From Tubulanus polymorphus (taxonomy: Eukaryota; Animalia; Nemertea), in contig NC_134035.1 in the NCBI RefSeq assembly GCF_964204645.1, forward strand, positions 3,658,001-3,722,000: DNA of 64,000 nt, read 5' to 3'. Shown one piece after another: positions 1 to 64,000 of this stretch. The position numbers and the translations under genes were made by a program. Below the pieces are notes generated by a model, which saw only the letters and a list, made by a program, of their open reading frames with translations, was not told the DNA's origin and made no database searches. Position 1 is the first letter of the stretch. Every line of letters begins with the position of its first letter.

Positions 1-72
1 CCAGCCATTAATGAAAGACATCTCTTTTTCGTCTTTCAATCGCGCGTGTGGTATAAGGGGTCCGTGTATTAC

Positions 73-139
73 CTGCGACATGGCGCGCTTGGTTTCTCAT
101 CAAGACATCCATGTCGTCACCGGCTATCGGCAAACTCAT
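73..139 (-). CDS. Possible first coding exon of an unidentified gene extending left out of the window
   Basis: ATG at 139 reads MSLPIAGDDMDVLMRNQARHVA, followed by a CAG|GTAATA donor. No recognisable homology. Confidence 0.25.
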
Positions 140-574
140 ATCTCACCATCTTTCGGTGACATGCCACCACCCCCGAGTTCATTAGTATCAGACACCGACG
201 GCAACGCCGAACTTCCTAACTGCCGTTTCTCATAATAAACCTCATCTATCCGCAGAGGAAACCTCGACACCCGAATCGTTATGTAAATCGAATAGCCGCG
301 CGTTGCCGTCACTAATGGAATCGCTTTTATCGTACGATTAACGATCATATCGACTGAGAGATATATCGTTCGGCAGCGGCAACAACAACGCGGGATTATT
401 CGAATTCTTCGCGATGTATTCTAACAGTCCCCCGTTTTGTTTAACGCACCGCTCAAACGGTTCAAGCCGTCGCGAATGATGACTGATATTTTCCGAGGAT
501 GTTTCCGTGGCCGTTCCCATAGCTCGGGAAAGTGAAACTTTGGTTGTTTGTTACGAGATTGTTTTTAGAAGTTA

Positions 575-860
575 GAAATAGTAATAGTAATCTAACTTCA
601 ATAGCGTCCTTTTGACTTTTCACTGTGAAACAATGTTCAACGGCGCTTTCCTGGTAATCTTACCCCAGTCTACTCTACCATTTATCAGTCATCTCTCCCT
701 GGGGAAAAGTAACATCATCTACTAGGCGCTCTGGAGTCATCCATCAGGCGTACCCCATTTACTCCTGGGTTAAGAGAGGCAATAAGGATAAGTGTCTTGC
801 CCGGGGACACGACCTGGCTTCCCGGAGTCGAACGCTCAAACCACTCGCCCACACCGCACG
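575..860 (-). mobile_element. tRNA-derived SINE copy (CORE-like central domain, L2-like tail)
   Basis: On the minus strand: A-box-like TGGGCGAGTGG, central GTGTCCCCGGGCAAGACACTTATCC...CCCAGGAGTAAATGGGGTAC, and tail AAGCGCC...GCTATTGAAG(ATTACT)n. Homologous to 24057-24290. Confidence 0.7.
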
Positions 861-1607
861 CTCAAGTTGACACTCGAGCGATAACCCAGTAAGTGACCAC
901 GCAGAGTAGTTTAAGGAAAAAGAGAGATATGAACAAGACGCGTGTCGCTGGGTCTTATATACCCATAAAAAGAAAGGTTATCGTAAAATCTGAAACAATA
1001 GCCAGAAAGCTAGACAAATTATCAGTACTAACCATAATGACCACAGTTCACGGGATTGAGTGATTAGCCTATTGTGGCCTGTGCATTCGTCGTCTTATGG
1101 AACAGTATTCTCCATAGATTGATAGAAATGATGTGTATCTATATATCAAAACGAATTAACGAATTTGCGTCGAACTAGGATTGTTTAGCGGCGGGAAAAC
1201 ATCAGCTCCCGGGACGCAGATGATACCGACTGTTTGTCAAACAATATTCCCCGCAACGACGCTGCCGGGCAGCACGTTTCAAAAACATCACGAATATCCC
1301 CATTTCCCCAGCACCGATTAGTGTTATAGTCATACAGGTAAACACGAATAGGTGTTTATATCATCACAATGGTCACCGGCTATGCGGTCGGTTGATGCTG
1401 GAAATTACAGATAACTGAAAGTCGGCTCATGAAGGTGGTGTTTATTCATCATAATCAATGATGCTGATCTCGTGGCGATCTCGCGAACTCATGAAATCCG
1501 CTAGCGGTTTAACCACAATTAGAAGATTCGTAAGGGAGACGTGTTAAACGAAATCTACTAATTCATTAAATAACGGGGAAAATCCCTATTTCAGGGATCA
1601 GGCGTGA

Positions 1608-1775
1608 CGAGACGAACAGTACTTTAACGGTTAACTAGTTTATTAGACGCACGAGCTTTCGCTACTAATGTATAGTAGCATCATCTCTCATTCACCCGAT
1701 GAATCTACTATACATTAGTAGCGAAAGCTCGTGCGTCAAAGGAAATAGTTAACCTATGAAGTACTACTCGTTTCG
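1608..1775. repeat. Foldback (inverted) repeat, probably a Penelope-like element terminal remnant
   Basis: Perfect 33-bp arms GACGCACGAGCTTTCGCTACTAATGTATAGTAG / CTACTATACATTAGTAGCGAAAGCTCGTGCGTC, plus degenerate outer arms. Confidence 0.75.
1693..1733 (+). ncRNA. Minimal type I hammerhead-ribozyme-like motif (PLE type, CCGAUGA variant core)
   Basis: CAC-CCGATGA-AT-CTACTA(TACAT)TAGTAG-C-GAAA-GC-TC-GTG: 3-bp stem I, 6-bp stem II, minimal palindromic stem III. Confidence 0.55.
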
Positions 1776-2478
1776 TTATCATTTATTGCTTATTCATTAA
1801 TTCTGTACAAATTTTATAAACTATTTTTGCTAAAAAAATATATACCCCGCAAATGAGTAGAATAGATACAGTGAGACGATTAGCACTTTAAAGGTTGACA
1901 GTTTATTTCGCGCATCTATGTACTATTTAAAAGCCGCGATCACACGGAGATGATTTGGCACGGATCAGGCTCGGGCCAAATTTGACCCGTACCTAATTAG
2001 AGAGCGCGTTCACGCGCAAACCATTCACTCGATACTAAACAATACTCAAACAAAGCGAAATGGATCATTTTTGGCCCAGCACTGTATAACTCGAATCAAA
2101 ACTATAAAACTATGAATTACTAAATTCGTCGCGTCGCATTTAATCACATTAATGTGATTTACCGATACAATCCCCGGTGTGATTTGTGTACACCGAAACA
2201 ACCTGCTGCTATAGGTCGCCGCTATACGATTTCATCGGTGCATTCATCATTTTTATCGTAGATATATAACCGTTATTTTGCACAGGTGTTATTACGAAGT
2301 AGCACCGAGGCAAGTTCATGGATTTCCGAAATCCTGCCGTGAAATAAGCGACGCTTATTATAGTGAATATAACGGTTTGTGGATTTTCGATACAAGGCGT
2401 CAATTATGAAGATATTCTGTGGTGTTTTATCAGCTTGCTATATATATAATGGTGGCTGATAGATTCTTTTCTCGCTAA

Positions 2479-3024
2479 CGAAAAATCTCGGCGTGGCCCG
2501 AATCAGCCACCATAGCTTTCCGAAAAATCTCGGCGTAGCCCGAATCAGCCACCATAGCTTTCCGAAAAATCTCGGCGTAGCCCGAATCAGCCACCATAGC
2601 TTTCCGAAAAATCTCGGGGTGGCCCGAATCAGCCACCATAGCTTTCCGAAAAATCTCGGGGTGGCCCGAATCAGCCACCATAGTCTTCCGAAAAATCTCG
2701 GCGTAGCCCGAATCAGCCACCATAGCTTTCCGAAAAATCTCGGCGTAGCCCGAATCAGCCACCATAGCTTTCCGAAAAATCTCGGGGTGGCCCGAATCAG
2801 CTACCATAGCTTTCCGAAAAATCTCGGCGTAGCCCGAATCAGCCACCATAGCTTTCCGAAAAATCTCGGCGTAGCCCGAATCAGCCACCATAGCTTTCCG
2901 AAAAATCTCGGGGTGGCCCGAATCAGCCACCATAGCTTTCCGAAAAATCTCGGGGTGGCCCGAATCAGCCACCATAGCTTTCCGAAAAATCTCGGCGTGG
3001 CCCGAATCAGCCACCATAGCTTTC
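2479..3024. repeat. 42-bp tandem repeat, 13 near-identical copies
   Basis: Unit CGAAAAATCTCGG(C/G)GT(A/G)GCCCGAATCAGCCACCATAGCTTTC; 546 bp = 13 x 42. Confidence 0.95.
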
Positions 3025-5288
3025 GGGTTCCACGATAAGCGCTTAAGAAAATTGAGGTTGTAATTCTTTTTTTGCCATCTTTTTTCCGTGCTAGAAGGAA
3101 AATAATCTTCTTATTTTGATTCTGACGCAATCTTCGTGATTAAGGAAAACATAACATAACATCTGTATACGGCTATGGAAATTGTAGAGGCCTTCGTGAA
3201 ATACAGAGCGCTGCGGATTCATTACGCATAATCTGTGGCAGGATTGGGAAAGACCGTGTTTAAACTTTGTACACCAAGGGCGGCGCCACTATAGCCTGGA
3301 AAACCTGAGAACAAATCAGCGAAAACGCAGGGAATACGATATGTTTTGCAAAAAAAAGAATCTGACAAAACTCAGAGAATTCGGATATGTTATTGACCAC
3401 GCGTTTCTTTATCAATACGCGATTCATGAAAAATGAATGAATTAACATTTTCAGCCGGGAGATTCTCCATTGACCCGCAGCAGATTTATACTCTAGTATA
3501 AGATAACATGGAAAATCAGAGAATTTGTGAATTGGATGGGGGAGTGGCCACGACCGGTACAACGGGTGCATTCATCCGACGCTTATGAAGAATTAACATC
3601 ATTTTCACGTTAGATAGGCTGGCTACACCATACAGTGAACGTCGTCACGCTTTGATTAGAAATTCCTGACGGCTTTGTCATCTCTCGCGATTCGCGCTGC
3701 AAATTAAAACATTTTCCTTCATAATCCTATAGCGAATCCCAGGACGAGCTATAAATCCCGAATCGAAAGTCGATAAATCTGCCGCAGTGCGACGTGTTCT
3801 CTTTGAAGGCATGATAATGTTTGCGTTACAATTTACGAGGTGTCTTTGCCATTAGGCTCTGTCGATATTGTAGCTTCCTTTTCCGGCCGTTCTCCTCGTT
3901 CGTCGGCGTAGATCGCTAAGCGAGCTGAATTATGCGCCAAATATTGACACGTATCCCGACCAAGACATCTTGATATACGGATTATAGGTCGAGTCCCAAC
4001 TATTCTAACCTCGCTTCACGGTTGCTTTGACATTTTAAACATTGATACGTTGAAATATTCATTATCCGCCCATCGTATCGCGGCCACTGATGTACTAGCG
4101 TTTTATCTCGATTCATTATTTTGATGTCTCAATTTTATTCATGTATTCATCGAGCTTGGTGCAGAAAAAAAAACCATATATATCAGTCGTCTAGCTTCAA
4201 TGAAACACTCTGGGATAGCAGACAACCGAGTGCGAAAAGGTGACTTTGAGTTAACGATATTTAAACGACCTCGACTTTATCCTAGTAATATAGCCATCTT
4301 GATATGATGTGATTTATTTTTCGTATATGAAATTGTTACAGAATTCACGAATAAGCAATATACATTGAAAATGAGTATTAGATGAAGGACTGGTTTGAAG
4401 CAACAGTTTAGAAAACTAACTTGGAAGTTTTTTGACGCCTTGAAAAAAATTACACATTGTATGATAATAATGATCAATAAAGTTATTTCGGATTTGAATA
4501 TATCGATAATTGAATTGAATTGAGCGGCAACCAGTCTAGCCCCCATAAACTGATGACATAGTGCACATCCTCTCAAAAAAAAATTAAAAAAATAATAATC
4601 AAAATTTATCAAAAATGAAAAGAAAATAAGAATTTTAAGATATATCTTATTAAATAAATGCCAAAATTCACAATTATAATTCATATCGTGAAACGCCAAT
4701 ATTGATGATGTAGTACGCATCGGTTCGCACAGACTAATGACGCATACACTTGGTATCAATGTATAAAAACATTATTGTAACGGTGTTTGCGGCGTCAAAA
4801 AAGTTTCGATTTTTACTAAGCGGAATCGGATATCACCGTTCGTGACGATGCGATATGGTTTAGTTTTTTTCTGGCCGTTTCTCAATCGCTCGCAAATAAT
4901 CAAGAACCAGACGACATTTACTACATTAATTATCATACAACGGCAGTTGTTTATACAAAGTATCAGGAGATGCCGACAGAGTCGGTAGATAGATCGCGGA
5001 TATTTTATGAACTCATAAAATATCTAACGCGCACCTGAAAGTCCAATAACGCACCTGCCGAATGCGCCGTATTACTTCCGTATTGAGAAACATATACATT
5101 ATTCGCGAACTACACCTGGCTGCATTATGAATCTTTTATCGCGCCTAATCTTATATCGCGACCGACTTCGTGATGGATGGAGAGCTGTTTCGATGAAGTT
5201 TTCGCCACGGAGCCGTATATCGAAAAGTAAAGAAGTAACGCGCTGACGGCGGCGGGTGGTAAAAAGCGTAGCGAGGAATCATCGTCAT

Positions 5289-5291
5289 ACT

Positions 5292-5322
<31 letters not shown>

Positions 5323-5368
5323 GCTCTCTCTCTCTCTCTCCCTCGCTCTCTATCTCTCTCTCTCGCTC
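5289..5368. repeat. (CT)n microsatellite
   Basis: Interrupted CT dinucleotide run. Confidence 0.9.
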
Positions 5369-5760
5369 CGCAAATTTTCTGCATCTACTGGGGAGTTTTT
5401 CTTTGTGTATACCCTTTATCTGTTTTCCTTTCTCGCGGAAACGCGGTAAAGCTAGTGATGAAAGACACCTGCACTTTGCTTAATTAACAAACGTCTTGTG
5501 GCCAAATGAGTTTTTCCACTATACACAAAACTGCTGTTGACATCTCATCTAGTGGCGGACAGTCTGATGTGTGCATCGACGCGTTATGTCGTCGCCGTCT
5601 AAAATCAGCTTATGGTTTTGTATACGTGCGTGATGACAGAAAAACGGACCCTTGAATTAGAATTTAAGCTCCACAAAAAAAATGTACTATTCCTTAGGAG
5701 ACAAGGACCGAACTTACAAGGATCAGTGCAGTTTAGATGAATTGAAGAAAAACTAGAATA

Positions 5761-5936
5761 CAGTTAATCTCGCTTAACCCGGATTAACTGGGACCGGCTC
5801 AAATTGGTCCGAGATAAGTGAAATCCGAGTTAGGGATAGGAATACGTAAGGAAGTCATAAAAATTATTTCGTTTTTGTCCGAATTCGTCAGAAGTCTGAC
5901 TTGACCATGTCCGAGTATAAGGCATCAATCATACTG
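5761..5936. mobile_element. Tc1/mariner (pogo/Tigger-like) MITE
   Basis: TA|CAGT...ACTG|TA termini with degenerate TIRs and internal TCCGAGT repeats. Confidence 0.55.
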
Positions 5937-8900
5937 TACGTTTTTCCTGAGAGGAACAGTCACAGAAGGCTGCCAAGCGCCCTCACCGATGCTTAAAAGA
6001 ACTGCATTTTTAAGCTCGAAATTACAACATCGCAACCACGCCGATTTCGACTCGATATGGAGAGATATTGCATCAGAAAATCTGTGCATTCAATAATCAC
6101 CTCAGAACTATAAATCTATGATTTTATTCAAATTCCATTCCAAAAAAAAGATATCAGTTATGCAAATGATTAGTTTTCGACTTATTTTTACAAAAAGCCC
6201 ATATTTTATTCATGCGATTACGACAATGTGAATCAGAGGGATTGGCTTATTGAATATTCCATGTTAAATAATAAGCACGATTAATAGGTATGTGGCGTAT
6301 AGGGGGACTTATCATAGCAGTATATAGGAACGTATTTGACTACAGTTCCTGAGATTCGTAAATGTTGGGTCACGTCTTAGGTAATCCAAAAGTAGTATCC
6401 AAAAGGGAAAAGAAAGTTGTGCCGTACATTGATATGTCTATGTGTTTTTCCTATTTATTGTTAATTCCTTTTTTTTTTACTAAGCAAATGTTGTCGAGCA
6501 AAATAAACTAATATAAATCCTCCGAGTCAAAAGTGATGCAATACTGAATACCGAAATGTATTGAACTAGAATTCCGTTCTGCCAAACGGGTCACATACCG
6601 GTATATTATATCATATCATATCATTATCTGCCATGAAAAAGGTATTTGAGGCCTATGTACAGACAGTCTCATAGTTAAGATATCTAGTGTCCTTATCTGA
6701 TGTAGGTATTTAAAGTACCGACTCTTAAACTGTTCTTTATGAGCGTGCCGCTACGAAATAAGTCATAATTTTCGTCTAATGGTTTTGTCTAAAAGTTTCC
6801 TATAAAACGAGATTTTTCCCTTGATGTTGTTGTTAAAAATATCAGTGCACAGGCTGTTAACGTCACCACGCTGCAAGCTTTGTCATTCAGTCCCGTCAAT
6901 GAGTAATGTTCGCGTATATCCGCGTATATATCGTTTTCCGAACACGCTTCGCAGGGTTGACAAAGATCGGTGGCCGGCAGTGTAGCCGCCGCTGTCATTC
7001 CCCTGTCGTATAAATATGGGCGTAATAAGCTGACGGACTCGGCGAAATGAAGATAGTGACACCCGGTAACTGGAGCTAAGTGACTTCGGTTCCACGTGGA
7101 AATAACAGATAAGCGAAGTCAAGTGCCGCCTTGTTAAAGGAGTTGGTAGAACGTCGTAGATCAATCACAATATTCGTCGAACGAATGTTATACGTGCTCA
7201 CTTAACCCCCGGTCCCATTAACAAAACGTATACGGCGACAGTGCCTGATTACATTAGCGATACGGGCGCCGAAACGACTAAAAAGGTGAAACTTCTTTGA
7301 AAGGCGCCTCTCTCGCGATGCTCGTCATTTTTCGACGCTAATTTCCGCCGCGGCTCGTCAGACGAATAAAAAGAAAAATAACAAACAAACAAACACCTTG
7401 TATATATAGATATCTCCGTCGGATCCATGGGTTCAGATCTCGAAAAGGTAATTTCAACTCATTTGCGCAGATTAGAAAGGACGCGAGCTATCGAGCGCGG
7501 TTAGTGGATTATATACGGCCTCCGACTAACAGTAATCAGAGAATCATCTCCGCCCGTGCGAATCATCGCCGCCCGTCAGCGATTTTTCGTTTTATAAAAT
7601 TAATGCCTTCTGGCGCTATAGCGCGATCCGCTGATTACTGTCAGACGTTGTATCTAAATATATTCAAACTTCCGCGTCGTCGAAAACAAAATGACGTCAA
7701 TAACGGACAATTATTAATCTCTGATGATTATAACGACGGCTGTTGTTGCGGTTGGAAAACAAACCTTGATGTATTTCGCTTGGAACTTCGCGTTCGCGAA
7801 GGTGTGGTCCTTATTACTGCGCAATGCGACGATGGTCGATATTTTTAGAATAATGACGGTCGTCGCGTGAGATTCGGAGAATATTTCTCAACGCCATTTT
7901 GACATCTCGTCTCATTTCATTCAGTTTTATCGTAGCTTTGTATAGAGTACAGTACGACAAATCGTACATACGTGTATACCGGGCAATACAAAATAATGAT
8001 AATAATGAAAATTATAATGATACTGTTTTGAAATCTGTATAGCGTGTTTCTTTAAAAAAAATGTTATCCAGTGCTAATATGGTTAGCGAAAACTGCAGAT
8101 TAAGTCCATAACGCTTTATACAGAAAAGCAGACATTTCACGCTGTATTTTGTGTTCAGATCATCAATATTACGAATCTCCGAAAGAGTTCCACAAACAGA
8201 TAGCTCAATTTGCAATATGATTGAATAAGTACGTAGTAATAATAATCTAGTGATATAACGGTATAAATGAAGGTTCAAAAGCTGCTTTCGTGAATTTGCA
8301 TAGTTTCGGGGTTGTTGGGTTCGGCAGAGCGGTTTTCAGACAAACAAAATCGAACTGACAAAACCATCTGTCGTGAAACATCGGGCGCGGTCGTGTAAGA
8401 GTCATAAACTGTCTCCATTTCACTTCTCGTTCTACTGACAAAACCACCCGCAGAATCGGCAATTCGAAATAGAGAGAGAGAGAGTGAGGGAGAGTTGGGG
8501 GGAGGGGAGAGATCGAAGTGCAACTCATGACATGAAATAGACACATTAAATATAACAGTCAAGGAAATGAGATTTTCTAATCTCAAGCGCACGGGGGGAA
8601 GTGCATCGAAATTCGTCGGATCGGCTCCACTGGGTTCGCTAATTACTTTCCATGATTGCCACAATCATCGTACGTTCGAATTGCCTAAATATGGGCGCAC
8701 AAGTCATAACTAATCTGTCTATTAATCACACAAAGGGCAACCAGTCGGAAAAAACTAATCCGAATTTTGCGCGTTAAGCGCCGATAATTCATTAAGTTTC
8801 GACAATCGATCAGTTTCTAAACGACGCGCGGCGATAAGAACCGGGATCTAATTTCAGATCTTCCCCGTGTCGTCTCGGTATCTTGCCGGAGCAGGCGGAA

Positions 8901-10240
8901 CCGACCCTCCGGGACGCCGAACGGGTGAACTTTGCGCTTTCTGAACAAATAGATGAATAAATCTATTCGAAATCGTTTGATAGATACGCGCACACTTTCG
9001 CGTTTTAATGATATTTAACTTTCAAATGATATATTACGTTACGCCATGTAACAAATGCGAAAAGACGACGGCGCTTTGTAGTATTCGAAGTGACGAGAAA
9101 ACTTACTTTAAAGTTTATTGGCGCAGTGCGCACCAAACCCCTTTAATAACGCGTATATACTCTGTAGGCAGAGGGGATTACTGGGGTTACTGGTAAACCC
9201 CAATTTGGCGGATAGTGCCCTTTTTCTGAGATGTCCTATTTGATTTAAGCCCCCTTATACTTCTCTACCTTGGGCACACTTTCCACGAAAGCGCACTTTC
9301 ACATAGACACGGGGCACCTCTTTAACAAAAAGGGCATATTAGAGGGCACTTTTTCCACAAAAAGGGCACTAATTGACGCAAGGACAGTTTCCATGCATAC
9401 GCAATGAAACCATGGAACCAGAAAGCGCCCTTTTGTATCAAATTACCCCCACTCCCTAAATCTTGTCTATTGGCCTGGATATCACTCCATATAAACATTT
9501 TGTTTAAACGGTTTTTACGGCGTCAAAAAAACAACAGTACGCAGGCAAAGTTTGCAAGAAAATAATGTCACTGGGAATCGATTTATATCGTACATAAGTG
9601 CGTGTGTGTGCATGGCGCGCGGCAATTACTGTTTCAAACTGCTCGACACACATCCCTCCAGACTCGACGGCGTCGTGATGCGAAACGTTCTTTTTTTTCT
9701 TTCGATTTATCGATCGTCGCTAAAAGATTCTCCGCTCCGTCGATTGTATTCGGCCGGAAACGATTTCACACCTCCGTCGTCGTCTAGCCCTTTGTGTTTT
9801 GAACGTACACGGCAAATGAGTCTGTCCGGAGAATACCGGAAGCTGAGAACAATGTAGACAGCGGTTTCGAAGGGAAATCACGCGTGAGTTACGTTCTACT
9901 CTCACTTCCGGTAATGAAATGGCCCGAAAAAGAGAAATCTATCATTATGTGCATCTATCACATGGAAGAATGTCAATTTAGCGCAGTTTTACTTGCCGAA
10001 AATTAGCCCTGTCAGAGCCTTAACTAAAATTACGAATGTTTGGACTGTGATGCACAGAGGGGTTGGGTGTTGATCAAACACGTCTACCTGATTTGACCTA
10101 AGACTGTGGAGAGATGGAAACAGAAGTGGAGGGCTCCGATAAGTTACTGAGTAGCCGACGAGCGCGCTTAATGCTTGTAGTTAGGTGGCGCTAGCAACTA
10201 AAGAAATGATTCCCTTTTCACTAATTTGGATATAGCATCC

Positions 10241-10563
10241 TCCCTCGGCAGGGATTCGAACCTGATGGCATCGCTACAATCAGCCACGGCACACGAACCC
10301 CTGCCACAGTAGGTCGGGTGCGCAGGTACATGCGCAGCTTTGCCGCACGAAAACTTGCGGCACCAATAAGATTGATCGTTGTACAATCGCCGAGGTAAAT
10401 TTCACGGAAGAACTATAAATGGGAAAAACCATGATAAAATAAAACGGGATATCTCATTGGCAAATAATGACATCATAAGCTGCGCTTGTAGCTGTGCACT
10501 CGGTCTAGTGTGGTAGGGTTTCGTACTCTGGCAAACTCGATGCCATCAGGTTCGAATCTTGTC
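10241..10563. mobile_element. Dispersed foldback element with tRNA-like arms, copy 1
   Basis: Left arm GGGATTCGAACCTGATGGCATCG...GCGCAGCTT is the inverse of right arm AAGCTGCGC...CGATGCCATCAGGTTCGAATC; homologous to 13046-13375. Confidence 0.7.
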
Positions 10564-13045
10564 TTGTAGTTGTGACCACAACTACAAGACATGAACACGA
10601 AGCAGAAACATGAAACATGAACGCGTTTCTGACTTGTTTCGTGACTGTGCGTTTTCGCGTGTGCGTTGCTCCGAATCACGAAACGCTGTTTGCCGAAACA
10701 TTGTGTGCGGCAAGTTGGCCAACCGAATCATCGAAACGCAGAAACACGAATCTGTTTCGTAAAACGAGCTGAAGGCTTTAAGTTTGATTCGATAGTTGAC
10801 ATTAGTTTACTGGAGATATTTTAACCCTCTATAGTCGAATTCCTACCGATAACCGTGAAACTGTGTATGGATGATTGGGAAACGTTGGCGTCCAATTCGA
10901 TAGGATAGCAGTGAATATCGATAAACGATCAAAAGAAATTCAACAACGTCTTCATGGGTAAAATTGATGGCAAATTTGGCGATCTCGACTGTAGGAATAT
11001 TGAGTTAAAGCGTACATTGATAATAAAATGCCGTGTTTTCTGAGCACGGCCGACGCCTAATCGAATAAACACGCAATTTAGAAAACCGAGTTAAACTTAC
11101 GAGGGGGGCTCAGCTGCGAATGAATTCCGTAAATCTCCACCGCATCGGAATGACCATGAATTCTAACAAGCTTTCGTCCAATCACTCGATCTGAGATATG
11201 CCTTTAAGAGTGTTGCGACTCAATATCTTTTGACGATGATATGCTGATGGCGTACCCCTTTTTTGAGTTAAAACTTTAAGAAATAATTATCAAGAATGTA
11301 TTCCTTTTTATCTTGTATTACTCTTTATCTTATAATTCAAAAGGGCTTTATAGGGTACGAAGGTTAGCGACCGTTTTTTTTTCTTTTTATTTCGGAAGGA
11401 AAATATGTTTCGCAATCAAGAAATGTCACAACACTTTAGTTGACTGACGTTGACTCAACTCTACTAATTCAAATCTACGAGTGTTTCGACGTTTTTACCG
11501 ATAATTTGTTGTTATAGCGCGTTGTTAATGCTTCTGTTTTCCAGTGATTTTTTGCGGTTAATTCAATCAACGATATTCTGCGCGATAGAAGGTGGCCCGG
11601 GAGAATACTATACCACCGGGGACCTTTACGCGGCTCTGCACGCCCGACTCGAGCTGCGCGAAACAATGAAAATCTGATTTCCATAATTCATCGTCTTTCC
11701 ATAATTTGCGTTGCCGTAGATTACGCGTTTTCTTTTTGTTGGTCACCAAAAAAAAATCAGCGGATAATTATATCAAGCCGACAGACTTCAACAACGCGAG
11801 AACTTATTTCCTATTTTCTTCTTTGAAATCTTATAGTATTTATTATATGTATACTTTGTTCATCGATGGTAATCGAATACGGCGCCCGCCGCGAGTATGG
11901 TCGAAACCATTAAATGCGTAAGTGGCGATACTACCGCACACGATACGAATAAACTGCTATAATTTGTATTAATTTGTTGCGAACTGGGAACGCTTGTCCC
12001 TAGTGGATCCTAATGCGGTTTTTTTGGTAATTTTAGTCGAATTTGATTATTCAAGTGTACGATTATTTTGCGAAGTGAAATTCATTCATTCGTTCGTTCA
12101 TTTATGTCCTTCGCAGCTGATAAACAAAATACAAGACTTTCTTCTTCTATAACTAATCTAATTAATTAATGAGATACCCGCACCGCTACTGCGGCGAGCG
12201 AGTGTTTTCCGGTAGTCGTCCTCCATTACCGCAGTTTCTTCTACGTTTCAAGTTTGTCGGATGATTTTTTTCTCATTAGCAAATTAATCAACTATCGGCG
12301 AAAACTTTCAAGTCGATCTCTTACGTCTAGTCTAACATTCGGAATACAAACCGACCCTATCGACACGCCATCTAGTGAGTGCGTCGTCATCTCGTCGATA
12401 TTTCGAAGCCCGATTGAATCAGTTCTTGCAAATATCTATTAGTACAAACTTCATTTCAGTTGATTAGGTTTCGTTTCGGAAATCGTTCGGCGCGCCTTCG
12501 CGTTTGTACATTTTTTTTGCGTTTAAAAGGTGCTTTGGTTTTTACGGTAAACATGCATATTATGAATAATTAGATAACTACTCAATTAGCTGACATTCGT
12601 GTTCGCCGATACGTAGACACATAGCTTTATCTATGTCAGTAAGCTAACAGCTTGTGTTGGCGTCGATTAAAAAAAATGTCGTTTGGATCTATATACATCG
12701 GGGGGTCCCGTAAAAGTGATCCGCTCAACCAGATAAACCGAGTTCGTTGACTGAATTTTCACGAAATAACCGTTGGATATTGTCACAAAGTCCGCAAAAT
12801 ATCTGGAATATCGGTCAAAAAGCATGTATACGAACAATATCAGAGGAAATGAATGAGATTTGCCTTAGAGGTCACCTGTTTGATACGCTGTTTTGAGAAT
12901 TGGATATATAAGAATTTTCGCTTTAAATCATTCGCTGATGAGGCGGATATAATTATCTCAATGAATTCGGTGGTATCCGTCGCTGAGAAAGTTGTCGTCA
13001 AAAAGCGGGCCAATTCTCTGGGACGTCGACATCAGATATGCTTCC

Positions 13046-13375
13046 TCCCGCGGTAGGGACTCGAACCTGATGGCATCGCTAGACTCGGGCACGGTACGAG
13101 ACCCTGCCACACTAGACCGGGTGCGCAGGTTAATGCGCAGGTTAGCCGCAAGAAAACTTGCGGCACCAATCAGATTGCCTTTTGTGTTATCATTGAGGGA
13201 AATTTCACCGATGAATTATAAATAGAAAAACCCGGGCTAAAACAAAACGGGATTTCTGATCGAAATGGCTAATAATGACATCATCTAAGCTGCGCGTGAA
13301 CCTGCGCACTCGAGCTGCGGCAGGGTTTTGTACCGCGTCGAGTATCGATGCCATCAGGTTCGAATCCCTACCGGG
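13046..13375. mobile_element. Dispersed foldback element with tRNA-like arms, copy 2
   Basis: CGGTAGGGACTCGAACCTGATGGCATCG ... CGATGCCATCAGGTTCGAATCCCTACCG; shares the central spacer (GAAAACTTGCGGCACCAAT, TATAAAT, AAAACGGGAT) with copy 1. Confidence 0.7.
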
Positions 13376-15642
13376 TAGATATTCGATTACGACCACATCG
13401 TGATAACGATTGATCATCGGAGATTAACTTCTGTTTCTTTCGGTTTTCTTTCGATTTAATGAATTATCGTCGAAAGCTTCCTGTTGATTATGATGTTTGA
13501 GCGGCGATGTTGTAAATTCCGCAAAAGTATCCGCTTCTAGATTTCCCGTCGCAAGCTTTCCGTTATTGCTTCACGCGGATCCGCATTACGCGGATTACTC
13601 GGAAGTCTTAACGCGCTTTGTTGTGTGTTTTGCCGACGAGAAAAGTTACACGTATATCTCAACGCGTAACGCGGACACAAACGAAACTAACACGCAGGTG
13701 GTAAGGATAAAACCAGTCCATAAAACCGGTCAGTTTTTGGCAGCACTTTTTCGCTTAGTGATAATGCATACAACATATTGCATAACGCTATCAGTCGTAA
13801 TGAGCCATAAAGCCATAAAGCCATGACAAAATTACAACGATAACACAATTCATTTTGAGATAAGGATATTTTGAATGAACTTATCTCAAAATGAAGGGGC
13901 AGTTGCCCTAGACTTTTTGGCAAAAGTGTCCTTTTGCAACTGCTTGTGCCCTTTTTAAAAAATCTAATGAAATGTAATTGTTTCGTCCAATAAAATCCTC
14001 CCCTTGGGACTTACATGCATTTTTAGCCCTAACAGAATTTTTGTTGGGGCCTGAAGAATCGTTATATCGGTGTTTGATTCAGATAAATTGACCTTTTCTG
14101 GGCCCCCACCCCCGCCCTCCTATATATTCAAATGTCAGTTGCGGCCCTGGAACTCGAGCCCTATTTGAATTCATGGTGAGCCGAATTCATTTGTCTAATG
14201 ATCCTATCATGATGATAGCTATAAGAGGAACGACACTAACATTGGCAACTCCTAAATGTGAAACCAGAAACAAAGAAAAGCGCGGAAGCGATCTATTTAT
14301 AGCCTGATATAGCCTTCTGCGGAGGAAAAAATACAGCGCTATACGATACGACGATATACGTAACGATAACGTTGTTAAAACCGATCTTGAAAAAACTGCT
14401 GGACTTACCTGTTGAAATGTATCCGAGAACCACTAGTAAAGTTATTGCAGCTGTTTTCTTCATATTACCGGTTCGAGTCTTCTTCGTCGGTTTCTAAATG
14501 ATATCTTTTCACGATCTTGTCTTCGGCTCTGAATTCGAAACAACAAAATATCCTCTTATCAGTCTCTTCGCGCGCGCCCGGTGGATTTCGGAAATTCGGA
14601 ATCTTATCCCGATCACGACCGGCGTCAAAATAAGCCCGACTTTTGCCGAACGCGTATTTCGCGTCCGTTTCCGATGGCTACACCTTATCGCGAATCGAAA
14701 AATTAGATAAAAACTGACCGACAGTTTTTGATTTGCCTTCAAACTCGCTTCTTTCTAAGCCTGCCTTTCTTTCTTACCGATAGGTCTATTATACCCCCGT
14801 TTCATCAAAGAACACTGCCTAAACAATGATGCCTACTACATCGCAATCGATCGTAACATATCTATGTACAAACATCGTGTACTAACAGCGACATAGTCGT
14901 GTGTATCTAATTGTTATGAATGTGTTGTTTTTATACTAATTCTCGAATGTTGTACATTAAGTGATTATGTCGTGGAATATAATCATTGTTAACAAATTGC
15001 CGCTCTGCGCACCCACGCCCGAGTATATATATATATATACTAGATTTACGATCAGTCTAAATTCGAGCCGAGTACGATCAATTTTTGGACAGACCCGTTC
15101 TAAACACTTATATAAAAACCGTCCGAACCCAGAAAGTGCACTTGATAGTCGAATTGGCATATTTCTAGGAGGCAGGGGCGTTGCCAGGATTTTTTAAGGG
15201 TGGCTCCGAGCCAGGATTTTTCAGTAGCGGCTCCGAACAGCCGAGATTTCCCACGTAGACGATATGAAAATAGTATAAAGTATATTTCATAGAGTGCGTT
15301 TCCGTAGGCTCCGCTTAATTAGAAGGTATACTAATTATGGGCTGCCATCCTTATCTTAAGCTACGAGTCATGAAACATCCGGGGAATTCGATTGTTACCC
15401 GCCTCATTTACGCCGCCGCGACTTCGCGGTCGAGACAAGCGCAATTCACAAATCATTTCGCATCTCGAATACGATAATAGATGATTAAATTCTACTGCGA
15501 TTGAAGTTTACTTCTGAAAATTTTATATTTAGCCCTTCCGGAGAAACAAATATTGCTTGGTTTTCACCACGCGTAGCGTTTCCATCGTAAAGGTTAATGT
15601 GTATACGTTCTCTATTCGATTTTCTGATTGCGACGACAAAGA

Positions 15643-15826
<184 letters not shown>

Positions 15827-16477
15827 ATGTTCGCCCTACGATATTTGAAACGTTCCGAGTTAGAACGGACCAAGCGTTCACACTAGCGGAATATCCGTTC
15901 TAAATTGGTCCGTTCCAATTTAGAACGACGGATCAATTTGGCCCGACCTAAAAGACCGATCTAAGTCCGTTCTAAATTCAAGCACGGACCACTTCTTTGT
16001 ATATGAATAGAACAATTAATTGATTGTTAAATGCAGTGTTGCGTCTAGCTGGACCAGTGATAACGGCAAATTTGAAAACGTGTGCGGATGTATTGATTTG
16101 GTCCGTTCTGAACCGGTCCGTTCGAGCTATAGCTACTGGCCAACACGGACGTCTAGCCATGGTGATTGCGCGCAATTATAATCAACGAATTGATGGAACA
16201 GTGGTCGGTTCCGGTAAACAGGATATGCAGTATGCGTTCGAATCATGTACGACATTGTTACAGGAAGTAAAAGCACTTCCTTTCAACCTGTGTGCATCCT
16301 TGTCCTTCGGGGTTTTTCCGGTTTCTCATTTCGGGCTGATTGATAGTTGGTTTCCGAAGCACGGTCACGTTCATTTTCATTTCACTTACGTATGGATTAT
16401 CGTTAATGAACTTTTCTCAATACAACAGCGCATAATAATCGCAAATGTTCTAATGTAATTTAATTCACGAATAAAGA

Positions 16478-16560
16478 ATAATAATAATGATAATAATGAT
16501 TATAATAATCATGATAACTATAATGATAATAATGATAATTATCATAATGATAATGATACT
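16478..16560. repeat. (AAT/GAT)n low-complexity repeat
   Basis: Imperfect trinucleotide run. Confidence 0.8.
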
Positions 16561-19047
16561 GATTCCTTTATTCAAAGCAAGCTACTGTCTGGTTATCTTA
16601 ATAAATAGCGTCATATTTCTACGATATCACGGTCATGTCTGAAATAAATTTGCTGTATTCTTTTAGATTCCCTTGCGTTGAGAAAGAGTATAGATATATT
16701 CCTTCTTCTAAATCATCTTAGTATTTTCATGACAAAAATGAGAACGGATTTGTGCAATTTCGTCGTGTTATTATGAAATGCGTAACGAATAGAATAGCAT
16801 GGGAAAAAAATATCAATATCGGATACTTTTTTAAAAAGAAAAAAAAAAGAATATGCGCCGACGTCTGAAATTTGACGGTTCTCAAAGCACTCGACCCTTC
16901 GACTCTATTTCGTGGGAACCGACAAGTTTACATATACGATGCGCGTATCATCACTGAGAGGTTATCTGTAAACAAAGCGCTGTTTCGATAGACACTCGCT
17001 GTCAACTTTACGAGTTAATTTGTTTCTTATCAAGAAAAAAAAATAGATAACAATTTTCTTCGTCAAGAGTGACACGCGACATAGCCCGAGAACCGACGAG
17101 AGTGATTTTGACGATGAATATTGCTTTGAAAAGTATGAACTATAGAATCCTCGAGACCTCGTAAGGATCGTTTCGCGAGTAACCGATTTTCTTTACGTAG
17201 TTGTTCAAATATGTATAGAAAAACTACTATCAAGATATCAGAAAAGAATAAGAAATTATTCAAAAGGAATTGCTTATTTTCTTGCGCACTTTAAATAGAA
17301 ATTAAATTTTCGTTATGGATTAGGAATTAACTATATCTGCTTCGATCCCCTTAATTCAGGTAGATTCAAGTAAAATCTCCTTCGTAGAAAATGTCCGAAT
17401 TTCAAGAATTTAAAAAGTAGCCTCATAAGATTTATCGAGCATTTTACCGTAGGTGTCAAAGAACTCTTAAGGACGTGCCTCATTTCAAATGTCACGATTC
17501 GGAAACCGACCAGTTTTTGCTGATACAAAAAAAAGAAACTCCAATATTTTCGCACCGACTGAATTTAAATCAGATCTGATGATACAAGATTGGATCATTA
17601 TTATGAATCTAACGAAAAATTGACGCATCCTTGTTATAAGAATATATATAATCGAAAAAGCCCAATTAAAAAATCAAAAATTGAAAAAGATTTGAAAAAC
17701 GAAATCTGTTATCGAAAATGTTAAGATTTTAAAAACCTGACCGGACGATTTTTGAATTTTCGATAATAAATTTCGTTTTCCGATCTTGAATTCGAATAAA
17801 GTGGCCTAATGTTAATCGTATTATCTATTGGCCACAATTCCCGTTGAAATTAAATTCGGAAACGAAATGCGTATACTTACTTGCAGCTTAATGTTTGGCT
17901 ATCGGAAGTCCGGGTTCTGTCGGCGGTGTTGAGAGCTGTGTTCGACGCTGCGAGCTCCTCTTCTAAACTGACACGAGATTGAAAAAACGTTCGTTCGTCG
18001 TCGTCACTCACACACAAACTCGCTGCACCGTTCTCGGCCTTTACGTCATGCGTGCGCTTTCCGATCGAGAGTTGTACCGATGGAAATAGTCGTTATGAGA
18101 CGACGGAAATCGGCGTCTCGCGCGACTGTTGATGCCGTGATGGGTCACCGCACTACCGCGCAGGGACGAGAAATAGCACTCGGATTACATTTACTAATTA
18201 GTCGATGCACGGTTGTTGTTCGGAATTTAATTAATCGATTTGTAAACTGAAATTTAACGCCGGTGCTAATTTTAATGGAAGGCGACTTGCGTGAAAGTTC
18301 GCGCATCGGCCACAACTTATTGCACTCGCTTGAACGGGGAGCTAATTAACGAAAGGGACCTCGCGAATGTCGATAATCATTTCATCGGTGCTGATTGTAA
18401 AGTTAATAGTAAAGTTTACTTTTCGAAGGAGAGAATTGTGTAGGGCGCAGAAAATAAACGGATGCCATTTATATAGAATCTTCAGATAGATACAAGAAAA
18501 CTGACTTGAATGTTTATTGACGCTTTGGACAATAATACATCACACTGCTTAACATCTTACAACATTGACTATTTCGGTCACGACGACGCATTCATGACCC
18601 GAAGTTCACTGATTAGATTTAGTCAAAATATGACTTATTTCTCGTCCACATAACGCTTGAAACCTTGACTGGAAGTGGGAGTGTTTGAAAATCGACTACA
18701 TTTGTCAATGATCTTCAATGGTTCGCGCGTTTTTAATTTCACCAGGAAAAATGGAGTTAGAACTGTTTAAGCTATTCTTTTTAGAGAAAAGCAAGGCCCC
18801 CGAAAATATTGAATATTCTGACCTCTTAAAACCTTTTTTTTTCAAGCTGATGGTTAGCCACACTTTTGTTACAGCCCAGTGGCTATATCATTATGTATAT
18901 TCAATGTTTTACGTATAAGTGCCTTAAAGCAGCTGTGTTTTACTGAATAAGGCACCAAATAGAATAGATAATAGGGATTATAATGATAATATCGAAATTA
19001 ATAGTAATAATCATACATGTAATAGTAACGATAATGATTATCAAAAA

Positions 19048-19060
19048 AATTATTATTATG

Positions 19061-19095
<35 letters not shown>

Positions 19096-19097
19096 GA
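19048..19097. repeat. (ATT)n microsatellite
   Basis: Trinucleotide run. Confidence 0.9.
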
Positions 19098-21367
19098 TAA
19101 CCCGAATTCCCTGTTTTTGGCGACCAACTTCGACGAGATAAAAAAAAAACTTTAACTTGCCCATAATGTTTATACGCGTGGTAAGTTTGATTCTATCTCA
19201 CGATGTTATTCGTTAATAAAATATTTAATTACTAAAAGAAATAAAGATTAAAAAAAACGTCGTACTAATTTTGGGTCGCGTGAACGTTGATTAAAGAAAT
19301 TCTATACGGCGCGTGATCAAATGCGGTTGATATTCGACACCTGCGCGCGTGACGTTGAAACCAACGACGTCGAAAGATTCATCGAAACTCTTTCGAGACG
19401 CCGGTTCAACCGCACGGGCGCGCGTAATGAGCGTCTCATAATCACGCGCGTTCGTGACTTACTAATTACAACAACTAACTATTATGTATAGATACTATGT
19501 AAAAGCCCATGTAGTAATACGAATGACCTCCGTTTGTTTCTTTTGAAAGTAAAAATTAAGCCTGTGTCAGTCAATATATAGTTTCAATCTCCCTCTTTTC
19601 GCATTGAATTATCTATCATTTCTAGTATTTGAATGTTTTGTTTTTCCGTCATCTTCAGTATGATTTGTATGTATCATGATTATTTGGCATAAAGGAAATA
19701 TTTCTTTGACAATAAAGTTATAACAAGTCAGTATATATAAGATAATGTTGTTTGGGTAATACTTCGGGAGTATGAGTGACTCGTGTGTCGAAAGCCTGTT
19801 ACGACCACCTTTTGTGATTAAGTATTTTCAAAGATATCCCCTGCATATTTTCAAATTTTTGGGCAAAGCAAAGAAATACCAAAACCGCCAAAATTATAGG
19901 TAAATATTAAACGATTATAGATAGGTTAATGTCCTGCGTCTATCAGCTGAAGTGTTATATTCATAAATTATTCAAATCGTTCGTGAAATCGGATTGTCAG
20001 TGCAATAAAATCAGGTACGTCGAAAAGCAGACATTTCTCGCAATGACATGTCGGTAATAATCAAACATGAATGATTCGGTTTTGTTTTCATCGCAGAAAT
20101 TCCCGACGAGTCAAAAATTGATTCCATGTTTCTCATTCCCGTTGAGCTTAAAAGTTGACCCAGCCGGACGTATATACAAGAAACATTGACATTTACAGGT
20201 TACACGCCAAATATGTGACTAAATGACCATTTCAAAAGTTTAGCTTTTAAGTGGTGAAGTAAATGGATTTTGAGTTGAATAAGGAATACTGCTAATTTTC
20301 ATAGCGATATTCATTGAAATATCAACTATCAAATCTGCAAACACTAGTTATAACGCGACTATTGCTCGGACTACATTTTATCGACATAATAGATGTATAT
20401 TTACATACATGCATGTATACGTGTCTAAAATGTAATGCTTTTAAAAATACGATATTTGCGTTTGAAACATAACTTTTTTTTCTAAATTTTACTAATCAAC
20501 GCAATTTCGAACGTGTCCCATTCGGACTCGTTTTATTGCGTATCTCTTCGAGCGAGGCGTTCGGTAACTCGATCCGTGCATGACCGCGATAGTAAACGCG
20601 TTCTAATGGCTGAAGCGAAACTCGAGACTATTTTCGTTAAGTTGTCTGCATTTCACGTCACTTATAGTTAAGCGCGTTGAAATGTTTAATTGTAGTTTAA
20701 ACGTTTCGATGTTTGGATATCGTTCCGAATGCTTGCGATGGGAAAACAGTCGTTCGGTCTCGCGCGGCTGTTATCTCAACATTGCAGTTGTTCGCGCTGA
20801 GGGTAATTGTAATCGCTGATGTCTCGGGCTATAAGACTAAATCCAACGAAAGAGAGCCAATTTCAAACGACTTGTAGAACAGCGATGTACATTAGCGCCG
20901 AGCAATTTAGCCATATTACACGACGAGCTTCGTTGTTTCGGTGCTGCAACGCGGCGAGTCGAAATACTTCTCTTTTCACTTAAGGAAAGGCTTTCAAATC
21001 CGAGATGTATAGTATGCGCAACGAATATCAAAAGCCGCGATCATACGGGGATGATTTGACCCCGGTAAAACCAACCTGAATCAGACCCGAGTCAAATTTG
21101 GCCCGTACCTAAAAGAGAGCGTGTTCACGCGTTTCTAAAATGCCATCAAAACGTTGCTGCTGCAAGTGAGTCACATCCAGGACAAGTAAGCGTTCACACG
21201 GAATAATTTGGCCCGATGCTAAAGTTTGCGCGGGCCTGGTCCGACGTTTTTGGTCGGGCCGAATTTGGCCGCATCAACCAGGTACACGAACCTTTTTAGT
21301 CTAGTTATCTAGCCGTTGTCCCCCAAACCGTTCCGTTGTTGCAAGGGACTGTAACAACGTCTGGGGC

Positions 21368-21501
21368 TGCAGTTGCATAGTCATGGCTTAGACTTAAGAC
21401 CAGTCTAAGACCAATTTAGTTCTATAGCCAATCTAACAACTTAATACCAATCTTAAGATTTTGACAAATTTTGGACTTAAGTCACGACTGTGCAACTGGC
21501 C
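21368..21501. mobile_element. MITE with CAGTTGCA...TGCAACTG TIRs (other copies at ~57170-57297 and, partially, ~23360-23510)
   Basis: Inverted termini; internal TTAGTTCTATAGCCAATCTAACAACT is shared between copies. Confidence 0.7.
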
Positions 21502-24056
21502 AGTGGTATTCAGACTATAACCCATTTGGCGGGAAAAAAGATTAAACCCCGGTAAATAAAAAAACGCTCGTGCAGGATCGTGGCTATACAAACGTTCACG
21601 ACGGTCAAAGATAATCTCTTTTTAAACTATACTGAAATGCTTGCTGGGTACATACAGCATTACGCGGGGTATGCACTGCGTTCAATCTATATCAGGGCGG
21701 CGAGAACCGTACAAAGTGTCTCAGTGGAATATCTTCTAATATCCGACTCTTCTCAGCCGCGACCATACGACTTTTACCAATACCCCAGCGGCAGTTACGC
21801 TGTATTGCCGCCACGTCCGTCATAGCCCTCTTGCCAGCGTGAATCATTGATGACGTCATCAACGATGAATTATTTTCCGAACGGGGGCCACTGACGCCGT
21901 TGATGGAGTCGCAAAACCCGTCGTAAAAACCGATCGGATCTGTTGCATAATTTGGTCGGTATCGCCGATCCGTCGACAGGAATTCCCCTTAACTAAGCTC
22001 AACTTCACCTGAAACATTGATGATTTTCTCGAAAGTTTGTTTTTAACCGACGCTGACAGATATTTCCTTTTTGAAACGTAAATGTTGACTCTACACTCGA
22101 GGTATGTCCCATTCTGCTTTTTGAATATTTCATTCGTATTCGCTTTACCATTAAACGCTGCAATCTTCCGATCAAATCGGTTGAATTGCACGCTAGAATA
22201 TTGTGCGCGTGCCAACCTCTGAAAAGCGCTATCAGTTACGAATTGAATATTTTTTATGTACCATTTCATTGGAATATGAAAGAACGTTAAAATTAATCAG
22301 TAAACAAGGGGTCTAAGACCTTCAGTGACACCTTCATATTTCTCTTCAAATTAATCAGTAATCAAGGGCTGTAAGACCCTCAGTATAACAACTTTACAAA
22401 CATAACATCTTAATAACATCTTAACATCTTTACATATCTTTACAAATTAATTTTGAATTTTTGACACGCTGATTGAACGCTGACTGGACCGAGCGAACAT
22501 CCAAAAATCGGCCGTAGCGTCAAAACCAGAGCCATGTTCTGGGATGATGTATTATTGTGCGGGCACAAAACCGCCGTGCGTCGTGAAATCGGTTTAAGCA
22601 ATTACACGGTTTCACTGGGAAAACAAGTCCGCAGTTTTCATCAACGGTTTACGAGTTAATGTTCGTCCGAAAACGACCGATTTGTCAATATGATGTTGCC
22701 CGTTATTGGGGTTAAATATTGTCTCGTCGGTCGATGGATGGATTTGCCAAACGACATTGATAGTGGTATAAAGACTCCCAAACAGCTTCGAAATCGGTCC
22801 GTTTCAGACGGCGGACGAATCGACATGGAAAGATAGATCGTGCGCGCGTTGCTGAATCGAGTTGACCGGACGGACCGACAAAAAATCATCTAAAGAAGAT
22901 TTGCCATATCTGTGACGACTGCGCATGATATGTTGTACATGATCGACGAAATTCACTGGAATCATTTCGACGATAACAAAACGACGCCGAGTCATTTGCA
23001 AACCGAATAAAGTTGAAAATTGTCGACAGTTTTCGTATGACTGATGAGACGTTAGCGTGCGCGTAGACATCGCGTTTTGACAACTCGTTATCGAGATAAT
23101 CCGGCATGGTGACCTCTCCCGAAGCGAGTTCATATTTCGAAATCGTTTGGGTTGTGTGCTCACGCTGATCTTCGGCTTTCTGGTATCCACCGGGTTCCGA
23201 AATCTTACAAAATATATGATAAACCACCTGTTTCGCTCCCGGCAGATGTGGTGGGTTTGCAAGGGACGCCAAATCAGAACAAATCAAATGAAATCAACCA
23301 ATTGAATAAATAATAGGGTCAACCCCTATTTAAAAAAATCAAAGATAATCATTTTTTTTCTATAGCTAATCTTACAACTTATGATCCAGTTTTGAATTGT
23401 TAGATTAGCTATAGAACAGAAGTGGTTATAGATCTTAAGATCCAGTCTTAAGATCTAAGTCACTAAGTGACTAAGGGCTTGAGTGACGACTGAGCAACTG
23501 AGCACTGGTTCCCGACTGCCCGATCTCTCACAAAATAACATCAGAAATATAGAATTATGAATCGAAATCTTGACTAATGAGTTTTCGAAAGCAAATCGCG
23601 ACCTAAGGCACGGAACTTCTTGTGTCGTTTAATTTTTAGGACTATATTAACCTTCCAAATCATATCAGTTTTTCCATTTCGAAACAGATAAAAGCGCTCT
23701 GAGCAGGCGGCATTTCGAATCGAAAGTGATTTTTGCCAAAACGAAATATCAAATCGATGACATAGCTCATATTTCGGGCACAGCTCTATCCGAGCGGAGA
23801 GACAACATACTCTTCCGGGCTGATGTGACATTCGAATGAAATTTGAATATCAGCAGCGGCTTCGTCGTCGACACGCTCTCAAAAAATCTTATCGAATACT
23901 TTACTTCGCGTTGGGATCAACACAGCTCTCTATAATGACAGCGGGTTTTTTTTTCTGAAGAAAATTACTCTCTCGCTCGAGTTGCCATTGAGTACTATCT
24001 ATCAGCGATAGCTCAGAACCTTCATAGATACGTTCATTAAAATGTTTTGAAGTTGT

Positions 24057-24290
24057 ACCGTGGAGCTGAGTGGGCGAGCGTTCGATTCTGTGGAGTCAAG
24101 TCGAGGGTTCGAACCCGTAAATGTCCGCGGGCAAATCCTCATTGCCTATCTCCATCCAGGAGTGCCTGGTCTGATAGATGACTCGTGAGCGCTGAGTAGA
24201 GTTGCTCGGGTATTACTTCCACCTCCCCCCCCCCCCCCCAAAGAGAGATGACTGCTACTTGAGATATAGGCTGGGGTAAAAACACCAACT
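24057..24290 (+). mobile_element. tRNA-derived SINE copy (same family as 575-860)
   Basis: A-box-like TGGAGCTGAGTGG, B box GGTTCGAACCC, core ATGTCCGCGGGCAAATCC...TCCATCCAGGAGT, then AGAGAGATGACTG...GATATAGGCTGGGGTAA. Confidence 0.7.
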
Positions 24291-24303
24291 GAATGAAAGC
24301 ATC

Positions 24304-24414
24304 AGGACCCAGTTCCACGGTTCTGACTTGAGATTTAACTCTAGGTGAACTCATTAAAAATGAACTGATTTTAACTCAGAGTTAAGTTTAACTCACAACA
24401 GTGGAACCGCGTCC
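24304..24414. mobile_element. Short palindromic MITE (other copies at ~60003-60118 and, partially, ~62240)
   Basis: GGACCCAGTTCCAC...GTGGAACCGCGTCC termini; GAACTGATTTTAAC.CAGAGTTAA...TAACTCACAAC is shared between copies. Confidence 0.65.
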
Positions 24415-27400
24415 AGAGCCGTATAACAGCGAAAATTGGCTATGGAAGTTAAATTACTATTTTCAATATCGTTCATCTGAATAGAATGCTAAATTGCAAC
24501 CATCGTGAAAATCATTATCATTAAGCGAGCATGTTTCGATGCGATTCACCGTGAACCTTGTGGCTGATGTAACATAGGTGTTGGGTTCACGAACGGAGAT
24601 CACTGCGGATACAACCATTTCCAGGACTAGAGCGCACGCCATATCGGAAACTTTACAGATTAATGATATAACGCTTATCTTTATCCTTATTCTGATACGG
24701 GATCGGGGTATCAAATATCGAATGACTGATGGATTTCTCGAGAGATGTCGATAACTCATTTACGAGGAAATAAATGCCCGGCATCTTTTGCGAGGAGTCG
24801 ATAAAACGGCCGTATCGACGAGACGTAGATGGATATCCGTGAAACCTACAGGCTCGGCGACACTGATTTCCCTGCGGTACACCGCGTGAAACCGCGAAAA
24901 GAACAAAAAATTGATTCTACCATATAAATCACCGATGTTACGCGGATAAGGTTAACGGTCGCCTCCACGTGTCTTCTACGTGTAATAATTATATTTCGCA
25001 GCGATTTATTTGCAGCCGCGGCGAAGACAGCTCAATTTTTCGTTAATTATATACAGAATGCGTTCGTACCCGACGGTGATTTAGTAACCGGGGTGGAGAT
25101 GCGGGGGTGTCGACGGGCAGGGGAAGTCGGTAGTCATCCCTTGCGTATTGAATGCCAGTTCGTTCATTGCTTGCTCCCAGTGTATTTATTACTCTATTTC
25201 ATACATCGGATTTGCATTTTTCAAACGTTTTTGAATACGTAAATGCAGCTGGTGGAAAAAGCATGAATTAGATACTTTTTTCTCTTCGAAACAACGCGAA
25301 AGGTTTCAAACTAATGATCGATAATTCGCTTAATACGTTAATATCAACATCATCAATTTCCGATTTCAAAATCAAACCCTCTGTTTCGTCAACGGCAGGT
25401 GTGATGGGTTTGTAAGGGACACCAAATCAAAAAAAAAAATCAAACGAAATCTACCGATTAACTAAATGATAAAATGAAAGTCCCTATTTTAAGATCCAAC
25501 GTCAACAGTGTCGAGTAACACTGTGCGTCAACTTCAGACTGGTCAACGGCTGGTTGATAAGTCGACTGCCGGCTTATGCATCAACCGAACGCCGAAAACA
25601 TAAACCAAATTGTAGTTAGTCTCACTGGAAAGGAAACTTTCTATATCTTACTTCGAAATGATGTAGTTAGGCGGTTTTCTTCTTAAGTTGGATTACAGAC
25701 CCGCCGACGAACGTTTCCAATTTCTAGGTATAAAGAATATGTATTTCTATTCTTTACCCGGAGCCCCTCATTTTTAAGCATGGATTTAGAAACGAAAGTA
25801 AACATTTATAATTTCTTCCACAATGCCACATCATCCTTTGACATCACACAAAAAAATCGCGGTTGGGAATGGGTGTTCTAATGGATATATTGTCAGTAGA
25901 TAGCGTGATATGTAAAAATGGCCGCGTCATGTGTGTAGGCAATAAATAGAGAAAATATTCGAAAACATTAGGCAAAACGACCTCAAAGTAGAACGATTTT
26001 TTTTTCTAATCCCCTCCCCCGATCAATCAATTTGTAGTGAATGAATTCAATGTTTTAAGAGATTTAGAAAATTATTTCAAGTCCATCGAAATCCTCCGTC
26101 TCCCAACTTAAAATGAAAATACGGCCTTACGAATATTTCATTCGTTTGAAACATGAATTCGAAAATCCTCCCACACCGCCAGCCTGGGAAAATTTGGTTT
26201 TTGATATTGGTTTTAAACGCGATTTGAGGCCATATGTTACCAAGATTAGACTTAGAGGAAGTACTGCTACATATATACGCATAGAATAGAAATCACGGTG
26301 AAATTTTATAAGTGAATAAAAAGTACTGGATGAAATTAATGATTTGATGATTAATTTTTGCTGTAATAATGTATATTCTATCGAACAGTGCGGTCTGTTT
26401 TATCCATACTCGCTCATATTTGTATATCTCGGTCTTTTAGATTAAGACCGATATTTGAGATTAATTAAACGTTGTTGATTTTGTGTTCGGATTGCAGGCG
26501 AATTATTTGCGAACTAAGAACTCACTTCCGAAATGATTTTTTAACGTAGGGAGCGATCGTGCTAACCAGTAGACCTATAGAATTTCTAGTCAACTTGGCC
26601 AGTGGTTGTTCAGCTTGTGCTATTTGCGTAACAGTCTGAATAATCCAGATCTCCGTCATCTAAAACAGGTAACGAATCTTTTGGCATCGCCTGACCCATA
26701 ACTCTTAATAAGGAAGCTAGCAGTATTCATAAAAAAGTCGATAGTCATCGTTTTGTACATGCGTCGCAGACTGCATATGTCGATAAATGAGAACTTAATA
26801 ATATCTGTATTCGCTGTTATTGTATAACTGTATGAAAACTGTATAGAATCTAATAAAAACACTAGAATTTTTATGAGTTATGAATTTTAATCATAACCCA
26901 CCCGTAAGCGGAGACAAATGTCAAGGTCGCACAGTCGTGAGCAGTCGTGATTATCTAGGATGCACTGATTGCGGGTCTGCAGGCTGCCACGTAACATCAT
27001 CAAATACTCGGGATATGCGGTATTTCCGATTCTAAACATGCTTATTAAACTTCAAATCGTGGAGAAAAAAATCAACGCGATGTGCGGCGAAAGCTAGTGA
27101 GGGTATAATCTATAATATGTGAAATCATAATCGTTTCGTTTGAATGACAGGCTGATTAAGGCGACAGACATGTGAAATGCGAATCACAATATTTTTTAAT
27201 GAAACGGTTTAACTTCGACAATCCTTTATTTTTAGCGCGTTTTCGAATAATTTTGGATGCATGAATAATTCAATTCCAAAGGCTTTATTTCAAAGGCTTG
27301 CTGAAATGTGCATATATGTATGTATATATGACCCTTATCAGTCGCCAAGGTATGTTTTTAAGCGTGCTTTTTTGAACTCTTTTATCTTCGTATCAGGATT

Positions 27401-27848
27401 GGTAATGACAATGTTTGAATTCATTGTTCGAATCATCTTGTTTTAACGCGCAAATCTCCTCGTCGCGGATCATTTAGAAATGGTCCCATCTCCAAAGGGC
27501 AATTGATCTCTACTAAGAGTTGAAATCCAATAATATCGTTCCACGGTTCAGTCCACGCAGAAAAGAAATCCTGAATCCGTAGTAAATTGATTTCGCAGAA
27601 GATTTTACCAAACAGGTGTAGTTAACGGAATTCTGACCCATCCCTTCAAAGTTGGAAATATTCTCAAAATTTTTCGATATACTTATTGGTGGGCGCGGGG
27701 AATACGGAAGTTAAAAACACATTTGAATATTAGAAGCAGAAATTAACACCGATATATAAACTTTATTCCTTATCCTTAGATTTTCATTTATAACTTAAAA
27801 CTCAACAATTCGAATCAGTGGCGCGTTTGTGTATAATATGATACGTTA

Positions 27849-29499
27849 CTAATTGACGACGACTTCGTTTCTGAATGTCTTAACTTTACCGTCGTAGCGA
27901 CCCGAATAGAACGACCTGAAGAACTTATCGCCCGGCTCATGGTAGACATCGATGTACTCTTCGAAGCCCTTGTAGATTTCCGGAATTGCCATATCGAACG
28001 CTAGCTCTTTCAGCAGGAATTTCACTCCCTCTTGCGTGTCGACTTCTACCGGCGAGTTGGAGGGCCGGTCCAAGCTTTGAACGATCGACATGAGCACGTC
28101 TTTCGTCAGTATTTCGGCGTCCTGTTTGAACTCCGAACACGTCTCGTACAGGCGAAGTACCTCGGTAAGCTTGTTCTTGTAAGCGACTGATGTTTCTATT
28201 TCTGCTTTCCAGTCGACGAAATGGAACTTCTTCTGGTCGATATCCAAATCTTCCATCACTTTCTGAGCCAAAGTCACCAGCTTGCGCGTTTCTTTGCGAG
28301 CGATCTTCTCCGGCTTGCTTCGGCCGACTGCTATGTAATTATGAATGTACGGCACCGTGGGTATAATCACAAGCACCTACAAAAAGACCGAATGCTGATG
28401 TACCGGTTTATCAGTCTGTTTTTGTTTTTAAATATACTCCTCAGAAAATATTTGGAATCGACTGCAATATGTCATAGAAGATTAAACGGATTGATCCGCA
28501 ATGCGGGCGTGAGCTGTATGTTTTACATCACTTATGTCAAACTGATGGCAGGTTGGTATGTTCGTCTACAGCGCATTGAGGAAGCTTACTAATTTCACAG
28601 CAGGTACTGGCATCACGAACAAACCGCGAGTGAATTTAGGGGATGGTCTCGAGGGGTCTAGCCCCCGCCTATTTATTGAGGTCGCCCTTTTTGTCAATTA
28701 GACAACGATTGTTCAAAACCACAAATTCGACACTCATCCTTGCGAAAAAATTGCTAATTTTCGGATGTTTTTCTTCAAAAATCATGAATGAAAAACACTG
28801 AGGTTGGTACTCCGTATTTATTTGTATGATTTCTAAGGACTTTCGAAAAATCACAATTCAACGCAATATTCCTTGCAATCTTGATAAAACTATCGTATTT
28901 CGATTTTTTCGCCATTTTGGGGGGAGCGAACAGTCGTTACACGGACATCAGCTATCATCAACGGCGCTAATTAAGTCGCGTTCTCCGCCCAGCAAGATAA
29001 ATCGGTAAGTTCTAAACCTCGTTTTAAGGAAAAAATACGACCCCTATGACGACTCGGCTCTAGGTTTTTTTTTATTTCATACGATTTTTGAGTGAAAATT
29101 TCCGAATTTACGTCTATACGTCATGCAAGAAAGCATCAGGGTCCAGTTGCTTTTTAGAATAACTAACTAACGAAAGCGTACAGGGAAGTGCAAATGAGCG
29201 TATTGAAGGATTCTTACCTTTTCGGCATTTTGGTCAGCGAATGCCAACATCTTTGCCATGTTCTCTTCTTTATAGTAGTATGTGTTGCCGGGACATGATC
29301 CACAAACGATCGGTAGATTTTTTCCTTTCAGATATTCCAAGTAGTTCGAATCTGACCTTTATTATATAGATAAAATACATACGTGAATATGTAATCTCCA
29401 TCTATGATAAACATAGATTGACAAAAAATGAAAAACTTTTAACAATCGACAAATATGAGATTTTTCTTTGAAAATCCTTAACAAAACTCACGGGCTCAT
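27849..29499 (-). CDS. tRNA-dependent cyclodipeptide synthase (CDPS)-like protein, ~224 aa; complement(join(27849..28376,29218..29356,29492..29499))
   Basis: Spliced translation MSPSDSNYLEYLKGKNLPIVCGSCPGNTYYYKEENMAKMLAFADQNAEK|VLVIIPTVPYIHNYIAVGRSKPEKIARK...EGVKFLLKELAF...IDVYHEP...EVVVN. It is colinear with the AlbC motifs as recalled (GISAGNSYF, ADGRS, ETPEY, NYVLAEAP, LCYH, terminal VVV). GT-AG introns 28377-29217 (phase 0) and 29357-29491 (phase 2, donor GTGAGT) keep the frame. AATAAA at 27762-27767 on the minus strand. The two large exons are solid; the 8-nt start segment is less certain. Confidence 0.85.
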
Positions 29500-29695
29500 T
29501 ATGGGAGGCGTATGTGGCGTTCGGTAACCGTGCCTGTCTGTGAGGTACTGAATGGATCGCCCTTTAGTCACGATCTATTCTGTCATCGCCATATGGAACA
29601 AGCTAATGAAAAAGTTATTATCCCAACTTATATTTACCATAACTGATCTGAATGATGTGAAATTCAATAAATTACCAAGTTATTAATGAACGACT

Positions 29696-29848
29696 GGGAC
29701 ATTTTCCTACTTTACAAATGGGACAATTTTTCCGGGGACATATTTTCCAGGGAAACTTTTTCCCTGGGACATTTTTTCCGAGGACATATTTTCCAGGACA
29801 TTTTTTCCGGGTAGATCTTTTCTTGGGACATTTTTTACCGTATACCTG
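29696..29848. repeat. ~15-bp degenerate tandem repeat (GGACATTTTTTCC), resembling transposon subterminal repeats
   Basis: About nine GGACA(T)nCC units. Confidence 0.7.
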
Positions 29849-30269
29849 GTAATTCATGTTATTTCCTCTTTTGATAAATTACATGATTTTTGTTGCCAGA
29901 TTCACTCAGCATCGATTTCACAGAAAAATAAAAAAATGTCCGGAGGAGGGCCACAGACCCCATAAATTGAGCCTTTGGCGCTCGCTTCTCGTGACACAAA
30001 ATGTGCCCTCTTTTCATCCTGCTTAACAAAAGAAAAAAGGATGTTGCAATGTGGAATCAACCTTAAACTACAATATTTACACAAATGCCGCTGAAAATTT
30101 CCTTCTTACTTCCCTGCTAATATCGAAATCAGTTGTTGAGTTATTGTCTCGTGCGGATCTGGTAATCTTGAGACTTTGATCGGGGAATCCAGATAATCAG
30201 GAAATTCTGGGTGTCCATACCTGTGCGAACCATGCGGGGGCACACACGCACGGACACATAGATAAAACC

Positions 30270-30470
30270 GTACCCCCCGGGAAGAGCGAATATGTAATCG
30301 ATCTAATATGAGAATCATTCATTGGGGATGAGTACCATTTTGTTCTAGAATGCCCTTTCCTTCAGAATCTTCGCACCCGGTTCATTAAACCATTCTTTAG
30401 AATAAGACCAAGTGACTTCAAATTGATACAATTATTAAATTGTAAGGGCAAGCAGCTCTGTAAACCTGAC
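30270..30470 (+). mobile_element. 3' fragment of a non-LTR retrotransposon ORF2 (C-terminal Cys/His knuckle)
   Basis: Frameshifted translation PREERIC...IGDEYHFVLECPFLQNLRTRFIKPFFRIRPSDFKLIQLLN, typical of LINE C-termini. Confidence 0.7.
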
Positions 30471-31252
30471 TCGCATTATACCGCGTAAGCTTAATTCAAA
30501 ATTCTTACTAGCGTCCCCGATGTCGGACTTCGTCGTCGTGTCCGATCTATCGAGCACTGAGTCCGCTCCAGCAGTCCGAGTTGTTCGTGTAAAATGGTGG
30601 ATGTCGTGCGCGACGATTTGTTATGAAACATTTTGCAAATATCCACTTCCAAAAAGATAACTGATATCATTTCCACAAATACACAAGTGTAAGCGTAATT
30701 TATCACTTTTACCATGTTTAAGTGTAAGGATGAGTCGGTGCGCCTGTTAATCTATCGCCCGGCTTTGAACTTACAGCTGACGAAAAGGATGGCGATTCAA
30801 TTCAATACTTTTTTATTCAAGTTGCCACGCCGGGCCCCTTCTCTCCATAGTCAGTAACCTGTCTGTGGTTTAGTTTCACATTCGGATATTTTCACAAACC
30901 ACATATCGTTGGTATATGCCCATCTGATTATAAAAAAGCTATCCACCAACGATTAGGTAACTACCCCCCCTCCCCCCCCCTCCCGGTCGACGCGACAGCT
31001 AAAAATGCCCTAAATAGAATAATCACCTAATCATTGGTTGTCTCAGTTAGGATTTCTAAAATAACAGTCGCCTTTCCGTTATGCTTGTAGTAGTGTGGAA
31101 GATTAAGCTTCAAAATTATGAATGGCTCTTTTCATTATATAAGGCTCATTATAGGGTGAAAAAAAGCCATATTACTGTAATATAAGTAATTCATTCGAAT
31201 TATTTCATTTATCGCTAATTTATTTCTTGCAGCTGATTGTTTATCGAACAAT

Positions 31253-32137
31253 ATGGGAGCTACGTATTCCACGGAGGCAGCTGCAGCTGTAACGACGACG
31301 ACTGGTGCGAATATCTTACCAACGACCACGACGAAAGAATGCCCGATGAATAATCAGGCATCCGAAGCCGAAACCGAACATTCCGTTCAAATGAAATACG
31401 CCGGCGAATGTCCGATGCACCGCGAGGAGGGAACCGCGTCGGGCGCGACCGCGCAGCGCGAGCATACCGTGCAGATGTCGTACGCGAGCGAGTGCCCGAT
31501 GCATTTATCGCAGCTGGCCGCCGACGAAAAGATCGACCCGACGAACATGATGCCGCCGCCGAACCAGCAACCGTCGCCGGGGCAACCGTTTCGATTGTCG
31601 ACGACGCGCGAAGTCTCGACGATTCCGAAAGGCGGCGCCACCGCCGATAACGCCGGCCAGAACTGGGTCTACCCGTCGCAGCAGATGTTCTGGAACGCGA
31701 TGATTCGCAAAGGCTGGCGCTGGGAGGACGATGCGTTGTCGGCGAACGACATGGCGCACATCATACGCATACACAACGCGAACAATGAACACGCGTGGCA
31801 GGAGGTGTTGCGCTGGGAGGCGTTGCACGCGCGCGAATGCGACGACCCGAAGCTCGTGCGGTTCGGCGGCAAGGCGAAGGAGTTCTCGCCGCGCGCGCGC
31901 ATACGCGGCTGGATGGGTTACGAGTTGCCGTTCGATCGACACGACTGGATCGTCGACCGCTGCGGTCGCGAGGTGCGCTACGTGATCGACTACTACGACG
32001 GCGGCGCGGTCGACCCGGCGACGAGTCGGTTCACGTTGCTTGACGTGCGGCCGGCGTTGGATTCGTTCGAGGCGTTGTGGGATCGCATGACGGTCGCCTG
32101 GTGGCGGTGGACGTCGAAGGATCAGTCGGAAAGTTGA
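31253..32137 (+). CDS. HCCS: Holocytochrome c-type synthase (cytochrome c heme lyase), 294 aa, single coding exon
   Basis: N-terminal MG and three CPM heme-regulatory motifs. Family signatures [72 protein letters not shown] and [10 protein letters not shown] splice acceptor (TTTCTTGCAG) ends at 31232, implying an upstream UTR exon. Confidence 0.97.
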
Positions 32138-32261
32138 TAACGTTCACGCGCTACAACTGCTGTCGATCGATCCTTACTCTCGGTCTTGTGTTGATAAACA
32201 CCCCGCAATTTGTTTAAATTTACGAGAAAATCTATTTGGAAAACTGTTATTCGTGTGATTC

Positions 32262-32578
32262 TATATTCAGTGAATTATTTACAGCAGTCACAATGCTATT
32301 GAGTTCCCTGATTCTCAACTCTGTGAGATATTTACAGCAGTCCTAACGCTACCGAGTTCCCTGATTCTCAACTAGGTGAAATATTTACAGCAGTCCTAAC
32401 GCTACCGAGTTCCCTGATTCTTTATTCAGTGAACAGCAGTTGCAATGTTACTGAGTTATCTGATTCTCAACTCAGTGAGATTTCCAGCAATCCCAGCACT
32501 ACTGAGTTCCCTGATTCTCAACTAGGCGAAATATTTACAGCAGTCCCTAAACGCTACCGAGTTCCCTGATCCCCAACT
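32262..32578. repeat. 53-bp minisatellite (~6 copies) downstream of HCCS; inverted relatives at ~61870-61970
   Basis: GAGTTCCCTGATTCT recurs at 32301, 32354 and 32407 (period 53). Confidence 0.85.
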
Positions 32579-33910
32579 GCTATCAATAACTAATTTTCGT
32601 TATTTATCCGCTACATTGTGGGGTTTTCATGTACACTATATAGACAAGTCCACTGCAGACCGAGTAAGGCGCGGTTAACTGCATAACAGAATGAACAGCT
32701 GACTGTAAATTGAAATAATCAAATGAATTGTGATATTTAGTCATCAATCGAAAAATGTATAAAGATATCAGTAGATAAAGGATAGATTCGATGGTAAACG
32801 TACATAATGAACTGCCCTTATTCAGACTTATCAGTAATAAAGACCTCAAATGATTTATCTAACGGATGAATTTTATCAGTTGTAAGTATTGATTATCGCG
32901 TGTGTTCACTACTATTAGCCATGTAATTATTAGATTGTCATATTCCGGTGGTGTTTTGTAGATTTTGATTGTTACGAATGGAGGTTGTTTTTTTTTTAGT
33001 TTTAATCGATAGTAAAATTCCGTCTATTATTGATATCGATGATTCAACTCATTTTATTCGGAGTTTTGGTTTCAATTTTTCCCGCGTTGACAAATTGATT
33101 GTTTGATTGAGGTTGCAGGTGACTGTCGGGGCACTTTCGTAGTCCATGCAAGAGAATCTCATTACTATATACATATATCACAATCGGGTGAATTATACAT
33201 AATCACCATTGAAGAGACACTATATCCGTGTTGTGTGACGATCATATATTACGAGGATCCTACAAAGAAAAGTCCGAAAATGTTTTTCTTGAGCTATACA
33301 TAATGATTGGGATGGCCGTTATTGAGGAGTGGAACTACATACATTGCCTATTTTGACAAGCCCTGTAATAATGGCTAATTCTTTTCTGCGCAACTTAACT
33401 AAGGATTCTTAGTACTCGAAGGGCAGATTTCTGTCCAGATAACATTATTGCGTGGTAAATTTGTTTTAGGATCACTCTAGATGCTCAGAAAATAATCAAT
33501 TATTCAGATTTTCTCGAGGGAGGGCCCCCAAAACCGCCTAGGTTCCATTCGAGATTGCACAGTGGAAGAGGCCTGTAAACTCAGGATTCGTCCCCGCTGG
33601 TGTCAAAATATAAAAGATTTGAATTGAATTGTCCGAGATTGATAATTTTCAAGCAACATGGTGCATAGATAGATGGCGCTGATTGTAAATTAAAGACAAA
33701 TTCAACGAAAATATATTACAGTTCGTTATTAGATTTCGTTTTATTTCAATTTTTCTGATTAAAACCTGTGCAAATACTGTAGTGTCTGTACGTCAACTAC
33801 ACCAAGAAATCGAGAACGAGTTGTGTGAGTCACTTGTCTTAAGCTTAAGGCCTTTCTTAAATGTTTTTTTTTGAGTGACTTTGTTTTTAGGAATAGGATT
33901 GTCAAAACTG

Positions 33911-34242
33911 AGGCCTTTTTATGAACACTCGATTAGTATATTCGAGTATGCAAAACGTTTTTATGAGCATGGATTATGTCATAATCCGTCATTTTTATGA
34001 ACATTGGTTATCATAATCGATTAGCATGCTCAGCATACTCGCTCGGCGAGCAAGTATGCCGATTATCTAATCCAACCGATATGGTGTTCTCGGTAGAAGT
34101 CGCTGCTGAGTAGGCCATAATTGAATAATTTCTACCTGGCGTTTTTATCAACCAACATACCCGGTTATGCTAATTGACACTAATCGGCTATATAATCTAG
34201 ATAGCTAATCTATTTCGATTTTGCTGGTTCATAAAAAGGCCT
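33911..34242. mobile_element. PIF/Harbinger-like MITE
   Basis: TIR AGGCCTTTTTATGAAC / GTTCATAAAAAGGCCT flanked by a 3-bp TSD (CTG). Confidence 0.8.
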
Positions 34243-34329
34243 CTGGTCTGAAACTTAAGTGAAACTCGAAAAATTTAACCAACACAACATTGGTGTTGTA
34301 TCGCGGGATCATTGATATGGCTAAGAATC

Positions 34330-35180
34330 AAAAGCCTTCCCTTGGATGCTGTAAACTTCCAGCTTTAAGAGGAGGCGTTGATGAGGCACAACGCCTTCGT
34401 TCATGAAATCCATGTAAATGTCTCAATGCTCACTCCTCGATGAGAATCTCCGTCCAGACTTCCATCATGTCCAATAGTTGTGTAACGCAGGCTTTACCGT
34501 GTACAAAACCGTGCTGCTGCTTGCTGAAGAATTGGTTTTCACTTAAGTGTTTGATGACCTTTTCTCTGATGAGTTTTCCCATCATCTTACAGAGTAATGC
34601 ACGTGAGGCTAACTGGTTTATAGTTGCATGGTTGTAGGCGGCTTCTAAGATAGGTGTGACAGTTGCTTTTCGCCAGTCCTGAGGAACTTGACGCTCTGCA
34701 ATGCAAGTGATTTGCAGAAGAGTAGCGTGACTGGGCGAGCCAATATATCCGCCGCTTTTGATAAAACCAGGGGATTGATGCCGTCTGGGGCCTGTAGCTT
34801 TAGTGTGTCTTCAAGGTCTGAAGCATGCTCAGTACTTTCTCCTCTGAGATCACGAAGTCCTCCGAGGTCATACTATACTCAGCTTTTGGTGGGTCAGGGA
34901 GAGGACCATCACCTTCGCAGGTAAACAAACACACTGAAGGAAATCATTCGATAGCTGTGCTTTTTCTTCATTGGATGAGGATTTATTACCGTCTTCTTTC
35001 TTCAAATCACCTACGCCCGAACGCGTTGTTGTTTTGCTCTTTACGTACGACCAGAAAGCTTTGGGATTCTCTTTTGCTTCACTGGCCGCAGTGGCTTCCA
35101 GTCTTCTTTTTGCTTTCCTTCATTCACTGCTGGCTTTGTTCCTTGTCTTGAGGTAAACTGTGTTATCGCTCTTTTCTCAT
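34330..35180 (-). mobile_element. Degenerate CR1-type LINE ORF2 (reverse transcriptase) fragment
   Basis: Frameshifted minus-strand translation: GPDGINPLVL, VPQDWRKATVTPI, NYKPVSLTCI, QQHGFVHGKACVTQLL, VPHQRLLLKL. Confidence 0.9.
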
Positions 35181-35457
35181 GTTCGCTGCTGTTCGAGCTG
35201 TTATTTTCGTCCGTTGAGCTTATGATGAACTCCTCAGACAAAACTGTTAAATCCACTGGGGCCTGACACAAAAAGTTTTGGACCCCCAGTATACCCATCC
35301 TAGGTATCGGTACTATGAAATTTTTTGCCGTTGGTTTTGCTCCTTTTCTGGCTTAACTGAATACTGAGATTAATATCAGTCGGCTAATCAACTTATCTTC
35401 ATCGTCTTTATAGAATACACATAGCAGTGTGACGTGTACGATCTGGATACCGGCGAC

Positions 35458-35693
35458 ATGTCGGTCAATCAACAACAACTTCAGCAACAACAACAACAAC
35501 AGCAGCAGCAGCAGCAGACCGGTCAACAACAGAGTAATACACAACAGCAACAACAACAGCAGCAACAACAACAACAACAGAATATAGAAACCGCTCATAC
35601 GACGTACGATGTTGTAGTTGTTGTGGAAGGAACTGCGAATCTCGGCGCTTATTTCAACTCGTTAAAAGAGCACTACATTCTACCCTCATTAGA
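35458..35693 (+). CDS. MED25: MED25 coding exon 1 (polyQ leader and start of VWA domain)
   Basis: ATG at 35458 with an in-frame TAG upstream; acceptor ends 35413; encodes [30 protein letters not shown]; donor GTAAGT at 35694. Confidence 0.9.
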
Positions 35694-38600
35694 GTAAGTA
35701 CTACATTCTACTATTGTAGATAGTTGGGACTATTTCCAGTCTTCATGAACAGGGATCAAAATTTGCTGTTGTAACCACCCGAGATGCACAATAGATATTT
35801 TTCCTAAATATACTACTATAAAAATATATATGTTTCTTGACTAAATGCCTCTCAGAGATGCTCAGAAAACTCTAAAATGATAGTAAAATTTCAAAAAAAT
35901 TTTGCTGATATGCCTTTCCGCCCTAAATCAAGAATATATGCCCTTTTTATTGGTCAACATAGTCACAACATGCACCTGGAGTATCAATTTTTTTAGCCTA
36001 AGCTTTAACTTTTTCATGAAACTGATCCTGAACCTGTTTCACGAATTATGTCTAATATCCATTGTACAAAGTGTGTGTAGATTTAGGCCATCGTGGGTAT
36101 TTCACGTACACGTACTGCCGGGCTTATCCCGAGTTCAGAGTTACTTTGAATAGATGTGGCAGTTTCAACAGTAAGCTGATGTTGGCCATAAACTGGCTGA
36201 AGTTGAAGATGTGCGTACCGTTAATGTAAGCTGATATCTTTTTTTTATATAGATATTTTAGTGGCGGTCCACCGGAGGAAGTCGATTATGGATGTGATGT
36301 AAGTTTTGACACTTAAAGCTATTTATCAATTCATGAGAGATAACATTTTCTTTGATATTTTGCTTAATTTCTCCGATGAAAAACGAGAAGTTCAATTTGA
36401 AGCATCTCCAATGTTTTCTTATTCTAATTGAGTTTAGAAATTAGATAGTTTGAAATTTCTTGACAGTTTGAAAATTGTTACCAAACCCATAAACTCAATT
36501 TAATTATATTTCTTGAGGGGTCACCGGCGACATAGGTTTTCAAGCAGTGATTTTGTATTGAATGGCTCATCAGAATAGGAAACTGACCTATTGCAACTTA
36601 ATACGCGAAAGTGAAAGCAAAAACGAACCCAAAATTTTGATTGTAACGGGCGTAACATACTCTCTACCGGGCGATTCTAGTTAGTATATCAGGTTTACAG
36701 ATTACACTTACTACCCCGGAATCAGTGCGGTGTATTGCGGTCGAAATGAATGCGCCAGAAGAGAATTCCAGAATCGGTATAGAGGGCGCAATCAAAACCC
36801 GCCACGTCGTACATCTTCGTTTCGCAAATCTGGATGCAACGAACTAAGTGAACGAGTTCATAGTCTGATTGGTTTACATGAACCGGGATTGAAAAGAAAA
36901 TTCCACACAATCGACCGATTATCCAAGTGGCTGCCCTGTAAAATGAAAAGGTTTCACTTACATGGTTTTTTTTTTTGTTGGGCTACACACGACGCTAGAA
37001 AATCTGCCGCTTTGATTGGAAATCGAATCAATCGAATGATCTAAACAAAATGCTTCTGCAACCCAGTTCGATGCAAGCTGTCAACTGTGTCAGTTTCGGC
37101 ATCGCAGCTGCACCTGTTAGCTTTTGTGAAAAACATCGAAGATAGACCGAGTATTTCCAGTGCGATATGCGGCATTATGGATCATGTGTTTCAGAGGCCT
37201 GTAGATTCCCCGTTGTTCACAGGATTATTTGTCTGCCGATCGATATGTCAGTTTTTCAGAGGCGTCATTCGCCTATTTCTGTGTGAAATGTCAAAGATTA
37301 AATGTATATCTGTTGGAATCATTAAAACTAATAATTACACGGATGTGATGCAAATGTGGAGAAAAAAAAACGTGAACATTTCTGAATAGTAAATTTTTGT
37401 GTGAAAAACGTGAACATTTTGGAAAACATGTGAAACTTTTTAAAAAAAGATTTATGTAGTTTTTGTAGGCTGTATATATATATGTCCTTTTATCTCTGAG
37501 CTCTGCTTTAAGAGTAAATGTATATCTGTTCATTGTCTAGTATCCGTCATTGATTGGTATGTACCATAAAAATTGGTCTTGCAATAGGAAAACTAGGTGA
37601 ATCACGCGTCTCAATAAATTCTGATTAGTCTTTAGTTATGATAAGATTTTGATTGAATTTGAATAGAAATCCGGCGTCAATGTCGTACTGTACGCTAGAG
37701 ACACCTGGCGAACTCGTATCGATTCTTATTCTTTTATTTCATTTACAGAATAGTTGTACGTTATTCTGTCTGGTCGTTTTCACTGCTGCTGACTACGCTC
37801 CCGGTCCGCCGGTGAAGTGTATAGCTCCGACGGCTAGCACGCACGAATTCATGAAATGGATGGACCAGATTTTGTACGTATTTTGCGAAAATTCAACTCC
37901 ATAAGCCGAGCACATTCGGAATAAACTGTTGTATCTAATTAACAGATTTATAGGCGGTGGTGGAGAGGCTTGTAGTCATGTGGCTGAAGGTTTGAGTACG
38001 GCCTGTCAAGTATTTGATGACCTGCAAGAACTCAGAAAATCCATGTAAGTTTCCCTGGTCTATATCTGTAACTGTTTATCAGTCATCTCTACCTAGAGAG
38101 AAGTGATATTGGTATTATTACCCCTAGCCTATATCTGTTACTGTGTATCAGTCATCTCTCCCTGGAGAGAAGTGATATTGGTATTATCCCCCCTAGCCTA
38201 TATCTGTAACTGTGTATCAGTCATCTCTCCCTAGAGAGAAGTGATATTGGTATTATAACCCCTAGTCTATATCTGTAACTGTGTATCAGTCATCTCTCCC
38301 TGGAGAGAAGTGATATTGGTATTATGACCCCTAGTCTATATCTGTAACTGTGTATCAGTCATCTGTACCTGGAGGGAAGTGATATTGGTATTATCACCCC
38401 TAGTCTATATCTGTCACTGTGTATCGGTCATCTCTACCTGGAGAGAAGTGATATTGGTATTATTACCCCTAGTCTATATCTGTAACTGTGTATCAGTCAT
38501 CTCTACCTGGAGGGAAGTGATATTGGTATTATCACCCCTAGTATATATCTGTCACTGTGTATCAGTCATCTCTACCTGAGAGAAGTGATATTGGTATTAT

Positions 38601-41600
38601 CACCCCTAGACTATATCTGTAACTGTGTATCGGTCATCTCTACCTGGAGAGAAGTGATATTGGTATTATCACCCCTAGTCTATATCTGTAACTGTATATC
38701 AGTCATCTCTACCTAGAGAGAAGTGAGATTGGTATTATCACCCCTAGCCTATATCTGTTACTGTGTATCAGTCATCTCTACCTGGAGGGAAGTGAGATTG
38801 GTATTGTCACCCCTAGCCTATATCTGTTACTGTGTATCAGTCATCTCTCCCTAGAGAGAAGTGAGATTGGTATTATCACCCCTAGCCTATATCTGTTACT
38901 GTGTATCAGTCATCTCTACCTGGAGGGAAGTGAGATTGGTATTGTCACCCCTAGCCTATATCTGTTACTGTGTATCAGTCATCTCTCCCTAGAGAGAAGT
39001 GAGATTGGTATTATCACCCCTAGCCTATATCTGTTACTGTGTATCAGTCATCTCTACCTGGAGGGAAGTGAGATTGGTATTGTCACCCCTAGCCTATATC
39101 TGTTACTGTGTATCAGTCATCTCTCCCTAGAGAGAAGTGAGATTGGTATTATCACCCCTAGCCTATATCCGTTACTGTGTATCAGTCATCTCTACCTGGA
39201 GAGAAGTGATGTTGGTATTATCACCCCTAGCCTATATCTGTCACTGTGTATCAGTCATCTCTACCTGGATGGTAGTGATATTGGTATTATTACCCCTAGC
39301 CTATATCTGTTACTGTGTATCAGTCATCTCTCCTTGGAGAGAAGTGACATTGGTATTATGACCCCTAGCATTTATCTGTAACTGTATATCAGTCATCTCT
39401 ACCTGGAGAGAAATGATATTGGTATCATTACCCCTAGCCTTTATCTGTAACTGTATATCAGTCATCTCTACCTGGATGGTAGTGATATTGGTATTATTAC
39501 CCCTAGCCTATATCTGTCACTGTGTATCAGTCATCTCTACCTGGAGAGAAGTGATAATGATATTATCACCCCTAGTCTATATCTGTTACTGTGTATCAGT
39601 CATCTCTCCTTGGAGAGAAGTGACATTGGTATTATGACCCCTAGTCTTTATCTGTAACTGTATATCAGTCATCTCTACCTGGAGGGAAGTGATATTGGTA
39701 TTATAACCCCTAGCCTTTATCTGTAACTGTATATCAGTCATCTCTACCTGGAGAGAAGTGATATTGGTATCATTACCCCTAGCCTATATCTGTAACTGTG
39801 TATCAGTCATCTCTACCTGGATGGTAGTGAGTGATATTGGTATTATTACCCCTAGCCTATATCTGTTACTGTGTATCAGTCATCTCTCCTTGGAGAGAAG
39901 TGACATTGGTATTATGACCCCTAGCCTTTATCTGTAACTGTATATCAGTCATCTCTACCTGGAGAGAAGTGATATTGGTATCATTACCCCTAGCCTTTAT
40001 CTGTAACTGTATATCAGTCATCTCTACCTGGATGGTAGTGAGTGATATTGGTATTATTACCCCTAGCCTATATCTGTTACTGTGTATCAGTCATCTCTCC
40101 TTGGAGAGAAGTGACATTGGTATTATGACCCCTAGCCTTTATCTGTAACTGTATATCAGTCATCTCTACCTGGAGAGAAGTGATATTGGTATCATTACCC
40201 CTAGCCTTTATCTGTAACTGTATATCAGTCATCTCTACCTGGAGGGAAGTGATATTGGTATTATTACCCCTAGCCTATATCTGTAACTGTGTATCAGTCA
40301 TCTCTACCTGGATGGTAGTGATATTGGTATTATTACCCCTAGCCTATATCTGTCACTGTGTATCAGTCATCTCTACCTGGAGAGAAGTGATATTGATATT
40401 ATCACCCCTAGTCTATATCTGTTACTGTGTATCAGTCATCTCTACCTAGAGAGAAGTGAGATTGGTATTATCACCCCTAGCCTTTATCTGTAACTGTATA
40501 TCAGTCATCTCTACCTGGAGGGAAGCGATATTGGTATCATTACCCCTAGCCTATATCTGTAACTGTATATCAGTCATCTCTACCTGGAGGGAAGTGATAT
40601 TGGTATTATAACCCCTAGCCTTTATCTGTAACTGTATATCAGTCATCTCTACCTGGAGCGAAGTGATATTGGTATCATTACCCCTAGCCTATATCTGTAA
40701 CTGTGTATCAGTCATCTCTACCTGGATGGTAGTGATATTGGTATTATTACCCCTAGCCTATATCTGTTACTGTGTATCAGTCATCTCTCCTTGGAGAGAA
40801 GTGACATTGGTATTATTACCCCTAGCCTTTATCTGTAACTGTATATCAGTCATCTCTACCTGGAGGGAAGTGATATTGGTATTATTACCCCTAGCCTTTA
40901 TCTGTAACTGTATATCAGTCATCTCTACCTGGAGAGAAGTGATATTGGTATCATTACCCCTAGCCTATATCTGTAACTGTGTATCAGTCATCTCTACCTG
41001 GAGGGAAGTGATATTGGTATTATTACCCCTAGCCTTTATCTGTAACTGTATATCAGTCATCTCTACCTGGAGAGAAGTGAGATTGGTATTATCACCCCTA
41101 GCCTATATCTGTAACTGTATATCAGTCATCTCTACCTGGAGGGAAGCGATATTGGTATTATTACCCCTAGCCTATATCTGTAACTGTATATCAGTCATCT
41201 CTACCTGGAGGGAAGTGATATTGGTATTATTACCCCTAGCCTTTATCTGTAACTGTATATCAGTCATCTCTACCTGGAGAGAAGTGATATTGGTATCATT
41301 ACCCCTAGCCTATATCTGTAACTGTGTATCAGTCATCTCTACCTGGATGGTAGTGATATTGGTATTATTACCCCTAGCCTATATCTGTTACTGTGTATCA
41401 GTCATCTCTCCTTGGAGAGAAGTGACATTGGTATTATGACCCCTAGCCTTTATCTGTAACTGTATATCAGTCATCTCTACCTGGAGAGAAGTGATATTGG
41501 TATCATTACCCCTAGCCTTTATCTGTAACTGTATATCAGTCATCTCTACCTGGAGGGAAGTGATATTGGTATTATTACCTCTAGCCTATATCTGTTACTG

Positions 41601-44600
41601 TGTATCAGTCATCTCTCCTTGGAGAGAAGTGACATTGGTATTATGACCCCTAGCCTTTATCTGTAACTGTATATCAGTCATCTCTCCTTGGAGAGAAGTG
41701 ACATTGGTATTATGACCCCTAGCCTTTATCTGTAACTGTGTATCAGTCATCTCTACCTGGAGGGAATTGATATTGGTATCATTACCCCTAGCCTATATCT
41801 GTCACTGTGTATCAGTCATCTCTACCTGGAGAGAAGTGATATTGGTATTATTACCCCTAGCCTATATCTGTAACTGTATATCAGTCATCTCTACCTGGAG
41901 GGAAGTGATATTTGTATCATTACCCCTAGCCTTTATCTGTATCTGTGTATCAGTCATCTCTCCCTAGAGAGAAGTGAGATTGGTATCATTACCCTTAGTC
42001 TATATCTGTAACTGTGTATCAATCATCTCTTCCTGGAGAGAAGTGACATTGGTATTATCACCCCTGGTCTATATCTGTAATTGTATATCAGTCATCTCTG
42101 CCTGGAGAGAAGTGATATTGGTATTAGGGCCCCTAGCCTGTATATTTAACTGTGCCAGTCAGTCTGTCAGTCAGGCAGAATTTGTCTTATCATTTGGTTT
42201 GCCGTTGGTCTGGCGTCTCAGGAATATTTCTTTCCCTGCCATCCTTGACGTATACTTTTAAGGATTAGTGTCTTGATCGCAGACATAGGGTGTCGTCTCA
42301 ATTCCTGCTGCGCGAGATACGTTATTGTTTTTTGTATATTTCAGCACTTCAACCCAGAAGCATTGTATTCTAGTGTGTAATTCGCCGCCGTATCAAATTC
42401 CCAGTCAAAACAACATTAACTACATGGGTTACACGGCTGACGAGCTGGCTACGATGCTTGGAGAGGTAGGATTAATGTCTATTTCAACTTGACTCGATAG
42501 CACATCATGTGGCCTAGCTTGGTCAGTTTTGGTGTTACATACCGATAAAAGTCAGGACCAGCAAGGACTGGCATTGATTTTAAATCTTAAACTGTATCTA
42601 AGGATATCCAAAAAGTCTTCATTGAAAGGGGTTCATGAGAGAGAGGCCATGATTTGAAAGTTTGACAATATGTTTCCTTGCCTACATACCAAACTTCAGT
42701 GGGTAGGCATGAAATCATACTGTTAAACTTTCAAATCATGGAGTCACCATTCATTATTCAAACCCTTTCAATTCAGACTTTTCTGCAATCCTTCAATTCT
42801 GTCAAAAATGGATTGAAAAACGATATTTTAGGTCAACTGTCCACCCATTCTGGTCCTAATAAGATTTTTATCAGGTATGTAGCACCAAAATTGACTTGAG
42901 CTAGGCCGGCTGATGTGCACGGAGTCCCAATTAAGGTCGTTGACTTGGCAGGTTTATCCGAGAAATGCCCTTTCTTCTTCTGGACTCCGGCCTCCCAAGT
43001 TTCCTAGATCCGCTCCCCTGCAAACTACTTGAAAGCATACGCCGTTGATTTTGTTTTCAGCGTGGAGTGCATTTATCGATAGTCGCGCCGCGTAAATTGC
43101 CCGTGTTGCAGAAACTGTTCGATCGAGCGTGCGGCGACATTCAGCTGATGGCGCAAAAAGATTACACGATCGATTCCCGACATATGGTGCTATTGAAAGG
43201 ATATCAGTTACAAGGTAGCGCGCTTCAGTATCTATTCTTAAAGGGCAAATGCCATCAAAATTGTACTTTCCGCGATTTCTTAACCAGAAGAAACTTTAGT
43301 ATACATATAACTATCACCACTACTACTATCACTCCTAAAACGATAAAATACCGCATGAAATGTCTAGTGAAATGACTGGAAGCGGCGTTCAGAGATGGCT
43401 TCAGAAACACGCACCTGCTAACATAAACAATAACAGTGAGCAGGTGCTGAAATTGCCAATTTAAAAGTGATATTTCTCAGTAATGGCTGAACTAAAATTC
43501 AAACCAGTTCCATATTTGATATTTGTGAATACATCACATTTGAAAAAGAATTTTACACAATATTATATTTTGATGGCATTTGCCCTTTAAGTCCATTGGC
43601 GGAGGGGGCTTTCGTAGATTGGGTATCGTCATACAGGGTGATGCCACTGACCTGGAAAACTCATGGAATCAGAAAAGTGGAATAGAATTCAGGTAAAATT
43701 CCAGGGAATTCGACATTTTTACCGAATACCTGGAAAACATTGGGAAAAAGTCTGGAACTTTGGAATAATTCCCGGTTTGGAAATGATAGGGAATTTGGAA
43801 AATTTTCCTCAAATCGGGGAAATATTTGGGAAATTCATTTACATTTCACGTATTGCATTTGCGGAGGGCAACTTTCTTCAGTTTCTTTTAATTTCCCTTG
43901 AGAATTACCTTTATCAACCAGTCACCACTAAAATGTTGATTGTAGGATGATGGTGTCTGTTCCTTGTGAAAATTGAACAATCACTCATGAAATACTTGTG
44001 AAAAACTTGGGAATTATGAATTCATATAACTGGGAACCATGCCATAAGTAATTCTTAAAATATTCCTGATGTTATTTTGCCCCAATGTCAATGATACTGG
44101 GCCCAGAAGTTAATCATATATGTGTTTGGGACTGAAATATTGATTATCTCCTTCTAATTGTTACAGAACGACCTCCGAGTCCATCCGCTGAGAAAGAGAA
44201 ACTCATGAATCAACAACCGATCAAACAGGTTGGAAGTCCAGCTGGTTCCCGTGAGTATACGTGTATTTGTGTCTCCGTGATTACAAAATGTGCCGTAAGC
44301 CTGGGAGGGTCCCTACGACTCCTTGATTCCTTGAAAACTCCTTCTGTACTGAAAGTATGCTTTTAAAGGTGCTCGAAACTCCTTTAATTTGAACAAAATG
44401 CCCAAAACTCCTTCAATTTTTAGAAATAGGCAGACCAGTTTGGAGTTGTAGACTAGGTGTAGAAATCGTAATTATTGTACGGCAGGGGTCCAAAAGAAAA
44501 ATCTGAAGGGCTTTTCTGGAATAAGTAGCCTTGCTAAAAGTTGTGTGCAAGGTCCCCTCGGCTTAAAAAAATGAGGGGATTTGATAAATTCTACCAAAAA

Positions 44601-47600
44601 CCTGGAAAACTTAGGGAATTCGGATGATGCTATTGACCAACCGTGTGATTCAATGAAAAATTAATGAATTGAAACATTTTGAACTTAGAAATTTCTCGGA
44701 TTCACTTCAGGAATTTTGTATTATAACATGGAAAGCCCAAGGGATTTGTAAATAGGCAGAAAATGGCGCCAACTTGCGAAAGAATGAGTGTCGAAATTTG
44801 CAGGTTTTGATGAAAAGATCAACCTCAATACCTAGGTGTCCAGACCCCCGAACTGTTCCCCTCTAGATCCGCCCCCCGCCCCCCTAGTATATTGTTCGTC
44901 GATAAGATTGTTTTGAATATTTTTTTCATCAGTGATTCCTCACAGTCCGAAACCTGTCTCAAACATTCCGAAGCACGGCAATTCTCCGGCCGGTTGTCTA
45001 ACCAGCGACGGAACGTTCAAAGTACCTACGCCTGCTGCCCACGGCGGACAAGCTCAAGGTAAAAAAATAGGTCATTTTTAATGAGTGAATAAATGATGAG
45101 AATAGACTGATATTATCCTCGGAATTTAGATACAATAACATTCCCACAATATCTAGTTTAATTGCTAATAGTTTCAAGGTTTCAACTTATTGACACACAT
45201 ACGACTGTCAGCAGAGATTAACAGGATATTCTATGAACAGTTCGAAGTTTTATTTTGTCCAAACATGTTTATTTTCTGTTTCGATATTTCGATTGACTCT
45301 GTCTGAATTTCTTATCGTGTAGGTTTGCAGCATCCGGGTCAAGTCAGTATCAGACAGAATCAGCCCGGTATGGCAAATATTGTCTCGCAGCAGGTAATTA
45401 CCGAAATTTTAGTGATAAGTGTTGGTTCTCGGGCTTCCGGGAGGCCCTTATTCCCGCACTCTCGATCTGTCTGTGTCAGGGGCAAGTTGCTCCAAAGTAA
45501 GCTAAAGATAACCAGTGGATGAACACCATAGTAACAATGATCATTTAATTGTCAACTATCCTCTGGTTAACTCTAACCAACTTATGAGTAACTGGCCCCT
45601 ATATTTCAGCTGCTTAGCTTTGTTAATAGTGTAGGCGATCTTGATGAAACTTTGGGGTCTAGTTGTGCAGTGCAAAGAATGGGCTGGCGCGCCAACTAGC
45701 GGCAGAACAAGGCACTAAAAACTCTTCAGCGACATGACCTTGTACAACATATCTATAATGCAACGGGAGCTAACGTATAGGAATTTCAGGGTTTGAGCCT
45801 GAGCCCGAGAACCGTTGTCGCTTATGGCTTGTTCATTTAATTTTCGTATTCACTTAATTGAGATGTAGAGATATAGTCGTGATATGAAATGATAGATAAA
45901 TGAGGGCACGTAATTTCAGTCAAATGTACCGATAAGGCCGGGGGCGCCACAAGCGGCACATGACATCGCCAATGCGATTAAAGCGATGGTCAGTCAGACT
46001 CCTCAACCGGTCGTAAATCCGGCTAACCAAGCGATGATCTCGCAACAACACAAAACGCTGCAAGCGACAAGGCATTTACAACAATTGCAACAACAGCAAC
46101 AAATGTTACAGCAACAACAACAGCAACAGGTAAAACCCTGGGGGCGGCTTTATAGACTGGTCTTAACTCTAATCCGGAGGCTAACTCGATTTGTTGTCAA
46201 TTGAGTCAAAGTAATACCAGTCTATTAAACCACCTCCTGATGTGCACTGCATTGATAAACATAAAAGATTTTTCTTTGTAATACAGGGTGTCTCAGAAAA
46301 TACGTTACCCTTTGCCTTAAGGTTACTAATTCATTAACAATGATTTTAATTATTATTTCGGGAGGTATAGTTGGTAGACCTGGATGTTTACTTGAGAATG
46401 TTGAAATGAAAAAAAGTCATGCATGGCTGAGCACTAGCAGGTTTATGAATCGCCATTCGAATGCTGTCGAACCATATTTGCGGATTGTTTCATCGTGTAC
46501 GTCTATTGTTCAATAACCACCTGCCTGTTGGAAAATTGATTTAAAATCACAAAATCATTGAATTTCACTCCTTGTGATTTTATTTCCTGTCGGGAAATGT
46601 AAAAACTAGGTAATTCAAAAGACCATCAGTAGGAATCAAGGACTTAGTGTGCGGAAAGTAACACATTTTGAGAAATAGTGAATCTGATGTATCATAATTC
46701 AACGTTGAGCTTAACTGTGCATTGGTAAAAAGGTGATGATATCGAACAAGTCCCGGAGAAGCTTAATTAGTCATGAGTACCAACAATTTTTAGTAGAAAT
46801 CTGCTTCAGTTAATTTAATTTAATCTAATTAAGTGAAAGCTGAACATTTATCAATAAGCGTATATAATGCAATGATCCTTATTTCTTGTATTGGTTCGAC
46901 TCAATTTTAAGGACCATTCAAAAACATGGTCAGCCATGCACTACTTATTTCTTGCATTTAAACATTCCATCCTTGAGTAAACATCCAGGTCTACCGACCT
47001 ACCCCTAAAAAAATCTTATTTCAATTATCGTTAATGAATAAATAAGCTTTAAGCTATGGTAACACATTTTTTGAGACACCCTGTAGACATAACACTGCGA
47101 AACATCTAGCGTGTTGCTCTGATGCACGCAGCTTACCAAAACATCGAGCATGTTTTTCTGCCAAGCCTCAGTGCAATTTGAGACGGTAACATATTTCTTA
47201 ATGACGCTCATTGCCAAAATCAGGTTGAAAAATGAATGTTTCACAGTGCCGTGTGCGTTAGACTTATTTGATATCCTTCCTTTCAATGTTTCTAGTTGTA
47301 CAGGGTTCGTCGCGTTGCTTGAAAAGCTTGAAATGGCTTGAATTTGAGAAATACTACTCAAGCGCTTGAAAACAGCTTGAAAATAGATCGAAAGCTTGAA
47401 ATAATTATTTTTGACTTGAAATAAAAAGATATGGCTTGAAATGCTCGATTATCACAAATTTTCTTCTTCGCAAATTTTTTTCGATGAAAACTCTCCGGTG
47501 TCTGGAGACTTGAACATATGGGGAAATTTTGGTCATGCATGTTATCGAGCATTGATGTAAAATGGCATTGAAATCCCACACCAGGTGTGAGAGCCATGTT

Positions 47601-50600
47601 GAAGGCACCGCGACCTAGTCAAAGTCATTGAACATTACAAATTTGGTATTAGGCCATCCAAAAATAAAGGTCTGTTTGCCGTCACCCGACCGACCCGACT
47701 TCAAAGGTACCGAGTGGAAACTTTTTTCTTGGATTCATTGAAATAAATTTTATTTTTGATACAAATGGCCGACCCACTGCCGATGTATGAGCTACGTATG
47801 TTTGAAGTTAAGTGTGCATCGCGTGAAAACATGCCTCGACTATAGTTGATGTTTTCCAGGAAACTGGCAGTGTTCCAATAAGCTGCCATTCATTCTTAGT
47901 GACTATATTAAAGCTGGTTATGTTATAGCGTGCATATATTCAATCTACTGTTTCATTTTGAACGCAGATTTGGGATATTGTTTCCACTAAAAGAGGTGAT
48001 GATAAATTTGTTGATTTTTTTTGCCACAAAATTTTGCAAATAAAAATGATTCTACCTTCCTACTGACTTATCCCAAAAATTTTAGTAGGTGTAACGGCAA
48101 AACAGACAATTAATTTGGGATGGCCTAATATCCAAATCTTGATTGATATGAATATTTAAGCTAGGAAATGCTGAAAATCATTGTGATAAACGGGTTTCAT
48201 CTCTAACAGAATCGTATCAACTCGGAGGTTCCACTGGAATCAAAATTTTACCTCTTTTTTAACATTTTTATACGAACCTGTTAAAAATAGGCAAATTGGC
48301 TGCGACTATCGAAAATTGCTTCCAACGTGCCTTAAAAAATAGCTTGAAAATGGTATAAATCTAGCTTGAAATGGCTTGAATTTCACCTGAGCTTGAGACA
48401 ATGAACCCTGTTGTAACACCGGTAGCCGGTAGGTCATTGATTATTTTGTTTTGACTGATCGGTTTTGTTTAATTCAGGGAAACGTCATGCAACAACAACA
48501 GCAACAATCGCCGATGAATTCTCAGCCTCAGGTCGTCGCCAGCAACCAAAACCCGATCATGCAACAGAACCAAGGAATGCAAAGCATGATGGGCAACGCG
48601 GGCATGATGGGTAATCAAGGCAACCCGAACATGCCCGCACAGATGGGTCAAGGCCATCAGATGAACCAAAATCAAATGGTGCAACAGGGTCAAATGGGGC
48701 AACTCGGGCAGATGGGCCAGCAAGGGCAGATGAATATGAACCCGAATCAGCAGGTGTCGCAACAAGGTCAAATGATCGCAGGCCAGCAGCAGATGAACGT
48801 TCAGAGTCAGATGATCGGCGCCGGCGGTCAGCAAGGGGGTCTTACGCAACCGGCCGACCCGATGCATTCGCAGGGTCAGATGACGAACACAGCTCAGCTG
48901 CCGGTGATCAGAATCTGGACGGGACAACTGGAATACCAGGAGAAGGTGAAAGCGCACGCGAAAGACACCGGCACGAAGGTGACGCGGTCGTTACAGTGCG
49001 AAGTGTTCTCGCATCAAGGAGTAGAACTGTAAGCTCTTTTCATTCATTGCAGGGGAGGGGGCATCTGACCTGGAATGAGACAAATCTAGGATGAAATCAG
49101 TGAAAATTCAGGGAATTCGATAAATTTTGCCAAAAACCTAGAAAACCAAGCGATTCAAATAACCACTAATTTCTTTTATCTATTGGTGATTCGTGATATA
49201 TGAATAGATTAGAACATTTTAAAGATATATTTCCATTCACCTGCCACACATTCACTTGGGAAATCTCAGGGGATTTGTAAATTGACGGAAAGCAGTCACA
49301 CTGATAGATCGATTACTAATTTATTGATGTATGTTTTCTATATTTCAAAGTGGAAGCGCCAGATGGCCGCAGCGACTGATCATGCAGCTCATTCCTCAAC
49401 AGTTACTGGCTCAGCTGCACAGTTTATTCAAAGAAGCTCGAAACGTCGAGTTCAGATTCCCACAAGTCGACGATTCACTTAATAATCTACGCAGAGTGAT
49501 GTCTAATGGATTCGTAAGTAACGCAACCCGATGATGAGATTGATTTGGTGATAAGTGATGATTTGACTTAAAAGGATTTGAGTGAAGAGAAATATACATC
49601 ATTACCTCTAGCCTTTATCTGTAACTGTGTATCAGAGATCTCTCCCTGTAGAGAAGTGATATTGGTATTATTACCCCTAACCTATATCTGTAACTGTGTA
49701 TCAGTCATCTCTCCTAGAGAGAAGTGATATTGGTATTATCACCCCTAGCCTATATCTGTAACTGTGTTTCAGTCATCTCTACCTGGAGAGAATTGATATT
49801 GGTATTATCACCCCTAGCCTATATCTGTAACTGTGTTTCAGTCATCTCTACCTGGAGAGAATTGATATTGGTATTATCACCCCTAGCCTATATCTGTAAC
49901 TGTGTACCAGTCATCTCTACCTGGAGGGAAGTGATATTGGTATTATTACCCCTAGCCTATATCTGTAACCGTGTATCAGTAATCTCTCCCTAGAGAGAAG
50001 TGATATTGGTATTATTACCTTTAGCCTTTACCTGTAACCGTGTATCAGTCATCTCTACCTAGAGAGAAGTGATATTGGTATTATTACCCCTAGCCTTTAT
50101 CTGTAACTGTGTATCAGTCATCTCTCCTTGGAGAGAAGTGATATTGGTATTATTACCTCTAGCCTTTATCTGTAACTGTATATCAATCATCTCTACCTGG
50201 AGAGAAGTGATATTGATATTATTACCCCTAGTCTATATCTGTAACTGTGTATCTGTCATCTCTCCTTGGAGAGAAGTGATATTGGTATCATTACCTCTAG
50301 CCTTTATCTGTAACTGTATATCAGTCATCTCTACCTAGAGAGAAGTGACATTTGTATTATGACCCCTAGCCTTTATCTGTAACTGTGTATCAGTCATCTC
50401 TCCTTGGAGAGAAGTGATATTGGTATTATTACCTCTAGCCTTTATCTGTAACTGTATATCAATCATCTCTACCTGGAGAGAAGTGATATTGATATTATTA
50501 CCCCTAGTCTATATCTGTAACTGTGTATCTGTCATCTCTCCTTGGAGAGAAGTGATATTGGTATCATTACCCCTAGTCTATATCTGTTACTGTGTATCAG

Positions 50601-53600
50601 TCATCTCTCCCTGGAGAGAAGTGATATTGGTATTATTACCCCTAGCCTATATCTGTAACTGTGTATCAGTCATCTCTCCTTGGAGAGAAGTGATATTGGT
50701 ATCATTACCTCTAGCCTTTATCTGTAACTGTATATCAGTCATCTCTACCTAGAGAGAAGTGACATTTGTATTATGACCCCTAGCCTTTATCTGTAACTGT
50801 GTGTCAGTCATCTCTACCTGTAGGGAAGTGATATTGGTATCATTCCCCCTAGCCTATATCTGTAACTGTATATCAGTCATCTCTACCTGGAGAGAAGTGA
50901 TATTGGTATTATTACCCCTAACCTATATCTGTAACTGTGTATCAGTCATCTCTCCCTGTAGAGAAGTGATATTGGTATTATTACCCCTAGCCTATATCTG
51001 TAACTGTGTATCAGTCATCTCTCCTTGGAGAGAAGTGATATTGGTATCATTACCTCTAGCCTTTATCTGTAACTGTATATCAGTCATCTCTACCTAGAGA
51101 GAAGTGACATTTGTATTATGACCCCTAGCCTTTATCTGTAACTGTGTGTCAGTCATCTCTACCTGTAGGGAAGTGATATTGGTATCATTCCCCCTAGCCT
51201 ATATCTGTAACTGTATATCAGTCATCTCTACCTGGAGAGAAGTGATATTGGTATTATTACCCCTAACCTATATCTGTAACTGTGTATCAGTCATCTCTCC
51301 CTGTAGAGAAGTGATATTGGTATTATTACCCCTAGCCTATATCTGTAACTGTGTATCAGTCATCTCTCCCTGGAGAGAAGTGATATTGGTATTATTACCC
51401 CTAGCCTATAGCTGTATTTGTATATCAGTCATCTCTCCCTGGAGAGAAGTGATATTGGTATTATTACCCCTAGCCTATATCTGTAACTGTGTATCAGTCA
51501 TCTCTCCCTGGAGAGAAGTGATATTGGTATTATCACCCCTAGTCTATATCTGTAACTGTGTATCAGTCATCTCTCCTTGGAGAGAAGTGATATTGGTATT
51601 ATTACCCCTAGTCTATATCTGTAACTGTGTATCAGTCATCTCTCCTTGGAGAGAAGTGATATTGGTATTATTACCCCTAGCCTATAGCTGTATTTGTATA
51701 TCAGTCATCTCTCCCTGGAGAGAAGTGATATTGGTATTATTACCCCTAGCCTATATCTGTAACTGTGTATCAGTCATCTCTCCCTGGAGAGAAGTGATAT
51801 TGGTATTATCACCCTAGTCTATATCTGTAACTGTGTATCAATCATCTCTACCTGGAGAGAAGTGATATTGGTATCATTACCCATAGCCTATATCTGTAAC
51901 TGTGTATCAGTCATCTCTCCCTGGAGAGAAGTGATATTGGTATTATCACCCCTAGTCTATATCTGTAACTGTGTATCAGTCATCTCTCCTTGGAGAGAAG
52001 TGATATTGGTATTATTACCCCTAGTCTATATCTGTAACTGTGTATCAGTCATCTCTCCTTGGAGAGAAGTGATATTGGTATTATTACCCCTAGCCTATAG
52101 CTGTATTTGTATATCAGTCATCTCTCCCTGGAGAGAAGTGATATTGGTATTATTACCCCTAGCCTATATCTGTAACTGTGTATCAGTCATCTCTCCCTGG
52201 AGAGAAGTGATATTGGTATTATCACCCCTAGTCTATATCTGTAACTGTGTATCAATCATCTCTACCTGGAGAGAAGTGATATTGGTATCATTACCCATAG
52301 CCTATATCTGTAACTGTGTATCAGTCATCTCTCCCTGGAGAGAAGTGATATTGGTATTATTACCCCTAGCCTATATCTGTATCTGTGTATCAGTCATCTC
52401 TCCCTGGAGAGAAGTGACATTTGTATTATGACCCCTAGCCTTTATCTGTAACTGTGTGTCAGTCATCTCTACCTGTAGGGAAGTGATATTGGTATCATTC
52501 CCCCTAGCCTATATCTGTAACTGTATATCAGTCATCTCTACCTGGAGAGAAGTGATATTGGTATTATTACCCCTAACCTATATCTGTAACTGTGTATCAG
52601 TCATCTCTCCCTGTAGAGAAGTGATATTGGTTTTATTACCCCTAGCCTATATCTGTAACTGTGTATCAGTCATCTCTCCCTGGAGAGAAGTGATATTGGT
52701 ATTATTACCCCTAGCCTATATCTGTAACTGTGTATCAGTCATCTCTCCCTGTAGAGAAGTGATATTGGTTTTATTACCCCTAGCCTATATCTGTAACTGT
52801 GTATCAGTCATCTCTCCCTGGAGAGAAGTGATATTGGTATTATTACCCCTAGCCTATAGCTGTATTTGTATATCAGTCATCTCTCCCTGGAGAGAAGTGA
52901 TATTGGTATTATTACCCCTAGCCTATATCTGTAACTGTGTATCAGTCATCTCTCCCTGGAGAGAAGTGATATTGGTATTATCACCCCTAGTCTATATCTG
53001 TAACTGTGTATCAATCATCTCTACCTGGAGAGAAGTGATATTGGTATCATTACCCATAGCCTATATCTGTAACTGTGTATCAGTCATCTCTCCCTGGAGA
53101 GAAGTGATATTGGTATTATTACCCCTAGCCTATATCTGTATCTGTGTATCAGTCATCTCTCCCTGTAGAGAAGTGACATTGGTATTATTACCCCTAGCCT
53201 ATATCTGTTACTGTTTATCAGTCATCTCTTCCTGGAGAGAAGTGATATATTGGTATCATTACCCCTAGCCTATATCTGTAACTGTGTATCAGTAATCTCT
53301 CCCTGGAGAGAAGTGATATTGGAATTATCACCCCTAGCCTATATCTGTAATTGTGTATCAGTCATCTCCCCCTGGAGAGAAGTGATATTGGTATTATTAC
53401 CCCTAGTCTATATCTGTAACTGTTTATCAGTCATCTCTTCCTGGAGAGAAGTGATATTGGTATCATTACCCATAGCCTATATCTGTAACTGTGTATCAGT
53501 CATCTCTCCCTGGAGAGAAGTGATATTGGTATTATTACCCATAGCCTATATCTGTAACTGTGTATCAGTCATCTCTCCCTGGAGAGAAGTGATATTGGTA

Positions 53601-56600
53601 TTATTACCCATAGCCTATATATGTAACTGTGTATCAGTCATCTCTTCCTGGAGAGAAGTGATATTGGTATCATTACCCATAGCCTATATATGTAACTGTG
53701 TATCAGTCATCTCTCCCTGGAGAGAAGTGATATTGGTATTATTACCCCTAGCCTATATCTGTTACTGTTTATCAGTCATCTCTTCCTGGAGAGAAGTGAT
53801 ATATTGGTATCATTACCCCTAGCCTATATCTGTAACTGTGTATCAGTAATCTCTCCCTGGAGAGAAGTGATATTGGAATTATCACCCCTAGCCTATATCT
53901 GTAACTGTGTGTCACTCATCTCTTGCTGGAGAGAAGTGATATTGGTATCATTACCTCTAGCCTTTATCTGTAACCGTGTATCAGTCATCTCTCCCTGGAG
54001 AGAAGTGATATTGGTATTATTACCCCTAGCCTATATCTGTAACTGTGTATTAGTCATCTCTCCGAAGTGATATTGGTATTATCACCCCTAGCCTATATCT
54101 GTAACTGTATATCAGTCATCTCTCCCTGGAGAGAAGTGATATTGGTATTATTACCCCTAGCCTATATCTGTAACTGTTTATCAGTCATCTCTTCCTGGAG
54201 AGAAGCGATATTGGTATCATTACCCCTAGCCTATATCTGTTACTGTGTATCAGTCATCTCTACCTGGAGAGAGGTTATATTGGTATTATTACCACTAGCC
54301 TATATCTGTAACTGTGTATCAGTCATCTCTACCTAGAGAGAAGTGAGATTGGTATTATCACCCCTAACCTATATCTGCAACTGTGTATCGGTCATCTCTA
54401 CCTGGAGAGAAGTGATATTGGTATTATCACCCCTTACCTATATCTGCAACTGTGTATCGGTCATCTCTACCTGGAGAGAAGTGATATTGGTATTATTACC
54501 CCTAACCTATATCTGCAACTGTGTATCGGTCATCTCTCCCTGCTGAGAAGTGACATTGGTATTATTACCCCTAGACTATATCTGTTACTGTTTATCATTG
54601 CTACCATCTTTCAATAGAGATAAAAAGTAATTAGCGATAGCATTAATGCACCCCAATGTGGTGTAGATGCAATGAAAGGGTTAAACGGGATTTATTACTG
54701 AAGATACTGAATACTTTTGTTTCCAGGCCGGATGTGTTCATTTCCCCCAAGCTCAATGTGACGTGCGCATATTGATGCTGCTTTACAGCAATAAGAAAAG
54801 TCAGTTCATCGGCGTCGTGCCGAACGACCAGGAACGCTTCGTACAGGGCATGAGAAACGTCATCACTAATCATAAAAACGCACAGCAACAGAAAAATCAA
54901 CAACAACAAAAGGTACGTCTAGCCAGAAACATGTTATGAGGTATCCCATACTTCCAGGTCAAAACCTTTTATGTCCCTTGGGATTTTATAAATAGATATG
55001 AATTAATACTTCATGACAGCCATCAAATAGCCTTTTAGAACACCATAATTTCAACATTCAGCGCTCGCCACATTAGGGTGCCCTTCGTATTTATTTGTTT
55101 CCTTTGTGATTACTTATGTGCCCTTCAGTACCCTGGTCCCCCACCTTCCAAAAATCTTGGCTCCACCCTTGCAGGTCTTTGAAAGTTAGAGAATTTCAGC
55201 TATTTTCGCCCGAATAACTGAAATCACAGAATTTTTGGTGTAATGATATTGTCATATTTTCTGGTCTTGATTGAGTATCTTTCTCTTGGCTATGACTATC
55301 TTCTGGCACGAGTTGAACTTTCCTAGACATCTAGGGCCAGTTGCTCAAAAGTTGGTTAAAGATAACCAGCGGATAAATACCATAGTAACAATGAACTCTT
55401 AATTGTCACTATGTCAACTATCCACTGCTTAACTGTAACCATTTTTTGAGCAATTGGCCCCAGGGATGTCGTGGAATTCGGAAGAAAGGTCATGGAAATC
55501 AGTCAGCGCAGGAGTTTTATTGTGTTTGTATTTCTTTATAGATGATGCAAATGAATCAACAACCGGGACAACAACAACAACAACAAGGGAACGCGCAATT
55601 TACTCAACAACAAGGCGGAATCCCACAACAGAATCAGGTGCGTAATAGCGTCAGCTCTTACACTAACCCTTTGCAAATCCATCATGTAGACGGGTTTTAT
55701 CATAGACATCAGTAACAAAAATAACAGAAAAATGTATTTCTATAAACCTGGGGCTAGTTGCCGAAAAGTGGGTTATAGTTAACCAGTAGATAGTTGACAA
55801 TGTTACAATTGAAATTGCTTCGTTACTACGGAATTTACCCGCCGATTATCTTTAAGCAACTTTTGAGCACCTGACCTCTGGCAATTAAAATGTACAAAAA
55901 GAAACCCAAAGGAGGTATACAGTAGTAAAGTCCTTAATAACTGTTGGAAACAATGTAAGACATGGTGTTATAAAAGATTTGGCAGCATTATGAGAAATAA
56001 TACTTTCTGGCGGACTGATATTATTCTCAGTTTACAGTTTAACTACTGCTGATGATGGGGTTTAGAAGAAACCTCAAAACTGTCACATAACAAAACTTAT
56101 CAACATCTACTGTTTTTACTTGTTAATAGTATTTCCATTGAATTTGAGTTACATCAAGCAATATTGTTCCCTGGCGTTAAACATTGGCGTTAAGTGAGCG
56201 GTGGCATTTAAAAGGATGCCAGCGTTATGACGGACTTTGCTTAAATGCCTAATTCCTTTGAAGAAACATCTATAGATAATGAAATTCATGTTATTCTATT
56301 CGCAGCTGCCTAATGCCCCGAATATGGGCGCAACTAACGTTCCGCCGAATATGGTGAATCAACAGGCGCAACAGGTAAGCGAGCATCTTCAACTGACGTA
56401 TTGATATAACTATTTTCGATCGACGATTGTGATTGCATTGATACGTACGTAGCTCATTTGGAGCAAGCTTCTTCGATGATATGAATTCCCACACACTAGG
56501 AATAAGCGAAGAGTCTGAAATGTTTGCTTGAGCTGATTATAATTTGAAGTTTCGACTGAATCCTGATGAACCGGGCTTCGCTTGCCTTGACATCAGGGAA

Positions 56601-59600
56601 TAGTCGGGGAATTTTGTAAAAAAAAAAAAAGGTTAAAAATCAGTCCACCCTGATAAATAGTCATCCTCAGGAACACTGATGTTACCTTGGGCTAGTAGTA
56701 CATTCTATATTTCGTCTATATCTTATTATTCATCTTCAGAAGTGCTAGTGTTAAAACAAGATTATGAGATACAAACGCAATTCAAAGCATACTTTAACAA
56801 GTTTAAGCAGAGCAAACTACGTAGGGGTTACTTTCGGAAATAGTCATGACGTTGGATTAGCTACTAGCTCAAGGAAACATTCCAGACTCGGTGGGATTTT
56901 GTATTATCATTTCGACACGGACTCGGAGTGTTTTATCAATGGTTACAGATCTGCTTTCACTTCACACCGCCGCTTGTATTACACGATAACCATAACTTGT
57001 CACTGATCGAGTGAGAGGGGCGTCATCCATTCATAGACATACCGTCAAAAATACGTAAAGAGGATGTATTTTTGGTACCGTCTATAGCTAGGAGGGGCAT
57101 GCAAATTCTAACACAGCGTATCATAGACGTGTTGCCAGTGCAGGAGACTTGCCATACGTAACAACCGGACCCGGTTGCATAGTTATGGCTTGGACTTTTA
57201 AGACCAGCTTAGTTCTATAGCCAATCTAACAACTAAAGATCAATCTTAAGGTTTAGGACCACTTTTGGACTTTAGCCACGACTTTGCAACTGACCCAAGA
57301 TGATTATCTGGAGCTGGTTTTACAGACGCGTAGTACCTTTAACCCGAGGGCTAACTCAATTCATTTTCAATTGCGTTAGCCCCAGGGTTAAAGGTAATAC
57401 CGGTCTATGAAACGGAACCCCGGGGATTTACAAACTTCGATGGTCCGTTTAATCAAAGCTAAATGCCATTGTTTTTTGCGAGTTTAATAGTTGACAAACC
57501 AATAAATTCGCTTCAGTTTTTACCGTAGAATATTCCGATCATAACTCCAAGTATAGCAACTCGTCAAGCTTCAGTTCAAAGAGTTTCGCATTTATTTCGA
57601 CTAGTATGTAGCCCGGTTGGTAAACTCGTCGCAACTCAGCGGCTTCATGAAACGAGAAACATTCTTCCGATTGTCCGTATGGAGATCGTCCGGAGTGTAT
57701 GATAGGGGAGCGAACTAGCAAAATCTGTTTCTTGTTTCGATGTTGTTCTCGCTGGGCACGCGCGAGCTAGCCTTAACGTCTGGAGATGCCTGCCCCTCCT
57801 CGATGGATGACCCCCCTCGTCTCTCGCGATTATAACATATTTCTGCTCGCCGCAAATGATCACGTTCTATTCAACAGGATCTAGTCGACTGGTCTCTCGA
57901 TGAACAGGTTTGTTGCGTTCTCGTCGATATGAATATTATATTAATTAACCGTTTCAATGTTGGTTCTTTGTTTTTTTTTCTTTGATTTTTGTATTTTCCA
58001 TATTTCATGTACTCGTGTAAAACGTATGGTTAGGGAGGGGCCTGTTTGTAAAGTACAATATGCGCAATTTCTATAATAAGCATTCTGGAGGCCTACATTG
58101 AGAGAAGTAGCCAATTTTGATAACCAGGCTGCTAATTCAAGGATTATCTAAACGGGGAGAAGTAGCCAATTTTTCAAGGTCCTATACTTCTGGGCTGATT
58201 TTCAGTTTTCTTCTTTGAAAATGGGTTTAAGTAGAATTGATAAAGTTCTTGATAGATTCTAGGATTTTTCGATGTTTTAATAACTTTTCGGTCCCAGCAT
58301 TCTAACCTCTACAGGAAGATGTGGCCCGTCTAAAACAATCCTCCCACCTTTCCTCCATTTATATGTAAATATACTTTATGAATGGCTCCTTATGTTTTGT
58401 ATATGATTACGCATATTTTTCGTTGATTATTGAATTTTTTGTATTGTTCGTGTCTATCAAATGTTTTCCGACTTGATCTTCCACTCTTAACCATAGCAGT
58501 GTCATCATCGTCAACGCGACCTGACGCGACATGTAGCTGAGATTACGTAGGCGTAGATTAAACTGATCCGAATAAAGCAAGTTTGTTTGTAGTTGTCGTT
58601 GAAGGATTAACTGAATTTGGATTCTTCTACAACAGTTACATCTTGTAGATTCTAGTTAACGGTAGACTTCTTCTCTAACTCTGAATGAATTCATGACATA
58701 CCAGCGCATCCAAAAAGCCTTTATGATGTCCAAAAAGCAATATAAGGCACACTACCGCATTGAGATGCACCACTTTTCCTTGCTGACAAAATGGAATAAG
58801 GGCACTCAAGAAAAAATTTGTTGGACTTGCACAAGTCTCACAAGGCTCCCCCTGGATCCGCGCATGAATTCGATGTTAAAAGGACGAGTCTACCGTTTAC
58901 GCTTTGCTTGGGGTTTGCTTTAATCTAGAAGAACCCAGCGATGTTTACGATAAATGTTCTCCCCAAACGTCCTCCCAGGATGTTATATAAAACTGTGTTA
59001 TCCAAATATTGTTCGTTCAGTGTTCATCCTAACAATATTGACTCCTTCCTTCCTTTAAGGCTGAAAAATGATACCTTCTTTCTCCTAATCGGCTTGGTCA
59101 TTTTGTAGACTGCAGTAAAATTTGTCATCAGTTCATTTCTATAACTGCCAGGTCTTAGCTTGTTCGTAATTTTGAGAAAAAGTAATGTACAAGGTAGATA
59201 GGCGGCTGCGGCAACTTAATAAGCTCGGCAGAAAAGAGAAACAAGGTATCAAATGTTTTTAGTCTCAATGATAAAGCATTTTCTTCAAAGGATGAACACA
59301 ATCTGAAACAAGACGTCTTAATGTATTCATCAGTTTCCATCAAAGTTTCAATTCAATTGAAGAATGTAAGCCACAACAAGATAGAACTATTAGAGCATTT
59401 TGACCTTTTGAAGTGCAATGAGCCATCTTCAAATTTCGTTGGTATTCTTTCTGTTTCTGAAAACGGCTCATAGCATTCGAGTTGAAATGTCAAGATCTTC
59501 TTACAGTTTTTCTTTGATTGAGGGTTTTAGTCTTAGTAGAATTTATATGTGTATATTTACGGCGGAACTTCGTTTCTACGATCTTCACGCAATTGCTCGG

Positions 59601-62600
59601 CAAAATCTGCTGCTCCTTATTGTCAATAGTTCATCATGAAATTGTATAATAATACAATATGAAATTTCTCATCCAATTCAAAAGTCATGTTCGGTCTGTT
59701 GTGTTAAGATAGTGTTACAGGGTGGCACCACTACCTACCTGGAAAAACTAAAAAACCTCATGAGAATCAGAAAATAATGAGAAAAACTCTTACAAAGACA
59801 ACTTCGAAAACCTAAAGAATCATGAAATTTGGATAATACTATTGACTAAGAGTAATCGGTACATGATTCGAAGAAAAATGAATGAATTGTTACATTTTAA
59901 CCTAGAAATTCACGCGGGGAATTTCGTACTTGGGGATGAATTTGGCAATTTTGAATTCCTAAATCTGCAGGGGCCATGTCCTTGAAATGTCAGACCTGTA
60001 GCGTCCTGAATCCGGTTCCACAGTCGTGAGTTACGATTTGACTCTGAGTTAAAACATTGAAAACGAACTGATTTTAACGCAGAGTTAACTCTAACTCACA
60101 ACTGTGGAACTGGGTCCTGGGATTTAACGTAAACGAGGTTGCGCCATTGATCGAATGTTTAAACGTCGATGAAATGCATGCGTCGTTTCTCTCACATTTT
60201 GCAGGATATCGTGAACTGGACGCAGACAATCGACGGCAAGGTTTGTTTTTCGTGTCAGTTTTTAGACGGCGACGTCGCGTAAATATCGGCAGCGGAGTCT
60301 GCAGTTTCACTCGAGAACATAGATCATAGATCATCGATTAAACTAGTTGAATAATTCTAATTCGTACCACCCAAATCGATTGGACTCTTGAGCCGAACCT
60401 ACAATCTGACTTGAATCTACCGTCGATTAGGTTTAGGTGAAACTGGAGACTAGAAGATTCCTCTGTTTTTATTGAGGCTGGAAGAAAAATCGATACCTTG
60501 TTTCTCATTTCTGCTGAGCTTAGAAGTTGACGCGGCGGTCGCCTTCCCTCCTGTTCATAACTTTTAATCAAGTTAACTATAACAGACCAGCAGCTATAGA
60601 ATTAAGCTGATTACAAATTTTATTGCAGTTTACTAAATGACCTGCCCTATTAGGAGAAACAAGGTATCATTCTTTTAGTCCAATGCCGCATGCAGGAACT
60701 TCTGTGCAAGATTTTGCGCATTGACCAACTTTCTCATTAGAAGTAATTAAATAATTCGATATTTTTTTCATTCCAGTTATTTTTTCCTGTGCTGTCCTCT
60801 CGACCCTTGTACAGTTTTTTATACGACTCTTTAACTACTACAGTTTTTCTCTTGCTGTTGATTTTTTTTTTCGTGATTCGTTTAGAAAATTCCCTCGCGT
60901 TATTTTCTCTTGCTGATTACCTTAGAAAACCACTTCCGTATTTTTGTGTATAGCGTGTCCATTCAGAAATGTACGTCGCGGCGAAATTCCTCAAGTTCTC
61001 GGAAGCCGGTTTTATAGACTGGGCATCATTCGGTTGCAGGTGATCCTTGAGTAATTTGGTTTGAATTTGGTTCTCATACTTTAAGGGCCGGTTTTATAGA
61101 CGGGTATTACCTTAAACGCTGGGGCTAATTCGATTGAAAATGCATTGAGTTAGCCCCGGGGTTAAAGGCAATACCAGTCTATAAAACCAGCCCTAGAAAA
61201 TTAAGACCAGTTTTTAGATTAGAGGCCACTACTCGACTTAATCTGTCAATGCGTTACCAGGACTAAGCTTCCCGGTCAAATGCTTCAGATTCAAGACCAG
61301 TCTAAAACTTAAGACCAATCATCTGTTTTAGTGTTTTAGTCGCAATCGACTATACACCAACGCCTTGAAAGTTAGCTTTGTAAATGTGGTCAAATCATCT
61401 TGAATTAATCATCATCTTTAATCGTTATAAGCCCAGTCAATGAAACCGGCTTGAAGGGCAGCAGTAGACAGTAGACCCTGCTTGACCATTAGATTCAGTT
61501 TCAGCCGACTCTGGGACCGTCGGAGCGTCGATTTGTCGATTTTGGAGCGGGGAATGTTTTGTCGCGATGATCGCGAGTCAATCGACGTAGCAAGCGTTGA
61601 GTCTACTGTTGTTGATATTGAAGAGAATTTCTGATTCGATCCAGCTGTACGGATGCGAAAAGACTTTGTTTTGGATGCGTTAATTGTCGGGTTTTTGTTT
61701 TTAGATCAATTCCTTGAACAGCGGTCAACTGCCGCCTCAGAATAGCGCCGGTATCGTGTCGATGGACGATCAGGTATAACAACGCAAGCTAAACAAATCA
61801 TTTCATTTTAGTTCTTTTTCAATCGTTATGTATTCATTTAATAGCTTTAGCTTCATCTGCCTTATTCGCTAGCATTGGGACTGCTGTGAATATCTCACCG
61901 AGTTGAGAATCAGGGAACTCAGTAGCGTTGCGACTGCCGTGAATATTTTACCGATTTTAGAATCGGGGAAATAGAAGGTTTTGCAATTTAATTCTGGTAA
62001 ATTTCGTCGCACTTTGAGAGGAGTTTCACAATGAGACGACCGGTACCGAGTTTGGAGGAGCAGTATTGTAATTTCGCTTGGCTTGCCGTTCGATCTTCAG
62101 TTATATTTATTTCATTTTCGCTCTCGTATTTATGTATGTTATATTCTTTTTTCTTGTTTTTAGTTTATTATACATGCAGTAAACTCAGCTTTATCCAGTT
62201 GCGTTCGAAATGGAAATATTTCACCCTGAGTTGTGAAACAGGACCTGAATCCACAGTTTACGATTGAAGATTGACTCAATGAATACAAGGGCAGATCCAG
62301 GGGGTCGTGTGAGACAAGAAAGTGCCCTTTTGGGATGTGACGAGTTCAAAATTGGTCTCTGGATTTCCTCTATGTAATACGAATTTGGATCTATTATGAA
62401 TGTCATTTATGGTCGACCTACAAATGAATTTGTGTACATGTACATCAAAGTGCCATTTTGGGATGTGGCAAGTTCCTCAAAACTGGCCCCTCAGTCGGGA
62501 GTTCACGTGATATTGCCTTTTTGGACAACTACATGCCATTTTGGGATGTGACAAGTCCTTCAAAATTGGCTTCTGGATCCGCCCCTGGTAGTGAACTGCT

Positions 62601-63637
62601 GGTAATTAGAAATGAATTGATTGAATTGAATCAAACTTCGTCGGCAACCGTGGATTTTGCAGATTTTTTTTCTCTAATTTGGCTTTTCATTCATCTAATG
62701 AATCAGATTAATACATCGCTTTCAATATAATTCTGTTTGTCTGGTAGATAGTCGTACGGAATTGATGTCTTCATTTTAGCACATGTCAATTTGAAATGAC
62801 CGATAAACCGTTAGGTTTTTATGACGAGGCTGTATTTGACGAGCAATTACGGACCGGCGGTCGATCGTGAAATATTCGCGTCAAATTTTTGAAATACGTT
62901 CTATCGTCTTTTTGTAGATGAAAATGGAAATGTTGAAGCAACAAAAAGAAAGGCAACACATGGAAGCGGCCAGACAGCAACAGATGCTCGGTATGTGATA
63001 GTTAAAAGGCTTTTATGATCTCTATATGCAGGCTGGCCAATCGTGTGGAAAACCCAGGGCCCGGTCTTATAGACTGATTTTACCTTTAACCCGCGGGACT
63101 GACTCAATACATAATCAATTGAGATAGCCCCCGGGTTAAAGGTAATACCAGTCTATAAAACCGGGCCCAGGGAATCTGAAAAATCTAGAAAAATCAGGGA
63201 GAACTCGGGGAATTTGGATGTGTTATTGACCACGCGTTTCTTTATCAATAAGTGAATCTGATGCTAACATTCTAGACCTAGAGTTTTCTATGATTTACTC
63301 ACATTACTTACTTACTTACTGGAAAATCAGGGAAAACTCTGGGAATTTGTTAATTAGTGGAAAGTGGCCACCCTGCCTGATGAAACATGGAAAATTAAAC
63401 CTGGGCTTTGCGGAATCATTCGGACTAAAGAACGAAGAGAAGTACTGACGATATTATAATACATATTTCGTATTTTCATAATTTCTAGCGCGACAACAAA
63501 TGATGCAGCAACAACAGAGAATGCAGTTTCCGCCGCAACAACAACAGCAGCAGCAGCAGCAGCAACAACAACCACAGCAACAACAACAACAGCAACAGCC
63601 TCATTCGGCTCAACAGTTACGCCATATGCTGCAAGCA
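35458..63637 (+). CDS. MED25: Mediator of RNA polymerase II transcription subunit 25, multi-exon, 3'-incomplete (gene-level span)
   Basis: 18 GT-AG exons splice in frame. They encode the VWA domain ([47 protein letters not shown]), a Q/M/G-rich linker, the ACID/PTOV domain ([41 protein letters not shown]) and a Q-rich tail. No stop codon is reached within the window. Confidence 0.95.
36253..36298 (+). CDS. MED25: MED25 coding exon 2
   Basis: [15 protein letters not shown]; AG/GT flanks, frame consistent. Confidence 0.9.
37749..37873 (+). CDS. MED25: MED25 coding exon 3
   Basis: [41 protein letters not shown]; AG/GT flanks. Confidence 0.9.
37946..38044 (+). CDS. MED25: MED25 coding exon 4
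   Basis: [32 protein letters not shown]; donor GTAAGT. Confidence 0.92.
38053..42154. repeat. 69-bp satellite array 1 (~59 copies) in the MED25 intron after coding exon 4
   Basis: Unit TATCAGTCATCTCT(A/C)CCTGGAGAGAAGTGATATTGGTATTATTACCCCTAGCCTATATCTGTAACTGTG. Confidence 0.97.
42345..42465 (+). CDS. MED25: MED25 coding exon 5
   Basis: [40 protein letters not shown]. Confidence 0.92.
43061..43214 (+). CDS. MED25: MED25 coding exon 6 (end of VWA domain)
   Basis: [23 protein letters not shown]...[14 protein letters not shown]. Confidence 0.92.
43242..43586. mobile_element. Kolobok-like non-autonomous DNA transposon
   Basis: TTAA|AGGGCAAATGCCATCAAAA...TTTTGATGGCATTTGCCCT|TTAA: perfect TIRs and a TTAA TSD. 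Confidence 0.8.
44167..44250 (+). CDS. MED25: MED25 coding exon 7
   Basis: [28 protein letters not shown]; TTACAG acceptor, GTGAGT donor, phase 1/1. Confidence 0.8.
44933..45058 (+). CDS. MED25: MED25 coding exon 8
   Basis: [41 protein letters not shown]; phase 1/1. Confidence 0.75.
45323..45393 (+). CDS. MED25: MED25 coding exon 9
   Basis: [23 protein letters not shown]; phase 1/0. Confidence 0.75.
45920..46129 (+). CDS. MED25: MED25 coding exon 10
   Basis: [29 protein letters not shown]... followed by polyQ; 210 nt, phase 0/0. Confidence 0.8.
46284..47083 (+). mobile_element. Internally deleted Tc1/mariner element
   Basis: TA|CAGGGTGTCTCA...TGAGACACCCTG|TA with long imperfect TIRs; an internal remnant (TPCDF...GNVK) resembles the SPDLTPCDFFLWG transposase motif. 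Confidence 0.8.
47301..48410. mobile_element. hAT-like non-autonomous element with a 5-bp TSD (TTGTA), carrying a nested MITE
   Basis: TTGTA|CAGGGTTC...GAACCCTG|TTGTA; subterminal GCTTGAAA repeats at both ends. Confidence 0.7.
47651..48126. mobile_element. Nested MITE with AGGCCATCC TIRs
   Basis: AGGCCATCCAAAAATAAAGGTCTGTTTGCCGTCACCCGAC versus GTAGGTGTAACGGCAAAACAGACAATTAATTTGGGATGGCCT. Confidence 0.75.
48478..49028 (+). CDS. MED25: MED25 coding exon 11 (Q/M/G-rich region and start of ACID domain)
   Basis: GNVMQQQ...[15 protein letters not shown]...[11 protein letters not shown]; donor GTAAGC. Confidence 0.92.
49351..49513 (+). CDS. MED25: MED25 coding exon 12 (ACID domain)
   Basis: [36 protein letters not shown]...RVMSNGF; donor GTAAGT. 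Confidence 0.92.
49598..54597. repeat. 69-bp satellite array 2 (~72 copies) in the MED25 intron after coding exon 12
   Basis: Same unit and orientation as array 1; contains 345-bp (5-mer) higher-order blocks. Confidence 0.97.
54727..54912 (+). CDS. MED25: MED25 coding exon 13 (end of ACID domain)
   Basis: [50 protein letters not shown]. Confidence 0.93.
55334..55460. mobile_element. GGGCCAGTTG-terminated MITE (other copies at ~45480-45600, ~55750-55878, ~63656-63732)
   Basis: TIR GGGCCAGTTGCTCAAAA / TTTTGAGCAATTGGCCC; shared internal CCATAGTAACAATGA and GTCAACTATCC. Confidence 0.75.
55542..55637 (+). CDS. MED25: MED25 coding exon 14
   Basis: [32 protein letters not shown]; phase 0/0. Confidence 0.8.
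56306..56374 (+). CDS. MED25: MED25 coding exon 15
   Basis: [23 protein letters not shown]; CGCAG acceptor, GTAAGC donor. Confidence 0.78.
61705..61773 (+). CDS. MED25: MED25 coding exon 16
   Basis: [23 protein letters not shown]; polypyrimidine-TAG acceptor, CAG|GTATAA donor. Confidence 0.65.
62287..62587. mobile_element. hAT-like non-autonomous element
   Basis: CAAGGGCAGATCCAG...CTGGATCCGCCCCTG termini with internal TGCC(C/A)TTTTGGGATGTG repeats. Confidence 0.55.
62918..62990 (+). CDS. MED25: MED25 coding exon 17
   Basis: [24 protein letters not shown]; phase 0/1. Confidence 0.75.
63057..63168. mobile_element. GGGCCCGG-terminated palindromic MITE (other copies at ~46140-46238, ~57310-57422, 61085-61193, 63965-64000)
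   Basis: GGGCCCGGTCTTATAGACTG...CAGTCTATAAAACCGGGCCC with internal TACCTTTAACCC / GGGTTAAAGGTA arms. Confidence 0.75.
63489..63637 (+). CDS. MED25: MED25 coding exon 18 (last exon visible)
   Basis: ARQQMMQQQ...[11 protein letters not shown] (LxxML, NR-box-like); donor GTAAGT at 63638. Confidence 0.8.
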
Positions 63638-64000
63638 GTAAGTTCACACTTCACAGGCCAGTTGCTCAAATGGACTTTAGATTGTCAACTATCCACTTGT
63701 TAACTTCAACCAACTTTTGAGCAACTGGATCCAGGGATTGAGAACGGATTCAAAACGGTTAATTATTAGTGGTTGTCTTCATTGAAAGCATTTTAGTTCA
63801 AACATTTGAGTTAGCCGTGAAGTTGGGCCCAGGAGTTTGAAGTAAACACTGAACAGTGCATAGTGGCTATTAATACATATTGATACCACCTACAGTTGCT
63901 GGTTTAGTTGAAGCTGTTTCAGTTAGAATCACAATGTCACAAGTCTTGTCACCAACAAACTCCAGGGGCCTGTTTTACAGATTGGTATTACCTTTAACAC

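What the first reader, a model, noticed from the sequence alone, without database searches (positions are those of the whole stretch)
27849..29499. Intron-containing cyclodipeptide synthase (CDPS)-like gene in an animal genome
Seen: an intact three-segment ORF (~224 aa) with canonical spliceosomal introns and a poly(A) signal, lying beside the ordinary animal genes HCCS and MED25, so bacterial contamination is unlikely. The ORF track shows only the last exon; the N-terminal GxxPGNxY motif appears only after splicing in 29218-29356. Established: CDPSs (AlbC, Rv2275, YvmC) use aminoacyl-tRNAs to make diketopiperazines. They are mostly bacterial, with a few animal examples such as Nematostella. 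The protein keeps the equivalents of AlbC N40, E182, Y202 and H203, consistent with the NYH subfamily. Inference: an anciently transferred, domesticated aa-tRNA-dependent biosynthetic enzyme that may give this animal its own small-peptide metabolite pathway. No tailoring enzyme (P450, oxidase, methyltransferase) is visible nearby.
Basis: partly seen in the sequence, partly recalled or inferred. Interest (0 to 1): 0.9.

Follow-up and report, generated by a model that had tools for sequence, protein, structure and literature searches.

The report
Ribbon-worm cyclodipeptide synthase gene with introns
The ribbon worm Tubulanus polymorphus carries and expresses its own three-exon copy of a mostly bacterial enzyme family that makes cyclic dipeptides from charged tRNAs; it shares an intron with coral copies, and its catalytic serine is replaced by cysteine.

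Summary
Window 27849-29499 (minus strand) holds a three-exon gene with GT..AG introns of 135 and 841 nt. It encodes 224 aa and is identical to the NCBI model [quoted passage not shown].

- **Family:** the last exon alone passes the Pfam CDPS cut-off. The full public model scores 47.8 bits on PF16715 and 62.8 bits on TIGR04539. An AlphaFold model (pLDDT 93) matches only solved CDPSs at the top of the PDB (TM 0.7-0.8).
- **Expression:** spliced contigs from two studies carry exactly the predicted junctions. DNA runs hold only the unspliced form.
- **Genome context:** the gene is single-copy on a 14-Mb scaffold, 1.75 kb head-to-head from an HCCS gene.
- **Evolution:** it falls in an animal clade "B" (support 96/93) with scleractinian coral genes (Oculina, Desmophyllum). 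These share its phase-0 intron at the same codon boundary. This clade is distinct from the Nematostella Nvec-CDPS2 clade, whose introns lie elsewhere.
- **Active site:** N40, E182, Y202 and H203 equivalents are kept. The nucleophile Ser37 is Cys24, Tyr178 is Phe169, Trp206 is lost, and the P1 pocket carries two Asp.

Animal CDPSs are already known, so this is a new, variant member. Activity and product are inferred, not shown. The scan noted the Ser-to-Cys change on this same stretch before (s1-492925).

The parts
29492..29540 (-). Exon 1: at least 41 nt of 5'UTR, the ATG at 29499-29497, and 8 coding bases (29499-29492). It ends before the GTGAGT donor.
   Evidence: Sequence. X4 contig record 14 reaches 29540 and joins 29490/29354 with a cut offset of +2.
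29357..29491 (-). Intron 1, 135 nt, GT..AG, phase 2.
   Evidence: donor and acceptor sequences. Joint 'skips 135' in the X4 contig.
29218..29356 (-). Exon 2 (139 nt), residues 3-49, with the active-site loop G22-S23-C24-P25-G26-N27. The Cys24 codon TGT is at 29295-29293 and the Asn27 codon at 29286-29284.
   Evidence: Translation. Aligned to the G-I-S/C-A-G-N loop of AlbC, with the Cys opposite the Cys of the AlbC S37C structure 4Q24.
28377..29217 (-). Intron 2, 841 nt, GT..AG, phase 0, between Lys49 and Val50. Its position is shared with coral and other eukaryotic clade-B genes.
   Evidence: Joint 'skips 841' in X4 and X5 contigs, absent from DNA runs. Homologous junctions in L003, L005, L006, L017 and L018.
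27849..28376 (-). Exon 3 coding part, residues 50-224 plus the TAG stop (27851-27849). Codons: Phe169 28019-28017, Glu173 28007-28005, Asp177 27995-27993, Asp192 27950-27948, Tyr194 27944-27942, His195 27941-27939.
   Evidence: ORF list. PF16715 30.9 bits and TIGR04539 44.2 bits on this exon alone. Column analysis.
27762..27767 (-). AATAAA poly(A) signal candidate in the 3'UTR.
   Evidence: Sequence only. The transcript contig ends earlier, at 27836, next to a SNP, so the 3' end is not mapped.

Best explanation
This is a genuine, expressed, host-encoded gene of the nemertean Tubulanus polymorphus for a cytosolic 224-aa protein of the cyclodipeptide synthase (CDPS) family, NYH type. It belongs to an animal lineage of CDPS genes (clade B) that also occurs in scleractinian corals and is marked by one phase-0 intron just after the active-site exon. 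The gene therefore descends from an already intron-bearing animal gene, not from a recent bacterial insertion.

Inferred mechanism:
1. The enzyme binds an aminoacyl-tRNA on its basic helix (8 Lys/Arg in residues 67-92).
2. It transfers the aminoacyl group to Cys24 as a thioester, in place of the usual Ser ester.
3. It condenses this with a second aminoacyl-tRNA and releases a diketopiperazine. Glu173 and Tyr194 serve as in AlbC.

The unusually acidic pockets (Asp177, Asp192, Asp142, Glu196, and loss of the conserved Trp) suggest polar or basic rather than large hydrophobic substrates.

Shown here: gene structure, splicing, family and fold, single copy, clade and shared intron, residue states. 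Inferred: catalysis, thioester chemistry, substrate class, biological role.
For: - **Family and fold:** PF16715 30.9 bits on exon 3 and 47.8 bits on the public model. TIGR04539 62.8 bits against a cut-off of 45. AF2 pLDDT 93.2, pTM 0.89. The top 47 Foldseek PDB hits are all CDPSs (TM up to 0.80), followed by TyrRS and TrpRS.
- **Expression and integration:** spliced contigs in two studies and unspliced DNA contigs. Single locus in the 268-Mb genome. HCCS lies 1.75 kb away.
- **Clade and intron:** careful tree 96/93 for Tubulanus plus clade B, and SH-aLRT 96 with named Oculina and Desmophyllum included. The junction falls at the same place in every case, before the V/I-L-x-F/I-I-P strand: AEK|V in Tubulanus, SDK|V and TDC|V in L005 and L003, SDQ|I in Oculina L018.
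- **Catalytic competence is plausible:**
  - AlbC S37C keeps part of its activity and forms a Phe thioester (PMC3105412).
  - In ParcuCDPS only the S26C and Y167F active-site variants still made product (PMC7613923).
  - Cys occupies this column in 3 other natural representatives, one in a dense prokaryotic context.
  - Phe occupies the Tyr178 column in 27 of 170 relatives.
  - N27, E173 and Y194 are invariant in 74 full-length relatives, H195 is nearly so (70 of 74), and all four are kept here.
- **Polymorphism:** all 8 SNPs and 4 indels seen between runs lie outside the coding exons.
Against: - No biochemical data exist for this protein.
- Three of 15 nearly invariant family columns deviate: Ser to Cys24, Tyr to Phe169, Trp to Gly198 with a one-residue insertion.
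- AlbC Y178F is 'poorly active' and S37C only partly active, so the double change could mean a slow or altered enzyme.
- The terminal branch is long: 1.7 substitutions per site against about 1.1-1.3 for its clade-B sisters.
- No closer orthologue (above 40% identity) was found in 15 billion proteins, so purifying selection could not be measured.
- The runs are not on record as RNA. I infer this from the intron-less contigs.
- The absence of coding SNPs is weak evidence (chance about 0.07).
Confidence: 0.7

Rival explanations
1. The gene is expressed, but the protein is no longer a cyclodipeptide synthase. With Cys for Ser, Phe for Tyr178, the conserved Trp lost and acidic pockets, it may be a slow or dead enzyme. 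Alternatively it may have taken on another role: an aminoacyl-tRNA binder, an aminoacyl transferase to another acceptor, or a maker of linear dipeptides.
For: - Three nearly invariant columns are changed, and Asp at the AlbC-186 position is unique among 74 relatives.
- The terminal branch is long.
- AlbC Y178F is poorly active.
- Gondry et al. 2018 set aside some animal sequences, including Platynereis, as too short or lacking an obvious catalytic residue.
Against: - The two active-site changes are exactly the two that model CDPSs tolerate.
- A nucleophile is retained.
- N40, E182, Y202 and H203 equivalents, the fold and the basic helix are kept.
- The reading frame is intact across three exons at about 35% identity to its nearest kin, and the gene is transcribed and spliced.
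Confidence: 0.24
2. The gene entered the Tubulanus lineage by a separate, recent transfer directly from a bacterium or archaeon, independent of the cnidarian genes.
For: - CDPSs are mostly prokaryotic.
- Among its nearer neighbours on the tree is a group that includes a gene in a dense prokaryotic context with ankyrin-repeat and transposase neighbours (P0187).
- No other nemertean or bilaterian copy was recovered.
Against: - The phase-0 intron sits at the identical codon boundary as in Oculina and at least four other eukaryotic loci.
- Tubulanus groups with clade B at 96/93.
- A clade-specific N-x-Y-Y-Y-K-E-E-N motif is shared.
- An independent intron gain at the same site and phase would be needed.
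Confidence: 0.04
3. Contamination or assembly artefact: the CDPS belongs to a microbe or another animal and not to the worm's genome.
For: None found. Only the general rarity of CDPSs in bilaterians points this way.
Against: - The gene has spliceosomal introns with matching spliced transcripts in two studies.
- Whole-genome and Hi-C-type contigs of the same species are continuous across the locus.
- It sits on a 13.98-Mb scaffold beside HCCS.
- GC content (about 0.40) is like the rest of the window.
Confidence: 0.01

Closest known systems
Nvec-CDPS2 of Nematostella vectensis (Seguin et al. 2011; listed in Gondry et al. 2018, PMC5816076) and its hexacoral relatives (clade A here)
   Same: An animal-encoded, intron-containing CDPS of the NYH type, with the same fold family and a standalone protein of about 220-240 aa.
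   Different: - It is a different clade: clade A has 100/99 support and stands apart from clade B.
- Intron positions differ. Nematostella L014 has introns after about residues 100 and 169 and none at the Tubulanus site.
- Clade A keeps Ser and Tyr, and has hydrophobic P1 residues (L-G-F-P-W-Y-I-F against V-G-I-P-W-F-D-D here).
- An AU test does not reject one common animal origin of A and B (p = 0.57).
Clade-B CDPS genes of scleractinian corals: Oculina patagonica ACROYT_G023657, Desmophyllum pertusum OS493_006329, and unnamed contigs from deep-sea coral and other metagenomes
   Same: These are the nearest relatives (about 31-36% identity). They share the phase-0 intron position and the Y-Y-(Y)-K/R-x-E motif after the active-site loop.
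   Different: All of them have Ser at the nucleophile, Tyr in the YxxxE motif, the Trp-Pro after Tyr-His, and hydrophobic residues at AlbC positions 186 and 200. Tubulanus has an extra tiny first exon and a longer branch.
AlbC (Streptomyces noursei) and its S37C variant (PDB 3OQV, 4Q24)
   Same: Same fold (TM about 0.70-0.74). The G-x-(S/C)-x-G-N loop aligns residue for residue, and the natural Cys24 sits where the engineered Cys37 forms a thioester.
   Different: About 20% identity. In AlbC the Cys is an engineered, partly active variant, whereas here it is the natural state and is combined with Phe at the Tyr178 position.
Platynereis dumerilii CDPS-like EST (CAM91773; Aravind et al. 2010, PMC2922099)
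   Same: Another spiralian (annelid) CDPS homologue, reported as induced in the antibacterial immune response.

Membership tests
Cyclodipeptide synthase family (Pfam PF16715 / TIGR04539) | Profile score above the curated cut-off | tested here: met
   PF16715: 30.9 bits on exon 3 alone and 47.8 bits on P0001 (cut-off 27). TIGR04539: 62.8 bits (cut-off 45).
Cyclodipeptide synthase family (Pfam PF16715 / TIGR04539) | Rossmann-type CDPS fold related to class-Ic aminoacyl-tRNA synthetases | tested here: met
   AF2 pLDDT 93.2. Foldseek top hits are YvmC, Shae-CDPS, BtCDPS and AlbC (E 5e-10, TM 0.7-0.8), followed by TyrRS and TrpRS.
Cyclodipeptide synthase family (Pfam PF16715 / TIGR04539) | Catalytic serine nucleophile (AlbC Ser37) in the GxSxxN loop | tested here: not met
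   Cys24 occupies the column, which is Ser in 142, Cys in 4, Lys in 2 and Asn in 1 of the 149 residues aligned there. A nucleophile is kept, but it is not Ser.
Cyclodipeptide synthase family (Pfam PF16715 / TIGR04539) | Tyr178 and Glu182 of the YxxxE helix | tested here: inconclusive
   Glu173 is present and the column is invariant. Tyr is replaced by Phe169, and Phe occurs in 27 of 170 relatives.
Cyclodipeptide synthase family (Pfam PF16715 / TIGR04539) | Tyr202 (cyclisation tyrosine) | tested here: met
   Tyr194, invariant in 74 of 74.
Cyclodipeptide synthase family (Pfam PF16715 / TIGR04539) | Basic tRNA-binding patch on helix alpha-4 | tested here: inconclusive
   There are 8 Lys/Arg against 4 Asp/Glu in residues 67-92, which the model shows as a helix at 71-92. 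No docking or surface mapping was done.
Cyclodipeptide synthase family (Pfam PF16715 / TIGR04539) | Forms a cyclodipeptide from two aminoacyl-tRNAs | not testable with these tools
   Needs expression and LC-MS.
NYH subfamily of CDPSs | Asn40, Tyr202 and His203 signature | tested here: met
   Asn27, Tyr194 and His195.
Animal CDPS clade B (defined here) | Phase-0 intron between the active-site exon and the strand V/I-L-x-F/I-I-P, and grouping on the tree | tested here: met
   Junctions in the window, L003 (two genes), L005 and L018 (Oculina); for L006, L012, L013 and L017 one search shows only the upstream exon and/or the acceptor. Clade support 96/93 and 96.

The most novel reading that the evidence does not exclude
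Tubulanus carries a natural thiol-nucleophile CDPS that has been retuned, through acidic P1 and P2 pockets, to make a cyclodipeptide containing a basic or polar residue. That would be a host-made diketopiperazine, for example for defence or in mucus. Clade B would be an old metazoan gene family inherited from before the cnidarian-bilaterian split and lost in most bilaterians.
Probability: 0.3. Interest if true: 0.7.

Novelty: new variant of a known kind. Interest (0 to 1): 0.5.

Why it matters
Animal-encoded CDPSs are rare, and only Nvec-CDPS2 has been characterised. This locus adds three things.

- **A well-documented bilaterian example.** The nemertean gene has transcript support and a chromosome-scale context.
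- **A second animal CDPS lineage.** It shares an intron with coral genes, which bears on whether animals acquired the enzyme once, early, or several times.
- **A natural experiment on the catalytic nucleophile.** It combines Cys for Ser with Phe for Tyr178, and its pocket chemistry is unlike that of characterised CDPSs.

If the protein is active, it would point to an animal-made diketopiperazine in a phylum known for chemical defence. It would also give enzymologists a natural thioester-type CDPS.

Tried and rejected
- **Word-indexed protein search** with exon 3 found only the gene's own NCBI model. Relatives appeared only with the exhaustive search and with profile queries.
- **Exon 2 alone** (46 aa) gives no Pfam or NCBIfam hit.
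- **Paralogues in the genome:** none.
- **Tailoring enzymes:** P450 matches exist elsewhere in the genome but none within C11:3658001-3722000. Nitroreductase (CDO-type) and 2OG-FeII oxygenase profiles gave no match genome-wide in the exon-by-exon search. That search is a lower bound.
- **Other ORFs of at least 98 aa in 16-37.4 kb of the window** (eight tested) gave no credible Pfam family.
- **Rfam scan of 20-36 kb:** nothing.
- **Literature:** no paper combines 'cyclodipeptide synthase' with 'Nemertea', and the ENA sample accessions tried were not found in papers. The organism behind ERZ25767047, ERZ26222911 and ERZ27290690 stays unknown.
- **Rejected readings:** contamination and a recent independent bacterial transfer (see rivals).
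- **Monophyly of all animal CDPSs** could be neither shown nor rejected (AU p = 0.57).
- **Joining exons:** They were searched one by one by reference. The only full-length sequence used was the public protein P0001 returned by the database.

Full report
**1. What is in the sequence**

On the minus strand, the 175-codon ORF 27849-28376 is preceded by an AG acceptor. Upstream, 29218-29356 translates in frame to 46 residues that hold a G-S-C-P-G-N-T-Y loop, and it ends at a GTAAGA donor. A third piece supplies the ATG (29499-29497) and five more coding bases before a GTGAGT donor.
- The introns are 135 nt (phase 2) and 841 nt (phase 0). Both are GT..AG.
- An AATAAA lies at 27767-27762.
- The joined step is left out.
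- The full-length sequence used below is the public protein P0001. A database search returned it, and it reads exactly as the three-exon model: [quoted passage not shown], 224 aa, on a 13,976,313-bp scaffold.
- The organism is therefore a palaeonemertean ribbon worm.

**2. Is it transcribed and spliced, and is it in the worm's DNA?**

Five runs of the same species label, from two studies, hold the stretch. Results of laying them on 27300-29700:
- A 729-nt contig of X4 maps as 27836-28374, 29216-29354 and 29490-29540.
- It skips 841 and 135 nt with CT..AC ends on the plus strand (cut +2). These are exactly junctions 28376/29218 and 29356/29492.
- A 605-nt contig of X5 (2014, another study and sample) skips the same 841 nt.
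- X1 (one 4,236-nt contig) and X2 cover the introns and never show the joined form. X2's loose ends carry a GATCGAT junction typical of Hi-C. The joined form is therefore RNA and not a retrocopy.
- The runs are not on record as RNA. That they are RNA is my inference from these contigs.
- All differences between runs (8 SNPs, 4 indels) fall in introns or flanks. None falls in the 675 coding bases. This is only weak evidence of constraint (chance about 0.07).

The gene is single-copy in the 268-Mb assembly. The window is ordinary animal DNA: GC about 0.40, with microsatellites and minisatellites. An intronless HCCS gene (PF01265, 210.9 bits) lies head-to-head 1.75 kb away at 31253-32137. A Q-rich exon at 48451-49032 gives a sub-threshold Med25 match.

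**3. Family and fold**

| Query | PF16715 (cut-off 27) | TIGR04539 (cut-off 45) |
|---|---|---|
| Exon 3 alone | 30.9 bits | 44.2 bits |
| P0001 (full length) | 47.8 bits | 62.8 bits |

- Sequence matches to solved structures are BtCDPS, AlbC and YvmC.
- An AlphaFold2 model built on 74 relatives has pLDDT 93.2 and pTM 0.89.
- In the PDB, its first 47 Foldseek matches are all CDPSs (YvmC, S. haemolyticus CDPS, BtCDPS, AlbC, Rv2275 and others; TM up to 0.80). Tyrosyl- and tryptophanyl-tRNA synthetases follow.
- There is no signal peptide-like N-terminus, so the protein should meet aminoacyl-tRNAs in the cytosol (inference).

**4. Active site**

In HMMER alignments the G22-S23-C24-P25-G26-N27 loop lines up residue for residue with the G35-I-S37-A-G-N40 loop of AlbC. 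Cys24 lies opposite the engineered Cys of the AlbC S37C structure 4Q24.

| AlbC position | Residue here | State of that column in relatives |
|---|---|---|
| Ser37 (nucleophile) | Cys24 | Ser 142, Cys 4, Lys 2, Asn 1 (170 rows, 21 gaps) |
| Asn40 | Asn27 | invariant |
| Tyr178 | Phe169 | Tyr 135, Phe 27 (of 170) |
| Glu182 | Glu173 | invariant |
| Tyr202 | Tyr194 | invariant |
| His203 | His195 | nearly invariant |
| Trp206 | Gly198, with a one-residue insertion | Trp in 68 of 74 |

- I mapped the pocket positions through the published Nvec2 pocket strings (Gondry et al. 2018 supplement).
- P1 pocket (AlbC 33, 35, 65, 67, 119, 185, 186, 200) reads V-G-I-P-W-F-D-D. Asp at 186 is unique among 74 relatives, and Asp at 200 occurs in 3 of 74.
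- P2 pocket includes Asp142 and Glu196, where Arg or Lys is usual.

Published mutagenesis bears directly on these changes:
- AlbC S37C keeps part of the activity and forms a phenylalanyl thioester. S37A is dead and Y178F is poorly active (PMC3105412).
- In the His-specific ParcuCDPS, only the S26C and Y167F active-site variants still made product. Polar P1 residues at the positions equivalent to AlbC 185 and 200 select histidine (PMC7613923).
- The three other natural Cys representatives group together. P0073, the one whose context I fetched, sits among densely packed prokaryotic genes. A Cys nucleophile is therefore viable in nature.

Taken together, catalysis through a Cys24 thioester is plausible but unproven. 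The substrate class (polar or basic) is a low-confidence inference.

**5. Relatives and history**

The exhaustive search found 131 representatives. The best is only 36% identical (E 3e-22).
- The nearest hits (P0002-P0007, P0012, P0013) are ORF calls on contigs with sparse, short gene calls. I read these as eukaryotic DNA in "metagenome" assemblies.
- Their homology begins exactly at Tubulanus Val50.
- Their upstream active-site exons lie 0.4-1.7 kb away. The junction is the same phase-0 boundary.
- Some of these contigs come from whole-tissue metagenomes of deep-sea corals (BioSamples within SAMN12856788-811; Vohsen et al. 2020, PMC7068898).
- A profile of this group then recovered named scleractinian proteins: Oculina patagonica ACROYT_G023657 and Desmophyllum pertusum OS493_006329.
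- In the Oculina genome the gene has two exons. Its single intron falls at the same place (…S-D-Q | I-L-L-F-I-P).

Trees:
- A careful ML tree puts Tubulanus with this "clade B" at 96/93. Tubulanus is sister to the rest (95/86).
- A second tree that includes the named corals gives SH-aLRT 96.
- The Nematostella and hexacoral group that holds Nvec-CDPS2-type proteins (clade A, 100/99) is separate.
- The Nematostella gene has introns after about residues 100 and 169 and none at the clade-B site.
- Oculina has both A and B copies.
- An AU test does not reject a single clade of all animal sequences (p = 0.57; the constrained tree is 2.8 log-likelihood units better).

A single early acquisition followed by duplication is therefore possible but not shown. 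A recent direct bacterial transfer into Tubulanus is unlikely. Vertical descent with wide loss in Bilateria cannot be told apart from animal-to-animal transfer with these data. The Tubulanus branch is about 1.4 times longer than its sisters' paths.

**6. Known or new?**
- Eukaryotic CDPSs were predicted in Nematostella, Platynereis and Gibberella in 2010. The Platynereis transcript was noted as immune-induced (PMC2922099).
- Nvec-CDPS2 was characterised in 2011.
- Gondry et al. 2018 list further metazoan sequences from Exaiptasia, Acropora and Orbicella. They set Platynereis aside.
- No paper links CDPS with Nemertea, and NCBI calls this gene "uncharacterized".

The kind is therefore known. 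Three things are new here:
- the nemertean member with transcript proof;
- the recognition of an intron-sharing clade B distinct from the Nvec-CDPS2 clade;
- the natural Cys/Phe active site with acidic pockets.

Another first-stage note of this scan (s1-492925) flagged the Ser-to-Cys and Tyr-to-Phe changes on this same stretch. I reached the same reading and tested it.

**7. Surroundings**
- No P450 match lies in the window, although the genome has many elsewhere.
- No nitroreductase (CDO-type) or 2OG-oxygenase profile match was found.
- The eight other long ORFs tested between 16 and 37.4 kb have no credible family.
- No Rfam family was found in 20-36 kb.
- There is thus no sign of a biosynthetic cluster, as is usual for animal genes.

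**Verdict**
- Enzyme activity, thioester chemistry, substrates and role are inferred.
- Novelty: a new variant of a known kind.
- Interest is moderate (0.5).

Noticed in passing
L006:688-2700, L007:154-2170, L008:1078-1600, L011:1502-3500 (deep-sea coral metagenome contigs): Two or three tandem copies of the upstream active-site exon (variants L-G-L-S-S-E-N, V-F-S-P-G-N and L-G-L-S-P-E-N) precede one shared last exon of a clade-B CDPS gene. They could be alternative first exons or decayed duplicates.
   Followed up: partly
L003:99-227 with 445-1104, and L003:7408-8609, L004:6896-7561, L005:6173-8690 (ENA assembly ERZ25767047, organism unknown): One unidentified eukaryote carries at least four clade-B CDPS paralogues on Mb-size contigs, two of them in tandem 7 kb apart. 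One paralogue has Cys in place of the invariant Asn40 (G-M-S-I-G-C). Several carry long low-complexity inserts before the YxxxE helix.
   Followed up: partly
P0026, P0073 (L016:4001-4783), P0076: A small clade of CDPS representatives naturally has Cys at the nucleophile position and keeps Tyr178; P0073, the one whose context I fetched, lies among densely packed prokaryotic genes. I found no mention of natural Cys-CDPSs in the papers read.
   Followed up: partly
G000:C2:4643792-4645159, C9:14429001-14430356, C3:24731013-24732323, C8:16598657-16599955, C3:8388919-8390295, C4:20870700-20871995: Six full-length cytochrome P450 matches (profile positions 1 to about 460) lie in single open frames of 500-560 aa without stops. 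These are apparently intronless P450 genes in an otherwise intron-rich animal genome.
   Followed up: no
window 29719-29836: A 15-nt tandem repeat (about 8 copies, unit G-G-G-A-C-A-T-T-T-T-T-T-C-C-G) lies between the CDPS and HCCS genes. Contig depth in the whole-genome run jumps about 7-fold here, so the unit is repeated elsewhere in the genome.
   Followed up: no
window 31253-32137 (+): The holocytochrome c synthase (HCCS) gene is a single uninterrupted 294-codon ORF, head-to-head with the CDPS gene. Its N-terminus has two extra repeats of a Q-M-x-Y-A-x-E-C-P-M-H motif.
   Followed up: no
window 40663-42261 and 50414-53822 (+); also 2475-3130: Long minisatellite arrays read as open frames of 100-270 aa, with repeated units such as [22 protein letters not shown]. 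They flank the MED25-like exon at 48451-49032 and show strong AT skew.
   Followed up: no
L015:4001-4708 (ENA ERZ25039592 contig_689, 1.6 Mb): The prokaryotic CDPS P0187, one of the tree-nearest non-clade-B rows to Tubulanus, sits in a 1.6-Mb contig beside ankyrin-repeat, transposase and chloramphenicol-phosphotransferase-like genes. This looks like a host-associated bacterium and is a possible type of donor lineage.
   Followed up: no
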